Positions 1 to 64,000 of a stretch of DNA of 64,000 nucleotides are shown here, one piece after another (positions within the stretch are counted from its first letter, which is position 1; each line of letters starts with the position of its first letter). Below the pieces are notes generated by a model. It saw nothing but the letters and a program-made list of their open reading frames with translations, made no database searches and was not told the origin of the DNA. This stretch comes from Shigella phage MK-13, in sequence record MK509462. One strand, 5' to 3'. The position numbers and the translations under genes were made by a program.

Positions 1-764
1 CCGCTATTCAAGAAACCGAAAACGCTGCCAACGTCGAGCGCCTGCGTCTGGTTGAAGCTCATCAGTCTGAGATTGCTCAGCTGAAAGAGTCTCACTTGAT
101 GGAGATCGCAACCAAAGTTGACAGCTTCCTGAACGCTGTTGTAGAAGAGTGGGCTAACACCAACGCTCCTGCAATCGATGCTCAGATCAAGCGTGAAGCA
201 GCTGAAAACCTGCTGACTGGCCTGACTGGCGTTCTGAAAGAAGCTGGTATCAACTTTGCGACTGACGAAAACGGCCAGATCGCTGCGCTGACTGCCCGCC
301 TGACAGAAGCAGAACAACGCGCTGCGGCTGCTGAAAGCGAAAACCGTCAAATCAAAGAAGCCGCGAATGCGACTCTGCGCGACTCTGTGATCGCCCGTAT
401 CTGTGAAGGCATGGTCGACACCAAGAAAGCAACGGTTGTCAATCTGCTGGAAGCGGTGCAGTTCACCACCGAAAGCGAATTCGCTTCCCGCGTACACACC
501 TTCCGCAACCTGGTAGAAGGTAAGTCCGCGAAGAAAGAAGGCGATGACGATGACGACTTCCAGGATAAAGTCGGCGGCAAAGATGGCGACGACGACAACA
601 AAGGCGACAAAGACAAAGTCGACGAAGGCAAAAAGTCTAAGAAAGAAGGCGATGACGGCGACGATGATGGCAAAGACGATGAAGATGAAACAGACAAAGA
701 GCTGAAAGAATCTATCAAGCGTCAGTTGGCCGACTATAATCGTCGCTTCGGCATCAACGGCTAA
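1..764 (+). CDS. prohead core scaffold protein, gp22-like (5' partial; reading frame opens at nt 3)
   Basis: Open frame runs to window start; coiled-coil then acidic K/D/G/E low-complexity tail; sits immediately upstream of gp23 homolog as in T4. Confidence 0.6.
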   Translation, partial: AIQETENAANVERLRLVEAHQSEIAQLKESHLMEIATKVDSFLNAVVEEWANTNAPAIDAQIKREAAENLLTGLTGVLKEAGINFATDENGQIAALTARLTEAEQRAAAAESENRQIKEAANATLRDSVIARICEGMVDTKKATVVNLLEAVQFTTESEFASRVHTFRNLVEGKSAKKEGDDDDDFQDKVGGKDGDDDNKGDKDKVDEGKKSKKEGDDGDDDGKDDEDETDKELKESIKRQLADYNRRFGING

Positions 765-846
765 TTTTAGCAGCCACAGCCCTCGAAAGGGGGCTTGATT
801 TTGAACTACTAAGTAATTTCAACTTAACTGAATATCAATGTAAGGA

Positions 847-2178
847 ATGACCATCATGGCTAAGAAACTTGTTACTGAACAAATGCGCGAGCAGTGGCTG
901 CCAGTTCTTCAGAAAGAATCTGAAAGTATCCAGCCGCTTTCTGCCGAAAACGTTGCTGTCCGCCTGCTGCAAAACCAGGCTGAGTGGAACGCCAAAAACC
1001 TGGGCGAATCTGACGCTCCTGGTTCTGTGAACAACTCTGTGGGCAAATGGCAGCCAGTCCTGATCGACATGGCAAAACGTCTGGCTCCGATCAACATCGC
1101 GATGGACTTCTTCGGCGTACAGCCGCTGTCTGGTCCTGACGGTCAGATCTTTGCTCTGCGTGCTCGCCAGGGCGTCGGCGACTCATCCAACACCCAACAG
1201 TCCCGTAAAGAACTGTTCATGCAGGAAGCTGATTCCGGCTACTCTGGTGACGGTACTGTACAGGCTGGCGATCCATCTGGCTTTACTCAGGCCGAGATCG
1301 AAGGTTCCGGCGCTGGCGTGACCACCATCGGTAAAGGCATGCCAACCACCGACGCTGAACTGCTGGGCACCACCACCAACCCATGGGCGCGTGTTGGTAT
1401 CACCGTTCAGAAAGCAACCGTGACTGCGAAGTCTCGTGGCCTGTACGCTGACTACAGCCATGAACTGCGCCAGGACATGATGGCGATCCACGGCGAAGAC
1501 GTTGACAGCATCCTGTCCGACGTGATGGTAACTGAAATTCAGGCGGAAATGAACCGTGAGTTCATCCGTACCATGAACTTCAGTGCAGTACGCTTCAAAA
1601 AATTCGGCGCAAACGGCGTTGTAGACATCTCCACCGACATCTCCGGTCGTTGGGCGCTGGAAAAATGGAAGTACATGACTTTCATGCTGGAAGTTGAAGC
1701 GAACGGCATCGGTGTTGACACCCGTCGTGGTAAAGGCAACCGTGTTCTGTGTTCTCCGAACGTAGCATCCGCTCTGGCAATGTCCGGCATGCTGGATTAC
1801 GCTCCGGCGCTGCAGGAAAACACCAAGCTGGCGATCGACCCAACTGGCCAGACCTTCGCTGGTGTTCTGTCTAACGGTATGCGTGTCTACATCGACCCGT
1901 ATGCAGTAGCAGAGTACATCACCCTGGCATACAAAGGCGCGACCGCGCTGGATGCTGGTATCTTCTTCGCGCCGTATGTGCCGCTGGAAATGTACCGCAC
2001 CCAGGGTGAAACCACCTTCAGCCCACGTATGGCGTTCAAAACTCGTTACGGCATCTGCGCGAACCCATTCGTACAGATCCCAGCGAACCAGGACCCACAG
2101 GTTTACGTGACTGCCGATGGTATCGCTCAGGACAGCAACCCTTACTTCCGTAAAGGTCTGATCAAAGGTCTGTTCTAA
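847..2178 (+). CDS. major capsid protein, T4 gp23-like
   Basis: N-terminus MTI..., blocks FFGVQPLSGPDGQIFALRA and NPW...KSRGL...ELRQD...EIQAEMNRE match T4 gp23; highly biased codon usage; alternative start at 856 has better RBS spacing. Confidence 0.85.
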   Translation: MTIMAKKLVTEQMREQWLPVLQKESESIQPLSAENVAVRLLQNQAEWNAKNLGESDAPGSVNNSVGKWQPVLIDMAKRLAPINIAMDFFGVQPLSGPDGQIFALRARQGVGDSSNTQQSRKELFMQEADSGYSGDGTVQAGDPSGFTQAEIEGSGAGVTTIGKGMPTTDAELLGTTTNPWARVGITVQKATVTAKSRGLYADYSHELRQDMMAIHGEDVDSILSDVMVTEIQAEMNREFIRTMNFSAVRFKKFGANGVVDISTDISGRWALEKWKYMTFMLEVEANGIGVDTRRGKGNRVLCSPNVASALAMSGMLDYAPALQENTKLAIDPTGQTFAGVLSNGMRVYIDPYAVAEYITLAYKGATALDAGIFFAPYVPLEMYRTQGETTFSPRMAFKTRYGICANPFVQIPANQDPQVYVTADGIAQDSNPYFRKGLIKGLF

Positions 2179-2197
2179 TCTAACAGGCTGGTCCTAC

Positions 2198-2224
2198 AAA
2201 ACCCCGCTTCGGCGGGGTTTTTCA
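2198..2224 (+). terminator. rho-independent terminator after capsid gene
   Basis: GC hairpin aaaccccgcttcggcggggttt followed by T-run. Confidence 0.7.
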
Positions 2225-2270
2225 TTATGGGGATTCGCTATATGATGTGCCAAACTAATTGGAGGCCATC

Positions 2271-2498
2271 ATGAACGATAAAGAAATAGACATCCGTGCT
2301 ATAGAGCTACAGGGCGCGAAGAAATACATCATGGGACAGATTGAAGAAGCGGAAAAGGAGTTGAGGCGTTTGAAATCTGGTATCTTCAGCTCATTCATGA
2401 ATTCCAAATCGATATTGGCTGTAGAGGTCTACAAAGATACGATGAGTATTCTGCTAGACGACATCAACAAGAAGATCGCTAGACACATTCCGAGTTAA
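2271..2498 (+). CDS. hypothetical protein (75 aa)
   Basis: ORF with GGAGG RBS 6 nt upstream of ATG. Confidence 0.4.
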   Translation: MNDKEIDIRAIELQGAKKYIMGQIEEAEKELRRLKSGIFSSFMNSKSILAVEVYKDTMSILLDDINKKIARHIPS

Positions 2499-2590
2499 TT
2501 CCTTTATCGTGTCGATTTAATACCCGCGTTGTTCAATACACCTGCCTGTTGTATGCTTGTACAGTCAACCATACAACAGGAGTACAAATC

Positions 2591-2923
2591 ATGTCAAGTA
2601 ACCTCGTATCACCAACACAATCCGTGTCCCAAATTCTGGTCAATGCTCGTTCTCATAAAGAGCGTTTGTGCAACCTCCTCACCAATATCAGAAACATCCG
2701 TATCCAACTCGACGGTGATTACCCAACCGCTCAGAAAGGTGAAGATAAAGAAATGGCCGCGCCTGGTCTGGTCGGCTCGGTGATTGACGTCCAGTCTGAC
2801 CAGGACGATATTATCGACGCTATCTTTACCCATCTGGATGTAATCCATGAAAAACTAGGCACTTCATGTCATCCAGAATGTGAAGATGGGGTTGGTTCCC
2901 AGAATATGACTTTGGCTGGATAA
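2591..2923 (+). CDS. hypothetical protein (110 aa)
   Basis: ORF with AGGAG RBS; start chosen by RBS rather than first ATG. Confidence 0.4.
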   Translation: MSSNLVSPTQSVSQILVNARSHKERLCNLLTNIRNIRIQLDGDYPTAQKGEDKEMAAPGLVGSVIDVQSDQDDIIDAIFTHLDVIHEKLGTSCHPECEDGVGSQNMTLAG

Positions 2924-2983
2924 AGAGTTTCAAAGATTGCATGATGGTATTATTACCCTCTCTATTAATCGAGGAAATCACAA

Positions 2984-3183
2984 TGAGCCTGAAAGAAGAT
3001 TCTGTAAACACCACAGTCGCCAACTCCACCTTCCGTGAGTGGCACGACGTATTGTGCAAAGTCGCGAAAAGCCAGGGTGGTTCAGCCGCCGACGCCGACG
3101 CCTGGCGTGATGATTACGAAGCGGGCAAGACCCCTCGCCAGTCTTGGGAAGATGAATGGGGTTGGGAAGAACAAGAAGGATAA
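2984..3183 (+). CDS. hypothetical small acidic Trp-rich protein (66 aa)
   Basis: ORF with GAGGAA RBS. Confidence 0.3.
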
Positions 3184-3243
3184 CAGTTTTCAATAACGGG
3201 GTGAGAGGTATTATTGCCCCGTCTACTATCCGAGGGCTGTGCC

Positions 3244-3471
3244 ATGTACCTGAAAAAGATCGTGAAGAAGCCGAAAGGTGATGTTGTCGAAGTATGTCTC
3301 ATTGAGGCTTACGTTGACTCCTGGAACAACGAGCAGCGTTACTTCATGGTCGACACGATGGTGTATGTGCCAGCCTCTCACCTGAACCGTGATTTCATCA
3401 CAACCGAAAATGTCGTCCGCTGGGAGATTGCAACGCAGTCCGATATCGACGAACATCCCATTTTGAACTGA
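3244..3471 (+). CDS. hypothetical protein (75 aa)
   Basis: ORF with GAGGG RBS. Confidence 0.35.
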   Translation: MYLKKIVKKPKGDVVEVCLIEAYVDSWNNEQRYFMVDTMVYVPASHLNRDFITTENVVRWEIATQSDIDEHPILN

Positions 3472-3483
3472 AGGATCTATATC

Positions 3484-3927
3484 ATGTGTGATAAGAATTT
3501 CATTTTCATTAGTCCCGCCAAGAAACAGTTCTTCCGTAGCTCCGTTGGGGACAAGGTGGAAGGTTTCCGTAAACTCAAAGATTATCGCCTGGCATGCGGT
3601 GATGTTGATTTTCAGAGCTTCGACAATGATCGCCAGGATTTGAACGATGAGGGTTGGACAGAAGTTCCATCCCCACAGTTTATCGACGTCAAGCTGTACT
3701 ACATGAAGGACAGTGGGAAGTATTATTCAGAAGGTGTGATCAAAATCAACCGTGGGGAGGCCGAGGCCGAACCTGCTAAGTCCTGGATGGAGACTATGGA
3801 TAAAATCCGCTATCTGCTTGACTCAGGCAATTTGCCTGGTTTGGTTAAAGGTGCCCGGTACGAGGTCTTCGTGACCGGAGAAGGGCATCCAGGTGGGTAT
3901 CCGGCGGCATTCCACATTAACAACTGA
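3484..3927 (+). CDS. hypothetical protein (147 aa)
   Basis: ORF preceded by conserved aaggaNctatatcATG initiation context. Confidence 0.5.
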   Translation: MCDKNFIFISPAKKQFFRSSVGDKVEGFRKLKDYRLACGDVDFQSFDNDRQDLNDEGWTEVPSPQFIDVKLYYMKDSGKYYSEGVIKINRGEAEAEPAKSWMETMDKIRYLLDSGNLPGLVKGARYEVFVTGEGHPGGYPAAFHINN

Positions 3928-3934
3928 GGTCATC

Positions 3935-4171
3935 ATGAGAATCAAAAAGATCGGCGCAAGTCCTCTCACTGGGACAATCTTCCAGGGCACCCTGAACACC
4001 AAGACCAGCATGTGGATCGGTGAGAAGACTGATGTGACCGAAGACTGCGTGGCGGCCACGGCTGAACACATGCGACACATCAAGAAAGACTATTGCTTCC
4101 CAACGACGGATGGTAAGTTCTTGGTGCTGTCAGCTGAACTGCACGACACCCTTCCTGACCGTTTTAAATAA
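3935..4171 (+). CDS. hypothetical protein (78 aa)
   Basis: ORF with GAGG RBS. Confidence 0.4.
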   Translation: MRIKKIGASPLTGTIFQGTLNTKTSMWIGEKTDVTEDCVAATAEHMRHIKKDYCFPTTDGKFLVLSAELHDTLPDRFK

Positions 4172-4195
4172 ATTCAATAAAAAGTTGAATACGGG

Positions 4196-4224
4196 GTTTA
4201 CTTCTTCAATAAACCCCGTATACT
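4196..4224 (+). promoter_or_regulatory. T4-type early promoter (-35 GTTTAC, 17-nt spacer, -10 TATACT) embedded in stem-loop
   Basis: acggggTTTACttcttcaataaaccccgTATACT; hairpin spans the -35 (PeSL-like cassette). Confidence 0.5.
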
Positions 4225-4273
4225 TCATTCCATAAGCAGCACAACACTGACTCTGAAATGAAGGAAATACATC

Positions 4274-4540
4274 ATGGCACGTTCAATCCACGATTTTAAA
4301 GACTCTGATATCCTGGCTTTCATCATGGACGGTCGAATGGTAGTTGTAAACGATGGCGACGACCGCCACAATACCACTCTGGTGATGAACAACGAAGTTG
4401 TTTACAGCAACACCCGCGAAGGCATGATCAAGATGCTTCAAAACCCTCAGCGCTTCGGCAGCAAAATACACAAAGATTACAAAAGCCGCTGCCCGATGCT
4501 GGCTCAGCGCCTGATTTGGGCGATGCAAAGCGCCGCATAA
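4274..4540 (+). CDS. hypothetical protein (88 aa)
   Basis: ORF with AAGGAA RBS downstream of promoter cassette. Confidence 0.45.
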   Translation: MARSIHDFKDSDILAFIMDGRMVVVNDGDDRHNTTLVMNNEVVYSNTREGMIKMLQNPQRFGSKIHKDYKSRCPMLAQRLIWAMQSAA

Positions 4541-4545
4541 CAAAC

Positions 4546-4565
4546 AAGCCCCTCCGGGGGCTTCT
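4546..4565 (+). terminator. intergenic GC hairpin, probable terminator
   Basis: aagcccctccgggggctt followed by T-containing tract. Confidence 0.5.
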
Positions 4566-4595
4566 GTCTCCCATTTGAATTGAAGGAACTATATC

Positions 4596-4877
4596 ATGAC
4601 AACTAAAGCGCAATTGATCGAAGCCCTGAATGCTGGCGCTATCACCCACTCTCGTTACAAAGTAACATTGCAGCAATTTGTTGGTATGGCCGTCGGAAAT
4701 GCCAAATTCACCCCAATCTCTTCCCCTGAAAAATTTCCAGTTAAGGCCAGCCAGCCGAAGTTTTCGGTAGTTTGCCAGGGTGAAGAAATCACCGCTCTGT
4801 GGGAATATGATAACATGTATTTTGAATGTTCTGACGGCGTGTTAGCATACCATGTGGAAGGCGAGCATTTGTTCTAA
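4596..4877 (+). CDS. hypothetical protein (93 aa)
   Basis: ORF with conserved aaggaactatatcATG context. Confidence 0.45.
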   Translation: MTTKAQLIEALNAGAITHSRYKVTLQQFVGMAVGNAKFTPISSPEKFPVKASQPKFSVVCQGEEITALWEYDNMYFECSDGVLAYHVEGEHLF

Positions 4878-4936
4878 ACCTTTGAACGGGGTATGTTAAC
4901 CGCATACCCTATCCCCTACAAATAGAGGACTTTATC

Positions 4937-5257
4937 ATGGCTAACAGCATCCCAATTTTAGAAGCGGTCGTAAAAGAGAACCCTCGTGCGCGCAAATCGC
5001 GTCGTCGACTGGTCACCAAGCTGGACCTTCTGAAACAGAAGTTCGGCGACCACAGTGTGTTCGCTCGTATCCGTAATGCATTAAAGGAAGGAAGAACCGA
5101 GCTGGAGCTTTATCGCCCGAACGGTTCGACACGCGCGTATCAAACCACTGACGGCTTACTGGAACTGATCCGCCTGAGCGGGATGACAATCGAACCCCGT
5201 TCGTCAGGCACTCCTCTGTGCTCCCTGTATGTCATCGGCAATCTTGGGGCGCTGTGA
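4937..5257 (+). CDS. hypothetical protein (106 aa)
   Basis: ORF with GAGGA RBS after hairpin. Confidence 0.45.
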   Translation: MANSIPILEAVVKENPRARKSRRRLVTKLDLLKQKFGDHSVFARIRNALKEGRTELELYRPNGSTRAYQTTDGLLELIRLSGMTIEPRSSGTPLCSLYVIGNLGAL

Positions 5258-5262
5258 GTTCC

Positions 5263-5685
5263 ATGAAGAAATATATCGTACTCGTTACAGGTTCCCGCTC
5301 AATCACCGAGCGGGATAAGGTATTCGCCAAGCTGGACGAACTCCTCGATCCTCATGAAGTCTATACGTTGATCGAGGGTGAGGCCACGGGTGTCGACACG
5401 ATTTGCCGTGATTGGGCTGAAATCAATTATGTTCATACCACTCCTATGCCAATCCCTCCGAGCTATTATGAAAAGTATGGGAACGGGATGGGCAACAAAC
5501 GCAATCAGGACATGTTAGACAAGGCATTGGATCTCGCCAGGCAGACCAAGCTGGAAGTGTATCCGATTGCGATGTGGGATGGTTCGTCCACTGGCACCCT
5601 GGACATGATCAACCGTTGCAAGAAAGCTGGCCTCCCTGTGGACATCACACTGATGGGCAAGCCGAAGACCAAGCGCCTTTTGTAA
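5263..5685 (+). CDS. hypothetical protein, possible Rossmann-like (SLOG/LOG-like) fold
   Basis: N-terminal MKKYIVLVTGSRSI motif resembles Rossmann-type nucleotide-binding families; weak call. Confidence 0.35.
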   Translation: MKKYIVLVTGSRSITERDKVFAKLDELLDPHEVYTLIEGEATGVDTICRDWAEINYVHTTPMPIPPSYYEKYGNGMGNKRNQDMLDKALDLARQTKLEVYPIAMWDGSSTGTLDMINRCKKAGLPVDITLMGKPKTKRLL

Positions 5686-5726
5686 CATACCATAAATAAT
5701 TTGAGTTCACACAGCGGAGATACATC

Positions 5727-5894
5727 ATGTTTGTCGTCAATCTGTTCTGCTATATCTTCACGGCGTACTTCCTGGGAGCAGTAGGGTTCGAGACCTACAA
5801 TGACCTGAAGGAGGGCGAATACGCCGACTGGAAGGTCTATGCCAAGAAGTTCGCTCGGAAGTTCTGGTCCAACTTCGTTTACAAACTGCCATGA
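5727..5894 (+). CDS. hypothetical small hydrophobic protein (55 aa)
   Basis: ORF below 60 aa with GGAGA RBS, hydrophobic N-terminus. Confidence 0.3.
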   Translation: MFVVNLFCYIFTAYFLGAVGFETYNDLKEGEYADWKVYAKKFARKFWSNFVYKLP

Positions 5895-5931
5895 TCACCT
5901 AAATACCCCCATCATCCATGGGGGTATTTTC

Positions 5932-6661
5932 TATGAACGCACAGATCTATGACGCCCTTGAGCAGGGCAACGCATTTAACAATCCTCTCCCGTCCCTCAG
6001 CAGCACGTCTCAGGGTTTAATCACCAGCGGCAAGGCGACTACAGCTGCACTGGCAAACACCGGAAATACGCAAATCCAGGGCGCTCTGACGGCAGGCGGT
6101 CTAACCACGGCCAAGCTCAATGAAACGAACACGATGTTCACCTCTGCCAACACCAGCCTCACCACGCTGAACAACTATGGTGATCAGACTGTGAACGAAG
6201 CGTATTCCCGCATCGGGACTTCCGTGTCGTACAAATCTGGCCTGAAGTCAATCGAGCGCGAGCCGACCAACTGTGATCTGATCAATAATGCCTTCGGCGT
6301 CATACAGACTCTTGGGCGCCAGTGGATCGGCGCTATGGAGGGCGCTCTCAGCACTGTTACCGCCAAGATGGCCGAACTGGCTGAGTTAGTTGCGCAGGGT
6401 GTGAGCGCTGGCCTGGCAAAGATCCAGGCGCTGGCCGCCGAAGTTACCGGATATATCAACGATGCTATTGCTCAGGTGGCGCAAATCGGTCAGGATATCG
6501 CCAATGGTATTGCCTCAGAGTTGGCCCACATCCAAGACATGGTCAGCAAGTGTCTGAACTTCTCGTTCGCCAATGTACTGTCTGAGTGGGCTAAAGACCT
6601 GTGCGCTGGTGGTGTTATCAACAACATCGGTTCTGATAATCTGAAGAGCGCCCTGAAGTAA
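5932..6661 (+). CDS. hypothetical Ala/Thr/Gly-rich protein (243 aa)
   Basis: Long ORF; low-complexity T/A/G-rich N half, helical C half. Confidence 0.5.
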
Positions 6662-7312
6662 TCAGCGCTCCCGCGCCGGAAGAACTCCCACTGGTTCGAT
6701 ACCGTCCAACAGTAGGGAGTTCACCCCGACGTTGCTCAGCCTGATCCAGATCGTCCCCTCTGGCTTCACTTCGAAGATGTTCATCTCATTCCCAACAGCA
6801 TCGTTGTTGACAAACACACCCTGAGTTGCGATTCGTACTGGCTTGTCTGAGTCATTCATGATCTTGAACGTCACGATTATATCCGATGTTTCACTCAGTC
6901 GCCCAACCATGTGTTGCTTCAGTTTGGCGTAGAATGATGGATTAAAAGTGATGATGATGCTGTTGTTCTGAGAGTAATAAATACTTGCTGATAGGTATGG
7001 AATCTTCCCTTCATCGCCACGACGCAGGAGGGGAATCGTGGTCTTCCAGTATGGCTTGAGGGTGCTCGTGTTCTCCTCGAAGCAACCCAAAGGCACGAGC
7101 TTCTGGAAGGTCTGGAACTCTTGCACGATGATGTCCAGCATACCCTTGTTACAAGTAGGAACACTGGCCGACAACGTCACGGGCACGGTGCGTACTTCTG
7201 GGTTCCAGAGTTCGGAAACAGAAATTATTGGCGTGACAAAGATGCGACAGCTCGTAAGCAAGAGCATCGCGCATGCCAACAACAATCTACTGATCCCGCG
7301 CATCAGGGTCAC
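6662..7312 (-). CDS. putative lipoprotein
   Basis: N-terminus MTLMRGISRLLLACAMLLLTSC has signal-peptide shape with lipobox-like L-T-S-C; GTG start with GGAGA RBS (ATG alternative at 7303). Confidence 0.45.
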   Translation of the reverse strand: MTLMRGISRLLLACAMLLLTSCRIFVTPIISVSELWNPEVRTVPVTLSASVPTCNKGMLDIIVQEFQTFQKLVPLGCFEENTSTLKPYWKTTIPLLRRGDEGKIPYLSASIYYSQNNSIIITFNPSFYAKLKQHMVGRLSETSDIIVTFKIMNDSDKPVRIATQGVFVNNDAVGNEMNIFEVKPEGTIWIRLSNVGVNSLLLDGIEPVGVLPARER

Positions 7313-7341
7313 AAAATATCTCCACAGCAAAAGGTGCTATT

Positions 7342-7842
7342 ATGTCCGACGTACAATTCAAGAACGAAAACCCTAATTTCGCGGCGTCCGATAAGTGGCG
7401 TCTGACTATCGGAGACCTTGTACTCCTAACCCGTAACATCCACGACTTCAGTATACCAGGAGTGTACTCTGAAGGCATCGATGGTCCGTCTCCTGGCGAC
7501 GTACTGGTTTCTATCCCTTCAGAACGTTTAACCTATGATCCCGTCGTATTTACTTTCGTTATAGACGAGGACTGGAAATCATGGTTACAGATCCACCAAT
7601 GGATCACCAGCAACGTCGGCAAGGATTTGGCTGTCTCCAAGGACATTACCATTGAATTACTGGATAACCTCAACCGACCGATTGGCCTCACTCTCGTGCT
7701 GGAGGAAGCCCGTCCGACTGCTCTGGACAACGTACTGGTGGATGTGGACGCGGCTGTACCTCAGCTGGTGACGACAGTGACGTTCAAGTTCCAGCAGCTG
7801 GTCCCACTATCTGGTGGGAAGGTGATTGATTCTAATCCATGA
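7342..7842 (+). CDS. hypothetical protein (166 aa), weak resemblance to tail-tube/gp19-like fold
   Basis: Some sequence pattern similarity to T4 gp19 family by eye; not decisive. Confidence 0.4.
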   Translation: MSDVQFKNENPNFAASDKWRLTIGDLVLLTRNIHDFSIPGVYSEGIDGPSPGDVLVSIPSERLTYDPVVFTFVIDEDWKSWLQIHQWITSNVGKDLAVSKDITIELLDNLNRPIGLTLVLEEARPTALDNVLVDVDAAVPQLVTTVTFKFQQLVPLSGGKVIDSNP

Positions 7843-7884
7843 AATACGGTATAATTCTATGACATTGACAAGCTGGGATATTTT

Positions 7885-8337
7885 ATGAAAGAACAACTAC
7901 AGACAATGGCAACCGAGGACATCATGAACGAACTGGAGCCGCTGATTACAGTGGACCCAGAAGACATGAACCTTGACCAGATCTCACTGAAAATCGGGCG
8001 CTCTTGGATGGCCGTACAACGGCATTATCTGCGTGAGGGGCGTTATCTTGAATTCCTCAACGGGCGCTTCCGCCAGATCGATCTCTATCTGCGCCGCTAC
8101 TACGCAGGGGAGTTACCCCCGAACATCTACGCAGAGCGCCCCCTGAAGGTTCGCCCCCTGAAGTCTGACCTGGACACATGGGTCAAAGCCGACGATGACT
8201 ATGTAGAACTGTCTGTTCTGTTACAAGAACAAAAAGCAAAAGTCAAGTTCATCGAGACTTGTTTGGATCGCCTGAACAAGCTGGGATACGAAGTGAAGAA
8301 TGCCATCGATTGGCGAAAATATATGGATGGTTCCTGA
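7885..8337 (+). CDS. uvsY: recombination mediator UvsY-like
   Basis: Size and C-terminal block TCLDRLNKLGYEVKNAIDWRKY resemble T4 UvsY; adjacent to uvsW. Confidence 0.6.
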   Translation: MKEQLQTMATEDIMNELEPLITVDPEDMNLDQISLKIGRSWMAVQRHYLREGRYLEFLNGRFRQIDLYLRRYYAGELPPNIYAERPLKVRPLKSDLDTWVKADDDYVELSVLLQEQKAKVKFIETCLDRLNKLGYEVKNAIDWRKYMDGS

Positions 8338-9083
8338 TGGCATCTCTCCAAGCCCTGCGCAAGCTGAACGACTTCGAAAATCGTCATTACACATTCCAGC
8401 AGTACGAACTTCCTCATAAGGAACTGGAGTGTGTGACGACGGAGAACGGTCGTCATTATGTGTCACCAACTGGTGTCAAGCTGACGTCTGTAACGACGAT
8501 GCTGGGGCGTACTGGTGATCATGAATGGCTTGAGGCTTGGAGGGAGAAGCTGGGTGCAGAGGCCGCCGACCTTGAGACCATGCGTTGCGCTGACCGAGGG
8601 GAGAAGCTGCACCTCGCATGTGAACTGTATTTGAAGAACCGCCCAATGAAAGAAGTGTTGGAAGCGGCTGGCGAATACATGTTCATGTTCAAGCAGCTGT
8701 TCCCCTATCTGAACAAGATGACAAAGATCTATGCTCAGGAGATCCCGTTATATAGCGAGGTGCTTGGTCTCGCAGGTCGAGTGGACCTTATCGGGGTTTA
8801 TGAGGGTAAGCCTGCTATCATCGACTTCAAGACATCGAACACCATGAAGACGCGGGGAATGATCGAGGACTACAGTATCCAGCTGTGCTTGTACTCTGTT
8901 ATGTTCCAGCAGATGTTCGGTGTCAAGATCACCCGCCTCATCAATGTGATTGCCAACGAGTCATCGTTGACGCCAACCATCATAGAGTTCAACCGCGATG
9001 ACATACTGACGAAGATGTTTGAGCGTGTTCGTCTGTACCATCGCATGGATAAAGAACAGAACGGAGTCTGGCCGGATCGCTAA
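8337..9083 (+). CDS. PD-(D/E)XK superfamily nuclease (YqaJ/Cas4-like exonuclease fold, no Fe-S cysteines)
   Basis: Motif GRVDLIG...IIDFKTS (D...D-x-K) typical of PD-(D/E)XK nucleases; start overlaps uvsY stop (ATGA). Confidence 0.5.
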   Translation: MASLQALRKLNDFENRHYTFQQYELPHKELECVTTENGRHYVSPTGVKLTSVTTMLGRTGDHEWLEAWREKLGAEAADLETMRCADRGEKLHLACELYLKNRPMKEVLEAAGEYMFMFKQLFPYLNKMTKIYAQEIPLYSEVLGLAGRVDLIGVYEGKPAIIDFKTSNTMKTRGMIEDYSIQLCLYSVMFQQMFGVKITRLINVIANESSLTPTIIEFNRDDILTKMFERVRLYHRMDKEQNGVWPDR

Positions 9084-9111
9084 ATACCCCATATATCTTG
9101 GGAGATTTTGT

Positions 9112-10620
9112 ATGGCAGACATTCAGATTGTTAAGGTTAACGAAGTCCGCATGCGTTGCATCGCAGATCTTTCTATCAGGGAAGAGCTGAATGACTACTT
9201 CAAATTCGAAGACCCGAACTTCGTTCCCAACCCCTTCTCTAAATGGGACGGGGTTGTTCGCTTGTTCACCAAGTCATCCGGTCTGATTGATATCGGCCTA
9301 CTGTTTGAGGTGTTCAAGTTCTGCAAGAACAACAAATACACCATTGAACTGGATCCGGCTCTGAAGTACATTCAGGACATCCCAGATCAAGAAATCCATG
9401 ACTTCATCGACAGTCTCCATCCAAAGATCCGCACCGAAAATCACGAATACATCGATGCTGAGACCCGCGACTATCAGTACGACACCATCGCCAAGGCTAT
9501 GCGTCAAACCAGATGCGTCTGTGAACTGGCTACGAGTGCTGGTAAGTCCTTTATTCTGTATGTCATGGCGCGGTACTACAGGCAGCGCAGAGAAGCTCTC
9601 GAAAGTCCTCTGAAGACGCTTATCGTGGTGCCGTCGATTCACCTGGTCACTCAGCTGTACGACAACTTTGAAGAGTACGCACACGGCAGCGATTGGAAGC
9701 CCGTTGCCAACACTCAGTTGATCTTTGAGGGCGCGACAAAGGAAATCAGCAAACCAATCGTCATCAGTACATGGCAGGGCATTCAAGACCAGCCGAAAGA
9801 ATGGTTCCACCAGTTCGGTGACATCGTGGTGGATGAAGTGCACACCTCCAAGTCTGAGAAACTGTCCTACATCCTCAACAACTGCATCTACGCCGACCAG
9901 CGCCTGGGGGTTACAGGTACGCTGTCGAACACCAAAGTTGCCGGGCTTCAGGTGGTGGCTCACTTCGGGGCGTACCATAAGATCATCACGGCTCGCGACC
10001 TTATCAATCTCGGGTACGCCACTGACATCAAAGTGAAGATGATTCAGCTGAAGCACACTCCGGCGGATGCTGTTGGTCTGGACGGGGATTATACCAAGGA
10101 AATAGAATACCTTATTACACACCAGTCCCGCAACGAACTGATCGCCAAGATGGCACTGAATCTGAAAGGGAACGTGGCCATCATGTTCGAGCGTATTGAC
10201 GCCCACATGATGGTTGTGTACGATATGCTGAGCGCAGTCAAGCCCAACGTGTTTGTCATCAACGGGGAAGTGAAGATCGAAGACCGCCGCCGCATACAGA
10301 AAGCGATGGAGGATGGAGAGGATATCACGTTGTTGGCTTCATACGGGACAATGCAACAGGGTGTGTCAATCAAGAAGCTACACCACCTTGTACTGGCGCA
10401 CCCGAGCAAGTCATATATCCGCGTCATACAGACATTGGGTCGTCTGATGCGTCAGCACTCCTCCAAGGACGTCGCGTGGATATGGGACTTAGTGGATGAT
10501 GTGTCGTACAACGCCAGCACGAACCACGCTATCAGGCACTCTCATGAGCGATACAAGTTCTACCTGACAGAGCGCCACCCTGTGGAGTTCATGAAGGTGG
10601 CGCTGGGTAATCACGACTGA
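9112..10620 (+). CDS. uvsW: UvsW SF2 DNA helicase
   Basis: Colinear similarity to T4 UvsW: N-terminal domain, Walker A ATSAGKS, DEVH box, VTGTLS, helicase C motifs. Confidence 0.9.
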   Translation: MADIQIVKVNEVRMRCIADLSIREELNDYFKFEDPNFVPNPFSKWDGVVRLFTKSSGLIDIGLLFEVFKFCKNNKYTIELDPALKYIQDIPDQEIHDFIDSLHPKIRTENHEYIDAETRDYQYDTIAKAMRQTRCVCELATSAGKSFILYVMARYYRQRREALESPLKTLIVVPSIHLVTQLYDNFEEYAHGSDWKPVANTQLIFEGATKEISKPIVISTWQGIQDQPKEWFHQFGDIVVDEVHTSKSEKLSYILNNCIYADQRLGVTGTLSNTKVAGLQVVAHFGAYHKIITARDLINLGYATDIKVKMIQLKHTPADAVGLDGDYTKEIEYLITHQSRNELIAKMALNLKGNVAIMFERIDAHMMVVYDMLSAVKPNVFVINGEVKIEDRRRIQKAMEDGEDITLLASYGTMQQGVSIKKLHHLVLAHPSKSYIRVIQTLGRLMRQHSSKDVAWIWDLVDDVSYNASTNHAIRHSHERYKFYLTERHPVEFMKVALGNHD

Positions 10621-10988
10621 TCTTGATTCACATAGGCGGGGGTGGCCTCGCCTTCATCAGATACTGCGCCGAACAATTTGTCCAGAGAAACCAGACATTG
10701 TGCGTTCAGGTGTTCACTGATAGTGTCCTTCAGCATTTGTTCGCTGCCCAATTTGAATGGCAGAACCTTCGCTTCGACGCCGTTTTCAAACGTCACCACA
10801 CCGACATACAGACCAACTTTCAGGCCTGCCATCAAACCCAGAGGGACAAATCGCGGCTCCGATGGTAAGTTCTTGTCTGACGCCAGCTGCGCCAGATAAA
10901 CTGGGGTGCCTGTGACAAATTGCCCTGCGGTGAGGATGGCGTCTGGCTTACTGCATCCGACCGCATATAATCCTACGAACTGTTTCAT
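10611..10988 (-). CDS. hypothetical protein (125 aa)
   Basis: Minus-strand ORF with GAGAG RBS, convergent with uvsW. Confidence 0.4.
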   Translation of the reverse strand: MKQFVGLYAVGCSKPDAILTAGQFVTGTPVYLAQLASDKNLPSEPRFVPLGLMAGLKVGLYVGVVTFENGVEAKVLPFKLGSEQMLKDTISEHLNAQCLVSLDKLFGAVSDEGEATPAYVNQDQS

Positions 10989-11328
10989 ATATTACTCTCG
11001 TGTGTTGGTTAACATGACATACATATTATTTCGCGTGCATGTTTAGACCAAATAAATTAATTTTGCTGTTGAATAAAAATTGCTTTCCTGTTGAACAAAT
11101 GGCGCGGTATTATACGAGTTGTGAGTGTTAACGAACAACGAGTATTTGTTTTATGAGCGAAGCGAATAGGATTAATAAAGGTTATTATCTTTAATAAAGT
11201 CCATAAATGCCGAAGGCATTTATTAATAACGCGTAGCGCAATTTGCCACTTGTTCTATAAGCACAACACAGCGATACTAGATTGCGTCAAACATGACTTG
11301 AACCCCACTATATTTTGAGGATACATAA

Positions 11329-11997
11329 ATGCAAGAGATCACTCTCTCCGAACGTACACTCCAGTTGCTGGCCAACTTTGAGACCATCAACCCATCTATC
11401 GTTCTGACACCGGGTAAGATGCTGCGCAGCATTAACGATTCGTCTACTGTTATCGCCGTGGCACAGATCGAAGAAGACTTCCCGTTTGAGTTCCCTATCC
11501 TGGACCTGACCAAACTTCTGGCCATCCAGCGCCTGCCTTCCTTCAAAGGCGGTAAAGCCGAATTCCATCAGGACTACATCCTGTTGAAAGGCGAAAGCTC
11601 TCAGCTGCAATTCTGGCGTTCTGCTAAAGAACTCACTGTTGTTCCGGCTGACACCATTGAACTGCCGTCTGTCGACTTTGAAGCGATCATCACTCCAGAG
11701 AAGATGAAAGAACTGACCCGCGCCTGTTCTACCCTCGGTCACAAGACTGTGCGCCTGGTTGCTCAGGGTGGCAAAACTCGTCTGGTTGCAACCACCACTA
11801 CCCTGGATAACTCCAACAACTACACCGTTGAGCTGGGTGAAACCGCGCTGCCGGACTTCGTCATGCCACTGGACGTTGCCAACCTGAAGATGATCGAAGG
11901 CAACTACACTCTGCGTGCCTGCGCTGAGCTGCAGATGGTGAACTTCCAATCATCCGACGCGACGATCAATTACTTCGTCGGCGCACAGATTGAGTAA
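11329..11997 (+). CDS. sliding clamp, gp45-like
   Basis: Length and sequence pattern match T4 gp45; precedes gp44/gp62 as in T4. Confidence 0.9.
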   Translation: MQEITLSERTLQLLANFETINPSIVLTPGKMLRSINDSSTVIAVAQIEEDFPFEFPILDLTKLLAIQRLPSFKGGKAEFHQDYILLKGESSQLQFWRSAKELTVVPADTIELPSVDFEAIITPEKMKELTRACSTLGHKTVRLVAQGGKTRLVATTTTLDNSNNYTVELGETALPDFVMPLDVANLKMIEGNYTLRACAELQMVNFQSSDATINYFVGAQIE

Positions 11998-12078
11998 TCA
12001 ATCTCCAGCCTGATGCTATAATGTGTGGGCGGGGGCGTTCCCCGCCTATTTGAAATGATTCTTCTACACGAGGCTGAA

Positions 12079-13068
12079 ATGTCTAATATCACTATCGTTT
12101 CCGACCAGTACGCATGGGAAAACAAGTACCGCCCTGACAACCTGGACGAGATCATCATCCCTCAAGACGTCCGCGCTAAAATCCATGGCTACATTACCAG
12201 TGGCAACGGTAACATCCCGTCTATGCTGTTCTACTCCCCTCAGCCTGGTACTGGCAAGACTACCTCTGCCCTGGCCGTGTGTAATGAAATCGGCTGTAAG
12301 CAACCACTGATGATCAACGCATCCCTGGACAACAGCATCGACGTTATCCGTGACCGCGTGATTCAGTACTCTACTGGTGTGAGTGTATTCGGTGGCCGCA
12401 AAGTCGTTATCCTCGACGAAGTAGAGCGTCTGTCTATGGCGGCACAGGAGTCGCTGAAGGGTATTGTGGAGAAGGTCTCCAAGAACTGTTCATTCATCCT
12501 GACCACCAACGCCAAGCAACGTGTGAACGAACCTCTGCGCTCTCGTTGCCGTGAAATCGACTTTATCTGGAATGAGACCGAGGCTGATGAGGTAAAACTT
12601 CAGTTCATGCGCCGCTGTGCTGAAATCCTTCGCAGCGAAGGTGTTGAGTATGACCCTCCTGTGTTGGCTGCTATTGTCAAACGTCATTTCCCCGATAACC
12701 GCCGCATCATGGGTGCCCTACAGGATAACGTCACCACCTACGGCAAGATCGATGAACGCGCCCTCGCCGTATTGAAATCTGCCGACATGGGTGTGTTGGT
12801 TGATATGCTGAAAGGCAATGACTGGGCTGGCATGAAGCAGTGGGTGACTGACAACCAGAACTACATCACCGAAGACTTCTATTCCCGCTTCTTCCAGTTC
12901 TGTGTACCACAGGATAAAGAGAAGCCGATGCTGGTTCAGAATGAGTCTATCCCTGATCTGGTATGCGTATGTGGTCAGTCTCAGATTGAACACCGTCAGG
13001 TCGGCGATGTCTGGCTGCATGCTGTGTTTTTCCTGACCAACGTCATGCTCAACATCAAGTGGAAGTGA
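12079..13068 (+). CDS. clamp loader large subunit, gp44-like (AAA+)
   Basis: Walker A PQPGTGKTT, DEVE box, SRC motif; T4 gp44-like N-terminus. Confidence 0.9.
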   Translation: MSNITIVSDQYAWENKYRPDNLDEIIIPQDVRAKIHGYITSGNGNIPSMLFYSPQPGTGKTTSALAVCNEIGCKQPLMINASLDNSIDVIRDRVIQYSTGVSVFGGRKVVILDEVERLSMAAQESLKGIVEKVSKNCSFILTTNAKQRVNEPLRSRCREIDFIWNETEADEVKLQFMRRCAEILRSEGVEYDPPVLAAIVKRHFPDNRRIMGALQDNVTTYGKIDERALAVLKSADMGVLVDMLKGNDWAGMKQWVTDNQNYITEDFYSRFFQFCVPQDKEKPMLVQNESIPDLVCVCGQSQIEHRQVGDVWLHAVFFLTNVMLNIKWK

Positions 13069-13072
13069 TACT

Positions 13073-13495
13073 ATGGCCGCCCCTGGATTGTTCGATTACC
13101 TGGCTGCTCTGAACAGCAGCAAAGAAAACCTTCTGCAGTCTGATGACCCAGAAGTGTTGAAAGGATTCGACCCGTTTATGACGCGGCGTGGTTTAGCTCA
13201 GAGCAAAGACACTCTGGTGACTGCACAGCAGATGAACAAGCTGCATGCCGTTACTCCATGGATGCAATGGTCATATGCCTTTCACACCATTCCGGCGCGG
13301 AAACGCTACGACAAATGGTCTAAGAAAGGTCCGATTGATCCTGACGTGAAGTTGCTCTCCGAGTACTTCTACATCAGCATGGAGAAGGCATCCGAGTACG
13401 TCCGTTTCTTGCCGAAGGAAGTCCTGGCCGAGATACGCGAGAAGATGGGACGTACTGAGCTGAACGCCAAAGCGAAACCGCGCAAGGCTAAGTAG
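13073..13495 (+). CDS. clamp loader small subunit, gp62-like
   Basis: Position after gp44 and block ARKRYDKWSKK resembling T4 gp62 RGKRYGKWAKL. Confidence 0.75.
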   Translation: MAAPGLFDYLAALNSSKENLLQSDDPEVLKGFDPFMTRRGLAQSKDTLVTAQQMNKLHAVTPWMQWSYAFHTIPARKRYDKWSKKGPIDPDVKLLSEYFYISMEKASEYVRFLPKEVLAEIREKMGRTELNAKAKPRKAK

Positions 13496-13524
13496 TTCAA
13501 ACTATTGTAAAAGGGGAATGAGTC

Positions 13525-13989
13525 ATGGCGCGCAATACGCTAGACATATTGAACATTTCAGCCGTCAACGATGAGGCCAGCATCGTTGATTGTATGGTTG
13601 AAGTTCAATTGAACCAAGATCGGCCAGGAATATTCCTGGGGATCAAGGAAACACTGAGCCGAATTGGGGTAAACACGCGCCAAGAGCCGAATACTCTGTA
13701 TCAGACTTGTCATATTCTTCACAAGTATGGCAAGTATTATATCGTCCACTTCAAGCATCTGTTTATGCTGGACGGGCATTACAACGGGTTTAACCGCGAA
13801 GATGTCCTGAGGATGAACCGCATCATCAAGCTGCTCGAGCAGTGGAATATGGTGAAGGTCATTCATCCCGAGCAGGTCACCGAAGCCGCCGATATGTCAC
13901 GCATTAAAGTGGTTAAACACGATCAGGTTCCTGAATGGAAGCTGGTTCCAAAATACATTATCCGGCCTACAAAGGCCAAAAGCGAATAA
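13525..13989 (+). CDS. regA: translational repressor RegA
   Basis: Strong similarity to T4 RegA (LYQTCHILHKYGKYYIVHFKHLF...EWKLVPKYIIRP). Confidence 0.85.
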   Translation: MARNTLDILNISAVNDEASIVDCMVEVQLNQDRPGIFLGIKETLSRIGVNTRQEPNTLYQTCHILHKYGKYYIVHFKHLFMLDGHYNGFNREDVLRMNRIIKLLEQWNMVKVIHPEQVTEAADMSRIKVVKHDQVPEWKLVPKYIIRPTKAKSE

Positions 13990-14005
13990 CTGGAGTCGCT
14001 AAATC

Positions 14006-14875
14006 ATGACAACTACATTTTCTAAGAACGTGAATCTGAATCTGGCTTTCGGTAATGCAAAGGGCGATGTCACATCGCCCGACTTTGGTAAGATCCGCAA
14101 TCAGGCGAAACTGGTGCTGGAAGAGACCCGTGAACTGTTGGAGGCGGCGTACTACGATTGCGATGTGAAACTGGATCTGGTGCTCACACCTAAACAAGAA
14201 CCTTACCAGACCAGAACCATTCAGGAAATCCTGAAGGATATCATGGACGCCCAGGGTGATATCACCACTGTCAACGACGGTGTGGCTCATATTGCTGGTT
14301 TCGACGGTGACGAATGCTTACAGCGCGTGTATGCCTCTAACATGAGCAAGTTCATTCGTAATGAAGGTGAAGTTGTGCCTGCACTGGATTACTACTACAA
14401 CAAAGGCTTCCCACGCGAAAGTCTGCGCATCGAAGGGGAATTCCCCCAGGCGTGCATCAAAGTGGTAGACACCATCACCGTCGACGGCAAAGAGTACCCG
14501 GCTGGTAAGTTCCTGAAGAACATGGCAACCTTCAAAGAGCCGGACTTCAGTGATATGCTGACCACCGAGCCTAAGCGCCAGATCACCGAAATCATTCTGA
14601 CGGGCACGGCTACCCCAGGTCGACTCGGATGCAACGAACACGCTGGTGTTGCCTTCGCTCCGTTCGACTTTGTTGACGAGATCGTGGGATACACCAAGAT
14701 GGGCTTCCAGGCGTTCTCTGGCGAAACAGTCGAGAGTTATATTCCCGTGTTTGTTTTCAATGAAGACAACTTCCCAACTCTACCGTTGATCTGGGGTGAA
14801 TGGAAAGCCAACGTCCGTATCTATGTGGCCAGCCCAGTGCAATCATCTATCACCCAGCTGACCCGTATCGATTAA
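14006..14875 (+). CDS. hypothetical protein; N-terminus possibly MazG/gp56-like all-alpha NTP pyrophosphatase
   Basis: LVLEETRELLEAAYYD resembles the EExxE metal-binding helix of MazG-type enzymes; rest unassigned. Confidence 0.3.
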   Translation: MTTTFSKNVNLNLAFGNAKGDVTSPDFGKIRNQAKLVLEETRELLEAAYYDCDVKLDLVLTPKQEPYQTRTIQEILKDIMDAQGDITTVNDGVAHIAGFDGDECLQRVYASNMSKFIRNEGEVVPALDYYYNKGFPRESLRIEGEFPQACIKVVDTITVDGKEYPAGKFLKNMATFKEPDFSDMLTTEPKRQITEIILTGTATPGRLGCNEHAGVAFAPFDFVDEIVGYTKMGFQAFSGETVESYIPVFVFNEDNFPTLPLIWGEWKANVRIYVASPVQSSITQLTRID

Positions 14876-14944
14876 GATATACAGTTATTCACTAAACAAC
14901 AGAGGCTATAATGGCCTCTGTTTTTCGTATTCTAAGAGGATACC

Positions 14945-16165
14945 ATGAAAGATAAAGCCCTGGACGTCCCGTACTGCGGTGTCCGTGAAGAAAAGATAAA
15001 GTCGGCCAAACCGGTTCTCAGTCCGACCCATACCCGCCTTTCTTACGAATGGATGAGCGAGCGCTATAAGATCCACGTCAAGAAGGACGTCCAGCGTCTT
15101 CCTGCTCCTTGGACGAATAATCCTATACTACGGCAGGTCAAGTTCTGTAACGTCCGGAGAGAGCACGACAGGCAGTCTCTTAACCTGATCAACAACATCG
15201 TCAACAACGATGCTCTGGGTATGGCAGACAAGATGTTTAACTGCGTGCTGTTCCGCATGTTCAACCTCTGGGATCCGATCCAGGCTATCGGCGGCGCGAT
15301 GGCGATCAAAGAATTCGCCAAGATCAACCTTGACGCAACCCGCGAACGACTTCAGAAGTTCGAGGCCGACGGCGGCAAGGTGTTCACCAATGCCTTCAAC
15401 ACAGGCGGCCTGAAGCAATGCCTGGCTTTCCCTGAGCTGGTTGTCAACCACAAAGAGCAGCGCTTCGGTGGGATGATGGTGAACCTGATCTGTAAGGACG
15501 GTTCGACCCAGAACATGGATTATAAGGAAGCCAAGGCTATTGCTGAAGCAGAGCCGGACTTCTACACCATAGAAGGCTGGGAGCCGTACATGCCAATGCG
15601 TGTCATCCGTTCCCTGAAGGCATTCGTCAACAAGTATCCAAATTACTTCCATGACCTACTGCGCCTTGGTACTCCTCTGGAAGTATACCAGCGCATGTAC
15701 GACGACATCGAAGGTCTTGGTCCATTCCTGGCCTATCAGATCTGGGTTGATTTCACGTACATGCCTGGTTATCCGTTCAGTGAGAACCACTTCACGATCG
15801 CCGGACCGGGCTGTCGCGCAGGTATTGATCTGCTGTTCCTGAACAAGGACGGCATGACTCACGAAGAATGCATATTCTGGCTACGGGATAATCAGGACGC
15901 AGTATACTCCCAATATGGGTATGTTCGCGAGCAATTCTGGTCGGCCGAAGAGCCTGTAGACCAATGCATGAACGTTATGCAGCTGGAGAACATGTTCTGT
16001 GAACTGAGCAAGTACACTCGCTGTGTTGAGGCGGTTGGGCGCGGTGAAAAACCTCGGGGCAAGGTCAGCTATGACGGCGGTGGGGAATACAAAAAGCGCT
16101 GTGATGAAGTCGTGCTCAAACGTGGTTCCGTCAATTTGCTGGACCGTTTGAAGAAACCTGAATAA
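14945..16165 (+). CDS. hypothetical protein (406 aa)
   Basis: Long ORF with AGAGGA RBS; no motif recognised. Confidence 0.6.
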   Translation: MKDKALDVPYCGVREEKIKSAKPVLSPTHTRLSYEWMSERYKIHVKKDVQRLPAPWTNNPILRQVKFCNVRREHDRQSLNLINNIVNNDALGMADKMFNCVLFRMFNLWDPIQAIGGAMAIKEFAKINLDATRERLQKFEADGGKVFTNAFNTGGLKQCLAFPELVVNHKEQRFGGMMVNLICKDGSTQNMDYKEAKAIAEAEPDFYTIEGWEPYMPMRVIRSLKAFVNKYPNYFHDLLRLGTPLEVYQRMYDDIEGLGPFLAYQIWVDFTYMPGYPFSENHFTIAGPGCRAGIDLLFLNKDGMTHEECIFWLRDNQDAVYSQYGYVREQFWSAEEPVDQCMNVMQLENMFCELSKYTRCVEAVGRGEKPRGKVSYDGGGEYKKRCDEVVLKRGSVNLLDRLKKPE

Positions 16166-16280
16166 AGATTCCCTTTACTTCATTCTTCAATAACTTTTTT
16201 CAACGTATTATTGACCTCACTTAAACGAAGCGCCCTGGCAAACGGGGCGCACATTTGAACTGAAACAGGAAGACTACATC

Positions 16281-18299
16281 ATGTCAGAATTTAAGCCCTT
16301 CGCAGTAGCCGTAAACAATAATGTGCTGGCCATGTCAGCAACTGGTCTGTTCATGACCAACATCGATAAAGATGCTCTGTGGGATCTGTACCTGAACTCT
16401 TTCCCTGCTGGCACCAACCCGCTCTACCGTGAGCGCACCGAGCACGACTGCACCTGCTGTAAACAATTCATCCGTAACATCGGCGGTGTGGTGACCATCG
16501 ACGCCGACCTGAACGTGATCTCTATCTGGGATAACATTCAGCTGGGTAACGAATACGACGTTGTCGCTGCGGCGCTGTCTGCGTATGTCAAGCAACACGC
16601 AATCGTCGACGTGTACTTCAACGATACCAAGAAAGTCGGTGTTGAGTCGAATCACGAAATGAAAGACGGTAATGTCCGCACCTACAACCACTTCCACACC
16701 GACCTGCTGCCCAGCTATGTTCTGCGGGCTGATGCCATCGCTTCTAAGAAGGGTGAAATCCGCCAGGCGATTGAAGTGTTTGAGCGCGGCCTGCGTGAAC
16801 TGTCTCTGGAATCGGCCGAAATCGTTCTGGAACTGATTGATCAGAATTCTCTGTATCGTGGTGAAGAGCACAAAGCTGCTGTGCAGGCGTTCGTGACGAG
16901 CAAGACCATGTACGAACAAACTGCAGAAGAGAAACGCGCTCTGTGGGCTTGGCGTACTGGCTACCGTGCAAACGGACACACCCCTCACGGCATCCGCAAT
17001 ACCGTGATTGGCTCTCTGTTGGTAGACCTCAATGAAGGTCGGGATCTGGAAACCGCCGTGAAGTCCTTTGAAGCCAAAGTCGCTCCGACGAACTACAAGC
17101 GCCCAACCGCGCTGGTCACGAAGTCCATGATTGAAAACGCGCAGAAAGAAGTCGAAGCGCTGGGTCTGACTGATTCACTGGGTCGCCGTTATGCCGTGTA
17201 TGACGATCTGACCATCAACAACGTTTTGTTTGCCGACCTGGCAGCACAGAAGAAGATGGACCCGTTTGCTCAGCTGGCGTCTGAAGTGAAGACTCCGACC
17301 AAGTCCCTGGACAAGGTTGAAGAGATCACCATCGACGACTTCCTGACCAACGTGTTGCCAAAGGCGCATTCCCTGGAAGTGCTGGTTGAGAACTCTCACA
17401 CTGGCAACCTGATGTCCCTGATCGCCCCGGCTACGGTGGGTGCTCCTAACCTGTTCAAGTGGAACAACGGCTTCAGCTGGTCATACAATGGCGAAGTGGC
17501 CGACTCCATCAAAGAGCGCGTGAAGACAGCAGGCGGCAACGTCGACAGCTTCCTCCGTGTGTCGCTGGCGTGGCATAACAACGACGACCTGGATCTGAGC
17601 CTGAACGATCCTCTTCACAACCACGTGTATTTCAACAACCGTCGTTCGGCAACTGGTGCAACCCTGGACATCGACATGAACGGTATGGACGGTATTGACC
17701 CGAACCGCCGTCCGGTGGAGAACATCTTCTTCAGCGATGAACGCAAGCTGCGTGACGGGAACTATGAGTTCTATGTCACCAACTACAGCAAGCGCGAAAC
17801 CTGCGATGTGGGCTTCGAAATCGAAGTTGAATACAAAGGCCAGACCAAGCGCTTCTCGCATCCTGGTCTGGGTAACAAAGACCGCACGTTGGCTGTTGTG
17901 GTTCAGGTACGCGCTGGTCAGGTGGTCGACATCAGTTCTACCCTGAAAGACGACGCTCGCTCTCAGGAAATCTGGGGCATCAAGACCTCCGTCTTCCAGA
18001 AGGTACAGCTGGTTCTGAACTCACCAAACCATTGGGACGGCGAGCAGACGGGCAACAAGCACGTGTTCTTCATCCTGGAAGGTTGTGCTAACCCTGTCGG
18101 CACCCGTGGCTTCTACAACGAATATCTGAAGCCGGAACTTGATAAACACCGCAAGGTTTTTGAAATGTTAGGTGGTAAGATTAAAGTACAGCCAAGCACT
18201 GAGCAGCTGTCCGGTCTGGGCTTCTCTACCACCCAACGCAACCACGTGTTCGTGAAGGTGAGCGGCTCGTTCAACCGCACTGTGAAAGTTGTGTTCTAA
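16281..18299 (+). CDS. hypothetical large protein (672 aa) with N-terminal Cys cluster
   Basis: Long ORF with AGGAAG RBS; HDCTCCKQF motif; no catalytic family recognised. Confidence 0.6.
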   Translation: MSEFKPFAVAVNNNVLAMSATGLFMTNIDKDALWDLYLNSFPAGTNPLYRERTEHDCTCCKQFIRNIGGVVTIDADLNVISIWDNIQLGNEYDVVAAALSAYVKQHAIVDVYFNDTKKVGVESNHEMKDGNVRTYNHFHTDLLPSYVLRADAIASKKGEIRQAIEVFERGLRELSLESAEIVLELIDQNSLYRGEEHKAAVQAFVTSKTMYEQTAEEKRALWAWRTGYRANGHTPHGIRNTVIGSLLVDLNEGRDLETAVKSFEAKVAPTNYKRPTALVTKSMIENAQKEVEALGLTDSLGRRYAVYDDLTINNVLFADLAAQKKMDPFAQLASEVKTPTKSLDKVEEITIDDFLTNVLPKAHSLEVLVENSHTGNLMSLIAPATVGAPNLFKWNNGFSWSYNGEVADSIKERVKTAGGNVDSFLRVSLAWHNNDDLDLSLNDPLHNHVYFNNRRSATGATLDIDMNGMDGIDPNRRPVENIFFSDERKLRDGNYEFYVTNYSKRETCDVGFEIEVEYKGQTKRFSHPGLGNKDRTLAVVVQVRAGQVVDISSTLKDDARSQEIWGIKTSVFQKVQLVLNSPNHWDGEQTGNKHVFFILEGCANPVGTRGFYNEYLKPELDKHRKVFEMLGGKIKVQPSTEQLSGLGFSTTQRNHVFVKVSGSFNRTVKVVF

Positions 18300-18343
18300 A
18301 CCTGATTTGAAATTGTAACCCATTCATCATTGAGGATAGTAAA

Positions 18344-18715
18344 ATGTTTGATAAAGCAACCCGTCTGAAACTGCGCTTCGAATCCAACAAAGGTCTGCTG
18401 TCTGTTGAGCAGGTCTGGGATCTGAGCCTGACTGCCCTGAACGAAATGGCGAAAAGCCTGAGCCGTCAGGTGAAGGCAGCGGAAACCGATGAAGAAGATT
18501 TCATCGGCACCAAAAGCAACGTTGACTCCGAACTGCAGCTGCGCTTCGACGTTGTCAAGCACATCATCGGCGTTAAGCTGAAAGAGCGTGACGACAGCAA
18601 AGACGCGGCAGAGCGTAAGGCGAACAACCAGGTTATCCTGGAGCTGATCCAGCGTAAGAAACAGCAGGAGCTGGAAGGCAAATCTGTTGAAGAACTGGAA
18701 GCGCTGCTGAAATAA
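18344..18715 (+). CDS. hypothetical charged helical protein (123 aa)
   Basis: ORF with GAGGA RBS, followed by terminator. Confidence 0.5.
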   Translation: MFDKATRLKLRFESNKGLLSVEQVWDLSLTALNEMAKSLSRQVKAAETDEEDFIGTKSNVDSELQLRFDVVKHIIGVKLKERDDSKDAAERKANNQVILELIQRKKQQELEGKSVEELEALLK

Positions 18716-18730
18716 CCTGTCGGCCTGAGC

Positions 18731-18757
18731 AACCCCGCCATGTGCGGGGTTTCTTTT
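18731..18757 (+). terminator. rho-independent terminator
   Basis: aaccccgccatgtgcggggtt followed by T-run. Confidence 0.7.
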
Positions 18758-18768
18758 GGACAAAGAAT

Positions 18769-19170
18769 ATGAAACCTGTCATCTGTGATTACTGCGGCCT
18801 CCCAGCCGAATTCGTCGGTGGTGACGTCCTCCACCCTCATCGCCCTGACCTCCGCAATCTGAAGTTCTGGGTATGCACTCCATGTGGCGCTCGCGTCGGT
18901 TGCCATGCCCATGGCGACGGTAGACAACCTCTGGGAAGGATGGCGAATGCCGCTCTCCGTGCCGAGAAGCGAAAAGCCCATAGATCGTTTGACCCATTGT
19001 GGAAAAGCGGAGAGAGGAGCAGGAGCGACGCTTACAGTTGGCTGGCGCATAAGCTGGGGATCAAGAAGCGTGATTGCCATATCGGCTTGTTCGATATCGA
19101 CATGTGCCGTAAAGTAGTTGTTGTATGCAACCAATTACGGGAAACACAGAATGGCAACCATCAATCGTAA
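18769..19170 (+). CDS. zinc-finger protein (Cys/His-rich, 133 aa)
   Basis: CDYC...C..CGARVGCH Cys/His cluster. Confidence 0.5.
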   Translation: MKPVICDYCGLPAEFVGGDVLHPHRPDLRNLKFWVCTPCGARVGCHAHGDGRQPLGRMANAALRAEKRKAHRSFDPLWKSGERSRSDAYSWLAHKLGIKKRDCHIGLFDIDMCRKVVVVCNQLRETQNGNHQS

Positions 19171-19945
19171 TGAACCCAAAGGTGTTGAGCTGAAGGGTAA
19201 ATCTGTTCGCGAAGGTCTGAAGCTGTCTCCAGACCTCCTGAAGTCCCACATTGCTGAAGTCATCTATGAAGACCGTGAAGTCGGTGGTCATCGTGTCATC
19301 ACCTGCCATTTCAAGATGGACAACGGCTTTGTCGTCTTTGGTAAGAATAGCTCTACTTCCATCGACCCTGCCAACTTTGATGAAGAGTTGGGCAAGAAGC
19401 TGGCCTATGACAAGACTTTCTCCCAGTTGTGGGAACTGGAAGCCTACCGCGCCGTTGTGGAGAAGCAGATGTTGGAGGTGGCTACCGCCGATGCGAAGAT
19501 AGACATTTTCCAGTACATCTTCGAAAGGGGGAAGATAAACCAGATGGCTGGTATGGCATTCTTGAAAGGTCATAGCCAGTCTTTCGTGTTCCATCATCCA
19601 CGAGACCCAAGTCGCGGATTCGGTGCTGAATTTATTCATACCGACAACGAACTTCACAATGACCAACACAACAGCAAAGTCCAGGCCAGAGTGGAAACAT
19701 ATTTGCGTTCACACATGCGGCCTGATGAACTGTATTCTGAACTCGTTGTTCGCCTGGCCAAGACTTGCACGGCGGCTTACAAGGGTGGGATCTACTTTAA
19801 TGCCACCACTTGGGATAAGATGAGCGCCGAAGAGCAGAAAGGCTGCTGTGAAGACATTAGGCGGCTCTTGCTGGCTCCGGCGGATTATATCCCAACCGAC
19901 CAGAAGGACGCGCTGTTCAAGGCCATCGTCGATTCCTACAAATAA
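19151..19945 (+). CDS. hypothetical protein (264 aa)
   Basis: ORF overlapping upstream gene end; no motif recognised. Confidence 0.5.
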   Translation: MATINRNEPKGVELKGKSVREGLKLSPDLLKSHIAEVIYEDREVGGHRVITCHFKMDNGFVVFGKNSSTSIDPANFDEELGKKLAYDKTFSQLWELEAYRAVVEKQMLEVATADAKIDIFQYIFERGKINQMAGMAFLKGHSQSFVFHHPRDPSRGFGAEFIHTDNELHNDQHNSKVQARVETYLRSHMRPDELYSELVVRLAKTCTAAYKGGIYFNATTWDKMSAEEQKGCCEDIRRLLLAPADYIPTDQKDALFKAIVDSYK

Positions 19946-20055
19946 CTGAATTATCAAACTCCTTCAATATCAATGACGCCCAGTATATTTGCTGGGTGTT
20001 TCAATTTGTGCATCACAGTATAATACGGCTGTACAATACACCATGAGGCTACATT

Positions 20056-20910
20056 ATGTTTCGTTTGAAATTGAACGACCAAGATGTGTTCTACAAACAC
20101 TTCACCTTCCCAGGTGGTGAGGAACATATCAAGATCCAAAAGTCTGGTATCCCTATCGGCCACGTCCAGAACGTGGCGATTGATGCTCACATCAAATCAT
20201 CAGCCGACTTCGTTGAGCTGGCACTGCTGGTTAACGCCGTGCGCGGCCTGGGTAACGTGGACCGTCTGACGACCTTCCATGCGTATATCCCTTACTTCCC
20301 GTATGCTCGCCAGGACCGCCATTGCGACTTCGGCGAGCCTCTGTCCGTGAAGTGGGCGGCTGAGTTCATCAATAGCATGAACTTTGACCGCGTGGCGATC
20401 AAAGACCCTCACAGCCATGTTGTGTCTTCTCTTATCAACAACGTCCATGTGGTCCCGCAAGATTACATCGTGCGGCAGTATCTGGGCTGGTTCATCCGTG
20501 GGAACAACGCTGTGTTGGTAGCCCCTGACGGCGGCGCGGCTAAGAAGACCGAAGCCCTCAGCCTGTCTCTGGATGGCGTTCCTGTTGTCTACGGACACAA
20601 GAACCGTGACGCCAAGACTGGTGAGATCATTGGGGTGAGTATTACAACCCCTGAACTGATCAAAGACCGTTATCTGGTGGTGGTCGATGATATCTGCGAC
20701 GGTGGGCGCACGTTCGTTGAGTTAGGCAAAGAGCTTCAGAAGCACAAGCCCAAACACATGACGCTCTTCGTTACCCATGGCATCTTCAGCAAAGGGCTTT
20801 CCGTGTTCGACGGGATCTACGATGCTGTGTATGCCGACACTGTCTGGTGGGAGAATATCACCGCCGACGGTCTTCCTTTCAAAACTGAAAATACAGGACG
20901 TGTAAAATGA
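20056..20910 (+). CDS. ribose-phosphate pyrophosphokinase (Prs)-like; candidate ADP-ribose pyrophosphokinase
   Basis: Prs signature YFPYARQDR and PRPP-binding loop VVVDDICDGGRT. Confidence 0.85.
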   Translation: MFRLKLNDQDVFYKHFTFPGGEEHIKIQKSGIPIGHVQNVAIDAHIKSSADFVELALLVNAVRGLGNVDRLTTFHAYIPYFPYARQDRHCDFGEPLSVKWAAEFINSMNFDRVAIKDPHSHVVSSLINNVHVVPQDYIVRQYLGWFIRGNNAVLVAPDGGAAKKTEALSLSLDGVPVVYGHKNRDAKTGEIIGVSITTPELIKDRYLVVVDDICDGGRTFVELGKELQKHKPKHMTLFVTHGIFSKGLSVFDGIYDAVYADTVWWENITADGLPFKTENTGRVK

Positions 20911-22571
20911 GCATGCGCCACTTAGACCCAATCCATGCAATCGACTTCTACAAATCAGGGCACATCTATCAGTTCCCTGAAGGCAGCGAGCTGGTGTTCT
21001 CCAACGGAACTCCGCGCTCCAACAAACTGTTCAACTCTCACCTGCCGAAGAACGGCGTGGTGGTCTGGGGCATCCAGGGTTTCATGACTTGGTTCCATGA
21101 ACTGTTTGACGAAGCATTCTTCCAGCGCCCGAAGGCCAAGGTGTTGAAGAAGTATGCCCGTCGCATGAACAAAGTCCTGGGTCCAGGCCGCGTCGGCACA
21201 GAGCATATTGAAGCCCTGCATGACCTCGGCTACCTGCCTATCGAAGTCCGCGCGCTGCCTGAAGGCACCATGTGCCCGTATGGCGTTCCGGTGTATGTGA
21301 TGTTCAACACCCTGCCGGAGTTCTACTGGCTGACCAACTATCTGGAGACTGTGTTCAGCTCTGAGATCTGGAAGCCGATGACGAACGCCACTATCGCTCT
21401 GCATTACAAGGCACTGATGGTGAAAGCTGCCCTCGCTACAGGCGTGTCACCGGACCATTGGTTCATCGACTACCAAGGCCACGACTTCTCCTTCCGTGGC
21501 ATGAGCGGGTGGCATGACGCGGCGTCTTCCGGTTCCGGTCATCTGGTGTTCTTCAAAGGCACCGATACCAACCCTGCCCTGGACTTCGTTGAAGAGTATT
21601 ATGGCGCAGACATCGACGAAGACTATGTCGTTGCTGGCTCCGTTGCGGCTACAGAACACGCCGTGATGTGTATGGGTACGAAGGATGGTGAATTCGAAAC
21701 CTTCCGCCGCCTGGTGCAGGACGTGTATCCTGATGGCATCGTCAGCATCGTGTCTGATGCGTGGGATTACTGGCAGGTCATCGACGACTATCTCCCTCGC
21801 CTGAAAGATATTATCATGGCGCGTAACGGTAAAGTCGTGATCCGCCCTGACTCGGGCGACCCAGTTCATATCGTCGGCGGCTACCGCATTGAGGGGTTCA
21901 AAGACCGCGCCACGCTGAACATCAGCGGCGTGTCTAGCAGCACTGAAGTCATTCACATCGAAGAGACGAACACCTATCACCTGATCACAGGCGAAGGCAC
22001 GATCAACTCTCTGATGGCAGACGACCGTAATATCATCAGCCGTTCTGAAGCAGTCGGCTCTATCCAGCGACTGTGGGAGATCTTTGGCGGTACTCAAACT
22101 GAAACTGGCCACTTCCTGTTGGACGAACACATCGGTCTGATCTACGGTGACTCCATCACCCTGGCGCGTGAAGACCAGATCTTTAGCCGTCTGGCTGGCC
22201 GGAACTTCGCTTCCATCAACGTGGTGTTCGGTATCGGTTCCTACACCTACCAGATGAACACCCGTGACAGTACTGGCACGGCGGTGAAAGCAACGGCTGG
22301 TAAGGTGAACGGTGAATTCCGTGAGATCTTCAAAGAGCCGAAGACCGACAAAGGCGGGACTAAAAAGTCTGCGCGTGGTTTCCTTAAAGTCATTAAAGAC
22401 TCTCAGGGTAAACTAGTGTTGGTTGACGGTATCACCTTTGATCAGGTGCAAGACGCCGACAACCAGCACCAGCTGGTGTATCGTGATGGCAAGTTCTTCA
22501 ACACTCAAACTCTGGAAGATGCGCGTGTCCGCGCCGCTCCTCTGGTAGCAGAACTGGCATCACAAATCTGA
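20907..22571 (+). CDS. nicotinamide phosphoribosyltransferase (Nampt/NadV)-like; candidate nicotinamide ADP-ribose transferase
   Basis: N-terminal DFYKSGHIYQFP matches Nampt DSYKVTHYKQYP block; length 554 aa; start overlaps Prs stop (ATGA). Confidence 0.85.
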   Translation: MSMRHLDPIHAIDFYKSGHIYQFPEGSELVFSNGTPRSNKLFNSHLPKNGVVVWGIQGFMTWFHELFDEAFFQRPKAKVLKKYARRMNKVLGPGRVGTEHIEALHDLGYLPIEVRALPEGTMCPYGVPVYVMFNTLPEFYWLTNYLETVFSSEIWKPMTNATIALHYKALMVKAALATGVSPDHWFIDYQGHDFSFRGMSGWHDAASSGSGHLVFFKGTDTNPALDFVEEYYGADIDEDYVVAGSVAATEHAVMCMGTKDGEFETFRRLVQDVYPDGIVSIVSDAWDYWQVIDDYLPRLKDIIMARNGKVVIRPDSGDPVHIVGGYRIEGFKDRATLNISGVSSSTEVIHIEETNTYHLITGEGTINSLMADDRNIISRSEAVGSIQRLWEIFGGTQTETGHFLLDEHIGLIYGDSITLAREDQIFSRLAGRNFASINVVFGIGSYTYQMNTRDSTGTAVKATAGKVNGEFREIFKEPKTDKGGTKKSARGFLKVIKDSQGKLVLVDGITFDQVQDADNQHQLVYRDGKFFNTQTLEDARVRAAPLVAELASQI

Positions 22572-22613
22572 TAACCGAAGGGGAGGAAACTCCCCTGTTT
22601 TGAGGGAAACCTG

Positions 22614-22973
22614 ATGTCTGTGAAGATGAAAGGTGTCGAGTTCAATGCGTACTACCACGATGATGAATATTGGGTGAACGGCGCTTGGCACGACGATCAT
22701 TGCATCAAAGTCAATGGTGAATATCGCGAAGATGTAGACGCAGATATCCCCGATGACGCCGATGTGGTTATTGAATCCGGCGTGGTCTATGTTCCTGTGA
22801 ATGGCGAAAGCGGGGTGGAAGAAAAAGACATCTCACTCGTCACCCATTTCAAGAACTGGCGCAAACAGAAGAATTTCTCCTTCATTGTCGTGACGGTGGA
22901 GAAGAACAAGGTCGCCGATGTTCGCCAAGCCCTGCGGTCGATCCCTGGTGTCACCGAAGTCAAAGGTGGCTGA
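22614..22973 (+). CDS. hypothetical acidic protein (119 aa)
   Basis: ORF with GAGGGAAA RBS. Confidence 0.45.
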   Translation: MSVKMKGVEFNAYYHDDEYWVNGAWHDDHCIKVNGEYREDVDADIPDDADVVIESGVVYVPVNGESGVEEKDISLVTHFKNWRKQKNFSFIVVTVEKNKVADVRQALRSIPGVTEVKGG

Positions 22974-22975
22974 CA

Positions 22976-23145
22976 TGGCCAAACCATTTGAACGTGCGGG
23001 CGTCGACAACCTCGACCGCCGCTTTAGCCCATCGGAAACGCTGATGAGTCAGATTGAACTCAATCGCGATTTCCTGGAACACATGCTGGTCAAGCCGGAA
23101 GGTGAGGCCGAAGACAACCCTGAAGAAGGCAATAACGATGATTGA
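22976..23145 (+). CDS. hypothetical small acidic protein (56 aa)
   Basis: Short ORF tightly packed between neighbours. Confidence 0.3.
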
Positions 23146-25339
23146 ATCATTAGAATTTAAGAATGCGGTTGAGACTGCTGCCCCGTCCAACCATGTAATC
23201 GTTGTGGACATCTCTTATTCGATGTACCGTGCGCTCCCTGAAGTCCGTAAGCATCTGAAGGAGAACCTGCCTTCTCTGGTGAAACCGGAAGACACTGTGA
23301 GTGTTCTGTATTTCTCCTCCAAAGGCGACTTTGGCACAGTGTTTGCTGGTCGTCAAATCAGCGCGGCTTCCGACCTGAGTGAGATGAACAAACTGATCGA
23401 CCGCTTCCTACAACCGTCCGGATGCACCGGATTCGTGGAACCTCTGGGTCTGGCTGTAGACACCGCTCGTAGTCTGAAGAAGCCTGGTTATGTCAACAAC
23501 CTGGCATTCATGACCGACGGCTATGACAACTGCTGGCGCTCCAATGAAATCCTGGCCGTCGCCGAAACCCTGCCATTTGCTTTCGATAACATTACATTTA
23601 TCGAATACGGCTGGTACTGTAACCGCGAACTGCTGGCTCTGATGTCTGAGCGCTCCGGTGCGACCCACGTGTTTGCCGAAGGTCAGGTTGAGTATCAGGC
23701 CGAGCTGGAAACCGTGCTGAAGTCTTCAGTGCCGAAGGTGGTTGTTGATGTGCCTCTGCTATACACCCACGCCATCTATGTTGAAAACGGCGTGGCAACT
23801 GTTCTGGCAGTACAGGCAGACTCAGAGCATCCCGTTGGCCACGTGAGCATCCCTGAGAGCGTCACGAAGCTGTGGGTCGTCAATCCTAACATGATCGACC
23901 AGCTTGATGCGCTGGCGGACATCCAGGCGGCATACGTGCTGGCGTTCTATGGCGTACACATCATGGACGCCGATTTGGTATGGGCTGCCCTGAAGAAAAC
24001 GGGTGACGTTCGCTTCATCAAACAGTACAGCAACTGCTTCACCAAGCAGGACTACTCCAACATCAAGATCGATCTGGTTCAGGCTATTGTTGACGACCAG
24101 CTGCGCGGCGTTGACGGTATTGACTATGACCTGGTTCCAGCTGAAGATGCGACGACCGTCGTTGACGTGCTGACGTATCTGGCTGAAGCTGGCGTGTGTG
24201 TTGCTACCAAACATCCTATGTTCTCCTACAAGAGCATCGGTCGCGGTACGGCTCAGAAACTGGACGATACCGAAGACAAGCTGGCAGAACAGATCGCGAA
24301 CGCCGAGTCCAAAGAAGAGCGCAAAGCCCTGGCTCTCAAGCTGGCCGAGCACGAAGAGTGGAACCCGACGTTCGAACCTAACAACGATCTGGGTGTTGTG
24401 CCAATCAGCGATTTGGTCTATAACTCCGAACGCCCTAATATCAGTGTACGCACTGTCCAGCACGGCACTGTGGCGATTCCGGAGTTCGTGCAGAAGAAGT
24501 TCGGTCTGCCTGAAGAACTGGATACTTTCCAATGGCGCAACTACACCATCGTCAAAGACGGCATCATCAACGTGAAGACTCTGCCGTTCAGGGCTGATGT
24601 TGAAGTTGTAACCAATCTGTGCCAGATGGGCGTCCATGTGTTCGGTGGTCCGGAAGTGTTTGTCCTGAACCTGGAAAGCGTACCGCTGGTCAACCGCGCC
24701 ATGGTCAAGAACATCAGTGCTGCTCAGTTCTTTGCGGATAATGTCCGTCTGGAAGCCCTGAAAGGCAAGCAGAAGGTGCTGAAGTTCTTCCGTGATGAAC
24801 TGGTTGGCAAAGGTAACGCCAAAGGCCTGGCAGTACAGTACGGTGCTGAGGCGGCCGAGTTCCTGTCCTTCTACGGCATCCGTGATTACGGCTTCTCACC
24901 GAAGACCGAACTGAAGGACTCCACGGATGTCTACATGAGCCGTGAGCTGAACGTTAAGATCGCTGGAGCGTCTTCTCTGCCTAGCATCGCGGCAGTACAG
25001 AAGAAGATTGCCGAGAACAAGAAACTCAATGCGGGTGACTTGTTCATCGCCAATGCTCTGAAGGAATACGAAGCATTCGTGAAGTCTCCTGCGATCACTG
25101 CCGTGCCTGAAGCCGTACAGAAACAGCTGATCGAAAACTGGATCGACGCTGCTGCCAAGGCGGCCATCACTGAAGTCCGCGCCCTGAACAAGACGCTGTC
25201 TAAAGTGGTGTATGGTATCGTTGCTGGTCACGGCTGGTTCACCGACCTCGACCTGGAAGAGTCCACCATGGAAGTTGAAGTGGATGGTGTGAAGTACAAG
25301 GTCACTGCCGAACTGGCAGAGAAAGAGATCAAAATCTAA
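23138..25339 (+). CDS. von Willebrand factor A (vWA) domain protein (733 aa)
   Basis: MIDAS-like VVVDISYSM (D-x-S-x-S) near N-terminus followed by TDG...D elements; long C-terminal extension of unknown function. Confidence 0.65.
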   Translation: MIESLEFKNAVETAAPSNHVIVVDISYSMYRALPEVRKHLKENLPSLVKPEDTVSVLYFSSKGDFGTVFAGRQISAASDLSEMNKLIDRFLQPSGCTGFVEPLGLAVDTARSLKKPGYVNNLAFMTDGYDNCWRSNEILAVAETLPFAFDNITFIEYGWYCNRELLALMSERSGATHVFAEGQVEYQAELETVLKSSVPKVVVDVPLLYTHAIYVENGVATVLAVQADSEHPVGHVSIPESVTKLWVVNPNMIDQLDALADIQAAYVLAFYGVHIMDADLVWAALKKTGDVRFIKQYSNCFTKQDYSNIKIDLVQAIVDDQLRGVDGIDYDLVPAEDATTVVDVLTYLAEAGVCVATKHPMFSYKSIGRGTAQKLDDTEDKLAEQIANAESKEERKALALKLAEHEEWNPTFEPNNDLGVVPISDLVYNSERPNISVRTVQHGTVAIPEFVQKKFGLPEELDTFQWRNYTIVKDGIINVKTLPFRADVEVVTNLCQMGVHVFGGPEVFVLNLESVPLVNRAMVKNISAAQFFADNVRLEALKGKQKVLKFFRDELVGKGNAKGLAVQYGAEAAEFLSFYGIRDYGFSPKTELKDSTDVYMSRELNVKIAGASSLPSIAAVQKKIAENKKLNAGDLFIANALKEYEAFVKSPAITAVPEAVQKQLIENWIDAAAKAAITEVRALNKTLSKVVYGIVAGHGWFTDLDLEESTMEVEVDGVKYKVTAELAEKEIKI

Positions 25340-25381
25340 TCCAACGGGCGGGGCAACCCGCCTTTCTTTGGGAGAAGTAGC

Positions 25382-25708
25382 ATGAGCAGTAAACCAACAT
25401 ATGTTGAAGTCATGCGTCATCTGGCTCAGTACGCCACTGACAATCTGAACTTAGATGCAGACGAGGTGAAATACCCAAACGTCAAGAAAATGATTGACGG
25501 TGAAGTTGCCACAGACGATGCGTTGGATAAGTTTGCAGGCCTCCGCACCAAGAAGGATCTCGGCGGTGATGAACTGGACGCTATCGAAATTGTAATGGAC
25601 CTCGAAGAAGAGTTTCAGGTCGAAATCGACGACGGTTGGCTGGGTAGTAAAGGCGATGACCCGACCATGGGTGAACTCGCTGAACTCGTGGTTGCCCTGC
25701 GCAAATAA
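25382..25708 (+). CDS. acyl carrier protein-like protein lacking the phosphopantetheine-attachment serine
   Basis: DLGGDELDAIEIVMDLEEEFQVEI aligns with ACP helix II [24 protein letters not shown] but has Glu where the modified Ser should be. Confidence 0.7.
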   Translation: MSSKPTYVEVMRHLAQYATDNLNLDADEVKYPNVKKMIDGEVATDDALDKFAGLRTKKDLGGDELDAIEIVMDLEEEFQVEIDDGWLGSKGDDPTMGELAELVVALRK

Positions 25709-25714
25709 CAGAAG

Positions 25715-25739
25715 TCCCCAACGTTTGTTGGGGATTTTT
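25715..25739 (+). terminator. rho-independent terminator
   Basis: tccccaacgtttgttgggga followed by T-run. Confidence 0.7.
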
Positions 25740-25749
25740 ACTTTTAGGG

Positions 25750-25779
25750 GTTTACTTCCTCTAAGGAATATCCTATTAT
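25750..25779 (+). promoter_or_regulatory. T4-type early promoter (-35 GTTTAC, -10 TATTAT)
   Basis: GTTTAC, 18-nt spacer, TATTAT directly after terminator. Confidence 0.45.
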
Positions 25780-25831
25780 TCAATAACTGGCGAACGATGG
25801 GGTTCACCAGGTTGAAAGGTAAGATTATATC

Positions 25832-26071
25832 ATGAAGAACAAAATGGTCGAAACTTCAGTAGAGATTGATCGCAATTGGGGCTTGCTCCGCGCTAAAGGG
25901 TTCCGCCGTGTGTATGCGACCAAAGAGGTATATGCCCAGCGCCGTGACGTTATCATCAGCAAGAAGGGCAAAGAGTGGGTTGCTGAAGAAGTCGATGTTG
26001 AGACAGGCGTCGTCGGCAAGGTGAAAGCCAAGGCCGCGATCCTCTTCGCTCTTCTGAAGCACATCAGCTAA
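25832..26071 (+). CDS. hypothetical protein (79 aa)
   Basis: ORF with conserved aaggtaagattatatcATG context. Confidence 0.4.
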   Translation: MKNKMVETSVEIDRNWGLLRAKGFRRVYATKEVYAQRRDVIISKKGKEWVAEEVDVETGVVGKVKAKAAILFALLKHIS

Positions 26072-26083
26072 TTCTATAAACTC

Positions 26084-26133
26084 CGGCGGGGTATGATTAC
26101 CCCGTCTATTTGAAATGCAGGAACTATATCATG
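26084..26133 (+). repeat. intergenic hairpin cassette copy 1 (near-identical copy at 26643..26692)
   Basis: cggcggggtatgattaccccg...atttgaaa...tatatcATG; about 40 of 50 positions shared with copy 2. Confidence 0.7.
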
Positions 26134-26637
26134 ACCGATCAACAAATTCAAGATTTATTTTACCTCGCCCATGATAAGTCCCACATCATGCGCCCCGGTA
26201 CTGTTTCCCCTGCCGTCCGTGATCTGGTGCAAGAATTACGCGAACCACAGACGACCACACTTTATCGCGGGCTGCCTAAGGAGGACGTTGCGCGTTTAGA
26301 GATGTTGTTTGAACGAGGCGACATGTTCCAGACATGGGATTCTTGTCTTAGCTTCAGTGAACTGAAGCATGTGGCCAAACAATTTTCTAAATCGTACGGA
26401 ACCAAAGCTGTTGCCCGCATTTGTTACAAACATCGAAACGGACTCCCGGAGGGGCTTAATGTCTATGGTTCTCTAGAAAAATTTGTGAACAAAGGCGATG
26501 AATCAGAAATGGATATGCTGGACTTGGCGTCCATGGAGAAAGAATGGATATTCTGCCAGCCTCGCGTCATACCAGTTTCAAGAAAAATGGCAACAGACGG
26601 GACGATGGTTTTTACCGTATCACTTGTTACCCTATAA
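26131..26637 (+). CDS. hypothetical protein (168 aa), flanked by direct-repeat cassettes
   Basis: Start placed at ATG after conserved ctatatc context; bracketed by the 26084 and 26643 repeats. Confidence 0.5.
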   Translation: MTDQQIQDLFYLAHDKSHIMRPGTVSPAVRDLVQELREPQTTTLYRGLPKEDVARLEMLFERGDMFQTWDSCLSFSELKHVAKQFSKSYGTKAVARICYKHRNGLPEGLNVYGSLEKFVNKGDESEMDMLDLASMEKEWIFCQPRVIPVSRKMATDGTMVFTVSLVTL

Positions 26638-26642
26638 ACCCA

Positions 26643-26692
26643 CGGCGGGGTATGATTACCCCGCCCATTTGAAACCAAGAGACTATATCATG
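26643..26692 (+). repeat. intergenic hairpin cassette copy 2
   Basis: See copy 1. Confidence 0.7.
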
Positions 26693-27064
26693 AAAAAGTT
26701 AATCCTCGCTGTTGCCCTGCTGGGTGCTTCCTTTGCTGCTGTTTCCGCCCCTCCTGTCATCACCGGAGTGTCTACCAACGGCGTTTATGCTTTCAAGGCG
26801 TATGGCCAAGACCTCGTTCTGTATAAGAACGGGAAGATGATTGAGCGCTGTGTAGCGGATGGTGTAAACCGTGGGATCGACAATCAGGGCAGTCCGTTCA
26901 TCCTGGACTTCTATGCCTGCTCCAACGGGACGAAGACCTTTGGTGTCAAGACCTTCGGCAACGTCGCCGACGGCGGCTGGGGCTTCATGATCGAAACCCG
27001 CAACCGCCGCCCGGTCACGACCATTGAAGAAGAGTTCTTGATCTCTGTCGGGGGCACGTTATGA
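26690..27064 (+). CDS. putative secreted protein (signal peptide, 124 aa)
   Basis: N-terminus MKKLILAVALLGASFAAVSA is a classical Sec signal peptide. Confidence 0.5.
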   Translation: MKKLILAVALLGASFAAVSAPPVITGVSTNGVYAFKAYGQDLVLYKNGKMIERCVADGVNRGIDNQGSPFILDFYACSNGTKTFGVKTFGNVADGGWGFMIETRNRRPVTTIEEEFLISVGGTL

Positions 27065-27348
27065 CACCATCAGAGAGAAGTTCTATCAAGGAGATGATCA
27101 GAGACAAGGCGTGTGTTGGCCATACTCAGTCAGAGAACATCTTGCGCCTGATGGAGGTCAAGAATCATATCGACAATGGCCGATTCCAATCAGCGTTGTA
27201 TGGTATGCTGGAGTTTATATCGCGGTCATCTGATCTTGGCACGGTCCGATATCTTGACGATCTGACCAAGCTGCTGAACACGGGCGGGGAAACTTTCGAC
27301 ACCGCTCGTATCCTGATTGACGGTGGACCTGAAGAAGACGAGGTGTGA
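27061..27348 (+). CDS. hypothetical protein (95 aa)
   Basis: ORF overlapping upstream stop (ATGA). Confidence 0.45.
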   Translation: MTPSERSSIKEMIRDKACVGHTQSENILRLMEVKNHIDNGRFQSALYGMLEFISRSSDLGTVRYLDDLTKLLNTGGETFDTARILIDGGPEEDEV

Positions 27349-27458
27349 TGGTGGACATTGAATTTTGGGGTTGGCTTATTGGATGTTCATTGGGCGTCTT
27401 GCTCGTTTTGTTGTGTGAATATCTCGGAGCCGTACTGTGTAAGACATTTCACGCCTAA
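27348..27458 (+). CDS. hypothetical small membrane peptide (36 aa)
   Basis: Sub-threshold ORF, start overlaps upstream stop; single hydrophobic helix GWLIGCSLGVLLVLL. Confidence 0.3.
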   Translation: MVDIEFWGWLIGCSLGVLLVLLCEYLGAVLCKTFHA

Positions 27459-27491
27459 CTAAGGGATAATCCATATCCCGAGGTGAATCTC

Positions 27492-27941
27492 ATGTTCATG
27501 TCTTCCTTCATAGACTGGTTGAACATTATCAACGGCCTGAGGATTCCTGTCGGAAACCTCGGGCTTTCTCGTTCTTCTATGCCACAGATCGACGATGACA
27601 AGCAGCAGGCGTTCCATGACTACCTGGAGGAACTTGGCATCACCATCGACGCTGGCCAGGTTCCTATCAAATCCCTCCGTCTCACCCAGAACGAAATCAA
27701 CAAGATGAAGGTCTGGAAGATCATGAAGAACATCAGAAACAAGAAGCCCATGGGTCGGGTTTGGGTGTCTTCTGATAACTATGTGGTCGACGGCTCGCAC
27801 CGCTATGTCGCCGCCCTGAACATGGATGACCGTCAGCGCATCAAGGTCTACAAAGTGGACATGCCAGCGATGGAGTTCGTCAAGGTCGCCAAGCAGTTCA
27901 AGGGTGTGAAGTTCAGAACCGTGTCTGACGCTCGCTTCTGA
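27492..27941 (+). CDS. ParB/sulfiredoxin-like nuclease-domain protein
   Basis: VVDGSHRYVAA resembles ParB N-terminal-domain GxxR-type motif; GAGG RBS. Confidence 0.45.
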   Translation: MFMSSFIDWLNIINGLRIPVGNLGLSRSSMPQIDDDKQQAFHDYLEELGITIDAGQVPIKSLRLTQNEINKMKVWKIMKNIRNKKPMGRVWVSSDNYVVDGSHRYVAALNMDDRQRIKVYKVDMPAMEFVKVAKQFKGVKFRTVSDARF

Positions 27942-27963
27942 ATACGATAGTTTATTGAAACCC

Positions 27964-27992
27964 TTTACTCAACATGGTGATCCGCCTATCAT
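27964..27992 (+). promoter_or_regulatory. T4-type early promoter (-35 TTTACT, 17 nt, -10 TATCAT)
   Basis: cccTTTACTcaacatggtgatccgccTATCAT. Confidence 0.4.
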
Positions 27993-28020
27993 TTCATCCA
28001 ATGAAATAAGGAGAATCACC

Positions 28021-28707
28021 ATGAAACGTTTAATCCTCGGGGTCGTGCTGGCTGGTCTGGCATTACCCGCCGTCGCCAAGCTGAACTCCACAGGTGACAA
28101 ACTGTGGTCTGATCTTTCCTACTGTGCTGGGTTCTCCCAGGCAGTCGCCATCGACAAGTCTGGTTCCATAGAGAACTTTGCTGAACTCTGGAACACAGGC
28201 AACGTCTCCACTGCAGTTGTTAACGCTGGGATTGAGTTCAACCGTTACAAACAGGGAGCCTATAACCTCAAGGGCTACCTCAATGACGACGAATTTAATC
28301 GAGGCGGCATGGAGGCTGGCGATCTTATCATGACTGGGCGTATGGGCACCCAAGGCCGAATGACAGTCAGACAGTGCCGTTCTCTCCCTTCTCCGGCATT
28401 ACAGAAGGGTGTGCAGATAGGCCGCCGCCACCTGAACCTCATCAACGATGGCAATCAGTGCATCAAAGTATTCGAATACAGCGCTACGCAGACCTCTGAT
28501 CGAGTCCTGAAGAAGGAATGGCGCACCCGCGCCCTCGACCTCAGGGCATGGTTGGTGGAGAACGATTATTACTTTGAAGACAGGGTTCAGAACGGCCTGA
28601 AAGACCTGGCCACGAATCTGAGCGTGAACCTTGATGATCCTCGCATGTCGCGCGAACTCCAGCAGACTCGTGTTGACTGCGACAATATGATGAAGGAGAA
28701 CGAGTGA
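28021..28707 (+). CDS. putative secreted protein (signal peptide, 228 aa)
   Basis: MKRLILGVVLAGLALPAVA signal peptide; AAGGAG RBS. Confidence 0.55.
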   Translation: MKRLILGVVLAGLALPAVAKLNSTGDKLWSDLSYCAGFSQAVAIDKSGSIENFAELWNTGNVSTAVVNAGIEFNRYKQGAYNLKGYLNDDEFNRGGMEAGDLIMTGRMGTQGRMTVRQCRSLPSPALQKGVQIGRRHLNLINDGNQCIKVFEYSATQTSDRVLKKEWRTRALDLRAWLVENDYYFEDRVQNGLKDLATNLSVNLDDPRMSRELQQTRVDCDNMMKENE

Positions 28708-29021
28708 TGAAAGGTAAAATCCTACTCCTGCTGTTACTGATGGCCGGGTGTGTAAACGCCACACCACCGTCTAAACTGAATACCTGCGCCGCCTGGATGG
28801 AGACGTATCAGCAATTCCATCCGGACGACAAAGATACATCTATCCTCCTGTCTGACTTCGAGGGAGAGCTGAAGCGCCTTGATCTGTTCAGTGTTGATCA
28901 GATAGAGAATGCGCTGGACCTACCAATGATGATGTCTGCGGCCGAAAACAGCCCACAAACGAAGAAAGACCTGATGTATTGTCGGGGGATTGCCCAGGAC
29001 TTTGTCGGATTTCAAAAATAA
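28707..29021 (+). CDS. putative lipoprotein (104 aa)
   Basis: MKGKILLLLLLMAGC: signal peptide with lipobox L-M-A-G-C. Confidence 0.5.
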   Translation: MKGKILLLLLLMAGCVNATPPSKLNTCAAWMETYQQFHPDDKDTSILLSDFEGELKRLDLFSVDQIENALDLPMMMSAAENSPQTKKDLMYCRGIAQDFVGFQK

Positions 29022-29072
29022 GTTTCGGGTTAAAATTTAGCCCTACATTGTGAACTGAAGGAATACACTGTG

Positions 29073-29978
29073 ATGCTCCTGACCAAATCAATCGCTGCGG
29101 CGATTATCGAAAAGAATAAGGCTTTTGCCCCCAACACAGCCAAAGTTATGTTGGTACACGAAGACGCTCGCGTGATCTTCGCCGAGAAGTTCGAGATGGG
29201 TGCGAAGTTCTGGTATGCCGACAACTTGCGTGAGAGCAAACTTCAGGGCATCATCCACAAACTGACTCTGGTCGCCAAGCGTAATGACCAGGGTGACTGG
29301 GTCGGTGTTTCTGACTTCAGTACGAAGATCACCCCAAAGGCTCCACTTTCTCGTCAAGAGCGCATTCTGGAAGCCCAGGAAAAGCTGCGTGCGGCTCGGA
29401 GTACCCCAAAGGCGAAGCCAGATGCAAGCCCGGTCATAACTCCTGCCACCAAACTGCCTCCGGTGAGTGACAAGTCCGTCGAGCAATATGCGGAGAAGCG
29501 CAACGGCAACGGGATGTCTGTATCCAAGATGTCTAAGACTGTTGAGCCATTTAAGACGAATCCGGCAGTTGAAGTTGTGTCCGCAGTAACTGAAGTTGTC
29601 AGTAAAATTCGCGAAGACATGATCGCCCTGGGTGCATTGGACGATCCCTCTGAATTTATCTCCCTGCGTGAACTCGAGCCACCCACCCGCCGCCGTATTG
29701 CCAATGAGATGTTTGTGTCGTTCAGGTCGGATGGCAAGATCATCCTGTGTAAAGCCTTGCGTGACATCATTCCGTGGACCACGTTGAACATGATGGTGAC
29801 ACGCGACTTCAAGCGCTTCGGTATTATGCAAGGCAAGGACTACAACGTCAACCAGAGCGGGACTTATGTCAATCGCGCCATGTGCTCTAAGCTGTCATTC
29901 CCTGAAGATACCGGAACGATCCGCGTCGTTCTGAACTGGGATGACAAGCTGAACATGTATGTTGGCGATTTCCAATAA
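29073..29978 (+). CDS. hypothetical protein (301 aa)
   Basis: Long ORF with conserved gaaggaatacac context; opposite-strand ORF rejected. Confidence 0.5.
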   Translation: MLLTKSIAAAIIEKNKAFAPNTAKVMLVHEDARVIFAEKFEMGAKFWYADNLRESKLQGIIHKLTLVAKRNDQGDWVGVSDFSTKITPKAPLSRQERILEAQEKLRAARSTPKAKPDASPVITPATKLPPVSDKSVEQYAEKRNGNGMSVSKMSKTVEPFKTNPAVEVVSAVTEVVSKIREDMIALGALDDPSEFISLRELEPPTRRRIANEMFVSFRSDGKIILCKALRDIIPWTTLNMMVTRDFKRFGIMQGKDYNVNQSGTYVNRAMCSKLSFPEDTGTIRVVLNWDDKLNMYVGDFQ

Positions 29979-30036
29979 ATCAATAACCTCGGGCGGCTAT
30001 CATAAAGTCGCTCCCTTTCATTTGAGAGACTATATC

Positions 30037-30699
30037 ATGGAAAAACTTTATTCTATTATCGTCGGTCCTGATCCTGACGGATTATTCTTCGCCCCGTTGT
30101 CTTATATTGCCCACGCCCGTATCGGCAGCCATTACGCATATTGCACACGTGGCCACGACGGTTCCAATGTCCTCCATTATAGCCGTTTTAACGATTTCCT
30201 GGCACTTCAACCAGAAGATGTTGTGTTGGCGCGTCGCGTGTTCATCGACTTCAACGCGATGCACAACAACGAAATCGACGCTCGCTATCATGCCATGCGT
30301 TCTATGGAAGGGGGAGACTGCATTTATCGCATCGACCATTTCGGCAAGTATGTTGAATCCATTGATTGGTTTATCTCTGATAAAGTGATGGGTGAAAGAA
30401 TCGTCACGACACCATGGGCGCATGCAGACCAACTTCGGGTGTCTACCGATGCGTACAAAGAAGTCGACAATCTGTGCAACAAGTTCCGCATCTCCGTGAC
30501 CTGTAATCAAGACCTGGGCGAAGAGATCCAATGGACAGCTGAGTCTCCTCATTTCAGCGACCTGGTGATGACGGCCGAAACCCGTTCCCGCGCTGTCGTT
30601 CAGTTGGTTCTGTGGGCATTCTACCAGCGCACCCCATTCTCCTACATGGGGCAGAAAGCTATTGACGAACTCCTGAAGTCTCACGCGGTGGAGGTATAA
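30037..30699 (+). CDS. hypothetical protein (220 aa)
   Basis: Conserved agagactatatcATG initiation context. Confidence 0.5.
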   Translation: MEKLYSIIVGPDPDGLFFAPLSYIAHARIGSHYAYCTRGHDGSNVLHYSRFNDFLALQPEDVVLARRVFIDFNAMHNNEIDARYHAMRSMEGGDCIYRIDHFGKYVESIDWFISDKVMGERIVTTPWAHADQLRVSTDAYKEVDNLCNKFRISVTCNQDLGEEIQWTAESPHFSDLVMTAETRSRAVVQLVLWAFYQRTPFSYMGQKAIDELLKSHAVEV

Positions 30700-30700
30700 C

Positions 30701-30985
30701 ATGGCTGGCGTATGGTGTGATGTCTTGCTGGTTCGTTACAGTGTAAATGGGTGCGCCCAAGTGTGTTCTGCTTTCTATCCGGTCCCATTCTCTTCTGGTG
30801 GCCTGACGGTTCAGCGAGTTCTCGACGTTGAGGCAGAACTGAACAAACGATCTTGGGGTGTGCGTGATGTGCAAGTCCTGGGGTACGATCTTCTGAACGA
30901 AATGTTGATCGATGAAGATCGTGTAGAAACGATTATTTCCCGGGCAGACATGGCATCATTCATCTCCAAAGGAAACACCCAATAA
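30701..30985 (+). CDS. hypothetical protein (94 aa)
   Basis: GGAGG RBS; adjacent to upstream stop. Confidence 0.45.
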   Translation: MAGVWCDVLLVRYSVNGCAQVCSAFYPVPFSSGGLTVQRVLDVEAELNKRSWGVRDVQVLGYDLLNEMLIDEDRVETIISRADMASFISKGNTQ

Positions 30986-31075
30986 TTCCGCTTTATTCAA
31001 TAAAATTTGTTAGTTAAACTGTAGTCCTCTTGTAGTGAACATGAAAGTAAACATTAACCCAACGGAGAAATCCAG

Positions 31076-31354
31076 ATGAATCGTACTGAATTTGTTGCCC
31101 ACATTGCTTCGACCCAGAACATCACCAAAGGCGAAGCGGAGAAAGTAGTGGCATCCTTTATCGACGGCGTTAAAACTGCAGTTGCTGCAGGTGCGTCTGT
31201 ACAGCTGGTCGGCTTCGGCGCGTTCGAAGTGAAGCACCAGGAAGCTCGTGAAGGTCGTAACCCTCTGAACGGCCAGACCATTCAGATCGAAGCGAAAAAC
31301 GTTGTGAAATTCAAAGTGGGCGAAGGTCTGAAGAACGCTGCCAACGGCAAGTAA
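31076..31354 (+). CDS. HU/IHF-family DNA-binding protein
   Basis: Near full-length match to bacterial HU: MNRTEF...VQLVGFGAFEVKHQEAREGRNPLNGQTIQIEA. Confidence 0.85.
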   Translation: MNRTEFVAHIASTQNITKGEAEKVVASFIDGVKTAVAAGASVQLVGFGAFEVKHQEAREGRNPLNGQTIQIEAKNVVKFKVGEGLKNAANGK

Positions 31355-31406
31355 TTCTATCTGACGCGCGGCCTGGCTCTGCGACGCAGGGCATGGCAAA
31401 AGAGAA

Positions 31407-31434
31407 AGCCGGAGCATTGTACTCCGGCTTTTTC
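31407..31434 (+). terminator. rho-independent terminator after HU gene
   Basis: agccggagcattgtactccggctt followed by TTTT. Confidence 0.7.
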
Positions 31435-31483
31435 GTTCCTGGGAATCGGTTAAACTAAAGGCGAATCCTATAGGAGGAAGAAA

Positions 31484-33202
31484 GTGACAGCATTCAACCA
31501 ATATACCAAGGCGCTTGATGGCGTCGGACCAGTTAGCATAGACCGCATCAAGTCTCTTGCCACTGAGTTCTTCCCATACGACACCGCCAACCCAGGACAG
31601 ATGGAGTGCATCGTTGAAGCCGTTGATGCCCTTGTGAATAAGAAATTCAAACACGTGATCATCGAGGCTCCGACTGGTGTGGGCAAATCCCTCATTGGCA
31701 CTACCATCCATAACGTGCTTCGCCATCTGGTTCTTGAGCGCAACCCATATGGTCAGTTCCGCACGTCTATCACAACACCGACCAAAGGGTTACAAGATCA
31801 GTATGCGGCTGAAAGGGCAGTGGCGATAGACATCCTGAAGGGCAAGAAGAACTATCGTTGTCATATCAGCCCTGACCTGTATTACAATGCTATCCAGTGC
31901 CGTATGGCATGCCGAGATGGCCACTGTAATAAAAATCGTTGCCCATATGTTCAGGCTCGTCGTCTTTGGACGGACATCTCTTCTCTGCGCTGCACCAACG
32001 CCGCCATGATGGTGGAGATGTGCACGACGATCTGTATGAAGCCCGAAAACCGCGCCGATATGCTGATCCTTGACGAGTGCCATAAAATGCCCTCTACGCT
32101 CCTAGAGCACACGATCATGGAATACAGCATAAAGGCTGTGGAAGGGTTGCTTACGATCCCCGAGGGAGTGCCTATCGTGGAACTCATCAAGGATATCATC
32201 ATCCGCACAGAGAACTATGAATTGGGCAAGCTGTATTCCCTGTCTGGTGAGATGCATGCGATATTTGACGACCTGCATGACAAGGTTGAAGCCCTGCTGG
32301 AAACCCTTGAGGAACTGGTAGAGGACGAGCGCCTGACTGAAGCCCAGGTGATGAAGTTGTCGGACATCATTGACACCCTTCACAACCTCAGCGACTACTG
32401 TGGGATCATGGGGCAGACCAACGCCAGCACCTTCATCGTGCAGGAGAAGGACAAGGGCATGATTCAGTTCAAGCCTGTCATCGCATCTGATGTATCCCAG
32501 TTCGGCCTGTTCCGCAAGGGTGACTACCACGTTCACATGTCGGCGACCATTTGTGGGATTGACTCGTACGCTCGGTCACTGGGTATCCGTGAGGGCGAGT
32601 ACCACAAGATTCAGATCGGAAACCCTATCCCGATTGAGAACCGGAAAGTCAACTACATGCCCATCATGAAGATGACGGCGAACATGGGTGACTATGAGAT
32701 GAAGAAGCTGGCCGAATACGTGGATGAAATCATCGCATTCCACCCTGGGCAGTCTGGCATCATTCACACAGTAAGTTATGACCGCGCCCTGGCTCTACAG
32801 AAGTTCAGTAAGTACCGGAATATGATTCACGTTCCTCGTACTCGTAAGGCTCTAATGGACATCATGGAACACGCGTTCCGGACCAAGAAGCCTTGTGTCA
32901 TCGCCAGTCCGGCTATGGAAGAGGGGTATGACTTCAAAGGCGATTACAGCCGATTTCAGATCTTGATCAAGGTTCCATACGATTACCTTGGTGATCCTCT
33001 GGTGGCTCACGTCAACAGTGTAGACCCATCGGCGTACTTCAGGATGGCGGTACTGCGTATCGTTCAGATGTGCGGGCGTTCGGTCAGGGGCGTGAATGAC
33101 TGGGCTGCGACATACATCCTTGATTCTTCTTTTGAATCACTGATGATGCGCAACCCAGAGTTCTTCCCCGCTTGGTTTACTGATGCCGTGTTCGAGGTTT
33201 AG
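31484..33202 (+). CDS. DinG/XPD-like SF2 helicase with Cys-rich (Fe-S-type) insertion
   Basis: Walker A APTGVGKS, DECH box, eight Cys between them; GTG start with TAGGAGG RBS. Confidence 0.7.
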   Translation: MTAFNQYTKALDGVGPVSIDRIKSLATEFFPYDTANPGQMECIVEAVDALVNKKFKHVIIEAPTGVGKSLIGTTIHNVLRHLVLERNPYGQFRTSITTPTKGLQDQYAAERAVAIDILKGKKNYRCHISPDLYYNAIQCRMACRDGHCNKNRCPYVQARRLWTDISSLRCTNAAMMVEMCTTICMKPENRADMLILDECHKMPSTLLEHTIMEYSIKAVEGLLTIPEGVPIVELIKDIIIRTENYELGKLYSLSGEMHAIFDDLHDKVEALLETLEELVEDERLTEAQVMKLSDIIDTLHNLSDYCGIMGQTNASTFIVQEKDKGMIQFKPVIASDVSQFGLFRKGDYHVHMSATICGIDSYARSLGIREGEYHKIQIGNPIPIENRKVNYMPIMKMTANMGDYEMKKLAEYVDEIIAFHPGQSGIIHTVSYDRALALQKFSKYRNMIHVPRTRKALMDIMEHAFRTKKPCVIASPAMEEGYDFKGDYSRFQILIKVPYDYLGDPLVAHVNSVDPSAYFRMAVLRIVQMCGRSVRGVNDWAATYILDSSFESLMMRNPEFFPAWFTDAVFEV

Positions 33203-33966
33203 TAACCAGCGATAAACGACAGATGGCATTTGACATTCGGCTCCAGGGAAGTAACAGAGACTGTCATGCTATCTGTGTCTTGACTGAAGTCAATGGTGGC
33301 GAGAGGTTTGGTCTGAACATGGTTGTAGACGCTGTAGAACAGATCCTCGCCACGATATCCTACTTTTCCGTCGGTGTCCTGCCAATGACCCAGTGTCTCA
33401 TCGTAGACATGCACTCTGAACTCGATCATATGGAAGAGCGCCTTGGGGATGTCCTTGAGTACGCTGGTGCCAACCACAGGGATCTCAATGGAAGAGTCAT
33501 TGGAGTTCCCTTCATAGACCGAAGCCCATGCAAAGGTAGGATCACCCCCAGCAACCGGGGTACGCTTCCAGTATTGGAATTCGGGGTTGCCTGAAGCGTT
33601 CTTCTGAAGTAGAATGACCTCACCACCCGTGAAGTTCGCGGTGTCGATGTCGCCTCGCTCAAGTTCATCTGCCGGAGACCCAATAAATTTCCAGCCTTCG
33701 CGATCCAGTAAAGACTTATAATAGTCAGTGAACACGTTGCTGTCTTCTGCAGCGTTGATGGCATCTTTGAGGCCTTGGCCTGTTACCATCTCGTTGAGCT
33801 TCAACCACATGTTCTTGACGGCAGACGCTGCTGCGACTTGCCCAACAGTCCCACCTGCAGCATAATCATAGATGATATCTTCTGACTTGATAGCATCATT
33901 GATAGAAAGGAGCAATTGCTCAATCTGCGGGGCGGTGAGACTGAAACGATATGCGCGGGGTGCCAT
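33199..33966 (-). CDS. hypothetical late protein (255 aa), probably virion-associated
   Basis: Minus-strand ORF with GAGGAA RBS and an exact TATAAATA late-promoter motif about 35 nt upstream. Confidence 0.5.
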   Translation of the reverse strand: MAPRAYRFSLTAPQIEQLLLSINDAIKSEDIIYDYAAGGTVGQVAAASAVKNMWLKLNEMVTGQGLKDAINAAEDSNVFTDYYKSLLDREGWKFIGSPADELERGDIDTANFTGGEVILLQKNASGNPEFQYWKRTPVAGGDPTFAWASVYEGNSNDSSIEIPVVGTSVLKDIPKALFHMIEFRVHVYDETLGHWQDTDGKVGYRGEDLFYSVYNHVQTKPLATIDFSQDTDSMTVSVTSLEPNVKCHLSFIAGY

Positions 33967-34001
33967 AGTTTCATTCCTCTTTCTATAAAACCAGTTTGGG
34001 A

Positions 34002-34009
34002 TATTTATA
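34002..34009 (-). promoter_or_regulatory. T4-type late promoter motif TATAAATA (minus strand)
   Basis: Exact TATAAATA on minus strand upstream of 33966 start. Confidence 0.5.
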
Positions 34010-34011
34010 TC

Positions 34012-34539
34012 ATGATAGAAATTTATTCTGACGGGGGTTCTAACCCGAAGACCAACCAGGCCGCAGGATGGGCATTTGTCATCAGGCCAATATCGGGTAT
34101 GCAATGGAAGGTGTTCTTCGGTCACCTGCCTCCCCCGTCCACCAACAACATCGCCGAGTTGTTGGGTGTGACCAACGCATTGAAGCTGCTGTGGGCATTC
34201 TCAGGAAAGGGTGAGCGCAGAATACCAAAGGCAACAATTTGGTCTGACAGTCAATACACCATCAAGAGCGTCACCGAATGGCGAGCGAAGTGGGAGTATC
34301 AGGGTTTCCCAGACAAGAACGTTGAACTCATCAAAGATCTGTTCAGAATCTATGATCTCGTTTGTTCAATTTGTGAAGTTGAACTAAAATGGGTTAAGGG
34401 TCATGCGGGGCACGAAGGTAACGAACTTGCCGATGACTGGGCCACAGCAGCCAAAAACGACAGCAACTTCCTGATTGAGAATGACAAGATCTCAGTGAAG
34501 AAGGTTGTTGGATCTTTTGATGAATTTATCGGTATCTGA
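34012..34539 (+). CDS. rnhA: ribonuclease HI
   Basis: DGG...TNNIAEL...SDSQY...KWVKGHAGHEGNELADDWA matches RNase HI DEDD active-site pattern. Confidence 0.85.
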   Translation: MIEIYSDGGSNPKTNQAAGWAFVIRPISGMQWKVFFGHLPPPSTNNIAELLGVTNALKLLWAFSGKGERRIPKATIWSDSQYTIKSVTEWRAKWEYQGFPDKNVELIKDLFRIYDLVCSICEVELKWVKGHAGHEGNELADDWATAAKNDSNFLIENDKISVKKVVGSFDEFIGI

Positions 34540-34550
34540 GGGTTCCCACA

Positions 34551-35279
34551 ATGGGTATGAATTATGTTGATCGTGGCGAGAATGTCGTCAAATATTTCAC
34601 GGACGAAGATAACGAGCGTGTCATCAGTATCCTTCGTGATTGGATCCCTGCTCGTAAGAAGGCTCTGGCTGAAGGCACCAGGCTTCCAAAGATCCCCAAC
34701 TATGTTGCTCTACAGGTCCAGCGCATCATCACCAAGATGAGCACCCGCTACAACTATCGCGACTATCCCTTCCGTGAAGACATGGTCTCTGAAGCAATCG
34801 TCAACATCCTGCGTTACCTCCACACCTTTGACGTCGACCACATTGGAAAGAAAGGGAAGATCAACTTCTTCTCTTGGGTGACCATGTGTGCGGATCGCTC
34901 ATTTGCTCGTAAACTGAATATCGAAGAAGAACATACGTACATCAAATTGCGCTCATTTGAAGAGGCGGGTGGGTTCGCAGGCCTAGCAGACGATCCCGAC
35001 TTCCAACAAGAGATCTTTGTTGACGCGACAGGGATTGGTATGGACTTCCGTGAACGTATCGGCAACTTTGAGAACAAAAAGGACGCTCAAAGGCAGAAGG
35101 AGCGAGAGAAGGTGGAGGCAGCTCGTCTCGCAGAATCGAATAAAAAGATTGCGAAAGGCATACTTCAATACATGGCGCAGGCTAAGAATACGGTAACAGC
35201 GCAGGCCGAAGACAATTCAGATCAGGACTTCGGCAAAACCCAATTCGATTTGGACGAAACCGAAGGAGAAACAGAATAA
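34551..35279 (+). CDS. late-transcription sigma factor, gp55-like
   Basis: Central region resembles T4 gp55 (ILRDW...NILRYLHTFD vs IIDW...IKGLHNFD); precedes gp47/gp46 as in T4. Confidence 0.7.
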   Translation: MGMNYVDRGENVVKYFTDEDNERVISILRDWIPARKKALAEGTRLPKIPNYVALQVQRIITKMSTRYNYRDYPFREDMVSEAIVNILRYLHTFDVDHIGKKGKINFFSWVTMCADRSFARKLNIEEEHTYIKLRSFEEAGGFAGLADDPDFQQEIFVDATGIGMDFRERIGNFENKKDAQRQKEREKVEAARLAESNKKIAKGILQYMAQAKNTVTAQAEDNSDQDFGKTQFDLDETEGETE

Positions 35280-36394
35280 TGGCGATTGCTAAAATCGGCG
35301 ATCTGCATATCGGGAGCCGTAATGGTTCCCGTTACGTTCGCGACTTCATCAAGAACTACCTCATCAATTATTTCATCCCTGAACTTGTCGCCTCCGACAT
35401 CCATGAGGTGTGGCAGTTTGGTGACACATTTGATGTCCGCAAATTCATGTACGGTCGTGACAAGGACTGGTTGAAAGATGAGCTGACTCCGGCGCTGAAA
35501 GAGGCTGGTATCAAGTGGAATGGCATTGTTGGCAACCACGACATCACCCTGGAAGAGTCCAACCGCATCAACTGGCCATCCTACCTGAACGAACTCGACC
35601 CAGATGTGTACTGCTACTACAGCGAACCGACCGAAGTGATGATCGAGGGTGTCAAGACTCTGCTCCTACCGTGGATCAATAAGGAAAACTACGATGCATC
35701 TATTGCGGCGATACACGCTACGGACGCCAAGTACTGTTTTGCGCATCTGGAGTTGGCGGGGTTCAAAATGTACCAGTCCTCTACTTGTGATCACGGTCAG
35801 ATCGACGTTGCGCTCCTTTCCAAGTTTGACAGGGTCGACACGGGGCATTTCCATACCCGTTCGATGGAAGGTAACATTCAGTATCTTGGGACTCCGTATC
35901 ACCTGAATTGGGAAGACTACAAAGACGGCACCAACCGTGGCTTCTATGTGGACGACATGCGCGGCGGAGAGGTATTCATCCCCAACAGCGAGCACCAGAC
36001 GTTGTTCCGCTATGTGGAGTATGACTACACCAAGCTGTCCTCAGACGATGAGGGTAACTGGATCGACCCGGAATGGCTGAACACAGGCTTGGGTATTGAA
36101 GGACAGATCGTTAAGGTAATCGTACAGAACCGCGACAATGCTAAGCATTATGAAAAGTTCTGTGATGCCATGAAGCGCTGCAAGTGCATTGACTACAACT
36201 TCATCGACCGGACTATCACCGTGGCGGCTGAGAAGGTTGAGGTCACCGAAGAGATGGTGGCAACCGATGCAGTGGAAGTCCTGAAGAAGGATATCCGCGC
36301 CGGGAACAACATCCAGCGCCCTGAAAACGTCTGTAAACTTGCAGAGCACTTCTACAATGCTGCCCAACAACGCCTGAACAAACTGGACGCATAA
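35279..36394 (+). CDS. recombination nuclease subunit gp47-like (Mre11 family)
   Basis: Phosphoesterase motifs GDLH, GDTFD, GNHD, H..H; T4 gp47-like. Confidence 0.85.
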   Translation: MAIAKIGDLHIGSRNGSRYVRDFIKNYLINYFIPELVASDIHEVWQFGDTFDVRKFMYGRDKDWLKDELTPALKEAGIKWNGIVGNHDITLEESNRINWPSYLNELDPDVYCYYSEPTEVMIEGVKTLLLPWINKENYDASIAAIHATDAKYCFAHLELAGFKMYQSSTCDHGQIDVALLSKFDRVDTGHFHTRSMEGNIQYLGTPYHLNWEDYKDGTNRGFYVDDMRGGEVFIPNSEHQTLFRYVEYDYTKLSSDDEGNWIDPEWLNTGLGIEGQIVKVIVQNRDNAKHYEKFCDAMKRCKCIDYNFIDRTITVAAEKVEVTEEMVATDAVEVLKKDIRAGNNIQRPENVCKLAEHFYNAAQQRLNKLDA

Positions 36395-36395
36395 C

Positions 36396-38732
36396 ATGAC
36401 TCAGAGCACAGATATCCTGGCCAAATTTGGCAATCTTTTGAAGGAAGCCGACACTCCGGTTGAGGTCGAAGTCCCATTTGAAGTGCGTGACAACATTACG
36501 CACAAACTGACCTTCCGCAAAGGCCGTGCCAAGAACTTCCGCTCCATCGGTAATCAGTTCATGGAGATTGATTACCAGCGCAACCCGGCTACCCTCGTCA
36601 CGTCTGACGATAACGGCGCGGGTAAATCCACGATGCTGGTGTGGCTGCTGTTCTTCGTACTGTACAACGACACGTACAGCAAGAAGGAGAAGAAGGCAGG
36701 CCTGGTAAACTCACAGAGCCGCAAGGAATGTGTGGGTGAGGTGGAGTTTGCCTGCCGTGGTAGCGAATGGAAGGTTCGCCGTGGCATTAAACCTGACTTT
36801 GTTGAAGTCTACCAGATGGTGGACGGCAAGTGGTTGCAGATCGATAACGAAGCAGCCAAAGCCGACATGAACAAGTACATCGTGAACCTCATCGGCGTGG
36901 ACCAGAAGATGTTTGAGAACTCTCTGGTGCTGGGCAAAGAGAAGTTCATTCCGTTCACGGAGATGTACACCGCCGACCGCCGCGCCATGGTGGAGACTAT
37001 CTGGGACTTGGGCTTCTTCAGCCTGATGAACGAAGATGTCAAGGCGTCCATCAAGAAAGCGAACGAAAAGCTGGACACGATCGCGAATGAATGTGCGTTG
37101 AAGGTTGTTGACCACACCAACAAGAAGACGCAGCTGCAGCAGATAGAGCAATCCAATGCCCTTATCCAACAGCAGTCGGCCGATATCCTTGTACAGCAAC
37201 AGGAAGCCCTGGTATCGCTGGACGCTGACATTGCCGCGCAGAATGAGGAGCGCACCCGTCTCACTGCCGTGGAATTCGAAGCCACTCAGGAAATGAAGAC
37301 GGTGGAAAGCCGCCTGCATGACGAATCCATGGTGGAGATCGAGGCTGTCAAGAAAGACTTTGAAGCCAAGATCCAGGCGGTGAAGGATGCCGCTCAGGAA
37401 AAGGCCGATGATTATGAGCGCATCGAAGTGTCTACTGCGGAGCATGATCTTCAGGTCTTGCGTGACCGCGCCTTTACGGTGGCCGAAAGCAAGAACACCC
37501 TGCTCACCGAGCGCAACGCCAACCTGGACACCCTGAACGCTGCTATCCAGCGCCGCCAACAGGGTGAGAACTTCCGTATCCGTTTCCAAACAGAAATGGA
37601 TGGTCATCAAGCGGCCATCAAGCGCTTCCACGATATGGGGACTTGCCCAACATGCACCCAGCTGGTGTCCGACGATACCAAAGCGCGCATTGAGAGCGAG
37701 TACAGCCCTCAGATACAGGAACTGCAGGCGAAGTTGGATCAGCTGGATAAGGTCACTGCCGATGTCACAACCCTGATTGATGGTCACAAGGCTCAGGACG
37801 ACAAGCTGGTTGCTGACATTGCTGTGTTGGATGCCGAACTGGATGCAATGCGCAAGCAGGCCGACGAAATCGTTGACAACATCAAGCAGCTGCACCGTGA
37901 CATTCAGGGCTTCCATGAAGCGGCCACGATTGAGTGTAATTCGCTGAACCGTGAATGCCAACAGAAGATCCTTGACATCCGCAAGGCGTTGAACGTTCGT
38001 TTTGAAGATATCACTGCGTCGCTGCAACAGACGCGAGAGAATGCCGTCAGCGGGATTAAAGCCGTCGATGATAAGATCGCCGAGCTGAAAGCCCGTCGTG
38101 CTCCTCTCGTGGCGTCCATTGCCGATCTGGAGCGTAAACTGGCTGTAAAGCCGACGCCTACCGCCGACCTGGAGAACTCTATCGCTGCGTTGGAAGGTGA
38201 ACTGGAGGCTCTGTATGAACTCCGTGAAGATGCAGATGAGGAACTCCAGGATCTACAGCACCTGTTATTCTTCCTGAAGGATGACCAGACCAAGGCGCGC
38301 ATCATCGCCCTGTACTTGCCATTCCTCAATAGCAAGATCAACGAGTATCTTGAAGCCCTCAACATGTTCTTGGACATCGTTGTTGACGATACCTTTGAGA
38401 TCACGATGAGCGCAGCAGGCCGCAAGGGGCAGAGCATCTTCTCCCTGTCTACTGGCCAACGCAGCCGCCTGAACCTGGCTGTGACACTGGCTCTGCGCGA
38501 CGTGGCTAACCTCAAGGCATCGGTGCAATGTAACCTGTTTGTCCTGGACGAAATCCTTGAGAACATGAGCGAGCGCGGGGTGCAGGAATCGGTTGAGATG
38601 CTGAAGCATAAGTTCGGCGGGAACAACCTGTTTGTCATCAGTCAGCGTGAGCAGGAGTTCCAAGAGTACTTCCCTCACAACATCCGCTATGGCCTGCGCA
38701 ACGGCCTGACCGAAGTTATCAAGAAGGATTGA
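36396..38732 (+). CDS. recombination ATPase subunit gp46-like (Rad50/SbcC family)
   Basis: Walker A DNGAGKST, long coiled coil with CPTC zinc hook, C-terminal signature and D-loop (LFVLDE). Confidence 0.9.
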   Translation: MTQSTDILAKFGNLLKEADTPVEVEVPFEVRDNITHKLTFRKGRAKNFRSIGNQFMEIDYQRNPATLVTSDDNGAGKSTMLVWLLFFVLYNDTYSKKEKKAGLVNSQSRKECVGEVEFACRGSEWKVRRGIKPDFVEVYQMVDGKWLQIDNEAAKADMNKYIVNLIGVDQKMFENSLVLGKEKFIPFTEMYTADRRAMVETIWDLGFFSLMNEDVKASIKKANEKLDTIANECALKVVDHTNKKTQLQQIEQSNALIQQQSADILVQQQEALVSLDADIAAQNEERTRLTAVEFEATQEMKTVESRLHDESMVEIEAVKKDFEAKIQAVKDAAQEKADDYERIEVSTAEHDLQVLRDRAFTVAESKNTLLTERNANLDTLNAAIQRRQQGENFRIRFQTEMDGHQAAIKRFHDMGTCPTCTQLVSDDTKARIESEYSPQIQELQAKLDQLDKVTADVTTLIDGHKAQDDKLVADIAVLDAELDAMRKQADEIVDNIKQLHRDIQGFHEAATIECNSLNRECQQKILDIRKALNVRFEDITASLQQTRENAVSGIKAVDDKIAELKARRAPLVASIADLERKLAVKPTPTADLENSIAALEGELEALYELREDADEELQDLQHLLFFLKDDQTKARIIALYLPFLNSKINEYLEALNMFLDIVVDDTFEITMSAAGRKGQSIFSLSTGQRSRLNLAVTLALRDVANLKASVQCNLFVLDEILENMSERGVQESVEMLKHKFGGNNLFVISQREQEFQEYFPHNIRYGLRNGLTEVIKKD

Positions 38733-38734
38733 TC

Positions 38735-39043
38735 ATGGGTAGTCTGATCCGTGTTTCAAAGAAATCCAAGGGCGCTGAAAAGCGCCTGTACAAAGCCGTC
38801 CGGTTGATGATTCTCTACAAATACATTGCTGAGAATCAGTGCTGGCGCAAGAAGACACGTGTCCGTTATGAGGTCGCGCAGTATAATATGAAACAACGTG
38901 TGATCCGTCTGGCGTTGAAGATCGCGGGGAATTACAGTTATTGGACATGTGATGCCGTGGGCAGCCGCAAGGCCATTGACCTCATACATGGCCGGAATCT
39001 GTCCTTCTTGATCAGTCTGTCTAACCATGAGGATATGTCATGA
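38735..39043 (+). CDS. hypothetical protein (102 aa)
   Basis: ORF with GAAGGA RBS directly after gp46. Confidence 0.4.
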   Translation: MGSLIRVSKKSKGAEKRLYKAVRLMILYKYIAENQCWRKKTRVRYEVAQYNMKQRVIRLALKIAGNYSYWTCDAVGSRKAIDLIHGRNLSFLISLSNHEDMS

Positions 39044-39201
39044 CTAATGTTCTGATTGCCACCGTTTTTCTAATTGCTTCTATAACCACGTTCATCTTAG
39101 GTTACAGGCGTGTATTTCAGGCCGATATTATCACTGGCCTGATGTATATCGCGCTGGGTTCATTTCTGGCGTTCGGCTTCTCTGGGTTTACGTTAGAATG
39201 A
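39040..39201 (+). CDS. hypothetical small membrane protein (53 aa)
   Basis: Sub-threshold ORF with ATGA overlaps at both ends; two hydrophobic segments. Confidence 0.35.
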   Translation: MTNVLIATVFLIASITTFILGYRRVFQADIITGLMYIALGSFLAFGFSGFTLE

Positions 39202-39527
39202 AAGTCGTCCACTTCAAGAAGGAGCCATACGACATCTACATTGGTCGTCCGGGCAAATGGGGGAACCCGTTCGAGGTCAGAGACCACGGGCGGGGCAACT
39301 GCGTAGAGTTGTTTGAGGACGACCTGTATGCGCGCCTGATTGAAGGAAATATCACCGAGGATGAACTCCTTGAGCTTGATGGGAAGATCCTGGGGTGCTG
39401 GTGTAAGCCGCGCCCCTGCCATGGAGATGTTTACGTCAAAGTCATCGGGCGTATTAAACTATTCCGCAAGCTGGGTAAATCCTTTACTGAACACCTGAGA
39501 CAAACATATGTCAGAAAACAAAGATGA
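39198..39527 (+). CDS. DUF4326-like protein
   Basis: YDIYIGRPGKWGNPF ... LGCWCKPRPCHGDV matches the DUF4326 signature as recalled. Confidence 0.55.
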   Translation: MKVVHFKKEPYDIYIGRPGKWGNPFEVRDHGRGNCVELFEDDLYARLIEGNITEDELLELDGKILGCWCKPRPCHGDVYVKVIGRIKLFRKLGKSFTEHLRQTYVRKQR

Positions 39528-39792
39528 AATTCAGGAATCCTGTGACATTGCTGTGGAGATATGGAACCGCCGGAACCCGCATTACCAGGTGACAGTCACG
39601 CCAAATCGCTACCTTGAGCAGGGCGGTTTGATTGTTGTTGATGCTGTGCTTGCGTTCAACAAGTACACCGACATGCAGATCTTGGACGGCAACTTCACCG
39701 TCGCGACCAAGACGGCTTGGGATGACCCGATGGAGTTCGTCTACGGCTGGCTAGAGTGTATCGAGGAATCCTACCACCTCATCTACGAATAA
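39508..39792 (+). CDS. hypothetical protein (94 aa)
   Basis: ORF overlapping upstream gene end. Confidence 0.4.
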   Translation: MSENKDEIQESCDIAVEIWNRRNPHYQVTVTPNRYLEQGGLIVVDAVLAFNKYTDMQILDGNFTVATKTAWDDPMEFVYGWLECIEESYHLIYE

Positions 39793-39891
39793 GGGTGAAG
39801 GGCACTAAATACCACGTGCCCTTTATCTTTTAACCCCTGTCAGGAGGCTCAAGCGAGCTGCAAGTCGACAATCCACATAAGGAACGCCATC

Positions 39892-40506
39892 ATGACGATG
39901 ACAACGTTGAAGGCCATGGCCTTGTCCGTGACCTTTACCATTGCCAGCGGGAATGTGCACGCTTCCCAAAATACAAGTCAATGTGTTTATGATTTCTCTG
40001 AGCAACAACTTAATACGCTGGCAACTGCCTATCACATAGGCAAGACACAAGATCTTGGTTACACCCTGGCTGCCATATCTTGGCGAGAGAGCCGTGCTGG
40101 TGAAGATGTAGTGTCAATGCGCTACGGTCTCAAGGCGGCCAACATGGGAGCCTTTCAGAACAAGGTGAAGACAGTTGGCGATCGCGAAGGTTGTAAGAAT
40201 CGCAAGTGCTATGCCAATGTCGCCATCAAGTTGTTGACCGACCAAGAATATGCCGCGCAAGCCGCCCTCGATGAGATGCAGTTCTGGCTGACCTATCACA
40301 AGCAGAATGTACGCAAATCCCTCTCCTCTTACAATGCTGGCTTCGCCCGTAATCCCGCATCGAACGCTTATGCCGCTGACGTCGTGAAGAAAGCTAAATA
40401 TCTTCAGAAATGTGTGTCCTTCAAAGGCCGGACCATCTCCGAGGTAGATCCTCGGGTGATCGCCATGAACAAGCGCACGATAGAGAAACTGAAGAGGACA
40501 AGATAA
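39892..40506 (+). CDS. putative secreted protein (signal peptide, 204 aa)
   Basis: N-terminal signal peptide ...ASGNVHA; AAGGAA RBS. Confidence 0.5.
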   Translation: MTMTTLKAMALSVTFTIASGNVHASQNTSQCVYDFSEQQLNTLATAYHIGKTQDLGYTLAAISWRESRAGEDVVSMRYGLKAANMGAFQNKVKTVGDREGCKNRKCYANVAIKLLTDQEYAAQAALDEMQFWLTYHKQNVRKSLSSYNAGFARNPASNAYAADVVKKAKYLQKCVSFKGRTISEVDPRVIAMNKRTIEKLKRTR

Positions 40507-41144
40507 TGAACATCACTCCATCTCAGACCGGATATGAACATATCTTGGTCTTCATCGCTCTACAGGGCGCGAAGGAAGGCATCATCGTATCCGAGTACTC
40601 GGGGACTGTGCGCCTTGCCGATTACGTCGCACCCGAGGCATTCATTAAGAAGTGCATTGATGCATGGTGCCTCTATGCCCTCGGCACGTATCCTGCTCCT
40701 CCTGAGGGCGAGCTGTTGTTTACTGTACCGACTCCGGCTGCTGGCGATACGGACGCGATCTTTGCCGATATGCTGGCCAAGGGGTATCTGGTGTATGACA
40801 TCACTCACGATGTCTACTCCTTCACCTCGCTGAACACCGTGTTTGGATTCACCATCACATCTGAAGCCAACATCCCTGACTGGGGCATCTTGGCGTGGGG
40901 TGTTGACGGTCTGGGTGCAACCTACGCATCGTCTGACGTCGGTGCGGTTCTGATTGATGAGGGTGTCACCATGGAGCAGTACCTTGCCCAGTTCCCTCAG
41001 CACAATATCACAGGCAGCGACATCATTTTAGTTCAGCCTGGTGCTATCGCTCTCCCCCGTTTGGTGGATGGATGGAAGCCTCAGCTGAAGGATATCATCG
41101 CCGGGATCAGATTCCATATTCCTGTGGTGAACCCAACGCCGTAA
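40506..41144 (+). CDS. hypothetical protein (212 aa)
   Basis: ATGA-overlapped start; opposite-strand ORF rejected. Confidence 0.5.
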   Translation: MNITPSQTGYEHILVFIALQGAKEGIIVSEYSGTVRLADYVAPEAFIKKCIDAWCLYALGTYPAPPEGELLFTVPTPAAGDTDAIFADMLAKGYLVYDITHDVYSFTSLNTVFGFTITSEANIPDWGILAWGVDGLGATYASSDVGAVLIDEGVTMEQYLAQFPQHNITGSDIILVQPGAIALPRLVDGWKPQLKDIIAGIRFHIPVVNPTP

Positions 41145-41156
41145 AAATAATTCAAT

Positions 41157-41177
41157 AAAAGGGGCTTTCGCCCCTTT
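41157..41177 (+). terminator. terminator hairpin of promoter cassette
   Basis: aaaaggggctttcgccccttt. Confidence 0.6.
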
Positions 41178-41203
41178 ACTTCTTCAATATCCTTCCCTAT
41201 ACT
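41175..41203 (+). promoter_or_regulatory. T4-type early promoter (-35 TTTACT, 17 nt, -10 TATACT)
   Basis: Same cassette as 4196..4224; downstream leader is near-identical. Confidence 0.5.
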
Positions 41204-41251
41204 TCATTCCATAAGCAGTACGACACCAACTTGAAACGAAGGAACTATATC

Positions 41252-41623
41252 ATGAACGCGATCAAAACAGATTTCACCAAACCAGAAATGTCTATCCTTG
41301 AATCCCTTGGCTTCGGCGTTGTAACCCTCGAAGGTCAGATTGTTGACCGTGGTTTGGTAGACAACGTTGAAATGGGTATCACGACAAACGGTGATCGCGA
41401 CGCTACGATGAAAGCGGTCCACGCAAAATTCCTGGCTGAAGGTTGGAATTTCAAAAATTCCCCAGTGAATGGTTTGCCAGTTGACCACATGCACCACACG
41501 ATCTTCCTGAAAGATGGGTTCCAGATTGGATTCTACTCCATGGACGCCATCGTCAAATCCGGTAAAGAACTGATCGAGTCTAAAGATCACTACCTTTCCG
41601 TAAGTAAATCCACCTGGGCATGA
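41252..41623 (+). CDS. hypothetical protein (123 aa)
   Basis: Conserved aaggaactatatcATG context. Confidence 0.45.
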   Translation: MNAIKTDFTKPEMSILESLGFGVVTLEGQIVDRGLVDNVEMGITTNGDRDATMKAVHAKFLAEGWNFKNSPVNGLPVDHMHHTIFLKDGFQIGFYSMDAIVKSGKELIESKDHYLSVSKSTWA

Positions 41624-41700
41624 TCTGACAAGAGAGCTTCGGCTCTCTTTTGGTTTCGCTAATTAGAAGAAACCGCCATAATTCCATCAGGAGATACAAA

Positions 41701-43746
41701 ATGTCAAAGCCAAATTTCCTTCAGTTCATGCAGGAAAAGGATCAGTTGGACGAAGCGTTCAACTCCGCTCCGTATGAGCTGACCATGGGCAAGAAGAACG
41801 CAGGCGATGTGTTCTTCACCTTCATCGACGAAGATGAAAAGGAATACCGCATTCAGTTCTATACCCCTCAGGGGCTGGGCAAGAACGTTCGTCAGGTATT
41901 CATCGGCCAGAAGCGCGGCTCTGTCTATCCTGATGCCATCGCTCGCTTCAAGAACCCAATGCGCGTTATTGCTTCCATGATCGAAGCGACCAAGCAGTTC
42001 CTGGCGACCCCTCTTGGCAAGACTATCGATGGCTATGCTGTCAACTTCTCTAAGAAAGCGCTGGAACGCGGGATGACACTGATTCCTAAGATCATCCGCC
42101 AGTCCGGCCTGAAGCAGAAACTCAATGTCATGGACCTGACCTACGCGCCTGTCCCTGACCGTGGTTATGTGTGGCTGGTTCGTAAGGGTAAAGATCCGGC
42201 TCAGGTATTCGACGGTCCGAAGATGCAGGGCATCACTTGGGATGATCCAGACAAGGTTGGTGACGTTCCGGTTCAGAACAACACCCCTGATGTGGGGACT
42301 TCGTCAAACAACCCCGACTGGAACATTTCCGTCATGGCGAAATCCAACGGTATCTTCAGTTCTGTTGTGAAGGTAGTCGGTGCCAACGACGTGACTCTGA
42401 GTTCCAACGATCTGGCCATCATGGTCAAAGACGGCGCAATGGCGAAGATTGCTCGCACCCAAACCATCGCTCAGGTGACTGTGTTCAACAAAGAGTATGT
42501 TGGTCGTGGTGAAGTAGATCGCAAACTCATGGCGGCTTCTGACCGTCAGGGCATGGGTTGGGAACTGAAGTCTGGTGGTAAGATTGTGGCTTATGTTGAA
42601 TTTGGCGTTGGGGCTATACAGTCCAATCCCGACTATGAAGATAAAGGACAATGGAAATACGACAACCGCAATCAGCGCGGTAAACAACCTCAGATGGTGT
42701 ATTCTATCACAAAAGGTCGAAACACTTATTCGGCCATGCTATCTGCTCATTCTTCTGAACCAGGCACGTATGTACTTCATGGCAGCGATGGCAAATCATT
42801 TCGTGGGCCATCTGCCGATCTGATTATTGGGCAAGCTCGTTTGCCGTCTCCCCCTATTGATATGTACAACCAGTTCACACGCGATTCCAAAGAATTCTGG
42901 GCACAGATCGACATCACCGAAGGCGTGAAAGTTCCCAGCAATGGTGAGGTCATCACCAAAACCAAATCCACCTTCACCATACGTTGGAACATGGGATTTC
43001 CTCCATCAGGGCCATACGCTGGGGCAGTGCTAGAAACAACGGTACTGCGGGTGCGTGAAAATGACTACGTGATAAGCAACATTGCGTCCACTAAAAACAA
43101 AACTCTGAATGATTTGAAGTCATATGACTACAGAGGAGATATTAACTCTTTGTTGAAAGAAGAGGGCGAGCGTTATTCTTTGGCCAACTCCCAATTGTCT
43201 ACACTGACTTCTATTTCCTATAACCCAAATAAACTGGGATATGACCTTGTTTCTGTAGGGAGTTACGGGGAAGTCAGGTTCAATGGTCAAGACATCGGCC
43301 TCCCTAGTAATCGGCAGGTTGTGATCAACGCCGTAATGAAGATGAACAATGAATACGAGAAGACTGGCGGTGGTAAGAAGACTGGTGTTGACCTGGCAAC
43401 ATACGCAGGCTCCATCCGCGACAACGCTCCAAAAGGCCGCGACCTGGATTGGCAGATCTATGCAAGCCGCGATGGCCAGACCCTGAACGTGGACTGGGAT
43501 ATCACCTTCCGCCGCAACACAACTGAAGGTGCATATCGCGAGTTCAAAGCTCAGATTGACCGCGCCAACCAGTACCTGCAGACTCTGTACCAGGATGCGA
43601 AGTCCAAGGGTTACAACCCGACTGAACCAAACCTGATGACTCTGGCTCGCGCCCAGCAGTCTGACCAGTGGGCGAAAGACGACGGGGAGAGCGCATACAG
43701 TGAGTATGAGCAGTCCCTGGGCGGCAACATGCAGATTAAAATCTGA
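41701..43746 (+). CDS. large hypothetical protein (681 aa) with capsid-targeting-like N-terminus
   Basis: N-terminus MSKPNFLQFMQE resembles T4 capsid targeting sequence MKTYQEFIAE; located just upstream of internal-head-protein genes. Confidence 0.55.
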   Translation: MSKPNFLQFMQEKDQLDEAFNSAPYELTMGKKNAGDVFFTFIDEDEKEYRIQFYTPQGLGKNVRQVFIGQKRGSVYPDAIARFKNPMRVIASMIEATKQFLATPLGKTIDGYAVNFSKKALERGMTLIPKIIRQSGLKQKLNVMDLTYAPVPDRGYVWLVRKGKDPAQVFDGPKMQGITWDDPDKVGDVPVQNNTPDVGTSSNNPDWNISVMAKSNGIFSSVVKVVGANDVTLSSNDLAIMVKDGAMAKIARTQTIAQVTVFNKEYVGRGEVDRKLMAASDRQGMGWELKSGGKIVAYVEFGVGAIQSNPDYEDKGQWKYDNRNQRGKQPQMVYSITKGRNTYSAMLSAHSSEPGTYVLHGSDGKSFRGPSADLIIGQARLPSPPIDMYNQFTRDSKEFWAQIDITEGVKVPSNGEVITKTKSTFTIRWNMGFPPSGPYAGAVLETTVLRVRENDYVISNIASTKNKTLNDLKSYDYRGDINSLLKEEGERYSLANSQLSTLTSISYNPNKLGYDLVSVGSYGEVRFNGQDIGLPSNRQVVINAVMKMNNEYEKTGGGKKTGVDLATYAGSIRDNAPKGRDLDWQIYASRDGQTLNVDWDITFRRNTTEGAYREFKAQIDRANQYLQTLYQDAKSKGYNPTEPNLMTLARAQQSDQWAKDDGESAYSEYEQSLGGNMQIKI

Positions 43747-43770
43747 TCATCTAAAGCCCCTTCGGGGGCT

Positions 43771-43778
43771 TATAAATA
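43771..43778 (+). promoter_or_regulatory. T4-type late promoter motif TATAAATA
   Basis: Exact TATAAATA 26 nt upstream of internal head protein gene start, after a terminator hairpin. Confidence 0.55.
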
Positions 43779-43803
43779 ACTGAAATCCCCGAGGAGATTC
43801 AAG

Positions 43804-44373
43804 ATGAAACCGTTCCTTCAATACTTTAAAGAACAAGCTGCTCAGCCTCAGACCCATGCTGGTGTCCAGGGCAAAAGCGTATCCATCACCAAGCAAGCTG
43901 ACGGCACTCAGTGGTGCTCCGGTGCTACCGTGACCCAGATCACTCCTGACAATCAGGCGGATGTCTACAACCTGGAGTTAACCAACGGCAACACCATCAA
44001 GGTGAAGCTGACCCCAGACCAGACTCACGGTATCTCCCAAGGTCAGGAAGTCGTTGCTGTCCATGACGGCTTCGAATTCTTCTTTGGCAAGTCTGCCGAC
44101 AAAGGCCAGGTGACCGAAGCCTACGCTCAGGAACTGGCGAACATGGACAAGATGATCGGTAAAGCACTGGGTGTTGGCAAGTCTCGCAAGAGTGGTCGCA
44201 CTGAGTTCGAATACTCTGGCATCCCTGGCATCGGCAAGGCGATCACCGTGAACTTCGGTGGTGAAGATGACCCGTATGTGATCGTCACCTGCAACGGCAA
44301 GGAGCAGGATATCAGCAAGGGTAAAAACCTGGCTGCTGACATTGCCAAGTTCCTCGGCGTTAAGCCTGTGTAG
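43804..44373 (+). CDS. internal head protein-like (capsid targeting sequence)
   Basis: N-terminus MKPFLQYFKE fits CTS and prohead-protease L/I-x-E cleavage pattern; late promoter upstream. Confidence 0.6.
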   Translation: MKPFLQYFKEQAAQPQTHAGVQGKSVSITKQADGTQWCSGATVTQITPDNQADVYNLELTNGNTIKVKLTPDQTHGISQGQEVVAVHDGFEFFFGKSADKGQVTEAYAQELANMDKMIGKALGVGKSRKSGRTEFEYSGIPGIGKAITVNFGGEDDPYVIVTCNGKEQDISKGKNLAADIAKFLGVKPV

Positions 44374-44381
44374 GGGGATGT

Positions 44382-44864
44382 ATGAAAGGGTTCCAGGACT
44401 TCCTAACGGAGGTCAAGCAAGTTGGTTGGCGTTTAGTCAAGACTGAATGGACTTGTTCCCTTGTGTACGACAGCAAAGGTCCGAGCTATTCAATCTATCA
44501 AGGCAAGACTCCTGGTACGTTCTACGGGCACAAGTCCCCTAGTGGTTCGACCATCAAAGGTGAGCCACAGGAATTGGCCGAGAAGCTGAAGCTGCCCCCT
44601 ATCCCAGACGATCTACTCAAAGCATTCCTGGAGGGGGTTAAGAATCTAAAGACCGAAGGCGTGGATCACCGGGCGCTGGGGAAGCGCGGCCAGTATGACA
44701 TCACCGATGTTGGCCGCCCAACCAAAGGCGAACTGATCGACTACTACAACCGCAACGGCGACAAGCGACAAGGGAAAGTGAAGTCTGTGAACGCACAAGA
44801 CGTCATGACCCTGACAGACACCGACACGGGTGAAACCGTCAAGATGACTCTGGTCAAGCCATAA
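44382..44864 (+). CDS. internal head protein-like (capsid targeting sequence)
   Basis: N-terminus MKGFQDFLTEV, near-identical pattern to T4 IP N-terminus MKTYQEFIAEA. Confidence 0.6.
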   Translation: MKGFQDFLTEVKQVGWRLVKTEWTCSLVYDSKGPSYSIYQGKTPGTFYGHKSPSGSTIKGEPQELAEKLKLPPIPDDLLKAFLEGVKNLKTEGVDHRALGKRGQYDITDVGRPTKGELIDYYNRNGDKRQGKVKSVNAQDVMTLTDTDTGETVKMTLVKP

Positions 44865-44867
44865 AAG

Positions 44868-44889
44868 AAACCCCGCTTTTGCGGGGTTT
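44868..44889. terminator. bidirectional terminator between convergent genes
   Basis: aaaccccgcttttgcggggttt flanked by A-run and T-run. Confidence 0.7.
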
Positions 44890-44891
44890 TG

Positions 44892-45497
44892 TTATTTCAC
44901 ATACATACTGACTTGTACTTTCTTACCTTTTTCGTTTTTGACGTCCATCAGTTTGGATGCACCATTCAGTTTCATGACGGTTCCGCGTTCTTTGCCGCCA
45001 TTCGGTAACTCGTATTCAATATCTTCCCCAGGAGATGGCATACCCGCATGAGGTCCCATAACCATGGCGATCTTATAACGAGCCAAGCCGGGGCGACCGC
45101 CTTTATACGCATACCAACCACCTTCGGTCATTTCTTTCCATTGCTTGTTACCGTCAATGGAGATAAAGGAATTGCCCATACCTGATTTGACATCCAACAA
45201 GTCAATATATTTGCCTGATTTGTTGTACTTGACAGCGGTGTCAGTATCAACCTTGTCAATCATCTGGGCACTGGCAAACTGCCCATCTTTCAATCCAGAT
45301 GCTGAGATGATGTCTTTAGCACCCGTCAGGATTATCTTGCGACCGTCAGGGGTTTCAAAGGTGGCTTTGTCGCCACTAACACTAACTCGCAAGAAAGTGC
45401 CGATATTGTCTTCGGTGGATTTGCCGATCTTGTCTGCCTTGATATGAACAGACATCGGCGGCACGGCTTCGGTCAGAAAGTCTTGAAAAGTTTTCAT
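44892..45497 (-). CDS. internal head protein-like (capsid targeting sequence)
   Basis: N-terminus MKTFQDFLTEA closely matches T4 IP CTS MKTYQEFIAEA. Confidence 0.6.
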   Translation of the reverse strand: MKTFQDFLTEAVPPMSVHIKADKIGKSTEDNIGTFLRVSVSGDKATFETPDGRKIILTGAKDIISASGLKDGQFASAQMIDKVDTDTAVKYNKSGKYIDLLDVKSGMGNSFISIDGNKQWKEMTEGGWYAYKGGRPGLARYKIAMVMGPHAGMPSPGEDIEYELPNGGKERGTVMKLNGASKLMDVKNEKGKKVQVSMYVK

Positions 45498-45586
45498 TTT
45501 CGTTCTCCAGTTATATTATTCTATATAGTACCTCATGGACCCATTAACACTAAATACTAGATGGTTCACAATACAGGAAACAAATC

Positions 45587-45940
45587 ATGGTTAACGCGAG
45601 TATTTTCATCAACCGTGGACTGCTTGCTATAGCCCACTCTCATGCCCTGCACTTCGTTACAACGTCCTACGCCAAGCACAAGGCGCTCGGGGAGTTCTAC
45701 GGGGAACTGGAGGACTTGCTGGACACGTTTACCGAAGCATACATCGGTGCGGGTGGCCAGTACGTTCCGTCGTTTGAGAACATCAAGCTCTATAACCCAG
45801 ACCCTATCTCCTATGTCAACAGCGTGGTGATAGACGTCGATGGCATCTACAGGCAGTGCGACTCCCACCTTCAGAACACGCTTGATGAAATCAAGACGCT
45901 GTGCTATCAGACGATCTACAAACTGAAGCAGCTGTCGTAA
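45587..45940 (+). CDS. hypothetical protein (117 aa)
   Basis: ORF with AGGAAA RBS. Confidence 0.45.
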   Translation: MVNASIFINRGLLAIAHSHALHFVTTSYAKHKALGEFYGELEDLLDTFTEAYIGAGGQYVPSFENIKLYNPDPISYVNSVVIDVDGIYRQCDSHLQNTLDEIKTLCYQTIYKLKQLS

Positions 45941-46002
45941 GTCAATACGAAATAAAGGCATATAATTTTGCTCATTATTCACCGAAAGGAAAGGAAAGGA
46001 CA

Positions 46003-46614
46003 ATGAGCAAAATCTTTACCCCGACACATCGTGAAGGATGTGAGATCGCGGCCAACTACCTGCGCGGTCGCATGAACTGCGGCGCTGTCTTCATCGAGCC
46101 AAATTCGTTTGACAACAAAGAATCACCTGATGCCATCGGGTTTCGTTCAGGCGGGTGCTCTGTCCTGATGGAAGTGAAGGTGTCCCGCGCCGACTTTCTC
46201 ACTGACAAGAAGAAGCCCCATCGGATGGACCCCACAACAGGGATGGGTGCATACCGCTTTTATGTCTGCCCTCAGGATGTGATCAGGGTTGAAGACCTGC
46301 CACCAAAGTGGGGGTTGTTCTACTTCACACCCCGCAAGTCCCTGATGCCAGTTCATGTGCCAGACATGCAGTACTCTTCATTGTCATCACCAGAGCATTA
46401 TCAGAAGTATCTTGATGAACAGATCAAGAGAGGAAGAACCGTTACCCGGCATATGCGCAGCTACATGGATCTCCTGGACGGCTTCGCCCACTTTGAGCGC
46501 AACACTGCCGGGGAGCAGAATATCCTGTATGGGGCTTGGCGCCAACTGTGTATAGCTCAAAGTCGTGGTGTAGACTATACTGTGACCGAAGTGTTCCAGA
46601 GGCCAGCGATTTAA
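46003..46614 (+). CDS. hypothetical protein, possible PD-(D/E)XK-like nuclease fold
   Basis: DAIGFRSGGCSVLMEVKVSRADF gives a D...E-x-K arrangement; weak. Confidence 0.4.
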   Translation: MSKIFTPTHREGCEIAANYLRGRMNCGAVFIEPNSFDNKESPDAIGFRSGGCSVLMEVKVSRADFLTDKKKPHRMDPTTGMGAYRFYVCPQDVIRVEDLPPKWGLFYFTPRKSLMPVHVPDMQYSSLSSPEHYQKYLDEQIKRGRTVTRHMRSYMDLLDGFAHFERNTAGEQNILYGAWRQLCIAQSRGVDYTVTEVFQRPAI

Positions 46615-46623
46615 GAGGTCATT

Positions 46624-46908
46624 ATGTCATTAGAAGCATACAACAGAGAGTTTTCAGAAATCAACTATGGTCTAATGTTCGCCAGAGAAAAACGATTTAT
46701 CCAGGCAAGTGAATATTTGGAAAGACATGGGATGGTTTCTGAGTACAAAAATAAATTGAATATGAAAGCCGCTATGGCTTCTGTGGAACTTGGCGCTGAT
46801 TGTGCTGAAGCCCAATCGTATTCCCGTCAAACTGATTACGACCAGGACATGGTGGAAGAGTATAAATCTATCCTTTTCCGTACCGGGTGGATAAATGAAA
46901 TTTCTTGA
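46624..46908 (+). CDS. hypothetical protein (94 aa)
   Basis: ORF with AAGAGG RBS. Confidence 0.4.
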   Translation: MSLEAYNREFSEINYGLMFAREKRFIQASEYLERHGMVSEYKNKLNMKAAMASVELGADCAEAQSYSRQTDYDQDMVEEYKSILFRTGWINEIS

Positions 46909-47953
46909 CGAGCAATTTATCAACAACGTGTCGCCCCGCCTTGACAAGTTCAAGTGGGAGCGCGTTGGTACTGTCGCAAACTTCCGTTGTCCCCTGTGTG
47001 GTGACTCCACGAAGTCTGCTAACAAGCGCCGTGGATACTTCTTCTATGATCGGGATCATGACTGCTTCCGGTTCAAGTGCCACAACTGCAACCAGATGAA
47101 TGGCTGGTCATTTGAGTTCTGGCTGAAGAAGTTCGACGAACGCCTCTCATCCGAGTACAACATGGAGAAGTTCCGTCTGCTGGGTGATACGTCGGGCAGA
47201 CCACTTCCTTCCCTGAAGCCGTTGCCGAAGCTGACACAGACCGCCCGTATTGGCTCAGTGGCGGCAAAACGCGACGAGAGCCTCCTCGGCAATATGCTCC
47301 GGCTTGATCTACTACCGCCTGACCATAAGGCTCGACAGTACGTACAGTGGCGAGGGCTGCCGGAGAGCACTTGGTCCTTACTGTACTACACACAGCGCTT
47401 TCGTGAAGACCTGAAGCTGTTTGAAACAGACCCCGAAAAGCAACTGAAGATCCCTGATGACGAACGGCTGGTGATTCCATTCTGGACGCAAGACGGGCGG
47501 ATGAAGGTCGTTCAGGGGCGTGCATTCGACAAGAACGCGACCCTGCGATACGCGACAGTCAAGCCCAAGGACGAGGACACCAAAGTCTATGGGGAAGACC
47601 GGGTGAACATTCACAAGACCAAGCTGGTGGTGGAAGGTCCGATTGATAGCCTCTTCCTGCCGAATTGTATGGCGTCAGCAGATGCCGACTTGTTGAGCGT
47701 GAAGGGCGACATCTATATCCCTGATAATCAGTACCGGAACCCGCAGGTCTGTGATGGTATTCAGAAGATGATAGATAAAGGTGTCAAGGTCGTGCTGTTC
47801 CCACCGGACGTTCCGTGGAAGGATATCAACGACATGGTCATGCCATCAAAGGGCAACATGCCGATACAAGACCTCCTGAAGCTGATCGCCAAGAACGTCT
47901 ACCAGGGTATGGCCGCTTCATTGCAATTCGCTGAACTGAGGAAAGTGAAATGA
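46895..47953 (+). CDS. DNA primase, gp61-like
   Basis: Zinc ribbon FRCPLCGDS...CHNC and TOPRIM VVEGPIDSLF match T4 gp61. Confidence 0.9.
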   Translation: MKFLDEQFINNVSPRLDKFKWERVGTVANFRCPLCGDSTKSANKRRGYFFYDRDHDCFRFKCHNCNQMNGWSFEFWLKKFDERLSSEYNMEKFRLLGDTSGRPLPSLKPLPKLTQTARIGSVAAKRDESLLGNMLRLDLLPPDHKARQYVQWRGLPESTWSLLYYTQRFREDLKLFETDPEKQLKIPDDERLVIPFWTQDGRMKVVQGRAFDKNATLRYATVKPKDEDTKVYGEDRVNIHKTKLVVEGPIDSLFLPNCMASADADLLSVKGDIYIPDNQYRNPQVCDGIQKMIDKGVKVVLFPPDVPWKDINDMVMPSKGNMPIQDLLKLIAKNVYQGMAASLQFAELRKVK

Positions 47954-48156
47954 CGTTAGAAGAACTGAACAAACTGGACGACGGGGAGATCGTGCGGGGA
48001 TACTTGAAATCTCGTGAGGGGTATGTCCTATCTGGGGAAGAGTCCCCGAGTTTCATCCACGGCTGGAAGAATGGCCAGGTGGACTTCCATGGGGTTCCTA
48101 TCAGTGCTGAGCAGGCCGAATTGGCTCGCGAGTTTGTAAGAGTTCGCCCGAGCTAA
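47950..48156 (+). CDS. hypothetical protein (68 aa)
   Basis: ATGA-overlapped ORF with GAGGAAA RBS. Confidence 0.4.
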   Translation: MTLEELNKLDDGEIVRGYLKSREGYVLSGEESPSFIHGWKNGQVDFHGVPISAEQAELAREFVRVRPS

Positions 48157-48249
48157 AACTTTTTACTTCACATCACCTCCCTCCAGGCCTCGTCGAATGA
48201 GGCCTTTTAAAATACTTCAAAATTATTTTAAAAATTTATTGAAAAAGAC

Positions 48250-48278
48250 TTTACTCTTCAATAATGATGCACTATTAT
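48250..48278 (+). promoter_or_regulatory. T4-type early promoter (-35 TTTACT, 17 nt, -10 TATTAT) with AT-rich upstream element
   Basis: ctTTACTcttcaataatgatgcacTATTAT preceded by a 40-nt A/T tract. Confidence 0.5.
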
Positions 48279-48351
48279 AGTTCACATAGGGCGGCAACAC
48301 ACCGCCGAATGAAAAGTGAAACGAACCAACTACATTATGAGGAATTACATC

Positions 48352-48840
48352 ATGGCTACTACCAAAACTCTGATCACCAACGGCACCATCTCTTTCGAAC
48401 TGAACACCGAAGTTGCTAAAGTTGAAATGTTCCGCATCGCTCAGGCAGCTGGCTTCACTGGTGGCAAAACTTCCTTCATGAACCTGCTGAACGGCAAAGT
48501 AAAAGCGACCAACGGCTTCACCCTGGTAGAGCAGGTTGTGGTTGACAAAGCTGTGGTTGCTAAGACCGCCGACAAAGTTGGCATGCTGAAAGACCTGGGT
48601 CACGACATCCACGTTGTCGAAGCGAACACCGAAACTTACGGCACCATCGTAGTCGGTAAAGGTCGCATCCAGCTGAACCCACTGAACAACGGTTCCTTCT
48701 CTGTGATGGTCTTCCCTAAGAAAGGCTACGCAAACGAAGACATCGTGAAAGCGGCTGGTGGTGAAGCAAAAGCTCAGTACGTCAAAATGGGTAAACTGGC
48801 CGCCAAAGACGTTCAGACCCTAGTGAGCAAACTGGCTTAA
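48352..48840 (+). CDS. hypothetical protein (162 aa), probably abundantly expressed
   Basis: Strongly biased codon choice similar to capsid gene; strong promoter and terminator flank it. Confidence 0.55.
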   Translation: MATTKTLITNGTISFELNTEVAKVEMFRIAQAAGFTGGKTSFMNLLNGKVKATNGFTLVEQVVVDKAVVAKTADKVGMLKDLGHDIHVVEANTETYGTIVVGKGRIQLNPLNNGSFSVMVFPKKGYANEDIVKAAGGEAKAQYVKMGKLAAKDVQTLVSKLA

Positions 48841-48894
48841 TCGAAAGGGGGAGGAAACTCCCCTCCTTATTCAGATTTTTGGTGGGAGACCATT

Positions 48895-49083
48895 ATGTCC
48901 CGCGCTGTCATCCAAGCCTCTTCAGGCGCTCTCTGGGTTGCCGACCGCATTCCGAACAAAGTCTTCCCTCAGTTCCAAGAGGAACTCGAGCAGGCGATGC
49001 TGGCAGTCCTTGAAAAATACGGGTACGACGTCGAAGTTCGTACGTCCTTCAGAGAAGTTATGCCAGTGGTGGTAACAAGATGA
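48895..49083 (+). CDS. hypothetical protein (62 aa)
   Basis: ORF with GGTGGGAGA RBS. Confidence 0.35.
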   Translation: MSRAVIQASSGALWVADRIPNKVFPQFQEELEQAMLAVLEKYGYDVEVRTSFREVMPVVVTR

Positions 49084-49415
49084 AACTAACAAAACAAGAG
49101 GCTTTGGCCATAACAGAGCCAGGTAAACCAGAAGGCACTCCAAAGAATAACTTGGAATTGTCAAGATTGGCTCTGTATGAACTCAAAATTTCTTTGGGCC
49201 AGGTGGACTGGGAAATACTCAGAAACATAGAAGGCGCAGACATCAAAATGTGTCGTAAGTCGTTTTTGATGACCTACCATCAGTATGAGAAACTTTGGTC
49301 GGCGAAAATCATCGGGTGGGATTCATTAGAAGGGCGTGGCAAATCGGCTCCGGAAGCGTACATCAGTTTGCGCAAGAAGGTGGAATTTATGGCAACGCTG
49401 CTCAAAGAAATGTAG
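49080..49415 (+). CDS. hypothetical protein (111 aa)
   Basis: ATGA-overlapped ORF. Confidence 0.4.
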   Translation: MKLTKQEALAITEPGKPEGTPKNNLELSRLALYELKISLGQVDWEILRNIEGADIKMCRKSFLMTYHQYEKLWSAKIIGWDSLEGRGKSAPEAYISLRKKVEFMATLLKEM

Positions 49416-49483
49416 TACACACTCCCTCAAGTAGTTCACTTTCACTTTAAATACCTTCGCATTCATTGCGGAGGTATTTTCTT

Positions 49484-50278
49484 ATGGCCATTCTAAAACT
49501 TGGCAACCGTGGCACTGAAGTGAAGGCACTTCAGCAGAGCCTCAACAAAATCGGCTTCACCCTCGTCGCTGACGGCATCTTTGGTAAGGCAACAGAGAAC
49601 GCTGTCAAGACTGTTCAGGCGGGTGCGGGGCTTGTCATTGATGGTATTGTGGGTCCAAAGACCTCCTATGCTATTCGCAACGCCGGAGACGCCCATCAGG
49701 ATCACCTGACTGAGGCTGACCTTATCGACGCGGCCAACCAGCTGGGAGTTGACCTCGCCTCTGTGAAGGCAGTCAATCAGGTTGAATCCCGTGGCACTGG
49801 CTTCACCAAGTCTGGTAAGATCAAGACGTTGTTTGAGCGTCACATCATGTACAAGAAGATGATGGCGAAGTTCGGGCAGGCTCGGGCGAATGCTGCTGGT
49901 CAGATGTATCCAACCCTTGTCAGTCCAGTGGCAGGCGGGTACACGGGCGGCGACGCGGAGTTGGATCGACTTCACGCAGCCATCAACATCGATGAGGATT
50001 GTGCGTACGAGAGCGCTTCATACGGCCTCTTCCAGATCATGGGCTTCAACTGCCAGGTCTGTGGGTACGCCAACGCCAAGGAGATGTTCAATGACTTCCT
50101 GACGGGCGAACGTGCTCATCTGATGGCATTCGTGAAGTTCATCAAGGCCGATGCCAAGCTCTGGCAGGCTCTGAAGGACAAGAACTGGGCTGAGTTTGCG
50201 CGGCGCTATAATGGTCCGGCGTATGCCAAGAACCAGTACGACACGAAGCTCGCTGCTGCATACAAGAGTTTCAGTTAA
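49484..50278 (+). CDS. endolysin: peptidoglycan-binding domain plus N-acetylmuramidase-type catalytic domain
   Basis: N-terminal PG-binding repeat pattern (ALQ..L...GF....DGIFG..T..AV..FQ) and C-terminal ESASYGLFQIMGFN muramidase-like block. Confidence 0.7.
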   Translation: MAILKLGNRGTEVKALQQSLNKIGFTLVADGIFGKATENAVKTVQAGAGLVIDGIVGPKTSYAIRNAGDAHQDHLTEADLIDAANQLGVDLASVKAVNQVESRGTGFTKSGKIKTLFERHIMYKKMMAKFGQARANAAGQMYPTLVSPVAGGYTGGDAELDRLHAAINIDEDCAYESASYGLFQIMGFNCQVCGYANAKEMFNDFLTGERAHLMAFVKFIKADAKLWQALKDKNWAEFARRYNGPAYAKNQYDTKLAAAYKSFS

Positions 50279-50282
50279 CTCA

Positions 50283-50306
50283 AAGGCCGGAAACGGCCTT
50301 TTTCTT
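50283..50306 (+). terminator. rho-independent terminator after endolysin
   Basis: aaaggccggaaacggccttttt. Confidence 0.7.
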
Positions 50307-50382
50307 TATCCACCCCTCGGGTATGCTGGGTGTGTCGCCTTAATTAAAGGTGATGACACCCCTGAGATATAGGAAGGTTCCC

Positions 50383-51225
50383 ATGCAATCTGCCACCAAA
50401 GTTGTAAGTATGAAGCCAGCGGGCAAGACCAAGTCAGCACGTAAGAAAGAGACTGTTCAGAAAGAAGATGACTGGATGAAGTTCTCCAAAGGTGACTTCA
50501 GAATCGCTCCGTTCAATGGCCTCTCAGAGAATCAGAACCTCGCATATCAATCTGCTCTTGAAGAAAACCTCACCATCGCGATCGGTCCTGCTGGTACAGG
50601 TAAATCGTACTGTGGTGCCTCAGCCGCCGCCAAGCTCCTGATCGATAAAGTTGTCAGCAAGATCGTCATCACGCGCTCTCCGCTGCCAACAGGCCAGACA
50701 GCAGGCTTCCGTCCTGGTGACACGTACGAAAAGCTCATGCCATACCTGATGCCCCTGATTCAGACGTTGAAGAAGGTGCTGAAGACCGACACAGGGAGCG
50801 ACGGTTTCTTCAACTATCTGTGGGAGAAGCGGATCATCGAGATCCAGGATCTGGAGACCATCAAGGGGATGACCTTTGACGACACCTTCTTGATCATCGA
50901 AGAAGCCCAAGAATGCGATATGGAGCAGCTGAAGAACCTGCTGACTCGCGCATCTGATTCAACCTACATCTTTGTCAACGGTGATATCAAACAGTCCAAC
51001 AAGCGCCTGCGTGATAGCGCCCTGGAAAGGTACGTCGGTTCCTTCCGCGACTTCAACGCCAAGCTGGAGGCCGGAACTCTGAAGATCGATGGTGTTGGTG
51101 TCGGTGATGAATATCCTGAATGGGTTCAGCCGTTCAGCATCATCGAATTCAACAAGACCGACCGCAACGGGCGCGGGGACTTCACCCGCCTGATGCTGGA
51201 AGTCAACGATCTGTACGACATTTAA
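50383..51225 (+). CDS. phoH: PhoH-like ATPase
   Basis: Walker A GPAGTGKS and PhoH-family architecture; AGGAAGG RBS. Confidence 0.8.
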   Translation: MQSATKVVSMKPAGKTKSARKKETVQKEDDWMKFSKGDFRIAPFNGLSENQNLAYQSALEENLTIAIGPAGTGKSYCGASAAAKLLIDKVVSKIVITRSPLPTGQTAGFRPGDTYEKLMPYLMPLIQTLKKVLKTDTGSDGFFNYLWEKRIIEIQDLETIKGMTFDDTFLIIEEAQECDMEQLKNLLTRASDSTYIFVNGDIKQSNKRLRDSALERYVGSFRDFNAKLEAGTLKIDGVGVGDEYPEWVQPFSIIEFNKTDRNGRGDFTRLMLEVNDLYDI

Positions 51226-51310
51226 GTAACTCACCAACACTCCCCGCCGCCTTCAATCTACGAGGGCGGCGTATAATAAAACCTGCTTATAACACAAACC
51301 GAGGATCGCT

Positions 51311-53590
51311 ATGATTAACGTCATTAAGCGGGACGGATCTTCTGTCCCCTTTGATATTGAGAAACTACACGCAGTCGTAGACCGCGCATGTGACGGCCTG
51401 ACTGGTGTATCAATGTCAGAGGTAATCGCTGCATCGAAGATTCAGTTCACCGACAACATGAGAACAGATCGCATTCAGGATATCCTCATCCAGGCTGCGG
51501 CTTCACTGATCTCTGTAGACAAACCCAATTACCAGTATGTGGCTGCTCGTCTGAAGTCATATGATCTGCGCAAGGCTGTCTATGGCCAGTACAAGCCGCC
51601 TCACCTGCTGGATATCTTCGTCAAGAACATCAAACAGCGCGTGTACGATCGTGAGTTCCTTGATCTCTACACGACCGAAGAGTTCAACGAGCTGAACGAT
51701 GTCATTAACCACAAACGCGATAAGAACTTCACGTGGGCGGCCATGGGCCAGCTGACAGAGAAGTATCTGCTGCGCGACCGTTCCAAGAAAGACAGCAAGA
51801 TCTTCTACGAAACCCCACAGGTCATGTACATGGGCATCGCCATGGCGTTGTTCTCTAACTGGGACAAAGACAGCCGCCTGGAGATGGTGAAGAAGTTCTA
51901 TGAATATGCCAGCACAGGCAAGTTCAGTCTTCCCACCCCGATTATGGCAGGTGTTCGTACTCCTACCCGTCAGTTCAGTTCCTGTGTCCTGATCAAAACT
52001 GGTGACACCCTGGACTCTATCAACGCAACGGCCAAGACCATCGTTGACTATGTGTCCAAACGTGCGGGTATCGGCTTTGACGTCGGGGCTATCCGTGGGA
52101 TTGGCAGTCCTATTCGCGGTGGAGAGATGGTTCACACAGGCCTGATCCCATTCATCAAGTATCTCACTGGGGCGCTCAAGTCGTGCTCCCAGGGCGGCAT
52201 TCGTGGTGGTGCGGCGACAGCGTACATCCCTCTGTGGCATTACCAGTTCGATGACGTCGTTGTACTGAAGAACAACCGTGGCACTGAAGAAAACCGCGAA
52301 CGCCGTATCGACTACGGTATTCAGATCAACCGCGTGATGTTTGAGCGCCTGGTTGCCAAGCAGCCTCTGTATCTGTTCGACCCGAAAGACAACCGCGAAA
52401 TGTACGAAGCATACTTCGCTGACGTTGACAAGTTCCGTACTCTGTATGAGAACATGATCAAGGCCGCCGATGCAGGCCTGGTTCGTTCTAAGAAGCTGCA
52501 GGCCGAAGAAGTGTTCCAGATGCTGTTAGACCAGCGTTCAGACACAGGCCGCATCTACATCGCATTCGTCGATCACATGAATGAATACAGCCCATTCAAC
52601 CTCGACACCATCTACAGCTCCAACCTGTGTCTTGAAATCGCCCTGCCGACCCGTGAGTTCGAGCAGTACAACGATGAAAACGGACGCGTGGCTCTGTGTA
52701 CCCTGGCTTCCTTTAACCTGACGGCGTTCGAAGACCCGACCGAAATGGAAGACGTGGCGTTCGTGTTGGTGTCTGCGCTGGACATGCTGCTTGAATATCA
52801 GGACTATCCAGCGATTCAGGCTCGCAAGGCTGTTGAAGACTATCGTCCTCTGGGTGTTGGTATCGTGAACGTGGCTCACTTCCTGGCCAAGAACTTCACG
52901 GGCTACGGCTCACCAGCTGGTCTTGAGATGTTGGATGCGTGGATGGCACACCTTCACTTCTATCTGGTCAAGGCTTCCAACCGTCTGGCTATGAAGTTCG
53001 GCGCTTGCAAACGTGGAACCATCCATGGTATGGGTCAGGTCACCGCCGATCTTCAGCCGCTTCCGCTTGACATCCTGCCAAATGGTAAGAAGCCGGAAGG
53101 CATGGCATATGGGCTGGACTGGGATGACCTGAAGGATGACCTGAAGACCTATGGTATCCGCAATGCCACCCTGCTGGCAGTAGCCCCTACCGAAAGCTCC
53201 TCACAAGTCCTCAACGCAACGAACGGCATTGAGCCACCGAAGGGCTTGGTAAGCATTAAGGGCAGCAAGGACGGCACGTACAAACAGGTTGTTCCGGATG
53301 TAGAGACCCTTGGACCGCTGTATGACCTCAAGTGGGACCTGGACTGCATCGAGTACCTGAAGACTGCTGCTGTCATCCAGCGCTGGGTTGACCAGTCCAT
53401 CAGTACCAACACGTGGTATGACCCAGAGAAGTACCCAGATGGCAAGATCCCTCGCGCCAAGATGATGCAGGATATCCTGTCCTTCTATATGTGGGGTGGT
53501 AAGACTCTGTATTACAACACGAACAAGGACGCCAAGGAAGACGAAGAGTTGAAACAGGCTGAGGAAATTTGTGACACCTGTGTTGTCTGA
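51311..53590 (+). CDS. nrdA: ribonucleotide reductase class Ia large subunit NrdA
   Basis: ATP-cone N-terminus VIKRDGS..PFD..K; full-length match to NrdA including C-terminal Cys pair. Confidence 0.95.
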   Translation: MINVIKRDGSSVPFDIEKLHAVVDRACDGLTGVSMSEVIAASKIQFTDNMRTDRIQDILIQAAASLISVDKPNYQYVAARLKSYDLRKAVYGQYKPPHLLDIFVKNIKQRVYDREFLDLYTTEEFNELNDVINHKRDKNFTWAAMGQLTEKYLLRDRSKKDSKIFYETPQVMYMGIAMALFSNWDKDSRLEMVKKFYEYASTGKFSLPTPIMAGVRTPTRQFSSCVLIKTGDTLDSINATAKTIVDYVSKRAGIGFDVGAIRGIGSPIRGGEMVHTGLIPFIKYLTGALKSCSQGGIRGGAATAYIPLWHYQFDDVVVLKNNRGTEENRERRIDYGIQINRVMFERLVAKQPLYLFDPKDNREMYEAYFADVDKFRTLYENMIKAADAGLVRSKKLQAEEVFQMLLDQRSDTGRIYIAFVDHMNEYSPFNLDTIYSSNLCLEIALPTREFEQYNDENGRVALCTLASFNLTAFEDPTEMEDVAFVLVSALDMLLEYQDYPAIQARKAVEDYRPLGVGIVNVAHFLAKNFTGYGSPAGLEMLDAWMAHLHFYLVKASNRLAMKFGACKRGTIHGMGQVTADLQPLPLDILPNGKKPEGMAYGLDWDDLKDDLKTYGIRNATLLAVAPTESSSQVLNATNGIEPPKGLVSIKGSKDGTYKQVVPDVETLGPLYDLKWDLDCIEYLKTAAVIQRWVDQSISTNTWYDPEKYPDGKIPRAKMMQDILSFYMWGGKTLYYNTNKDAKEDEELKQAEEICDTCVV

Positions 53591-53659
53591 GTTGGTCTAA
53601 ACCTGCTACCGTTATATCATCAGGGGTGAGAGATCACCCCTATTCATCAGGAAAGAAAC

Positions 53660-54763
53660 ATGAGCGAACAGAAACAATTCTCCGTATTCGACCCAAGCTC
53701 GAACAACACTGGTCTGCCGTTCTTCGGTGACCCAGTGAGCATCCAGCGCTATGATATTGTGGCCTGGCCATTCGTACAGAAGTGGTATGAGAAAGGTCTC
53801 AGCCAGTTCTGGCGTCCTGAAGAGGTGGACATCACCAAGGACAAGGCCGACTATGCAACCCTCACACCTGCTGAAAAGCGCATCTATGAGAGCAACCTGA
53901 AGCGCCAGACCATGCTGGATTCTATTCAGGGTGCGGCTCCGTTCGAGGCGTTTGGTCCGTGGGCGTCTACCCCTGAAATGCAGTTCGCCGTCCTTGAGTG
54001 GACACGCCAGGAAGCCATTCACTCTCTGTCGTACACCCACATCCTGCGCAACACTGTGAACGATCCTGGCATCGTGTTTGACCACGTGTTGGACGTTGCA
54101 GAGATCGTGGATTGCGCGCATCAGATTAGTACTCACTATGACGATATGGTTCGTTACAGTGGCATGCGTATGGCTGGTCGCGCCTTTACCCGTGAAGACA
54201 TTATGAATGCCAAACGTGCATTCTGGCGTGCTCTGTTTGCTGCCAACACACTGGAAGGTATCCGCTTCTACGTGTCCTTTGCATGCTCTTGGGCGTTCAC
54301 ACAGTTCCAGAAGAAGATGGAAGGCAATGCTAAAATCATTCGCCAGATCGCCCGTGATGAGCAAGATCACCTGATCCTGACCCAGACTCTGCTGAACCGC
54401 CTGCCTGGTATGGACCCTGACTTCGAAATCATCCGTGAGGAACTGCGCGGTGAGATGACCCAGATGTTCTTGGACGTGGGCAATCAGGAGAAGCAATGGG
54501 CTGACTATCTGTTCCAGGACGGCTCTATGCTTGGTCTGAACGCGAAGATCCTACACCATATGGTAGACTGGTTGCTCACCCACCGCATGGGTGCTATCGG
54601 ACACCCATATCCTGGGGAACCACGTAAGGAATGCCCAGTGCCATGGATCAACGAGTGGCTAAATAATAAGACAATGCAGTACGCGTTGCAGGAAGCTGAA
54701 GCTCCTGATTATCTGATGGGTGTACTGACTGGTTCAGTATCCGACGGCCTCAAATTCGCTTAA
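53660..54763 (+). CDS. nrdB: ribonucleotide reductase small subunit NrdB
   Basis: Diiron/tyrosyl-radical R2 pattern; immediately after nrdA. Confidence 0.9.
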   Translation: MSEQKQFSVFDPSSNNTGLPFFGDPVSIQRYDIVAWPFVQKWYEKGLSQFWRPEEVDITKDKADYATLTPAEKRIYESNLKRQTMLDSIQGAAPFEAFGPWASTPEMQFAVLEWTRQEAIHSLSYTHILRNTVNDPGIVFDHVLDVAEIVDCAHQISTHYDDMVRYSGMRMAGRAFTREDIMNAKRAFWRALFAANTLEGIRFYVSFACSWAFTQFQKKMEGNAKIIRQIARDEQDHLILTQTLLNRLPGMDPDFEIIREELRGEMTQMFLDVGNQEKQWADYLFQDGSMLGLNAKILHHMVDWLLTHRMGAIGHPYPGEPRKECPVPWINEWLNNKTMQYALQEAEAPDYLMGVLTGSVSDGLKFA

Positions 54764-54772
54764 AGGTGAGAA

Positions 54773-54997
54773 ATGATTACGATCTATTCCAAACAAGGTT
54801 GCGCTCAGTGTGTAACAGCCGAAAATCTGTGCAAGATGAAAGGGCTGGAACACAAGATCCTCAAGCTGGACAAAGACTACCAGCTGGAAGAACTTCAGAA
54901 GTTGACTGGTAAACAGCGCATGTCTATGCCTGTTATCGTCCTCGCTGACCAGACCGTGACCGACGTTAGTGGACTCGCCGCCAGCCTCAAACGCTGA
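54773..54997 (+). CDS. glutaredoxin/NrdH-like redoxin
   Basis: CAQC active-site motif near N-terminus, about 74 aa, follows nrdB. Confidence 0.65.
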   Translation: MITIYSKQGCAQCVTAENLCKMKGLEHKILKLDKDYQLEELQKLTGKQRMSMPVIVLADQTVTDVSGLAASLKR

Positions 54998-55003
54998 TCT
55001 GTC

Positions 55004-55026
55004 AAAGCCCCTTTATTAGGGGCTTT
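55004..55026 (+). terminator. terminator hairpin of promoter cassette
   Basis: aaagcccctttattaggggcttt. Confidence 0.6.
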
Positions 55027-55050
55027 ACTTTTCAAAACAATTTTTATAGT
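55024..55050 (+). promoter_or_regulatory. possible early promoter (-35 TTTACT, -10 TATAGT, short 15-nt spacer)
   Basis: gcTTTACTtttcaaaacaattttTATAGT. Confidence 0.3.
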
Positions 55051-55098
55051 ATTCTAGGCCGCGGCAACAATGCCGCATTTGACCAGAAGGACTATATC

Positions 55099-55485
55099 AT
55101 GGATCTACACTCCCGTAGTATGTTAGACGCCACCACCGCTTTCCCTATCCAAGGCCTGGCTTTGTCTTTACCATTTAAACAATATGTGCCATATATGTTT
55201 ACAGTTATCGGGGAAGAGTATCCCCGCTCTATCATCAGAGCGTTGCGTGATGCTCTTCATGGGGGCGCAGCGTTATCCAAGGAGACTATGCGCTCGAAGA
55301 ACGTTATGGTAATTGATCCCGAATGTTTGTCTGAAGACCAAAAATTATACAAAGAGTTTCAAGGTAATGCTCAACATGCGGAATTTCTGTATCAATCTGA
55401 ACGCCTCACGTTCAGAAAGGACAACCAACTCTTGTACGTGATCGACCGTGGCACAAACTTGCCGTTGGCTCTCTATATTCAATAA
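55099..55485 (+). CDS. hypothetical protein (128 aa)
   Basis: Conserved aaggactatatcATG context. Confidence 0.45.
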   Translation: MDLHSRSMLDATTAFPIQGLALSLPFKQYVPYMFTVIGEEYPRSIIRALRDALHGGAALSKETMRSKNVMVIDPECLSEDQKLYKEFQGNAQHAEFLYQSERLTFRKDNQLLYVIDRGTNLPLALYIQ

Positions 55486-55500
55486 AATACAGTAAATTCA

Positions 55501-55521
55501 AAGCCCTCACTGAGGGCTTTA
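55501..55521 (+). terminator. terminator hairpin of promoter cassette
   Basis: aagccctcactgagggcttt. Confidence 0.6.
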
Positions 55522-55546
55522 CTTTTGAAACGCCCTCCCCTATACT
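55518..55546 (+). promoter_or_regulatory. T4-type early promoter (-35 TTTACT, 17 nt, -10 TATACT)
   Basis: gcTTTACTtttgaaacgccctccccTATACT. Confidence 0.5.
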
Positions 55547-55596
55547 TCCCAGTAATTCATTGGCATTCGCCACAAATTGAAAGCGGGAACTATATC

Positions 55597-55836
55597 ATGA
55601 CCGACTCCGAAGTCTACGACGCCTCAATGAAATACCACGCCATGACAGCCAAACGCGGCTGTGCTGCTGACAAGGTCTATTGGATAGGTGAACTCAGAAC
55701 CCTCCGCGCCGTGGTCAACCACGAAATCATTATGAATCGCGGCAACAACGGTCAAGGTAAAGACCGGGAAGAATTGAAGGTTGCTCGTGAACGCCTTCGC
55801 TTTGGTCTGACCAAAGCCCTTGAATATGTGAAATAA
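55597..55836 (+). CDS. hypothetical protein (79 aa)
   Basis: Conserved gggaactatatcATG context. Confidence 0.4.
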   Translation: MTDSEVYDASMKYHAMTAKRGCAADKVYWIGELRTLRAVVNHEIIMNRGNNGQGKDREELKVARERLRFGLTKALEYVK

Positions 55837-55847
55837 GGAACTATATC

Positions 55848-56309
55848 ATGACAAACAAAGTACTCACCAACCCACTGCACAACTTCGGTTACATTCAACT
55901 CCCTCTGGTGATCGACACCCTGTACGCCGACGACAAAGAAGAGATCTGCTGGTCACCCGCTGCACTGATTGAACGCGAAATCTTCAAGTCTGTTGTTGAT
56001 GTTATGTTCCGTATCGGTCGCAATGGACCTCTGGTCTACCTCGGCAAAGTAACTGAACTGAAGACAAGCCACAGTGAACGCTTCCTGCGTATTGATACCA
56101 CAGGGTGCTATCAGCAGGACTTCAACACACTGCGTAACTATGTACTGATCAACCGTCCGGTCAGCCAGCACCGCCCGTACCTGACGTCAATGCACATCGA
56201 CAATTTCATCACCGACGTACACCTCCGCGCCGAAACCCTCCATGAAGAGGAAACAGGCCGAGCTATCGACACAGTCTTAAATATGGTTGTGATCACCCTG
56301 GCGGAGTAG
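55848..56309 (+). CDS. hypothetical protein (153 aa)
   Basis: Conserved aaggaactatatcATG context. Confidence 0.45.
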   Translation: MTNKVLTNPLHNFGYIQLPLVIDTLYADDKEEICWSPAALIEREIFKSVVDVMFRIGRNGPLVYLGKVTELKTSHSERFLRIDTTGCYQQDFNTLRNYVLINRPVSQHRPYLTSMHIDNFITDVHLRAETLHEEETGRAIDTVLNMVVITLAE

Positions 56310-56314
56310 ACCTC

Positions 56315-56665
56315 ATGCAAGATTACAAAGAGTTGAGAATGCAGCTGGCAGTCCCCATACCAGACAAAGGTTTATACCAGAACCTGCAACATCTGATGTC
56401 TGAAGGGCACATGCTACCATTGCGGTCTGAGGATGGATCTCAGATCGGTTATGCCACCAGTTGCGTGGTCTACGACAAACCAGGAGACGAAGAGCGTGGG
56501 AAGGTCAGTGTCGGTTCCAGATTTGTGTTGAACAAGAAGCTGGAGGGATCAGTGGTTGACGTCAGACCGATGATTATCCTCTACCACTTCAACGGTAAAG
56601 AGATGTTCAGGTTATTGAGCCACTTTATGCTGGTCGTGGCTCCGGCATTCAGGACGAAATTCTAA
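56315..56665 (+). CDS. hypothetical protein (116 aa)
   Basis: ORF closely following upstream gene. Confidence 0.45.
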   Translation: MQDYKELRMQLAVPIPDKGLYQNLQHLMSEGHMLPLRSEDGSQIGYATSCVVYDKPGDEERGKVSVGSRFVLNKKLEGSVVDVRPMIILYHFNGKEMFRLLSHFMLVVAPAFRTKF

Positions 56666-57042
56666 TTCGTCCTTTTCAACCACACGGTGTCTGTTATTGG
56701 ATCTGGATTGTTGACCACATAGAATGTGATGGTCACACCCAGAGAATGGTAATCCTCTGACAGACTCACCGTGACTTCTTCTACCTCGGCTCGCCGTTCA
56801 TACAGAGCAATAGCATCTTCAACTTTGTTCTTCACATCTACCTGAATCGTTGGGGTGGTGTTCTCTCCAAGGAGATTATACAGCCCTGCGCCGATCCCAG
56901 GATAAGTGGGCCAGTCACCGACTGAAGACATGACGATATTCCGCACAGATTGCAAGACAGCGTATACGCCTGATTTCATGGTGACATCTTTGGTCACCGG
57001 GTGCATGCCGAACTTCAGATCGACATCTTTGTACTCTTTCAT
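56662..57042 (-). CDS. baseplate wedge protein, gp25/GPW-like
   Basis: Size and pattern (PGIGAGLYNLLGE..., ...YVVNNPDPI...) resemble T4 gp25; adjacent to gp5 homolog. Confidence 0.7.
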   Translation of the reverse strand: MKEYKDVDLKFGMHPVTKDVTMKSGVYAVLQSVRNIVMSSVGDWPTYPGIGAGLYNLLGENTTPTIQVDVKNKVEDAIALYERRAEVEEVTVSLSEDYHSLGVTITFYVVNNPDPITDTVWLKRTN

Positions 57043-57115
57043 TTCGCGATCCTCTCAGGATGCCTATAAGGAGCAGAGAGGCATGCTGCCCCTCTGCCAC
57101 TAAACTTATACCAAC

Positions 57116-58726
57116 TTACTCTTCGGTGCCGAAATTACCACCATTGTCTTTTAATTCTGCCTTGATATCAATCTCACCTGGTCCCGTAGGGGATGCAGGG
57201 GTTGCACCTGACAGAGAAGAAGCGCGACCAGCACCTTCGGCATATATGATGTTACCATTAATCGTCTGAGCAACCGTCAGTTTGTCGGCGATGATCTCTG
57301 TTGCCAGAATCTTAGGAACCTTCAACGTCCCGCCGACCTCCAGAGTCTCGCAGATGATGCGCAGAATATTCTGTGCTTGCAACTCAGCCAGGTCACTGAA
57401 TTTCATCAGCGCTGTACCCGCAACCACGTTGGAGTAGTTGTTGGAGTGAAGGTGATAGACCTCGCCAGTCTTGCGCTGCACTTCAGTTCCTTTGACCGTC
57501 AGGTTGTGGTCCCCGCCGACATAATAGCGCTTGTCAAACATGGTCAGGTCATAATGATCCTTCACTGACTTGTTGACGACGTCGCCGTTCGGGAGCATCT
57601 GTTTGTAGGAGCCGGACATGTGCATCCAATGAAGACGCTCACCACCAGGAGTGTCGTCCACCTCCATTATGTGACCTGCTCGGGATGCCATGACGTTGTT
57701 GTACGGGTACTTGGAGCCACCCGCTGCCGGAACCATAGTTTCGCCCGTGTTATCAATATCCTGTACGCGCCCTGTAGGAGCCGGAGTTGCCTGCTCTTTT
57801 GGGGTACGATCAGGGATAGGCTCAGACCATTTCCCGTTCTGTTGTGCTGGGGCGGCTGAAGCTGTATTCGCCGGACCAGGCCAGCGGTAGCCCAGGACTG
57901 ACGAACGGCTGAATCGGCTGACCTTCACTGAATCGGATTGGTTGCCACCGATACACCAGACATAGTTTGCATCGAACTTCTGTACAAACGCCACGTGTCC
58001 AAATGTAGGGTTGTTACCGCGCCGGAAGACTACGATAGCACCATATTGTGGCGCTGACAGTGCACTACCCCATGTAAGGTAAGATCGGGCAAGAGCGGAG
58101 CGCGTAGACGTGTATCCAGCCTGCAACATAACCCAGCCCACGAACGCCGCACACCACGACACTTCATCTTCAGAAGCACCAAGGGAGGTTGTCTTGTGAT
58201 ATTCTATAATGCGCGGGTTGTTGTTGAACTTTCCGGCGTACTCCTTGACACCCAGCTCACCACGAGCGATGGTCATCCATTTTTCAGGATCATACCCACC
58301 AACAGGTGGTTGTGGATCTGGTTGTGGTTCGTCTTCTTGTTTCACAGGAACGTCAGTGACGGCGTTGTACGCCTGACGTTCTACCGATTGAACGACCTGT
58401 CCGAGAGCCAGCGGGTTCGTGTCAGCTCCATCAGTGGGACTTGCCCCAGGCCAAGTCCAAGTGATACGCAGGTTCTGGTATGCTTCGTCAAGGGCGAACC
58501 CCATAACCTCAGTGCCAGGAATGATACCCGTTGGAGACCAACCTAAACCAGCAGAGGAGGCGTTTGAAGCAGGCATCAGTACCTTCGCCCATGGGAGTTT
58601 GTCCGTAGGCAGGAGGACGGTGTCATCAGTGTGGACGCCATAGATGCGGACGGCGACGCGCCCGTTTTGGTCTGGATCGTTGACATCTTCAACGGTGCCA
58701 TAAAACCATCTCATATTGTCTAACAT
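57116..58726 (-). CDS. baseplate central spike gp5-like with CHAP-type peptidoglycan hydrolase domain
   Basis: N-terminus MLDNMRWFYGTVEDVNDP matches T4 gp5 OB-fold start; central WCAAFVGWV...GHVAFV resembles CHAP Cys/His peptidase rather than T4 lysozyme. Confidence 0.7.
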   Translation of the reverse strand: MLDNMRWFYGTVEDVNDPDQNGRVAVRIYGVHTDDTVLLPTDKLPWAKVLMPASNASSAGLGWSPTGIIPGTEVMGFALDEAYQNLRITWTWPGASPTDGADTNPLALGQVVQSVERQAYNAVTDVPVKQEDEPQPDPQPPVGGYDPEKWMTIARGELGVKEYAGKFNNNPRIIEYHKTTSLGASEDEVSWCAAFVGWVMLQAGYTSTRSALARSYLTWGSALSAPQYGAIVVFRRGNNPTFGHVAFVQKFDANYVWCIGGNQSDSVKVSRFSRSSVLGYRWPGPANTASAAPAQQNGKWSEPIPDRTPKEQATPAPTGRVQDIDNTGETMVPAAGGSKYPYNNVMASRAGHIMEVDDTPGGERLHWMHMSGSYKQMLPNGDVVNKSVKDHYDLTMFDKRYYVGGDHNLTVKGTEVQRKTGEVYHLHSNNYSNVVAGTALMKFSDLAELQAQNILRIICETLEVGGTLKVPKILATEIIADKLTVAQTINGNIIYAEGAGRASSLSGATPASPTGPGEIDIKAELKDNGGNFGTEE

Positions 58727-59069
58727 ATTGAGTTCCGGTTGTCAAACAAGGATTTGAAGGTATTTATGCGCAGCGGATTTTGCCTTATATACTATAGGAA
58801 GCTCTGCTTCCGTTCATTTTATTTGTTATTCGATCCTATTCGCTTCGCTCATCACACCGCCTTATGCAGGCAGCACCATTCCAATGCCATGGAGGCATAA
58901 GAGCGAGGCAATAACTGTACACCTCAGAACACTCCTTGAAAAATGGTATTTTACTGACAATCTGATTCAAAATAGACGATCCCCAACAAATGACTCAGGA
59001 ACAAGCCCATTATAACAATTTCAGGTAAAGAGAGCACGCGTTAACCTGTTTTACAGTTAAGCCAATAAA

Positions 59070-59089
59070 AATCCCGCCGAAGCGGGATT
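59070..59089 (-). terminator. rho-independent terminator (minus strand)
   Basis: aatcccgccgaagcgggatt with A-run upstream on + strand, i.e. T-run downstream on minus strand. Confidence 0.6.
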
Positions 59090-59236
59090 ACTGTTTCTTA
59101 GACAACCTGACCTTGAGGGCTTCGGTTAACAAGTCAAGATGCCACGGCATCGACTCGTTGATTTCAAATATGCTATAGCCGTGTAACTTCAATTCATCAC
59201 ACATCACGAAGTAGGATAGTAAATCAGTTTCAAACA

Positions 59237-60043
59237 TTAGATGAAAATTTCATTAATGCTATTGAATTCGATCTTGTGTTCCTTACCACACTTCGGACAC
59301 TTGATTGAACTCTTGTAGTGGATGCGCGGTATTTTGTGGAAGAAGTTCTTCGTAATGCTGTCGATGACATCTGATTCGATGTTATCCTTCACCCACCCAA
59401 CAAACGCTTCTTTCACACGGCGGCGCTCGGTGGCCTCTTCCGGAGTGATCCCGATTTCTTCAGGATTCTCAACCTTCCACACCTGACCGTCATCGTCGTA
59501 CAGACAGTCGATAAAGGTGGCCAGCATCATCTCAACACTTGCAGCATCAGACAGCGCCGTAGCGTCTGAGAAGGAAGGTTGGCGCATCTTGAGGTGATAT
59601 CCGCCTGGCAGGTCAAACGTCTCCTGGAAGCCGTCCTGTGCAATGCATTTTACATTGTTCAGCGGGATAGGCAGAGTCAGTTCCTGCTCACAGGGAACCA
59701 TCTGGCGCTTTTCTTGGCCATCTCCCAGATCGATCGTTTCTTCAACCTGATTATTGCACTTGTAGCGAATCTTCATCAATTCGCCGATGGCGATCATGCG
59801 CATACGGATGAACACTTCCTCAACAACACCGATTGGCAGTTTGCTGAAAGGCGCACCTGCATTCACACACTCGCTGAAGAGGCTCTCCATCATGGCCGCG
59901 CGTTCTTCAATCGGCGTTTGCGGATCTGACACCTGAAGTAATAAAGTTTGTTGCCCCGCAGTAAAGGCGCGATATTTGATCACAGTAGGCCAAAAGTCGC
60001 TTTTATATGTCTTTTCTGTTCTGGGCAATGATGGCAAATTCAT
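59237..60043 (-). CDS. hypothetical protein with C-terminal zinc ribbon (268 aa), possibly baseplate-associated
   Basis: GGAG RBS; CPKCGKEH near C-terminus; upstream of gp5 on same strand. Confidence 0.5.
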   Translation of the reverse strand: MNLPSLPRTEKTYKSDFWPTVIKYRAFTAGQQTLLLQVSDPQTPIEERAAMMESLFSECVNAGAPFSKLPIGVVEEVFIRMRMIAIGELMKIRYKCNNQVEETIDLGDGQEKRQMVPCEQELTLPIPLNNVKCIAQDGFQETFDLPGGYHLKMRQPSFSDATALSDAASVEMMLATFIDCLYDDDGQVWKVENPEEIGITPEEATERRRVKEAFVGWVKDNIESDVIDSITKNFFHKIPRIHYKSSIKCPKCGKEHKIEFNSINEIFI

Positions 60044-60092
60044 AATGTATCTCCACGGTATATTGTAAGAGTAATTATAACGAGGAATGAAA

Positions 60093-60617
60093 ATGCGCGG
60101 ATTTTGTTTTAGTGAAATAGGCAAAGAATTGTCTATACAATATCCCGATCCCAACACAGACTTCTTTATCTTCCTGTCCGATTATGCCAAGAAAGAGAAT
60201 ATTCTCCAGGTGGCAATGAAGCACGAAGATTATAAGTTCTGTCGTCTGGGCGTCAAGGATTTATTGTCGTATGGCCTACAGGTGGTCATCGTAGACCCGT
60301 GCTACAGCCCTATCGACGATGAAGAAGTGTTGCCTGTCTATGTCCACCGCAATATTGACACCCTTGACAAAAATTATCCCGATTGTATTGTTATCGGTGA
60401 ACTCATCTCTTATTATCATCGTGGGCGAAAGCTGGAACAGATTAAAAGTTATTTTCAAGAGGGGGTTGGTCAATATAAGATGAATGCCCTCAGTAGTGGA
60501 TGGAGGGTGCTGTCTTCAGCAGGTGGTGCCGACTATATTAAGATGCGTGTCTACCAATATGTTGTGGAGCGCGATTATGAACTGGAGAAAAGTAATGCAA
60601 AACGAAAAACCCGTTGA
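60093..60617 (+). CDS. hypothetical protein (174 aa)
   Basis: GAGGAA RBS; second ATG chosen by spacing. Confidence 0.45.
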   Translation: MRGFCFSEIGKELSIQYPDPNTDFFIFLSDYAKKENILQVAMKHEDYKFCRLGVKDLLSYGLQVVIVDPCYSPIDDEEVLPVYVHRNIDTLDKNYPDCIVIGELISYYHRGRKLEQIKSYFQEGVGQYKMNALSSGWRVLSSAGGADYIKMRVYQYVVERDYELEKSNAKRKTR

Positions 60618-61086
60618 ACGTGCTCCGATTGAGGAAGTACAACAACACGTCCTGGACCTTATGAAACACACAGTTTCTGATGCCGAAGGTAAAGTGCCGG
60701 ATGAGTTCATCGGTGCGTTCGATCAGGTGGCTTTCGATACCGAGGGAGTTCCTTTGATCCAGACGATCGCTGGTATGGTGTTGTTTGACCCGACAGCAGC
60801 AGAAAACGGCGCTATCGTCTACTCAGCCAACATCGGCGTTGACGGTGAATCCCTGTCGCTGGAAGTCAGCAACATCGCCAAGTACCTGATGAAATGCGGG
60901 TATGATCTGCAGGTTGTGTCGGCTCATTATATCGATCCTCAGGGGCAGATCTCTTATGGTGATGAGGCTCGCAAAGTGAAACGCCACATCGACACTACCG
61001 TGATCCTGCAGAGTATCCAACAGATGCAGAAGAACCTGGACCACCCTGGTCTGATCCTGCCTGATAGCAAAATCATCACCCGTTAA
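60595..61086 (+). CDS. hypothetical protein (163 aa)
   Basis: GGAG RBS; overlaps upstream gene end. Confidence 0.45.
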   Translation: MQNEKPVERAPIEEVQQHVLDLMKHTVSDAEGKVPDEFIGAFDQVAFDTEGVPLIQTIAGMVLFDPTAAENGAIVYSANIGVDGESLSLEVSNIAKYLMKCGYDLQVVSAHYIDPQGQISYGDEARKVKRHIDTTVILQSIQQMQKNLDHPGLILPDSKIITR

Positions 61087-61094
61087 CCCGGCGT

Positions 61095-61136
61095 AAATAG
61101 CCCATACACCAATGAAACTTCGTTATGGGCTATTTA
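61095..61136 (+). promoter_or_regulatory. perfect 12-bp inverted repeat hairpin directly upstream of resolvase gene
   Basis: aatagcccata ... tatgggctatt with 16-nt loop, ending 2 nt before ATG. Confidence 0.4.
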
Positions 61137-61137
61137 C

Positions 61138-61728
61138 ATGAAATATTGCGGAATCGACTACTCCTATGGTTGCCCATCCCTGTGCTTCTGGGATGACAAA
61201 GACCCTCTTGATTTTGATCATCTGCGCTTCTACGCATATTATACTGTGGAGAAGTACTGCACTCAGATTCGCCAGAACATCCTCATCATGAAGCAGCCGA
61301 AGTGGGAGACCCCAGAAGAGCGCTTCTATAACATCTGTAAATGGGCTGAGGCTGTCCTGTTGACCGAGAAGCCGGATGCGATCACTCTTGAAGGGTATGC
61401 CATGGGCAACTCTAAGAACTCCAACAACATCTGCCAGACCGCAGAGAATACCTCTCTGTTGAAGCAAGCCCTGCGCCGTAACAATTTCGACTTCCAGATC
61501 GTGACGCCATCCCATGTGAAGAAGATGTTCACCGACAAGGGCAACGCGGATAAACACGCCATGATCGCTCACTTCGAGTCGCTGTTCAATGTTAATATGC
61601 GCGGTATAATGGACATGTTGGAAGTTAAGGATCCCAAGCCAATCGATGACCTCGTGGATTCGTTTGCGATAATGGCTTGTGGCTCTTACTTCATTGAGAA
61701 TAATCCAGACTTCAACAGAGGTGTATAA
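61138..61728 (+). CDS. RuvC-like Holliday junction resolvase
   Basis: MKYCGIDYS (GID), ITLEGYA (E), DLVDSFAIMACG (D..D) fit RuvC-fold catalytic residues. Confidence 0.6.
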   Translation: MKYCGIDYSYGCPSLCFWDDKDPLDFDHLRFYAYYTVEKYCTQIRQNILIMKQPKWETPEERFYNICKWAEAVLLTEKPDAITLEGYAMGNSKNSNNICQTAENTSLLKQALRRNNFDFQIVTPSHVKKMFTDKGNADKHAMIAHFESLFNVNMRGIMDMLEVKDPKPIDDLVDSFAIMACGSYFIENNPDFNRGV

Positions 61729-62039
61729 TGGTCGATTACTGGTTGTTGGCGAACTTCCTGACGTTCGCTTTGTTGTTAGTGGTTGTCTTGGTCTGGGTGA
61801 AGTCGTTCTTCACTCTGGTTCATGCGTATGTGTACCAGATCAACTTCTACACACTGTCACCACATCGTGACACGAACGTTCGTGCCGATCAACAGGCCGA
61901 GGCTATCCTCTCATATCAGTTCATTCAGATCCGTGACAAAATGATTAAACGCATTGTGTTTTCTACAGTGTTGCTGCTGGTTATCATTATGGTTCGTTTT
62001 GTGCTGACAACTGTGGGGGTGTTCCATGCCGCTGTATGA
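61728..62039 (+). CDS. hypothetical membrane protein (103 aa)
   Basis: Two hydrophobic segments; AGAGG RBS; ATGA overlap. Confidence 0.45.
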   Translation: MVDYWLLANFLTFALLLVVVLVWVKSFFTLVHAYVYQINFYTLSPHRDTNVRADQQAEAILSYQFIQIRDKMIKRIVFSTVLLLVIIMVRFVLTTVGVFHAAV

Positions 62040-62271
62040 TTATCAATGCAAGGGCTGTGGTAACGCGTTGACACTGCGTAAATCTATTGCAGATCGCCAT
62101 GAGCCTGAATCCAACCCCTGCACTGAGTGCGGAGGGGAGATTAAAATGGTGGTGGGTGCTCCCAAGATTGTCTCTGGGGTGAAGGGACCACAATCGGCTC
62201 CAGACGGCTTCAAGGACGTCTTGCGCACGATAAAGAAGGGTTCGGGCAAGGGGAACACGATCGATGTCTGA
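62026..62271 (+). CDS. FmdB-family zinc-ribbon protein
   Basis: MPLYDYQCKGCG...CTECGG pattern. Confidence 0.6.
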   Translation: MPLYDYQCKGCGNALTLRKSIADRHEPESNPCTECGGEIKMVVGAPKIVSGVKGPQSAPDGFKDVLRTIKKGSGKGNTIDV

Positions 62272-62509
62272 CGAAAAACTACCAGCGCTTGTAATGACAC
62301 CAGAATCATTTTCTGAAATTGTCCTACTGCGCGCCGCCCAAACCAAGGATAGTATCCTTGAGACTCTGGCTGCTGTCTGTGAAGAGAACGACATAGACGA
62401 AACCAAAGTCAGAAAGATGATTACAGCACCATTGTTGTCGCGACTGACAGCTGAGTGCTCCGATGCGCGCCTGATCAAAGACACGCTGAAGTCCAAGAAA
62501 TTAGTGTAG
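62264..62509 (+). CDS. hypothetical protein (81 aa)
   Basis: ORF overlapping upstream stop. Confidence 0.4.
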   Translation: MSDEKLPALVMTPESFSEIVLLRAAQTKDSILETLAAVCEENDIDETKVRKMITAPLLSRLTAECSDARLIKDTLKSKKLV

Positions 62510-62516
62510 GTTTATT

Positions 62517-62756
62517 ATGAGCAAAGAATCAATTTACAGCGCAATGAAAGCTGCCGAGTTTCTTCCTGGCGCAATGCGCTGGCGAGTGGGTAGCCTGAAC
62601 GAGCATGCCGACCAGACGGATCGTATTCGTTACGTTACCCCTGATGGTCGCTCATATGTCGTTGAGTACCATACCCACGAGGAAGGCAAGAAGACGTTTT
62701 CGGACGTGTTCGACATTATTGAAATTGACCCAGCAAATCAAGTGCTTAAAGGTTAA
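62517..62756 (+). CDS. hypothetical protein (79 aa)
   Basis: ORF with short intergenic spacing. Confidence 0.4.
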   Translation: MSKESIYSAMKAAEFLPGAMRWRVGSLNEHADQTDRIRYVTPDGRSYVVEYHTHEEGKKTFSDVFDIIEIDPANQVLKG

Positions 62757-62854
62757 ATCAATGTAGTATCGGGGTATAATTACCCCGCTTGTAACAAAAC
62801 TGAAAATACATGTAACAGAATAGCCCTGAGGGGCGGAAACAGAGGAATTAAGAA

Positions 62855-63886
62855 ATGGGTAATTTATTCGATCGTCTGAAAGCGTCCCGTGGCCAGCAAG
62901 CTGACGCAATGCAGGCGCGTCTTGCACAGCAAGGCCAGAAGTCCGGCTTCCAGAAGGATCCTCGCATCTGGAAATGGACTTGGAACAAAGATGGCATCTC
63001 CGAGAACACCATCCGCTTCCTACCAGTCCCACTGGTAGACATCAAGGCACAGGAAGAAGGAACGATCGATAAAGATCAGATCCTGACCCCTTGCGCCATG
63101 ATCATGAAGCATCAGTTCCAGGGACCTGGTGGTTGGTACATTGAGAACTCACCTCAGACGTTCGGCAACGACGATCCGGTGCGCGACCATGACCGTCCGC
63201 TGTGGGCGCAACAGAAAGAAACGAACGACGAAAAGCTGAAGGACATCCTGAAGAAACGTCTGCCTGACACCAAATACTACGCCAACATCCTGGTGATCAA
63301 CGATGTCAACGTACCGGAAAACAACGGCAAGGTCTTCCTGCTGGAGTTTGGTAACGCCATCAAGAAAATCCTGGATCAGGCGCAGAATCCTAAGTTCCCA
63401 ACCGACCCTAAATTCGATCCGTTCGATCTGTGGGAAGGTGCCAACCTGAACCTGAAGCTCTTTGGTGAGCAGAAGAAGTTTGGGAACTGGGAAGGTCTGG
63501 TGGCCAACTTCTCCAACGTCAGTTGGGCTGCTCCGGCTCCACTGAGCGACGACGAAGCCTACATGGAAGACGTGTGGTCTCGTGAACACAGCCTGTTTGA
63601 ATTCTTCAATCCGGCTAACTTCAAAGACTACGACTCTCTGGAAAAGCGTCTGCGTAAAGTTCTGGCAATCCCTGATGGCCAGCCTCTGGTTGAAGGTGGT
63701 GCGGCCACGATGGCACATGCCCCTAACACCCAGACTGCTCACCAGCAGCCAACTGCTCAAGACAGCCTGAAACAACAGCAGGCCGCGCCGTCACAGACTC
63801 AGACTCAAATTCAGTCTCAGCCTACACCGGATGCCAAGAACACGGCTTCCATTGACGACTTCGAGCAGTATCTCAAGTCTAACTAA
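62855..63886 (+). CDS. single-stranded DNA-binding protein, gp32-like
   Basis: IRFLPV, WY, ANILVINDVNVPENNGKVFLLEFG, WEGANLNLK match T4 gp32; acidic low-complexity C-terminus. Confidence 0.9.
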   Translation: MGNLFDRLKASRGQQADAMQARLAQQGQKSGFQKDPRIWKWTWNKDGISENTIRFLPVPLVDIKAQEEGTIDKDQILTPCAMIMKHQFQGPGGWYIENSPQTFGNDDPVRDHDRPLWAQQKETNDEKLKDILKKRLPDTKYYANILVINDVNVPENNGKVFLLEFGNAIKKILDQAQNPKFPTDPKFDPFDLWEGANLNLKLFGEQKKFGNWEGLVANFSNVSWAAPAPLSDDEAYMEDVWSREHSLFEFFNPANFKDYDSLEKRLRKVLAIPDGQPLVEGGAATMAHAPNTQTAHQQPTAQDSLKQQQAAPSQTQTQIQSQPTPDAKNTASIDDFEQYLKSN

Positions 63887-63891
63887 TGAAC

Positions 63892-63916
63892 AAGCCCTCT
63901 TCGGAGGGCTTTTTAT
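63892..63916. terminator. terminator hairpin between convergent genes
   Basis: aagccctcttcggagggctt followed by T-run. Confidence 0.65.
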
Positions 63917-64000
63917 TTGCCCATCACGTCTTGCAATATCCCCAACAGGTTTGTCTTCTCCGCCGCCGTCAGGTTATCGTTGCCCATGATGTCACGAGAG
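63913..64000 (-). CDS. hypothetical protein (3' end only; gene continues beyond window)
   Basis: Minus-strand open frame entering from window end, stop at 63913..63915. Confidence 0.3.
   Translation of the reverse strand, partial: SRDIMGNDNLTAAEKTNLLGILQDVMGK

What the first reader, a model, noticed from the sequence alone, without database searches (positions are those of the whole stretch)
4186..4262. Repeated terminator-hairpin plus early-promoter cassettes with near-identical leaders
Seen in sequence: copies at about 4186..4262 and 41157..41251 share the hairpin, -35 TTTAC, -10 TATACT and the leader cttcattccataagcag...gaaNgaaggaaNtaNatcATG. Related cassettes occur at 25715..25830, 27955..28020, 48240..48351, 55004..55098 and 55501..55596. 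Established knowledge: T4-type early promoters use a GTTTAC-like -35, and mobile promoter-early-stem-loop cassettes that bracket small early genes have been described in pseudo-T-even phages. Inference: these cassettes mark laterally shuffled early genes, which are prime candidates for host-takeover or anti-defense functions.
Basis: partly seen in the sequence, partly recalled or inferred. Interest (0 to 1): 0.45.

Follow-up and report, generated by a model that had tools for sequence, protein, structure and literature searches.

The report
Conserved early-promoter cassettes flanking swapped genes
This ViI-like (Ackermannviridae) phage carries seven short non-coding cassettes (six with a terminator hairpin, all with a host-type promoter and a leader), which stay at fixed places and are unusually conserved across the family while the small genes of unknown function behind most of them are swapped between phages.

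Summary
All seven reported sites carry TTTACT-N16/17-TATNNT on the + strand. Seven of the eight such matches on that strand lie in the 7.8% of the window that is intergenic. Six have a stable hairpin upstream. The copies at 4197 and 41175 share 69 of 80 bases from -35 to ATG. Their hairpins, however, are different, and the site at 27964 has none.

The window is an Agtrevirus (Ackermannviridae), not a T4-type phage. The cassettes sit at the same places in six relatives and in CBA120. They are more conserved than genes: median 91% against 76% versus CBA120. The 4191-4276 core is 85/86 identical across genera.

The genes behind them turn over. At least 4 and 3 unrelated gene families follow the two main cassettes. 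Each such gene is found in about 10% of the records that hold the cassette. Breakpoints fall on the ATG, on -10/TSS or on hairpin/-35, with 23-35-base overlaps.

The best reading is promoter-early-stem-loop-like (PeSL-like) terminator/promoter/leader cassettes that act as fixed slots for gene exchange by homologous recombination. Early timing, promoter activity and host-takeover roles remain untested. This is a new member of a known kind.

The parts
4172..4276 (+). Cassette T1 (c4197). It holds TTCAATAA at 4173-4180 and 4205-4212, and a 10-12-bp inverted repeat/hairpin at 4189-4221 that encloses the -35. It also holds -35 TTTACT at 4197-4202, -10 TATACT at 4219-4224, an inferred start near 4231, an unstructured A/C-rich leader, SD AAGGAA and ATG at 4274.
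   Evidence: The core 4191-4276 is 85/86 identical to Kuttervirus CBA120 against 65-82% in the flanks.
4274..4540 (+). 88-aa gene of unknown function in the T1 slot. It is variable between relatives.
   Evidence: Absent from Ag3, ChubbyThor and SKML-39, and replaced in Gloob and EspM4VN. tblastn finds it in only 29 phage records, including 43-45% identical homologs in T4-like Citrobacter and Yersinia phages. phrog_16902, unknown function.
4546..4598 (+). Hairpin + ATTTGAATTGAAGGAACTATATCATG. This duplicates the 3' end of the T1 leader in front of gene 4596-4877 and is the right-hand crossover site of the 4274-4540 indel.
   Evidence: Relatives join the T1 leader directly to ATGACAACTAAAGCG, with a 23-26-base overlap.
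25709..25834 (+). Cassette c25751. It holds a terminator hairpin at 25710-25739 with a T-run, a duplicated TTTACTT, -35 at 25751-25756 and -10 TATTAT at 25774-25779. It also holds a leader hairpin at 25787-25810, TTGAAAGG...TATATC and ATG at 25832.
   Evidence: 93.6% identical to CBA120. Genes are inserted exactly after the ATG in Gloob, P46FS4 and EspM4VN. Ag3 has an extra cassette plus gene here. The Ag3 homolog is listed as tentative early promoter Porf138.
25832..26071 (+). 79-aa gene of unknown function behind c25751.
   Evidence: phrog_804, unknown function. No Pfam or NCBIfam match.
27942..28023 (+). Cassette c27964. It holds an inverted TTCAATAA at 27952-27959, -35 at 27964-27969, -10 TATCAT at 27987-27992, a short leader and ATG at 28021. 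It has no hairpin.
   Evidence: 92.9% identical to CBA120. It leads a conserved 228-aa signal-peptide protein, annotated as a putative i-spanin in ChubbyThor. The only nearby event is an endonuclease-gene insertion upstream in ChubbyThor.
41145..41254 (+). Cassette T2 (c41175). It holds TTCAATAA at 41151-41158, a terminator hairpin at 41158-41177 whose T-tail is the -35, -35 at 41175-41180 and -10 TATACT at 41198-41203. It also holds an unstructured leader and ATG at 41252.
   Evidence: Found in 272 phage records, 266 of them at 80% coverage or more. The stem is kept while the loop varies, and there is one compensatory pair in IME250.
41252..41623 (+). 123-aa gene of unknown function in the T2 slot. 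It is variable between relatives.
   Evidence: Replaced in Ag3 and SKML-39, with the break at 41255-41256. Found in only 26 phage records. phrog_31745, unknown function.
48185..48354 (+). Cassette c48250. It holds a terminator hairpin at 48185-48205, an AT-rich stretch with an inverted TTCAATAA, -35 at 48250-48255 and -10 TATTAT at 48273-48278. It also holds a leader hairpin GGCGGCAACACACCGCC near 48291-48307 and ATG at 48352.
   Evidence: 97.4% identical to CBA120. No turnover in six relatives. The Ag3 homolog is listed as Porf100.
54998..55101 (+). Cassette c55024. It holds a hairpin at 55001-55028, -35 at 55024-55029, a -10 TATAGT/TAGTAT within 55045-55052, a leader hairpin near 55061-55076 and ATG at 55099. 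Among the seven Agtrevirus genomes compared, only the window has it.
   Evidence: The left breakpoint of the indel is at 55030-55036 in all six relatives.
55099..55485 (+). 128-aa gene of unknown function, absent from all six Agtrevirus relatives.
   Evidence: Found at the same post-glutaredoxin locus in Kuttervirus pSK20 at 83.6% identity.
55486..55599 (+). Cassette c55518. It holds a hairpin at 55500-55520, -35 at 55518-55523, -10 TATACT at 55541-55546, a leader hairpin at 55561-55572 and ATG at 55597.
   Evidence: Relatives carry one chimeric cassette here, joined to gene 55848. 92.4% identical to CBA120.
55597..55850 (+). 79-aa gene of unknown function (55597-55836) plus a repeated AAGGAACTATATCATG in front of gene 55848. 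The gene is absent from all six relatives.
   Evidence: Breakpoints at 55601 and 55829 with a 24-base overlap.

Best explanation
These are composite regulatory cassettes of an Ackermannviridae phage, built like the promoter-early-stem-loop (PeSL) elements of T4-like phages.

**Layout.** Each cassette has four parts.
1. An intrinsic-terminator-type GC hairpin closes the upstream unit. Its T-tail doubles as the -35 in three cassettes.
2. A host sigma-70 promoter follows, with -35 TTTACT, a 16-17 base spacer and -10 TATACT, TATTAT or TATCAT. It has AT-rich TTCAATAA motifs upstream or in the spacer.
3. Next comes a 30-75-base leader that leaves the ribosome site open.
4. A stereotyped end, TTGAAA-(A)AGGAAC-TAYAYC-ATG, finishes the cassette.

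**Inferred from sequence, not shown.** Host RNA polymerase starts about 7 bases after the -10 early in infection. It transcribes units that begin with a small gene of unknown function and continue into replication and nucleotide-metabolism genes.

**Shown by comparison.** The cassettes stay at fixed syntenic places and are far more conserved than the genes around them. The first gene behind five of them is gained, lost or replaced between close relatives and between genera. The break points fall on cassette parts.

**Inferred mechanism.** The cassettes, and separately their 3' leader/ATG module, are the patches of homology at which the phage's own recombination system swaps gene cassettes. A newly arrived gene is then expressed at once without disturbing its neighbours. 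Exchange through the cassette, together with selection on promoter strength, keeps its sequence nearly invariant.
For: **Motif statistics.** Promoter pattern: 8 matches against 1.2 expected, with 7 of 8 intergenic; fixed-spacing version 4 against 0.02. Leader end: 10 against 0.31, + strand only. TTCAATAA: 13 against 1.76, with 11 in promoter-like intergenic regions.

**Hairpins.** dG is -13 to -17 kcal/mol, with z -3.95 or lower, for 6 of 7 cassettes. In T2 the stem is kept while the loop varies (TTTC, GAAA, AAAC, TTT, TTTT, TTCG). There is one compensatory change, GGGGC/GCCCC to GGGAC/GTCCC.

**Leaders.** The T1 and T2 leaders fold no better than shuffles (z +0.2 and +1.5). The others have only a 5' hairpin and an open ribosome site.

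**Conservation.** Cassette intergenic regions have a median 91% identity to CBA120. Other intergenic regions have 78% (p = 0.0024) and genes 76% (p = 7e-5). The T1 core is 85/86 identical to CBA120 and is 95% or more identical in 205 of 274 records.

**Synteny.** The same six cassettes are found in each of six relatives.

**Turnover.** 6 of 7 cassette junctions are hit, against 34 of 84 other junctions (p = 0.026). Relatives hold single chimeric cassettes where the window has cassette-gene-cassette, with 23-35-base overlaps. Extra genes come with extra cassettes: Ag3 at the 25751 locus and the window at 55024. In Gloob the T1 promoter is identical up to TATACTTCA, and then the leader and gene differ.

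**Slot contents.** At least 4 unrelated protein families follow T1 and at least 3 follow T2. The window's two slot genes occur in 29 and 26 records, against about 270 records for the cassettes.

**Exchange tracts.** Tracts of 93-100% identity to CBA120 start inside c25751 and just after the c48250 terminator.

**Match to published PeSLs.** Same layout, same T4/PST promoter consensus and GGGG...CCCC stems. In RB49 mini-circles the crossovers were mapped between the -10 and the ATG and in the stem-loop (PMC4122927; PMC2839356).
Against: - No transcript, reporter or recombination data exist for these sites. Promoter, terminator and early timing are inferred from sequence alone.
- The hairpins have only a short or interrupted T-run on the + strand. 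T1 has none, so it may terminate poorly.
- Enrichment of breakpoints at cassette junctions is modest (p = 0.026). The six relatives are not independent, and long junctions catch more breakpoints.
- 34 other junctions also turn over, and junctions with the leader-end motif alone are not enriched (9 of 16 against 31 of 75, p = 0.21).
- Two cassettes show no turnover of the gene they lead.
- Near-invariance of every base of T1 is more than a promoter is expected to need. Recombinational homogenisation as the cause is an inference.
Confidence: 0.7

Rival explanations
1. These are ordinary, strongly selected early promoters with terminators. Gene turnover next to them is incidental, because any intergenic gap in this plastic region tolerates indels. 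The cassettes play no part in the recombination.
For: 40 of 91 junctions have a breakpoint in at least one relative, and most of those lack a cassette. The enrichment is only p = 0.026. c27964 and c48250 lead conserved genes. Several indels in relatives are homing-endonuclease insertions unrelated to the cassettes.
Against: Breakpoints are not scattered within the gaps. They fall on the ATG, the -10/TSS or the hairpin/-35, with 23-35-base overlaps (61 bases in the other cassette type) that are the repeated cassette parts. Four of the five overlap-type deletions are of this kind. Extra genes arrive with their own cassette. High-identity tracts shared with another genus begin inside cassettes.
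Confidence: 0.2
2. The extreme conservation, above all of T1, reflects a further sequence-specific function layered on the promoter. One option is an operator: the 10-12-bp inverted repeat ACGGGGTTTA-N9-TAAACCCCGT spans -35 to -10. Another is a translational operator or RNA-processing site in the leader end (..AGGAACTATATCATG), for instance for the phage's RegA homolog.
For: 85 of 86 bases are unchanged between genera that differ by about 24% elsewhere, including the spacer and the whole leader. The inverted repeat covers the promoter core, and no T-run follows it on the + strand. A RegA homolog is encoded at 13525-13989 (PF01818, E = 1.9e-34). The leader-end motif recurs at 17 gene starts, including junctions without a promoter.
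Against: No covariation can be read from invariant sequence. T2 and the other cassettes lack the inverted repeat yet share the promoter. The T1 and T2 leaders are predicted to be unstructured, and Rfam finds nothing. The regA, gene 44 and gene 45 homologs do not carry the full motif. The RegA binding specificity of this family is unknown.
Confidence: 0.15
3. The cassettes are themselves mobile elements that transpose or are copied to new places, carrying genes with them.
For: T1 and T2 are clearly paralogous (69/80). Ag3 and the window each have one extra cassette with an extra gene.
Against: Six cassettes are at the same syntenic positions in six Agtrevirus genomes and in CBA120. T1 and T2 keep their type-specific differences across genera, so they are old paralogs, not recent copies. 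No transposase or integrase was seen next to them in the annotations.
Confidence: 0.05

Closest known systems
PeSL (promoter-early stem-loop) cassettes of T4-like phages: RB49/phi1, T4/PST, KVP40/nt-1 (Arbiol et al. 2010, PMC2839356; Comeau et al. 2014, PMC4122927)
   Same: The layout is the same: AT-rich stretch, GGGG...CCCC-type stem-loop, sigma-70-like promoter, SD and ATG within about 100 bp. The promoter consensus is the same as in T4/PST (TTTACW-N17-TAYWAT). They lie next to genes of unknown function that differ between close relatives. One phage has a single chimeric element where the other has element-gene-element. Crossovers fall between the -10 and the ATG or in the stem-loop region.
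   Different: The virus family is different (Ackermannviridae), and no paper in the searched library links it to PeSLs. There are few copies, 7 in 64 kb, at fixed syntenic places, rather than dense clusters. Each cassette is conserved across genera (T1 85/86 identical), whereas copies within a genome, apart from T1/T2, share only motifs. The 3' leader/ATG module also occurs alone at promoter-less junctions and serves as a separate crossover site. Promoter and terminator activity and mini-circles, which were shown for RB49, are untested here.
T4 early promoters
   Same: -35 (G)TTTAC, an AT-rich upstream region, recognition by unmodified host sigma-70 polymerase, and a position in front of small pre-replicative genes.
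   Different: The -10 is mostly TATACT or TATTAT rather than TATAAT. A C-rich stretch lies just before the -10. Kutter et al. 2011 (PMC3184105) found no homologs of T4 gpAlt, gpModA, MotA or AsiA in ViI-like phages and could not identify early promoters by informatics.
Morons of lambdoid phages
   Same: A gene with its own promoter and terminator is inserted between neighbours and is transcriptionally insulated.
   Different: Morons are thought to arrive by illegitimate recombination without conserved flanks (as discussed in PMC2839356). Here the conserved flanks are the junctions.
Integron gene cassettes
   Same: A fixed platform with a resident promoter receives exchangeable promoter-less or self-expressed open reading frames.
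   Different: No integrase or attC-type sites were seen. Exchange is inferred to use general homologous recombination on 20-100-base repeats.

Membership tests
PeSL regulatory cassettes | Composite element in one short intergenic region: stem-loop, sigma-70-like -35/-10, SD and start codon | tested here: met
   Six of seven sites have all parts. c27964 lacks the stem-loop.
PeSL regulatory cassettes | Several copies per genome with sequence conservation spread over about 100 bp | tested here: inconclusive
   T1 and T2 share 69/80 bases. The other five share motifs only, with mean column identity 50%. The motif counts are far above chance.
PeSL regulatory cassettes | Association with genes of unknown function that differ between closely related genomes | tested here: met
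   6 of 7 cassette junctions carry indel or replacement breakpoints, against 34 of 84 others (p = 0.026). At least 4 and 3 unrelated gene families follow T1 and T2.
PeSL regulatory cassettes | Recombination between elements leaves a single chimeric element where the gene is missing | tested here: met
   Junction sequences at 4279/4576, 55036/55498 and 55601/55829 overlap by 23-35 bases. This is inferred from genome comparison, not observed as an event.
PeSL regulatory cassettes | Measured promoter and terminator activity (reporter fusions) | not testable with these tools
   Needs experiments. No transcript data for the family was found.
PeSL regulatory cassettes | Formation of mini-circles by exchange between neighbouring elements | not testable with these tools
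   Needs inverse PCR or deep sequencing of infected cells.
T4-type early (sigma-70) promoters | -35 GTTTAC-like and -10 TAnnnT at 16-18 bases, with an AT-rich upstream region | tested here: met
   TTTACT-N16/17-TATNNT at all seven sites. TTCAATAA or AT-rich stretches lie upstream. The consensus is quoted from PMC4122927.
T4-type early (sigma-70) promoters | Active immediately after infection with unmodified host polymerase | not testable with these tools
   Only the gene context (replication and nucleotide-metabolism units downstream) points that way.
Intrinsic (rho-independent) terminators | GC-rich stem-loop followed directly by a T-run on the transcribed strand | tested here: inconclusive
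   The stems are stable. The tails are TTTACTT(C/T)TT (interrupted) in T2, c55024 and c55518, good in c25751 and c48250, and absent in T1. The complementary strand has the better T-run in T1 and T2.
RegA-controlled translation initiation regions | A RegA protein is encoded, and a shared operator overlaps the start codon of several early genes | tested here: inconclusive
   A RegA homolog is present (PF01818, E = 1.9e-34). A shared motif sits at 17 starts. Binding specificity is unknown, and the motif is absent from the regA, gene 44 and gene 45 homologs.

The most novel reading that the evidence does not exclude
Ackermannviridae keep a small set of positionally fixed, almost invariant promoter-leader 'docking slots'. 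Their two edges (hairpin/-35 and leader/ATG) are the homology arms through which early genes of unknown function are exchanged. The exchange runs among genera (Agtrevirus, Kuttervirus, Taipeivirus, Limestonevirus) and even with T4-like phages. This would be an integrase-free analogue of an integron platform. In it the cassette sequence is held constant by the exchange itself, and the T1 inverted repeat over the promoter core may also be an operator.
Probability: 0.3. Interest if true: 0.6.

Novelty: new member of a known kind. Interest (0 to 1): 0.45.

Why it matters
**Early promoters.** The early promoters of ViI-like phages were explicitly reported as not identifiable by informatics (Kutter et al. 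2011, PMC3184105). Only two of these seven sites were tentatively listed for Ag3, and one of those in a shifted register (PMC3121705, Table S2). A family-wide consensus gives concrete, testable start sites: TTCAATAA...TTTACT-N16/17-TATACT plus the stereotyped leader end.

**Variable genes.** The cassettes also give a practical map of where these therapeutic and biocontrol phages carry their variable early genes. These are the slots behind T1, T2, c25751 and c55024/c55518. That is where host-takeover or counter-defence functions would be sought.

**Reach of the PeSL idea.** The finding extends the PeSL idea of regulatory cassettes as recombination linkers beyond T4-like phages.

Tried and rejected
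- **Generic sigma-70 and terminator scan** of 1-20000. It found 19 promoter-like sites against 17.7 expected, so it has no discriminating power. Only the family-specific pattern does.
- **Rfam at gathering threshold** over the whole window: no family.
- **Structured riboregulator in the leader: rejected.** The T1 and T2 leaders fold no better than shuffles.
- **Upstream ATG at 4258 in T1.** It is out of frame and absent from T2, so it was dismissed.
- **Function of the slot genes.** Pfam and NCBIfam gave nothing significant, and PHROGs gave 'unknown function'. PDB sequence searches with five of the proteins also gave no significant full-length match. The only low-E-value hit was for the 88-aa protein: a 38-residue stretch of the PDB protein Ika8, E = 1.5e-7 with no stretch passing on its own, which was not pursued.
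- **Single-sequence AlphaFold models** of 26131-26637 and 55099-55485. They were unusable (mean pLDDT 40.1 and 36.8), so no fold search was run. The large homology searches were not spent on this side question.
- **Transcriptome or TSS data** for Ackermannviridae: none found.
- **The Viunalikevirus genus proposal** (Adriaenssens et al. 2012). From my memory it mentions 'conserved regulatory sequences'. It is not held in the library, so its content could not be checked.
- **The annotation 'putative DNA-directed RNA polymerase'** for 16281-18299 in Gloob and ChubbyThor. It was checked as a possible alternative polymerase for these promoters. No Pfam or PDB support was found.
- **Three rows of alignment A3** (L015, L017, L026) were extracted with wrong minus-strand coordinates and are ignored.
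- **Presence outside the family.** The only apparent outlier, phage selz, is itself an Ackermannviridae deletion mutant.
Full report
**What the window is.** The window is part of an Ackermannviridae genome of the genus Agtrevirus. It is 96-98% identical, with many indels, to Shigella phages Ag3, Gloob and ChubbyThor and to Salmonella phages P46FS4 and SKML-39. It runs from the prohead protease and major capsid genes, through a long block of replication, recombination and nucleotide-metabolism genes almost all on the + strand, to the gp32 homolog.

**The observation.** All seven sites exist as described.
- The pattern TTTAC-N16-20-TANNNT has 8 matches on the + strand.
- Shuffled sequence gives 1.2 on average and at most 5. 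The seven sites all lie in the 7.8% of the window that is intergenic.
- A fixed-spacing form gives 4 matches against 0.02 expected.
- The 21-mer TATACTTCATTCCATAAGCAG is present exactly twice.
- The copies at 4197 (called T1 here) and 41175 (T2) share 69 of 80 bases from -35 to ATG.
- Six sites have a stable hairpin just upstream (dG -13 to -17 kcal/mol, z between -3.95 and -5.3). The site at 27964 has none.

T1 and T2 do not share a hairpin. In T2, and in 55024 and 55518, the stem lies upstream and its T-tail is the -35 (GGGGC-loop-GCCCC-TTTACTT). In T1 the stem ACGGGGTTTA/TAAACCCCGT encloses the -35 and the spacer and ends at the -10.

**Anatomy.** The common plan has these parts, from 5' to 3'.
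- An AT-rich stretch with the octamer TTCAATAA in either orientation. The octamer occurs 13 times against 1.76 expected, 11 of them in promoter-like intergenic regions.
- The hairpin.
- -35 TTTACT, a 16-17 base spacer with a C-rich end, and -10 TATACT, TATTAT or TATCAT.
- A leader of 30-75 bases.
- A stereotyped end, TTGAAA-(A)AGGAAC-TAYAYC-ATG.

The end motif is a module of its own. TANATCATG occurs 17 times on the + strand and never on the - strand. GGAANTAYAYCATG occurs 10 times against 0.31 expected. It also stands in front of genes that have no such promoter: 3484, 4596, 16281, 26131, 26690, 30037, 34012 and 55848.

The T1 and T2 leaders are predicted to be unstructured (z +0.2 and +1.5). 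The other leaders have one 5'-proximal hairpin and an open ribosome site. Rfam has no match.

**Conservation across the family.**
- T2 is found in 272 phage records and T1 in 274, nearly all Ackermannviridae, usually with two or three places per record. The one apparent outlier is itself an Ackermannviridae mutant.
- The T1 core, 4191-4276, is 85/86 identical to Kuttervirus CBA120. It is 95% or more identical in 205 records and about 91% identical in the Klebsiella-infecting genus Taipeivirus.
- The DNA on either side of T1 is 65-82% identical or not alignable.
- Over the whole window, identity to CBA120 is 76%. The seven cassette intergenic regions have a median of 91%, against 78% for 33 other intergenic regions (p = 0.0024) and 76% for 72 genes (p = 7e-5).
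- T1 and T2 keep their type-specific differences in all genera, so they are old paralogs.
- In T2 the loop varies freely while the stem is kept, and Serratia phage IME250 has a compensatory GGGAC/GTCCC. This supports selection on the hairpin as a structure.

**Gene turnover.** I compared the window with the syntenic 64 kb of six Agtrevirus genomes. Each of them has the same six cassettes at the same places. Ag3 has a second cassette with an extra gene at the 25751 locus. Only the window has the 55024 cassette with its gene.

Forty of 91 gene junctions carry an indel or replacement breakpoint in at least one relative, so this region is plastic in general. Cassette junctions are hit more often: 6 of 7 against 34 of 84 (one-sided Fisher p = 0.026).

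The positions are more telling than the count.
- Gene 4274-4540 is absent from Ag3, ChubbyThor and SKML-39. There the T1 leader runs straight into the next gene. The two ends of the indel are the repeated TGAAnTGAAGGAAnTAnATCATG (23-26-base overlap).
- Genes 55099-55485 and 55597-55836 are absent from all six relatives. Those have one chimeric cassette in front of gene 55848. The ends lie in the hairpin/-35 (29-35-base overlap) and in the leader end (24-base overlap).
- At 25835 and 41255 the homology stops within three bases after the ATG.
- In Gloob, T1 is identical up to TATACTTCA and then continues with a different leader and gene.

**Slot contents across the family.** In the loci I could read, T1 is followed by at least four unrelated protein families and T2 by at least three. 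The window's T1 gene is found in 29 records and its T2 gene in 26, against about 270 records for the cassettes. The T1 gene has 43-45% identical homologs in T4-like Citrobacter and Yersinia phages. Gene 55099-55485 is missing from the Agtrevirus relatives but sits at the same post-glutaredoxin place in Kuttervirus pSK20. Two tracts of 93-100% identity to CBA120 begin inside c25751 and just after the c48250 terminator, in a 50-86% background. This is what exchange with a crossover in the cassette would leave.

**What the genes are.** The genes directly behind the cassettes have no Pfam, NCBIfam or significant full-length PDB match, and they belong to PHROGs of unknown function. Single-sequence structure models were unusable.

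One variable gene in the unit led by c25751, 26131-26637, matches the PHROG 'RNA polymerase ADP-ribosylase' (E = 7.8e-15). It shows an R / S-x-S / E-x-E pattern. This is a hint of a host-takeover function and nothing more. The cassettes 27964 and 48250 lead conserved genes, the first a signal-peptide protein annotated as an i-spanin in ChubbyThor.

**Mechanism and rivals.** The best reading is a PeSL-like terminator/early-promoter/leader cassette that is also the homology patch for gene exchange.
- *Shown:* the motifs, their excess over chance, the hairpin stability, the cross-genus conservation, the synteny and the breakpoint positions.
- *Inferred:* sigma-70 use, the transcription starts, early timing, termination and the causal role in recombination.

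There are three rivals.
- The cassettes are bystanders in a generally plastic region. The precise, repeat-bounded junctions argue against this, but the modest statistics and the two stable cassettes leave it open.
- The near-invariance of T1 reflects a further function, such as an operator formed by the inverted repeat over the promoter core, or a RegA-type translational operator. A RegA homolog is present. The sequence alone cannot test this idea.
- The cassettes themselves transpose. This is contradicted by the synteny.

**Comparison with what is known.** PeSLs were described in RB49/phi1, T4/PST and KVP40/nt-1. They have the same layout, the consensus TTTACW-N17-TAYWAT in T4/PST, GGGG...CCCC stems, neighbouring genes of unknown function, and mapped crossovers between the -10 and the ATG (PMC2839356; PMC4122927).

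For ViI-like phages:
- the Ag3 paper listed eight tentative sigma-70 promoters, two of which are homologs of c48250 and c25751;
- the LIMEstone paper predicted five early promoters;
- the CBA120 paper stated that early promoters could not be identified by informatics.

No paper in the searched library connects Ackermannviridae with PeSLs. I therefore file this as a new member of a known kind. It has three features of its own: few, fixed slots rather than dense clusters; cross-genus near-invariance; and a separable leader/ATG module that also acts as a junction.

Noticed in passing
window 2945-2958, 3206-3219, 26089-26102, 26648-26661, 62772-62785 (+ strand): A second family of intergenic elements. 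It is a GC hairpin whose loop and 3' arm carry a -10-like hexamer (GGGTAT[G/A/T]ATTACCC; 5 matches against 0.88 expected). There is no -35. It is followed by ATTTGAA, SD and CTATATCATG. Ag3 shows a compensatory change in one stem. These may be a different promoter class, such as middle promoters.
   Followed up: partly
window 26131-26637: A 168-aa gene matches PHROG 832 'RNA polymerase ADP-ribosylase' (E = 7.8e-15) and has an R46 / S73-x-S75 / E136-x-E138 pattern. It is flanked by two 61-base copies of the hairpin element. It is absent from Ag3, Gloob and SKML-39 and replaced by denV in P46FS4 and EspM4VN. It is 92-100% identical to CBA120. The 2011 CBA120 paper stated that ViI-like phages have no Alt or ModA homolog.
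   Followed up: partly
window 765-846: The intergenic region upstream of the major capsid gene is 100% identical to CBA120, in an 82% background. It holds a hairpin followed by TTGATTTTGAAC. It probably holds the late promoter and leader.
   Followed up: no
window 48200-48700: The c48250 cassette and the first 350 bases of gene 48352-48840 are 96-98% identical to CBA120. Identity falls to 74-86% in the 3' part of the gene. This is either a recent exchange or an unusual constraint at the nucleotide level.
   Followed up: partly
window 16166-16280: A degenerate relative of the cassettes: cccTTTACTTCATTCTTCAATAAC, about 26 bases before TATTAT (too far for a sigma-70 promoter), then a leader hairpin and ..GGAAGACTACATCATG in front of the 672-aa gene 16281-18299.
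   Followed up: no
window 16281-18299: This gene is annotated 'putative DNA-directed RNA polymerase' in Gloob and ChubbyThor. No Pfam or PDB sequence match supports the name.
   Followed up: partly
window 41650-43746: A large conserved gene has an internal segment (about 42270-43374, up to 43752) that is replaced by unrelated sequence in all six relatives.
   Followed up: no
window 44892-45497 (- strand) and 46624-46908: Two further genes have a patchy distribution. The minus-strand 201-aa gene is shared only with Gloob. The 94-aa gene is absent from five of six relatives. Neither is next to a cassette of the type studied.
   Followed up: no
window 10989-11328 and 58727-59236: These are the two longest non-coding stretches (340 and 510 bases). 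Both are AT-rich and 75-81% identical to CBA120. The first lies upstream of the sliding-clamp gene and has repeated TTGAATAAAAATTGC / TTGAACAAATGGC.
   Followed up: no
window 4274-4540: The 88-aa slot gene has 43-45% identical homologs in T4-like phages of Citrobacter (Miller, IME-CF2, CfP1) and Yersinia (JC221), so it is shared across phage families.
   Followed up: partly

Follow-up and report, generated by a model that had tools for sequence, protein, structure and literature searches.

Introduction

Among the proteins that replicate mitochondrial DNA, Twinkle and POLRMT are derived from phages. The mitochondrial exonuclease MGME1, whose gene is a human disease gene, acts through a single-strand-selective arch, requires a free end and does not cleave RNA (PMC6237815, PMC11040146). 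The roles of the arch and of residue W152 have been described, H180 coordinates the A-site metal, and the exchange D238N nearly abolishes activity (PMC6237815). In cooperation with strand displacement and 3'-exonuclease activity of the polymerase, MGME1 generates ligatable nicks (PMC6237815, PMC11040146), and the 2 to 3 ribonucleotides left by RNase H1 are then removed by flap nucleases, including MGME1 (PMC6963530). Passages of two reports also describe the enzyme as participating in the degradation of linear mtDNA (PMC11040146; PMC6584726).

Ackermannviridae and Kyanoviridae, as well as further large phages, carry exonucleases grouped as phrog_298, or "T4-like gene cluster 325." This is a very large family: at E ≤ 1e-30, its profile matches 1702 clusters at 50% identity. 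We found no paper that characterizes a phage member, neither literature dedicated to phage homologues of MGME1 nor experiments on them, but only database-style names and one passing mention, and the gene is undiscussed in the genome papers of phages Ag3 and CBA120. Here, we describe a phrog_298 member encoded between the recombination genes uvsY and uvsW of a Shigella phage and compare it with MGME1 and with other nucleases of the PD-(D/E)XK type.

Results

The nuclease gene overlaps uvsY. The window (the whole stretch of DNA analyzed here, 64,000 nucleotides of Shigella phage MK-13, record MK509462) represents a Shigella phage Ag3-like genome (Agtrevirus, Ackermannviridae). Its features are listed in Table 1. 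The nuclease gene is already known and annotated in RefSeq as "exonuclease" (Ag3 gp143). A preliminary description of this DNA had noted that its start overlaps the stop codon of uvsY, and this was confirmed: the TGA of uvsY (positions 8335-8337) and the ATG of the nuclease gene (8337-8339) share one base in the junction TGATG. This ATG was favored over an upstream TTG at position 8259, since homologues have lengths of 247 to 249 aa and all start at the same methionine. The names uvsY and uvsW given there to the flanking genes were also correct, as judged from Pfam domains and, for uvsY, from its PHROG match.

The GC content of the nuclease gene (0.50-0.52) equals that of its flanks, and a promoter and terminator scan revealed no terminator-like site in the gap between the nuclease gene and uvsW. 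From the gene context, the nuclease gene is probably cotranscribed and translationally coupled with uvsY. The total of promoter- and terminator-type sites within positions 6600 to 11400 was not above that of shuffled sequence. The top-scoring site of this interval, a candidate promoter with a weak consensus match, is suggestive by its position just upstream of uvsY and by nothing else, and we regard it as a lead only.

TABLE 1 Features of the nuclease locus and of related genes in the window
Feature	Positions	Strand	Remarks
Candidate sigma-70-type promoter	7826..7855	+	TTGATT, 18-nt spacer, TATAAT; 10/12 matches; in the 42-nt gp3-uvsY gap
uvsY, recombination mediator	7885..8337	+	PF11056, E 2.1e-11; phrog_231, 3.4e-44; stop overlaps nuclease start codon
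MGME1-like PD-(D/E)XK exonuclease	8337..9083	+	248 aa plus stop; Ag3 gp143; phrog_298 member
N-terminal signature SVTT (S51-T54) and arch start WLEAW (W64-W68)	8487..8540	+	S51, T53 and W68 invariant; W68 = MGME1 W152
Motif Ia, second arch helix, RGEKLHLACE	8595..8624	+	R87, G88, H92 and E96 invariant; H92 = MGME1 H180
Motif I glutamate E135	8739..8741	+	Invariant; = MGME1 E223
Motif II GRVDLIG, residues 147-153	8775..8795	+	D150 = MGME1 D238, metal ligand
Motif III IIDFKTS, residues 161-167	8817..8837	+	D163 and K165 = MGME1 D251 and K253
Motif IV QLCLY	8880..8894	+	RecB-type Q-x-x-x-Y; Q182 and Y186 invariant
uvsW helicase	9112..10620	+	UvsW_N, ResIII and Helicase_C domains; 28 nt downstream of nuclease ORF
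RNase HI-type ribonuclease, not T4 Rnh/FEN type (context gene)	34099..34539	+	PF00075, 9.1e-21; Ag3 gp110; directly upstream of gp55-gp47-gp46
PD-(D/E)XK-fold protein, distantly MmcB-like	46003..46614	+	203 aa; Ag3 gp092; phrog_631, 2.1e-78; two genes upstream of gp61 primase
94-aa ORF	46624..46908		Between the MmcB-like gene and gp61 primase

The protein is a nuclease of the MGME1 type. Profile matches of the ORF were far above chance level: with 31.9 bits (E 1.7e-7), it exceeded the gathering threshold of 22 for the Pfam family PDDEXK_1 (PF12705), and it matched phrog_298 "exonuclease" over residues 1-245 (2.9e-86). When a profile of the phrog_298-type family was searched against the PDB, MGME1 was the only strong match (E 2.7e-19, profile positions 32-224 of 225), and Cas4 (4ic1) scored 0.08. 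Reciprocally, the catalytic domain of human MGME1 matched phrog_298 with an E value of 1.7e-23, the next PHROG following at 1.8e-4. The AlphaFold model of the nuclease (pLDDT 93.6, pTM 0.89) was searched against the PDB with Foldseek, and the top nine matches were all MGME1 (E 1e-12, TMt 0.71-0.82); on the MGME1-ssDNA complex 5zyu_A, it superimposed with a TM of 0.77 and an rmsd of 1.9 Å over 204 columns. The next matches were RecE, the best structure other than MGME1 (1.9e-5, TM 0.45-0.50), and Cas4 (about 5e-5). These results identified the protein as an MGME1-type enzyme, small, stand-alone and belonging to the RecB-type PD-(D/E)XK nucleases, with human mitochondrial MGME1 as its closest characterized relative. 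With this specific assignment, the labels "PD-(D/E)XK nuclease" and "exonuclease," both vague, can be replaced.

Residues W152, H180, E223, D238, D251 and K253 of MGME1 mapped to W68, H92, E135, D150, D163 and K165 of the nuclease, all of which were invariant in an alignment of 35 diverse homologues, as were Q182 and Y186. All PD-(D/E)XK motifs were invariant: E135 (I), G147-D150 (II), D163-F-K165 (III) and Q182...Y186 (IV). The two-metal active site, formed by H92, E135, D150, D163 and K165 together with Q182 and Y186, is complete. The predicted structure contains the two long helices that form the arch over the active site in MGME1, with W68 and H92 carried by helices 63-72 and 74-99 of the AlphaFold model. 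The preliminary description had recognized a PD-(D/E)XK active site in GRVDLIG...IIDFKTS; the above-cutoff PDDEXK_1 match and the invariant catalytic residues bear this out, and both the nuclease fold and every catalytic residue were present.

The nuclease and the catalytic domain of MGME1 are homologous over the full length of that domain, with about 29% identity over 182 aligned residues. They share the fold including the two-helix arch, motifs Ia and I to IV with identical catalytic residues, a PSVT-like N-terminal motif, the arch tryptophan and a stand-alone architecture of about 220-250 aa. In contrast to MGME1, the product of a eukaryotic nuclear gene, the viral protein has neither a mitochondrial targeting peptide nor a disordered N-terminal region of ~100 aa, but carries a conserved C-terminal tail (residues 236-248) and, at its N terminus, a segment of ~25 aa specific to Ackermannviridae. 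It could be aligned only to MGME1 residues about 128-335, with no counterpart of residues 1-127. The phage protein is therefore a viral homologue, not an orthologue, of eukaryotic MGME1. As a separate observation, which touches on a viral origin of MGME1, MGME1 is far closer to phrog_298 than it is to other PHROGs or to other solved structures.

Other PD-(D/E)XK families do not fit. YqaJ, lambda exonuclease and Cas4, which had been put forward for comparison, were checked by profile search and found not to accommodate the protein. The Pfam YqaJ model did not match the ORF at E ≤ 1, and the lambda-exonuclease-like structure 3syy matched the nuclease model with an E value of 5.6e-3 and a TM of 0.32-0.40. 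RecE, lambda exonuclease and YqaJ are likewise PD-(D/E)XK enzymes and serve as phage recombination exonucleases, but they act as toroidal oligomers on duplex ends, whereas the nuclease model displays an MGME1-type single-strand arch (PMC6237815). Near the nuclease gene, neighbored by uvsY and uvsW, neither an annealase nor a cas gene was found. Membership in the YqaJ/lambda exonuclease and RecE families was ruled out by the missing profile match, the lack of an adjacent annealase and structure matches far weaker than those to MGME1.

Cas4 (SSO0001 4ic1; TIGR00372; PF01930) shares with the nuclease the PDDEXK_1/RecB-like superfamily and the motif II-IV pattern (Foldseek E about 1e-4), but the Cas4 models stayed below their cutoffs (TIGR00372, 35 versus 65 bits; PF01930, 13.2 versus 22.7 bits), and the TM was 0.3-0.4. 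Unlike Cas4, the nuclease has no four-cysteine Fe-S cluster (N-terminal Cys plus C-terminal CX2CX5C) and no CRISPR context. Its cysteines are at positions 32, 84, 95 and 184 only, with none in the C-terminal 60 residues and hence no C-terminal CxxC...C, in agreement with the earlier remark that a Cas4-type cluster is missing. Membership in Cas4 was ruled out by the sub-cutoff scores, the absent cysteine cluster and a structure match far weaker than that to MGME1.

The gene belongs to a conserved module. Homologues of the nuclease were detected by tblastn in 995 phage records. The protein is 100% identical to the "putative exonuclease" of Shigella phage Gloob. Its identity to the tblastn matches from the Limestonevirus, Kuttervirus and Taipeivirus phages sampled is 80-97%, and that to homologues from cyanomyoviruses is 30-38%. 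Ag3 shares the order gp3-uvsY-nuclease-uvsW-gp45-gp44-gp62-regA with a 47%-identical Vibrio phage. The core of this order, gp3-uvsY-nuclease-uvsW, was also found in one Kuttervirus, one Taipeivirus and one Limestonevirus, where uvsY and the nuclease gene overlap by one base or lie 2 nt apart. The preliminary description had called the gene "inserted" between uvsY and uvsW, which was wrong: gp3-uvsY-nuclease-uvsW is a conserved module across Ackermannviridae, of normal composition. A recent insertion or a mobile element was ruled out by the cross-genus synteny, the 47%-identical Vibrio phage and the flank-like GC content. The nuclease gene is an ordinary conserved replication/recombination gene.

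Within phrog_298, the members from Ackermannviridae have short extensions at both termini and are encoded between uvsY and uvsW, whereas cyanophage members adjoin gp33. In cyanophage P-HM1, the order is phoH > nuclease > gp33 > gp59 ... gp32, with td also adjoining; the same slot of T4 reads rnh > dsbA > 33 > 59 > 32. Among marine and jumbo phages, distant homologues were present on phage-like contigs of 371 kb and 140 kb, with a DnaB helicase gene and a ligase-like gene nearby and an otherwise uninformative context. When 185,579 prokaryotic species genomes were scanned with a narrow alignment of the family, by means of two exact peptide patterns, 14 loci were obtained, all on MAG or SAG contigs; this pattern-limited scan is only suggestive of an absence of the family from prokaryotic isolates.

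Discussion

We lean towards the view that the nuclease is an MGME1-type, end-dependent ssDNA exonuclease and that it trims the flaps and tails of intermediates in phage replication and recombination, a role assigned by analogy with MGME1. Flap and tail trimming is the most likely role because the gene is coupled to uvsY and located just upstream of uvsW, in a conserved replication/recombination block. Of the two roles offered in the preliminary description, recombination exonuclease or attack on host or competing DNA, the same context favors the former. If the phage enzyme follows the biochemistry of MGME1, only ssDNA with a free end would thread under the arch, and the enzyme should therefore be an end-dependent, single-strand-specific exonuclease, presumably dependent on Mg2+ or Mn2+. 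It would shorten 5' and possibly also 3' tails and flaps and would be unable to initiate on circles or on intact duplexes; the MGME1-type arch of the model likewise makes it unlikely that the enzyme attacks intact duplex DNA by itself. The gene context suggests that the substrates may be single-stranded flaps and tails arising from recombination-dependent replication and lagging-strand synthesis, and that the trimmed joints could then be extended, or the phage ligase could seal the nicks. Bidirectional action on ssDNA and a monomeric state mark MGME1-like nucleases; for the phage enzyme, the polarity, strand specificity and oligomeric state given here are extrapolations from a homologue of about 29% identity and should be taken as provisional.

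Ag3 encodes RNase HI, ligase, gp46/47, DexA and a RuvC-like resolvase; a T4-type Rnh is not annotated in its genome, nor did tblastn yield a match to T4 Rnh. In Ag3-like phages, the nuclease would thus be the best candidate for trimming flaps once RNase HI has acted, in the manner of MGME1 in mitochondria. T4 RNase H (Rnh), of the FEN family, may do the same job, the removal of 5' flaps and primer remnants, but is unrelated to the nuclease in fold and family, and enzymes of the MGME1 type do not cut RNA (PMC11040146). The rnh gene is absent from P-SSM2 and P-SSM4, and many cyanomyoviruses that carry the nuclease gene have no ligase or RNase H of their own (PMC1079782); a self-contained pathway of primer removal is therefore not a general feature. 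If the nuclease is indeed a flap or tail trimmer, this would account for the completion of lagging strands and the tidying of recombination joints in phages that lack T4 Rnh, and would offer a simple bacterial-virus model for MGME1.

A further-reaching and rather doubtful proposal is that animal mitochondrial MGME1 has its viral sister group, and perhaps its origin, in phrog_298, and that FEN-less phages such as Ag3 use a mitochondria-like two-nuclease removal of primers and flaps, in which the nuclease would cooperate with RNase HI, with strand displacement and the 3'-exonuclease of a B-family polymerase, and with the phage ligase. A viral origin of MGME1, if true, would add a nuclease to the phage-derived proteins of mitochondrial replication. 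For the present, the gain is mainly one of clean-up: a specific, testable label (MGME1-type single-strand exonuclease) and the correction of the insertion idea.

The nuclease might instead serve nucleotide salvage, degrading host DNA once this has been nicked or unwound by other enzymes and thereby feeding phage DNA synthesis. [quoted passage not shown] Members of the family abound in marine phages, and the cyanophage gene adjoins phoH and td; the tight, family-wide coupling, however, is to uvsY and uvsW and not to genes of nucleotide metabolism. In ViI-like phages, a base derived from hmdU replaces thymine (PMC3184105), which could allow discrimination between self and nonself DNA, but the gene is also present in cyanophages with canonical bases, so base modification is not a general basis of selectivity. 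Since, moreover, intact duplex DNA offers no starting point to a single-strand exonuclease of the arch type, we consider salvage unlikely.

Less probable still is a strict non-orthologous displacement, by which the nuclease would simply replace T4 Rnh, a FEN-type 5'-3' exonuclease, and have no role in recombination. The lack of Rnh in Ag3, seen both in the annotation and by tblastn, would be in line with this, as would the placement of the P-HM1 gene in the T4 slot of rnh, upstream of 33-59-32, and the counts among phage records (Synechococcus, 377 with the nuclease versus 41 with Rnh; Escherichia, 62 versus 637). Yet Synechococcus phage S-B68 encodes a T4-type Rnh and the nuclease within 4 kb, the latter still beside gp33, and the PBECO4/UB jumbo group appears to carry both as well. 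In Ackermannviridae, the partners are the recombination genes uvsY and uvsW rather than primase, ligase or RNase HI, and the RNase HI gene of the window is about 25 kb from the nuclease gene. The idea that the nuclease replaces T4 RNase H is therefore only partly supported. Strict mutual exclusion with T4 Rnh fails on S-B68, which leaves only a lopsided distribution; by the same co-occurrence, gene content does not force a flap-nuclease role upon the enzyme.

Finally, a nuclease of conflict, directed against competing phages, plasmids or host defense DNA, or a Cas4-/lambda-exonuclease-like enzyme working with CRISPR adaptation or a single-strand annealing recombinase, is hinted at by weak matches, all below threshold, to Cas4 and DruK models (PADLOC, NCBIfam) and by Cas4, RecE and ACE1 structures among the distant Foldseek matches, but is very improbable for a conserved core gene whose position is fixed and lies outside variable islands, with annealase and cas genes absent nearby and only the 14 MAG/SAG contigs from the pattern-limited scan of prokaryotic species genomes; its Cas4-/lambda-exonuclease-like family membership is largely refuted by the sub-cutoff Cas4 scores, the absent Fe-S cysteine cluster and the missing YqaJ match.

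A second PD-(D/E)XK-fold protein near the primase gene

The preliminary description had also pointed to a weaker PD-(D/E)XK-like candidate next to the primase (Table 1, Ag3 gp092). The protein itself had no Pfam match at E ≤ 1, and 3 of its 30 homologues gave weak MmcB-like (PF06319) or Hjc matches. Its family profile found 3dnx as the best match in the PDB (6.2e-5). The same structure was the best Foldseek match (8.5e-4, TMt 0.64) of its AlphaFold model (pLDDT 91), followed at E 0.025 and weaker by restriction-endonuclease, NucS/EndoMS and Hjc folds along with unrelated proteins. Residues E32, P42-D43 and E57-V-K59 were invariant or nearly so among homologues. The candidate thus held up as a real, conserved ORF in which E32, D43 and E57-x-K59 of a PD-(D/E)XK fold are invariant, and its product is a genuine, distantly MmcB-like protein of this fold.

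The nuclease gene holds an old, conserved position beside uvsY

Between bases 7300 and 10700, the window matched Shigella phage Ag3 (Agtrevirus, Ackermannviridae) at 99.6% identity and the other listed Ackermannviridae records at 92 to 99%. Across the entire window, identity to Ag3 was 94 to 99%, with several gaps (blastn, E ≤ 1e-50). At this strict cutoff, no Ag3 alignment was obtained at about 20720-21585, 25744-27455, 38737-39718, 41256-43374, 44404-45575, 49087-50352, and 55036-56443; these stretches are likely indels or fast-evolving genes setting MK-13 apart from Ag3.

The nuclease ORF is phiSboM-AG3_gp143 in RefSeq, where it is annotated as an exonuclease, and its predicted product was 100% identical to a "putative exonuclease" of Shigella phage Gloob. 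The reading frame, its overlap with the uvsY stop, and the motifs GRVDLIG (residues 147 to 153) and IIDFKTS (residues 161 to 167) were all confirmed: the uvsY stop TGA (8335-8337) and the nuclease ATG (8337-8339) have one base in common, and UvsY and UvsW are indeed encoded upstream and downstream, respectively. Translation is unlikely to begin at the alternative TTG at 8259, since homologues of 247 to 249 aa share one start methionine.

The view that the gene was inserted between uvsY and uvsW did not hold. The order gp3, uvsY, nuclease, uvsW is present in Ag3 as well as in Limestonevirus JA15, Kuttervirus ECML-4, and Taipeivirus UPM2146, in which uvsY and the nuclease overlap by one base or lie 2 nt apart, and it is kept in Vibrio phage K441 although the nuclease there is only 47% identical. 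In both Ag3 and K441, the block extends via gp45, gp44, gp62, and regA. In GC content, the nuclease gene (0.50-0.52) does not differ from its neighbours. In T4, uvsY and uvsW are also neighbours, but they are convergently transcribed and separated by two small ORFs. Because the order is conserved, the GC content matches, and the T4 layout differs, the Ackermannviridae layout represents an old arrangement distinct from that of T4, as opposed to something recently gained. The gene is real but ordinary, part of the conserved core and annotated before this analysis. The sigma-70-like hexamer pair upstream of uvsY was a good match; such matches showed no excess over shuffled sequence in the region. 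An annotated stem-loop flanks the DUF7424 gene in Ag3.

Features of the window discussed in the text
Feature	Position	Strand	Remarks
DUF7424 protein	6662..7330	−	6.3e-59; between + strand ORF 5918..6661 and gp3
sigma-70-like hexamer pair	7826..7855		just upstream of uvsY
nuclease ORF	8337..9083	+	248 aa
C-terminal tail of nuclease	9042..9080		residues 236-248
RNase HI-type gene	34099..34539	+	PF00075, 9e-21; directly upstream of gp55, gp47, gp46
motif ORF	41701..43746	+	N-terminal motif
motif ORF	43804..44373	+	N-terminal motif
motif ORF	44382..44864	+	N-terminal motif
motif ORF	44892..45497	−	N-terminal motif
DUF5856 protein	45587..45940	+	8.8e-30; immediately upstream of second candidate
second candidate (Ag3 gp092)	46003..46614	+	two genes upstream of gp61 primase, 94-aa ORF between

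The nuclease belongs to an MGME1-like family

The nuclease scored above the Pfam cutoff for PDDEXK_1 and matched the PHROGs family phrog_298 ("exonuclease") at 2.9e-86. When the single sequence was compared with solved structures, the human mitochondrial exonuclease MGME1 ranked first (E = 0.003). A family profile of 35 diverse homologues matched MGME1 in the PDB at 2.7e-19 across nearly the whole profile, compared with 0.08 for Cas4 SSO0001. In the reverse direction, the human MGME1 catalytic domain, its sequence taken from the profile-versus-PDB alignment, matched phrog_298 over its full length at 1.7e-23 (next PHROG, 1.8e-4); in Pfam it matched only the generic PDDEXK_1 (1.1e-6). An AlphaFold model built on the alignment of the 35 homologues was confident (pLDDT 93.6, pTM 0.89). 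Its best nine PDB matches were all MGME1 chains (E about 1e-12, target TM 0.71-0.82), with an rmsd of 1.9 Å over 204 columns to the MGME1-ssDNA complex 5zyu_A; other structural matches were far weaker, starting with RecE (1.9e-5), then Cas4, Exo5, Dna2, AddAB, and AdnAB. By published residue numbers, MGME1 W152, H180, E223, D238, D251, and K253 align with phage W68, H92, E135, D150, D163, and K165. All six were invariant in 35/35 homologues, and the same held for motif IV residues Q182 and Y186 and for the SVTT motif, which bears out the PD-(D/E)XK active site read from the sequence in the preliminary description. Because of the reciprocal matches, the structural match, and the invariant catalytic residues, the nuclease is assigned as a phage member of the MGME1-like family. 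It is not an MGME1 orthologue, since it has no counterpart to the part of MGME1 that precedes residue ∼128.

The families proposed earlier for comparison, YqaJ, lambda exonuclease, and Cas4, do not fit. No YqaJ match was obtained in the Pfam search, Cas4 models stayed sub-threshold (PF01930, 13.2 versus 22.7 bits; TIGR00372, 35 versus 65 bits), and PADLOC gave only weak Cas4 and DruK similarity. As already described, there is no Cas4-type cysteine cluster; the four cysteines (residues 32, 84, 95, and 184) form none.

The C-terminal tail, RMDKEQNGVWPDR, is conserved in Ackermannviridae homologues and absent from marine homologues, and its region was less confidently predicted than the rest (last block mean pLDDT 76). 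A partner such as the clamp, gp32, UvsY, or UvsW could dock on this peptide.

Homologues occurred in 995 phage records, including Kuttervirus, Taipeivirus, Limestonevirus, Vibrio phages, and hundreds of cyanomyoviruses, and also in Rhizobium, Stenotrophomonas, and jumbo phages. At 90% identity, 2180 clusters matched (E ≤ 0.001); at 50% identity, 1702 matched the family (E ≤ 1e-30), nearly all of them stand-alone proteins of about 215-250 aa. BFVD holds many predicted structures of this fold, one already named after MGME1, and in JGI some homologues bear the name "genome maintenance exonuclease 1." When one genome from each prokaryotic species was scanned, in a pattern-limited search, only 14 family loci turned up; every one was on a MAG or SAG contig, and the 330-kb contig that also bears P0070 was among these. 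The family looks essentially viral. Literature searches found no study of a phage member.

Predicted activity and role in replication and recombination

The two-metal active site of MGME1 involves H180, D238, and D251, with E223 acting via water, and K253, and helices α2 and α3 form an arch passing single-stranded DNA only. The enzyme requires a free end, acts from either end, leaves RNA uncut, and stalls about four nucleotides from the duplex junction; ligatable nicks arise only jointly with polymerase strand displacement and 3'-exonuclease (PMC6237815, PMC11040146). From its homology to MGME1 and from the AlphaFold model, in which both arch helices (residues 63-72 and 74-99) recur and bear W68 and H92, the phage nuclease most likely acts in the MGME1 manner, as an end-dependent, single-strand-specific DNA exonuclease.

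Gene context points to replication and recombination. In Ag3, the nuclease is coupled to uvsY, with uvsW, gp45, gp44/62, and regA following. In cyanophage P-HM1, the order is phoH, nuclease, gp33, gp59 ... gp32, the nuclease holding the slot that rnh has in the T4 order rnh, dsbA, 33, 59, 32. Ag3 also encodes gp46/47, DexA, a RuvC-like resolvase, ligase, and an RNase HI-type enzyme; T4-type RNase H (Rnh, FEN-type) was found there neither by annotation nor by tblastn. Cyanophages P-SSM2 and P-SSM4 were reported without rnh (PMC1079782), and this "quasicore" gene is absent from some cyanophages (PMC2993671). Mitochondrial RNase H1 leaves behind a few ribonucleotides, whose removal falls to flap nucleases, MGME1 among them (PMC6963530, PMC11040146); an attractive parallel in the phage would run from RNase HI via the MGME1-like nuclease to ligase.

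Simple replacement of Rnh by the nuclease fails, as Synechococcus phage S-B68 carries both: a T4-type Rnh (5800..6645) and an MGME1-like gene (9336..10025; hmmsearch, 4e-53) still adjoining gp33. PBECO4/UB jumbo phages apparently have both as well. What remains of the replacement idea is a skewed distribution, with 377 nuclease versus 41 Rnh records in Synechococcus phages and 62 versus 637 in Escherichia phages. What the present analysis adds is an exact MGME1-type assignment, a correction of the "inserted" view, and a test of the hypothesized relation to Rnh that partly weakened it. With strict replacement failing, we adopted a broader role, in which intermediates of replication and recombination most likely have their single-stranded flaps and tails trimmed by the nuclease; in Ag3-like phages, this role likely includes removing flaps once RNase HI has acted. 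The S-B68 gene is annotated "exonuclease A ... DexA," which, from its family profile match and the T4-like gene-cluster number GC0325 shared with the P-HM1 exonuclease, appears to be a misnomer.

The main rival to flap and tail trimming is host-DNA scavenging. MGME1 contributes to the breakdown of linear mtDNA, and a pelagiphage gene called "genome maintenance exonuclease 1" is mentioned in one paper as putatively serving dNTP recycling (PMC12404659); however, the nuclease has a fixed partnership with uvsY and uvsW, and an arch-type enzyme would have no way to start on intact duplex. There is little support for a role in conflict, or for one like that of Cas4 or lambda exonuclease, given the YqaJ and Cas4 search results and structural matches far behind MGME1.

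A second PD-(D/E)XK-like protein and a group of ORFs sharing an N-terminal motif

The weaker PD-(D/E)XK-like candidate noticed near the primase proved sound. Although without a match of its own in Pfam, NCBIfam, or PADLOC, it matched phrog_631 at 2e-78, and H9, E32, E40, D43, E57, K59, and D64 were invariant in 30 homologues, giving an E...PD...ExK pattern. Its family profile retrieved PDB 3dnx (SPO1766) at 6.2e-5, with only the ExK-SRADF core aligned, and 3 of the 30 homologues had weak MmcB-like or Hjc Pfam matches. The AlphaFold model (pLDDT 91) was likewise nearest to 3dnx (8.5e-4, TMt 0.64), followed by weaker matches to restriction-endonuclease, NucS/EndoMS, and Hjc folds and to unrelated proteins. 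Judged from sequence and model, the candidate genuinely has the PD-(D/E)XK fold and is distantly MmcB-like. The adjacent DUF5856 gene is annotated in Ag3 as a "starvation-inducible transcriptional regulator."

Four adjacent ORFs share the N-terminal motif MK(x)F(L/Q)(Q/D)(F/Y)(L/M/K)xE (e.g., MKTFQDFLTEA and MKGFQDFLTEV). PHROGs returned only "unknown function" or no match for them, and parts of the stretch 41701..45497 are among the places where the window diverges from Ag3. T4 internal proteins carry the capsid-targeting sequence MKTYQEFIAE, cut after LxE by the prohead protease, which we take the shared motif to resemble. The four ORFs may encode internal proteins that are packaged and injected.

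Follow-up and report, generated by a model that had tools for sequence, protein, structure and literature searches.

The DNA analysed here, hereafter the window, is a 64,000-nt stretch of Shigella phage MK-13 (sequence record MK509462), an Agtrevirus of the Shigella phage Ag3 / SKML-39 type in the family Ackermannviridae. Two of its ORF-free regions, upstream of gp45 (site 1) and upstream of gp5 (site 2), share the 20-mer ATGAGCGAAGCGAATAGGAT; the identities of gp45, gp5 and gp6 are taken from the Ag3 annotation. The features of both regions are collected in Table 1. The initial annotation had described the 20-mer as an exact inverse repeat, which it is, and had placed the second copy at 58831..58850, 2 nt away from its actual position. 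It had also pointed out that the motif has the same orientation relative to the downstream gene at both places, and this is borne out by the distances: copy 1 points toward gp45 and ends 157 nt before its ATG (11329), and copy 2 points toward gp5 and ends 107 nt before its ATG (58726). Gapless extension lengthens the repeat to 25 nt at 92% identity (11148-11172 against 58833-58857).

Table 1. Features of the three sites, with coordinates in the window
Feature	Position	Strand	Description
Site 1, upstream of gp45			hpA and hpB
-10-like box TATTAT	11108..11113	+	conserved as TA(T/A/C)TAT
hpA	11112..11145	+	34-nt hairpin, 8 nt upstream of the 20-mer; two tandem G.A motifs
20-mer ATGAGCGAAGCGAATAGGAT, copy 1 (hpB, site 1)	11153-11172	+	exact match
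hpB core, site 1	11153-11167	+	AT GA GC gaa GC GA AT; hairpin parse
A/U-rich linker after hpB	11173..11202	+	UAA triplets abundant; 1.3 copies of the 21-nt unit TTAATAAAGRTTATTATCTTT
Palindromic hairpin ATAAATGCC gaa GGCATTTAT	11203..11223	.	fold; terminator-like in both directions
Site 2, upstream of gp5			pseudoknot candidate, P3 and hpB
Intrinsic terminator of the upstream gene	59070..59089	-	terminator scan; annotated terminator in LIMEstone1
Extended -10-like box TGTTATAAT	59009..59017	-	conserved as TATAA(T/C/A)
Hairpin S1	58875..58898	-	AUGCC (58898-58894) pairs with GGCAU (58888-58884)
Hairpin P3	58856..58874	-	(G)CUGCCU gcaua AGGCGG(U); RNAalifold
20-mer ATGAGCGAAGCGAATAGGAT, copy 2 (hpB, site 2)	58833-58852	-	exact match
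hpB core, site 2	58838-58852	-	loop varies, stem kept in relatives
A-rich linker after hpB	58812..58832	-	AGGAUCGAAUAACAAAUAAAAUGAAC region
GC hairpin GGAAGC aga GCTTCC	58797..58811	.	followed by near-invariant TATA(A/G)TAT
Late-promoter-like box CATAAATA	58761..58768	-	35 nt upstream of the gp5 start, downstream of the element
Site 3, upstream of gp6	outside the window		hpA, pseudoknot candidate, P3 and hpB

The search for further copies proposed in the initial annotation found none at up to 3 mismatches beyond the two exact matches, either in the window or in the complete 158,006-bp genome of the near-identical phage Ag3, which carries the same two copies. Dinucleotide shuffles gave a mean of 0.01 matches each, and two or more matches occurred in 0/100 shuffles; these counts and the two-copy status in the Ag3 genome led us to reject a chance repeat. 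A genome-wide regulatory motif was likewise rejected, strict copies numbering only two and the looser descriptors (GAGC-N3-4-GCGA and generic G.A-hairpin patterns) occurring in the genome at the chance level given by shuffles. Because the generic descriptor is no more frequent than chance, the motif is defined here by conservation and not as an enriched pattern. Conservation in related phages, also raised initially, is found at both places: the two intergenic regions are conserved at the DNA level in Agtrevirus, Limestonevirus, Kuttervirus, Klebsiella phages including May and Menlow, and Serratia phage IME250, and more than 270 phage records match at 68-100% identity. Non-random and kept in relatives at both places, the repeat thus differs on both counts from an unconserved motif of chance frequency.

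Comparison across relatives indicates that the 20-mer does not behave as a double-stranded DNA operator but forms the centre of a small hairpin, hpB, which is specific to one strand. In the Ackermannviridae lineages sampled, at least four, hpB follows the consensus A-Y-GA-[GC, loop, GC]-GA-R-U, in which a 2-bp inner helix stacks, through two tandem G.A/A.G mismatches, on an outer helix closed by a covarying Y:R pair, and the loop or inner stem spans 3 to 18 nt. At site 1 the hairpin is kept as A-Y-GAGC-loop-GCGA-R-T in 12 relatives, and in the window additional outer pairs lengthen it to 11148-11172; at site 2 the relatives carry the loops GAA, TTCA, AAC, ATA and GTA with a closing pair of U:A or C:G. 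The closing pair is U:A at sites 1 and 2 of Aglimvirinae and C:G elsewhere, the loop measures 13 nt at Ag3 site 3, and the inner helix grows from 2 bp to 7 bp at site 3 of Kuttervirus. A centre of varying length between fixed flanks that change in a compensatory way argues for a single-strand hairpin over a duplex operator. The MFE fold of site 1, in which the motif pairs with an upstream U-run, was not adopted because it is restricted to Aglimvirinae and lost in Kuttervirus and the Klebsiella phages.

The initial annotation had left the choice between a regulator binding site and a shared leader element. The leader part of that proposal comes close, as a structural module common to long, conserved ORF-free regions that precede unrelated genes, and the DNA-binding part is not supported. 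A double-stranded operator for a phage or host regulator of the clamp and baseplate genes, including the minus-strand 'middle promoter' of LIMEstone1, would fit a conserved motif within promoter-containing intergenic regions, and the LIMEstone1 record indeed puts a putative middle-promoter -35/-10 over the motif on the opposite strand; similarity to T4 consensus sequences was the sole basis for predicting the LIMEstone promoters (PMC3296691). Such an operator is nevertheless very improbable, as the motif is non-palindromic and has no dyad symmetry, no duplex site would keep its spacing with a centre of 3-18 nt between fixed flanks, paired positions change in concert as compensatory Y:R replacements (U:A to C:G in the flanks), G.U pairs make the fold strand-specific, and a minus-orientation promoter at site 2 would fire into the terminator of the preceding gene.

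A related hairpin immediately upstream of the motif at the gp45 site, hpA, had been overlooked in the earlier reading, as had a third family member upstream of gp6. The hpA sequence reads ATAC GA GTTGT GA GT gtta AC GA ACAAC GA GTAT; its outer and inner stems covary, with an inner pair that switches from C:G to U:A. Its central 26 nt are identical at 26/26 positions to the gp6-upstream element (blastn E 5e-5), where the outer stem takes the form CTTY/RAAG and is compensatory relative to the outer stem of hpA. The 21-nt unit of the linker that follows hpB varies in number at site 1, with 2 aligned copies in CECAV050 and UViG107072 and 3 in A221; Tandem Repeats Finder reported nothing in the window itself. 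The palindromic hairpin beyond the linker, replaced in the Klebsiella phages, is kept with a different loop in Aglimvirinae and Kuttervirus. A reading of TTGCTTTC at 11079-11086 as a T4 MotA box was set aside for its wrong spacing.

At site 2, hpB is preceded by two further hairpins, S1 and P3, both of which were also found independently by RNAalifold. The S1 loop UCCAU (58893-58889) can pair with AUGG (58879-58876) to give a pseudoknot candidate, and one covarying pair supports it, the loop pair changing from A:U to C:G in 6/20 sequences. Pairs 6-20 and 7-19 of S1 change from AU/UA to CG/AU between paralogs, and P3 shows compensatory changes in both directions (C:G to U:A and U:A to C:G). The string GCCUCC(A/C)UGGC is invariant. 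A small ORF at 58836-58970 on the minus strand (44 aa, ending ...CDERSE*) has its 3' end in the motif. In each of the 16 relatives with the GCCTCC(A/C)TGGC anchor the frame runs uninterrupted over the site 2 domain, with MPPWHW(N/K)G shared and the stop inside or adjoining the motif. A coding explanation is nonetheless extremely improbable and was rejected: the frame has no conserved start codon or Shine-Dalgarno sequence, it is shifted by 1-2-nt indels and by loop lengths of 3, 4, 13 and 18 nt, its amino-acid changes coincide with base-pair covariation, it has no equivalent at sites 1 and 3 (hpA contains stop codons), and it is not annotated in Ag3.

The three ORF-free elements, each oriented as its downstream gene and each followed by an A/U-rich tract, are paralogous and are present in every Ackermannviridae genome examined; in Ag3 they lie at 47.5, 93.9 and 134.8 kb. 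Site 3 matches site 2 at 73% over 92 nt (E 2e-8), and a covariance model scored site 2 at 88 bits, site 3 at 69 bits and site 1 at 19 bits (E 0.0055), with no other match in its search of the genome. In 20 distinct sequences from sites 2 and 3, paired cells make up 97.4% of the total against 30-49% in slid controls, 6/19 pairs show changes on both sides, and the covariation score was reached by 0/500 shuffles; in these counts the structure was derived from the same sequences, which are related and partly homogenised by conversion, so that independent events are fewer than cells. Predicted pairs are thus kept by compensatory changes above controls, which is what is generally asked of a conserved structured RNA. 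The fold belongs to the gene-sense strand, since its U.G pairs (in P3 of 18/20 sequences and in the outer pairs of hpA and hpB) would be A.C on the opposite strand. Modules have also been exchanged between paralogs, site 3 of UViG107072 carrying a P3 of the site 2 type, and the perfect 20-nt match of site 1 to site 2 can be attributed to selection on the hairpin together with gene conversion between paralogs.

The family of three elements, of which hpB is a member module, was not found in Rfam or in the papers searched. Rfam 15 at gathering thresholds returned zero matches over the whole window, and with E up to 10 the two regions gave only sub-threshold matches, among them RAGATH-36 (17.8 bits against a threshold of 70), GA-cis (13.9 against 34.7) and terminator-like tails. 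A scan for the pseudoknot pattern (16 specified bases) across 596 Gb of contigs yielded only scattered matches in unrelated bacteria, at chance level, and literature searches on Ackermannviridae phage transcriptomes or noncoding RNAs found nothing relevant.

Signals that could begin and end a transcript flank the elements at both window sites. The TATTAT box overlaps the outer 5' arm of hpA and is the only -10-like box at site 1. At site 2 the terminator of the upstream gene implies that the element, if transcribed, needs a promoter of its own, and the box TGTTATAAT could start such a transcript. The sigma-70 promoter scan scored no promoter at site 1 or site 2 and there is no full -35/-10 at TGTTATAAT; by eye, 11 nt separate TTGAAC from TATTAT at site 1 and 9 nt separate TTTACC from TATAAT at site 2, spacings that make neither promoter canonical. 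At sites 2 and 3 the element is followed by a late-promoter-like box. That of site 2, CATAAATA, is invariant in 17 relatives and coincides in position with a 'putative late promoter' of the LIMEstone1 record, and TAAATAYC is enriched in the window (7 observed against 1.4 expected). Downstream of hpB at site 1, the terminator scan scores the palindromic hairpin on the minus strand; in the sense direction its 4-bp core is followed by the tail UUUAUUAAU, and no sense-strand terminator was scored. The GC hairpin of site 2, which has the compensatory variants GGATGC..GCATCC and GGCGGC..GCCGCC in relatives, is scored on the strand opposite gp5 and has the sense-direction tail UAUAGUAUAU.

The elements may be expressed, probably as RNA rather than acting as single-stranded DNA, with transcripts that would end at or beyond the downstream hairpins. 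The best reading of the element is a structured RNA leader or small RNA that would be recognised by a common factor, and we consider it somewhat probable that hpB and the three structured noncoding elements work as RNA with a shared trans-acting factor that sets the fate of the transcript. The elements would be transcribed from upstream host-type promoters before late transcription, and the G.A hairpins would serve as recognition sites for the one factor, most likely a protein; its binding to the folded hairpin is possible and is the variant we favour. The transcript might then stop at the downstream hairpin as an RNA of roughly 110-215 nt, or be read through or stabilised into gp45, gp5 or gp6. 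Against this proposal stand the poor sense-direction U-tracts after the downstream hairpins, with terminators scored on the opposite strand, and the lack of a canonical promoter upstream of either window site in the sigma-70 scan; the placement of the sole -10-like box of site 1 on the outer arm of hpA is a further tension. Among candidate partners, the neighbouring and divergent ORFs carry no Pfam domain and fall in PHROGs of unknown function, and none of them emerged as a candidate binding protein.

A specific version of the best explanation would be a nut- or put-like processive antitermination element, in which leader hairpins, with or without a phage or host factor, would make RNA polymerase resistant to termination at the downstream hairpin and at terminators beyond it; such an element would suit the heads of long operons. 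The lambda nutL/nutR and HK022 putL/putR sites are near-identical short hairpins in nascent leaders upstream of terminators, and the elements resemble both in their few copies and opposite genome orientations, each sense to its own operon. They also lie downstream of promoter-like boxes and upstream of hairpins and, by the Ag3 annotation, head long co-directional clusters, of roughly 44 kb for gp45 and roughly 36 kb for gp6. The octamer CGCTCTTA at 58898-58905 (minus strand), which is identical to the lambda boxA sequence, adds to the resemblance at site 2 of the window. This exact octamer is confined to Aglimvirinae site 2, about 45 nt before hpB with a domain between; it is degenerate elsewhere (CGCCTTTA in Kuttervirus, CGCCTTA in Klebsiella phages) and absent at site 1. 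At sites 2 and 3 the element precedes the late-promoter-like box, so that late gp5 and gp6 transcripts would begin past the element and lack it. The sense-direction terminators are weak, and no partner resembling N, Q or RfaH was identified; antitermination appears unlikely here. The elements do not match a lambda-type nut site, in which a CGCUCUUA-like boxA stands a few nt before a boxB hairpin with a GNRA-like pentaloop, the hpB loops not being boxB-like: a tandem G.A helix takes the place of the GNRA-like boxB loop. Neighbouring ORFs gave no Pfam match; arginine-rich N peptides are not recognisable by sequence. An RfaH ops-like string, GGCGGTGTGATG, matching 8/10 specified ops positions, is not conserved in the Klebsiella phages.

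Measured from promoter-like box to hairpin the elements are compact (site 1, about 110 nt; site 2, about 215 nt), which invites a second reading, in which three paralogous stand-alone early small RNAs would act in trans, either as decoys for a host or phage protein that binds G.A hairpins or through pairing of the CCUCC loop with other RNA bases. That loop is invariant and anti-Shine-Dalgarno-like. The invariant GCCUCC(A/C)UGGC, the A/U-rich tract and hairpin at the 3' end, the fold of site 1 (z = -3.85 against shuffles) and the downstream late-promoter-like boxes, which would make the elements separate units, all agree with small RNAs. The fold of site 2 is no better than its shuffles (z = -0.76), however, the sense-direction U-tracts are poor, and the CCUCC loop is apparently engaged in the pseudoknot, and we regard stand-alone small RNAs as a doubtful alternative to the leader RNA with a common factor.

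In T4 oriF/oriG and ColE1 RNA II, a structured promoter-driven transcript with an A/T-rich unwinding tract after it forms an R-loop that primes replication, and GCGAAGC and GCGTAGC are very stable DNA mini-hairpins. Primer-RNA elements of a replication origin, or single-stranded DNA hairpins in a displaced strand, would accord with the spread of the three sites around the 158-kb genome at intervals of about 41-71 kb, with the A/T-rich tracts after hpB and the 21-bp unit whose copy number varies at site 1, and with the presence of both mini-hairpin sequences; the compensatory changes would be the same for RNA and for sense-strand single-stranded DNA. The A/T-rich tracts of sites 2 and 3 measure only about 20 nt, the loops TTCA, AAC, ATA and TTT are not of the GNA type, and a covarying pseudoknot is more usual for RNA, which together leave an origin function improbable. 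A broader and quite tentative idea is a three-copy riboregulatory system, in which tandem-G.A hairpins in early leaders at the heads of the replication-gene cluster (gp45) and of the baseplate and structural clusters (gp5, gp6) would let one dedicated phage or host factor switch the operons through antitermination or attenuation, or through R-loop priming of replication; if true, it would be a timing mechanism without a counterpart described in T4.

Among the nearest known systems is the operator in the T4 gene 32 mRNA leader, in which a structured 5' domain with a compact pseudoknot is followed by an unstructured A/U-rich tract of UUAA(A)/UAA repeats, the pseudoknot nucleating cooperative gp32 binding (PMC3014915). 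In the elements described here a pseudoknot candidate or G.A hairpins are likewise followed by UAA-rich tracts. Unlike the T4 operator, they precede gp45, gp5 and gp6 and not gp32, occur as three paralogous copies, carry G.A hairpins without a counterpart in the operator as described in PMC3014915, and have an A/U tract that ends 60-130 nt before the start codons, whereas that of T4 covers the ribosome-binding site. A translational operator of the gene 32 type was rejected for the wrong genes and an A/U tract that stops short. The PeSLs of T4-like phages, repeated intergenic cassettes of a stem-loop with an early promoter that recombine with one another (PMC4122927), share with the elements the exchange between paralogs. 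PeSLs are short, numerous and mostly found in hyperplastic regions beside variable ORFans; the elements are instead three long (100-215 nt), multi-helix and covarying units at fixed core-gene positions across genera. PeSL cassettes were accordingly rejected, given three copies at core-gene junctions, no scored sigma-70 promoter and promoter-like boxes whose spacing is off consensus.

Therapy and biocontrol motivate a wide range of work on Ackermannviridae (ViI-like phages such as CBA120, Vi01, LIMEstone and Ag3), and the papers searched deduce how these phages programme gene expression from T4 by analogy alone. The elements equal the neighbouring core genes in conservation and stand at the heads of three transcription units, of which the gp45 and gp6 clusters are long, and together they offer a testable handle on the timing and coupling of clamp, baseplate and structural gene expression. 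They would add a motif class to structured phage RNAs, in which C-GA-G / C-GA-G tandem-mismatch helices are combined with a compact pseudoknot. Even as a merely stabilising leader the element would be a useful annotation for roughly 270 deposited genomes, whose 340-360-nt regions are without such annotation in the records inspected.

The tandem G.A helix itself recalls several known motifs. In the hammerhead ribozyme core (stem II with G8-A9 / G12-A13), the arrangement GA-[short G-C helix and loop]-GA-A is similar, and site 2 of the window, reading UGAUGAGC...GCGAA, is locally hammerhead-like. The catalytic C3 and G5 are nevertheless missing from site 1 and from every non-Aglimvirinae copy (UUACGAGC); site 1 and the copies of Kuttervirus and the Klebsiella phages all have U in place of G5. 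Positions 7 and 14 form a covarying base pair here, and stem I, stem III and an NUH cleavage site are lacking. With only G8-A9 / G12-A13 conserved and no Rfam match, a hammerhead ribozyme was rejected. A kink-turn was rejected as well, as the tandem G.A of hpA and hpB is flanked symmetrically by Watson-Crick pairs and there is no three-nucleotide bulge. The centre of the 20-mer is GCGAAGC, and GCGTAGC in some relatives, as in the d(GCGAAGC)/d(GCGNAGC) mini-hairpins; other copies differ in having TTCA, AAC or ATA loops or long inserts, and the conserved unit here is larger, comprising the tandem G.A and an outer helix.

The 20-mer ATGAGCGAAGCGAATAGGAT is shared exactly, in inverted orientation, by two ORF-free intergenic stretches, as the initial annotation had described, with the second copy lying 2 nt from the interval first given for it and correctly placed at 58833-58852. 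Around the motif the sequence matches Shigella phage Ag3, Salmonella phage SKML-39 and their close relatives (Agtrevirus, Ackermannviridae) at 99.8-100% identity; Ag3 40744-104743, reverse-complemented, is the window, and the Ag3 annotation identifies gp45 as the sliding clamp and gp5 as the baseplate hub/lysozyme. At ≤3 mismatches no further copy was found in the window, and a search of the whole Ag3 genome returned the same two copies only. Shuffles of the window yield 0.01 matches. On these counts the 20-mer is real, non-random and strictly two-copy, and a dispersed regulatory word is rejected. In over 270 phage records, from Agtrevirus, Limestonevirus, Kuttervirus, Klebsiella phages (such as May and Menlow) and Serratia phage IME250, both intergenic regions (340-360 nt) have alignable counterparts of 68-100% identity, a level comparable to that of the adjoining coding-gene ends, which were included in the same queries. 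The motif is conserved among relatives: in the alignments made for site 1 (upstream of gp45; 12 sequences) and site 2 (upstream of gp5; 17 sequences) it lies in a block that is among the best conserved. The gp45-proximal leader (window 11243-11328, +) is also highly conserved, with C(A/G)CTTGTTCTATA, a small hairpin GCGATactagATTGC and CACTATATTTTGAGGATAC, and lies outside the family described below.

Lined up over all copies, the motif has the consensus A-(T/C)-GAGC-[loop]-GCGA-(A/G)-T. The base before GAGC and the base after GCGA covary, as T..A in Aglimvirinae sites 1 and 2 and C..G elsewhere (pair 56-83: CG 14, UA 4). The centre is variable (GAA, GTA, TTCA, AAC or ATA); at a third site, upstream of gp6, it carries a 13-nt loop insert in Ag3 and P46FS4, and in Kuttervirus the inner helix is extended by 7 bp (GAGCGAGGG...CCCTCGCGA). 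The invariant GA...GA dinucleotides face one another, forming tandem G.A/A.G mismatches between an inner G-C/C-G helix and an outer helix, an arrangement that is a stable non-Watson-Crick motif in RNA structure. Covarying flanks, a free centre and facing G.A dinucleotides argue for a single-strand hairpin, here called hpB, rather than a duplex protein site. The interpretation first offered holds in part: the 20-mer belongs to a shared leader-type element rather than to a duplex operator.

At the gp45 site a related hairpin, hpA, lies 8 nt upstream of the 20-mer and follows the same plan as hpB, but with two tandem G.A motifs 5 bp apart; its innermost pair changes from C:G to U:A among relatives, and another pair is U:A or U.G. 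The 26-nt hpA core recurs exactly outside the window, at Ag3 134878-134903 (-), upstream of gp6. There the outer stem CTTY/RAAG replaces ATAC/GTAT in a compensatory manner, and the hairpin is followed by a 92-nt stretch with 73% identity to site 2 (E 2e-8) that ends in hpB. This third site, kept in 16 relatives, has the order hpA, candidate pseudoknot domain, hairpin P3, hpB. The hpA core and the site 2-like stretch upstream of gp6 therefore make the family one of three paralogs: site 1 is hpA plus hpB, site 2 a central domain plus hpB, and site 3 hpA plus central domain plus hpB. Among more distant relatives, UViG164037 (at the gp5 site) and Serratia 3M-like phages (at the gp6 site) have other sequence in place of the central domain and keep two G.A hairpins; the ancestral core appears to have been this pair. 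The genome UViG107072 (IMGVR_UViG_3300045988_107072) is mosaic, its gp6-upstream element carrying the P3 of its own gp5-upstream element together with the extended hpB typical of Kuttervirus; this is evidence for recombination between paralogs and between genera. Exchange between paralog copies is ongoing.

Coordinates of the elements and associated features (window positions unless Ag3 is named)
Feature	Position	Strand	Remarks
gp45	11329-11997	+	Ag3 annotation
gp5	57116-58726	-	Ag3 annotation
20-mer, copy 1	11153-11172	+	exact match
20-mer, copy 2	58833-58852	-	exact match
ORF-free intergenic region, site 1	10989-11328
ORF-free intergenic region, site 2	58727-59087
hpA (site 1)	11112-11145	+	ATAC GA GTTGT GA GT gtta AC GA ACAAC GA GTAT
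Site 3	Ag3 FJ373894.1 134709-135057		349-nt gap upstream of gp6 (baseplate wedge), divergent from orf218
Hairpin after site 1 tract	11203-11223		relatives differ only in loop
Hairpin after site 2 tract	58797-58811		compensatory changes in relatives
-10-like box TATTAT (site 1)	11108-11113		conserved, with A-tract
-10-like box TGTTATAAT (site 2)	59009-59017		conserved, with A-tract
TAAATAYC	5900, 9081, 34000(-), 39806, 40395, 49448, 58759(-)		placement relative to genes checked for gp5 only
Initiation blocks	3467-3491, 4257-4281, 4579-4603, 26114-26138, 41235-41259, 55580-55604, 55831-55855	+

The central domain comprises a 5-bp hairpin, S1 (AUGCC/GGCAU at site 2, CAGCC/GGCUG at site 3), whose loop UCCAU is able to pair with a downstream AUGG(G) as a candidate H-type pseudoknot, and the 6-7-bp hairpin P3. 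Across 20 distinct site 2 and site 3 sequences, which are related and from which the structure itself was derived, standard pairs occupy 97.4% of cells and 6 of 19 pairs change on both sides, including a pseudoknot pair that goes from A:U to C:G in 6 sequences; independent events are fewer than these counts suggest, because the sequences are related and paralogs exchange segments (for example, the UViG107072 site 3 with a site 2-type P3). The covariation score was reached by none of 500 shuffles, and pairing fell to 30-49% in a control with the partners slid. RNAalifold, which is blind to pseudoknots and G.A pairs, finds S1 and P3 unaided. Conserved pairs include U.G, in P3 (18 of 20 sequences) and in the outer pairs of hpA and hpB. 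Since the complement would give A.C for U.G and C.T for G.A, the fold belongs to the gene-sense strand, which fits either an RNA read in the direction of gp45, gp5 and gp6 or a single-stranded DNA form of this strand. A covariance model built on the central domain and hpB gave its highest score at site 2 (88 bits), followed by site 3 (69 bits) and site 1 (18.8 bits, E 0.0055), with no further match in the window or the Ag3 genome. Pattern scans of IMG/VR found the modules in complete Ackermannviridae genomes, two sites each, and in four shorter contigs. We consider it quite probable that the 20-mer is the most conserved hairpin of a conserved, strand-specific, multi-helix fold present in three paralogous copies.

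No Rfam family matches the element, and the literature searched on these phages makes no mention of it; the 20-mer thus leads to a family of structured noncoding elements in Ackermannviridae that is absent from both. Several known identities were rejected. A local likeness to a hammerhead core at site 2 (UGAUGAGC...GCGAA) fails at catalytic positions in most copies, a K-turn would need a bulge that is absent, and an ops-like GGCGGT string is not conserved. The octamer CGCTCTTA at 58898-58905 (-), just before S1 of site 2, is identical to the lambda boxA octamer; it is not conserved, being degenerate in Kuttervirus (CGCCTTTA) and Klebsiella phages (CGCCTTA). At site 2 relatives keep open a reading frame whose 3' end falls in the motif; as a gene it is dismissed, since it has neither conserved start nor Shine-Dalgarno, indels of 1-2 nt and the variable loops disrupt the frame, and sites 1 and 3 have no equivalent. 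The PeSL cassettes known from T4-like phages (PMC4122927) are repeats of another kind. Among elements described in T4, the nearest analogue is the leader of gene 32, where a pseudoknot followed by an A/U-rich tract nucleates protein binding (PMC3014915); it differs from the present element in location, copy number and hairpin type.

In each element an A/U-rich tract with many UAA triplets lies 3' of hpB; at site 1 it includes a 21-nt unit TTAATAAAGRTTATTATCTTT right after the motif (11172-11200, +), present in 1.3, 2 (CECAV050) or 3 (A221) copies among close relatives. The hairpins that follow the tracts at sites 1 and 2 score as intrinsic terminators in a consensus scan only on the strand opposite the downstream gene, their sense-direction U-tracts being poor, and they may stop antisense read-through besides, or instead of, sense transcripts. 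In the literature searched, promoters of these phages are predicted only by T4 consensus (PMC3296691). Sites 2 and 3 carry an invariant (C)ATAAATA/CTAAATA box 35-41 nt before the start codon, annotated as putative late promoters in the LIMEstone1 record, and TAAATAYC occurs 7 times in the window against 1.4 expected, consistent with a late-promoter core of this phage group. Because these boxes sit downstream of the element, late gp5/gp6 transcripts would exclude it, and any RNA carrying it must therefore start upstream, earlier in infection. A strong terminator (59070-59089) precedes site 2, which thus needs its own promoter if transcribed. At the conserved -10-like boxes of sites 1 and 2 a canonical -35 is absent, a sigma-70 scan upstream of both sites found no promoter, and the site 1 box overlaps the outer arm of hpA, a point of tension.

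In the favoured mechanism, the three elements would be transcribed as RNA before late transcription, and the repeated G.A hairpins would serve as recognition sites for a common factor. Under its control the transcript would either stop at the hairpin that comes next or be extended or stabilised into the downstream operon. Rival or more specific versions are nut/put-like antitermination, a trans-acting small RNA and an origin or primer RNA. With less assurance than for the fold itself, we lean towards the full statement, including its RNA nature and a common trans-acting reader.

A near-palindrome, TTAACTGTAAAACAGGTTAA (59041-59060, -), separates the upstream terminator from the site 2 -10-like box and could be a duplex operator or chance; further GTTAAC copies are at 11009-11014 and, within the hpA loop, at 11126-11131. 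The 49-aa ORF that immediately precedes site 2 (59088-59237, -) corresponds to Ag3 orf83, annotated 'no identifiable ribosome-binding site', and in PHROGs weakly resembles a 'baseplate hub assembly catalyst' (phrog_634, E 4e-4). Elsewhere in the window, a conserved translation-initiation block, (TTTGAA..)GAAGGAACTATATCATGA, is common to seven or more gene starts and preserves the Shine-Dalgarno, the ATG and, between them, an 8-nt spacer, ACTATATC; a spacer held constant in this way suggests that the genes share a translational operator, which might serve the phage RegA homologue, or that a promoter-like CTATAT box is embedded there.
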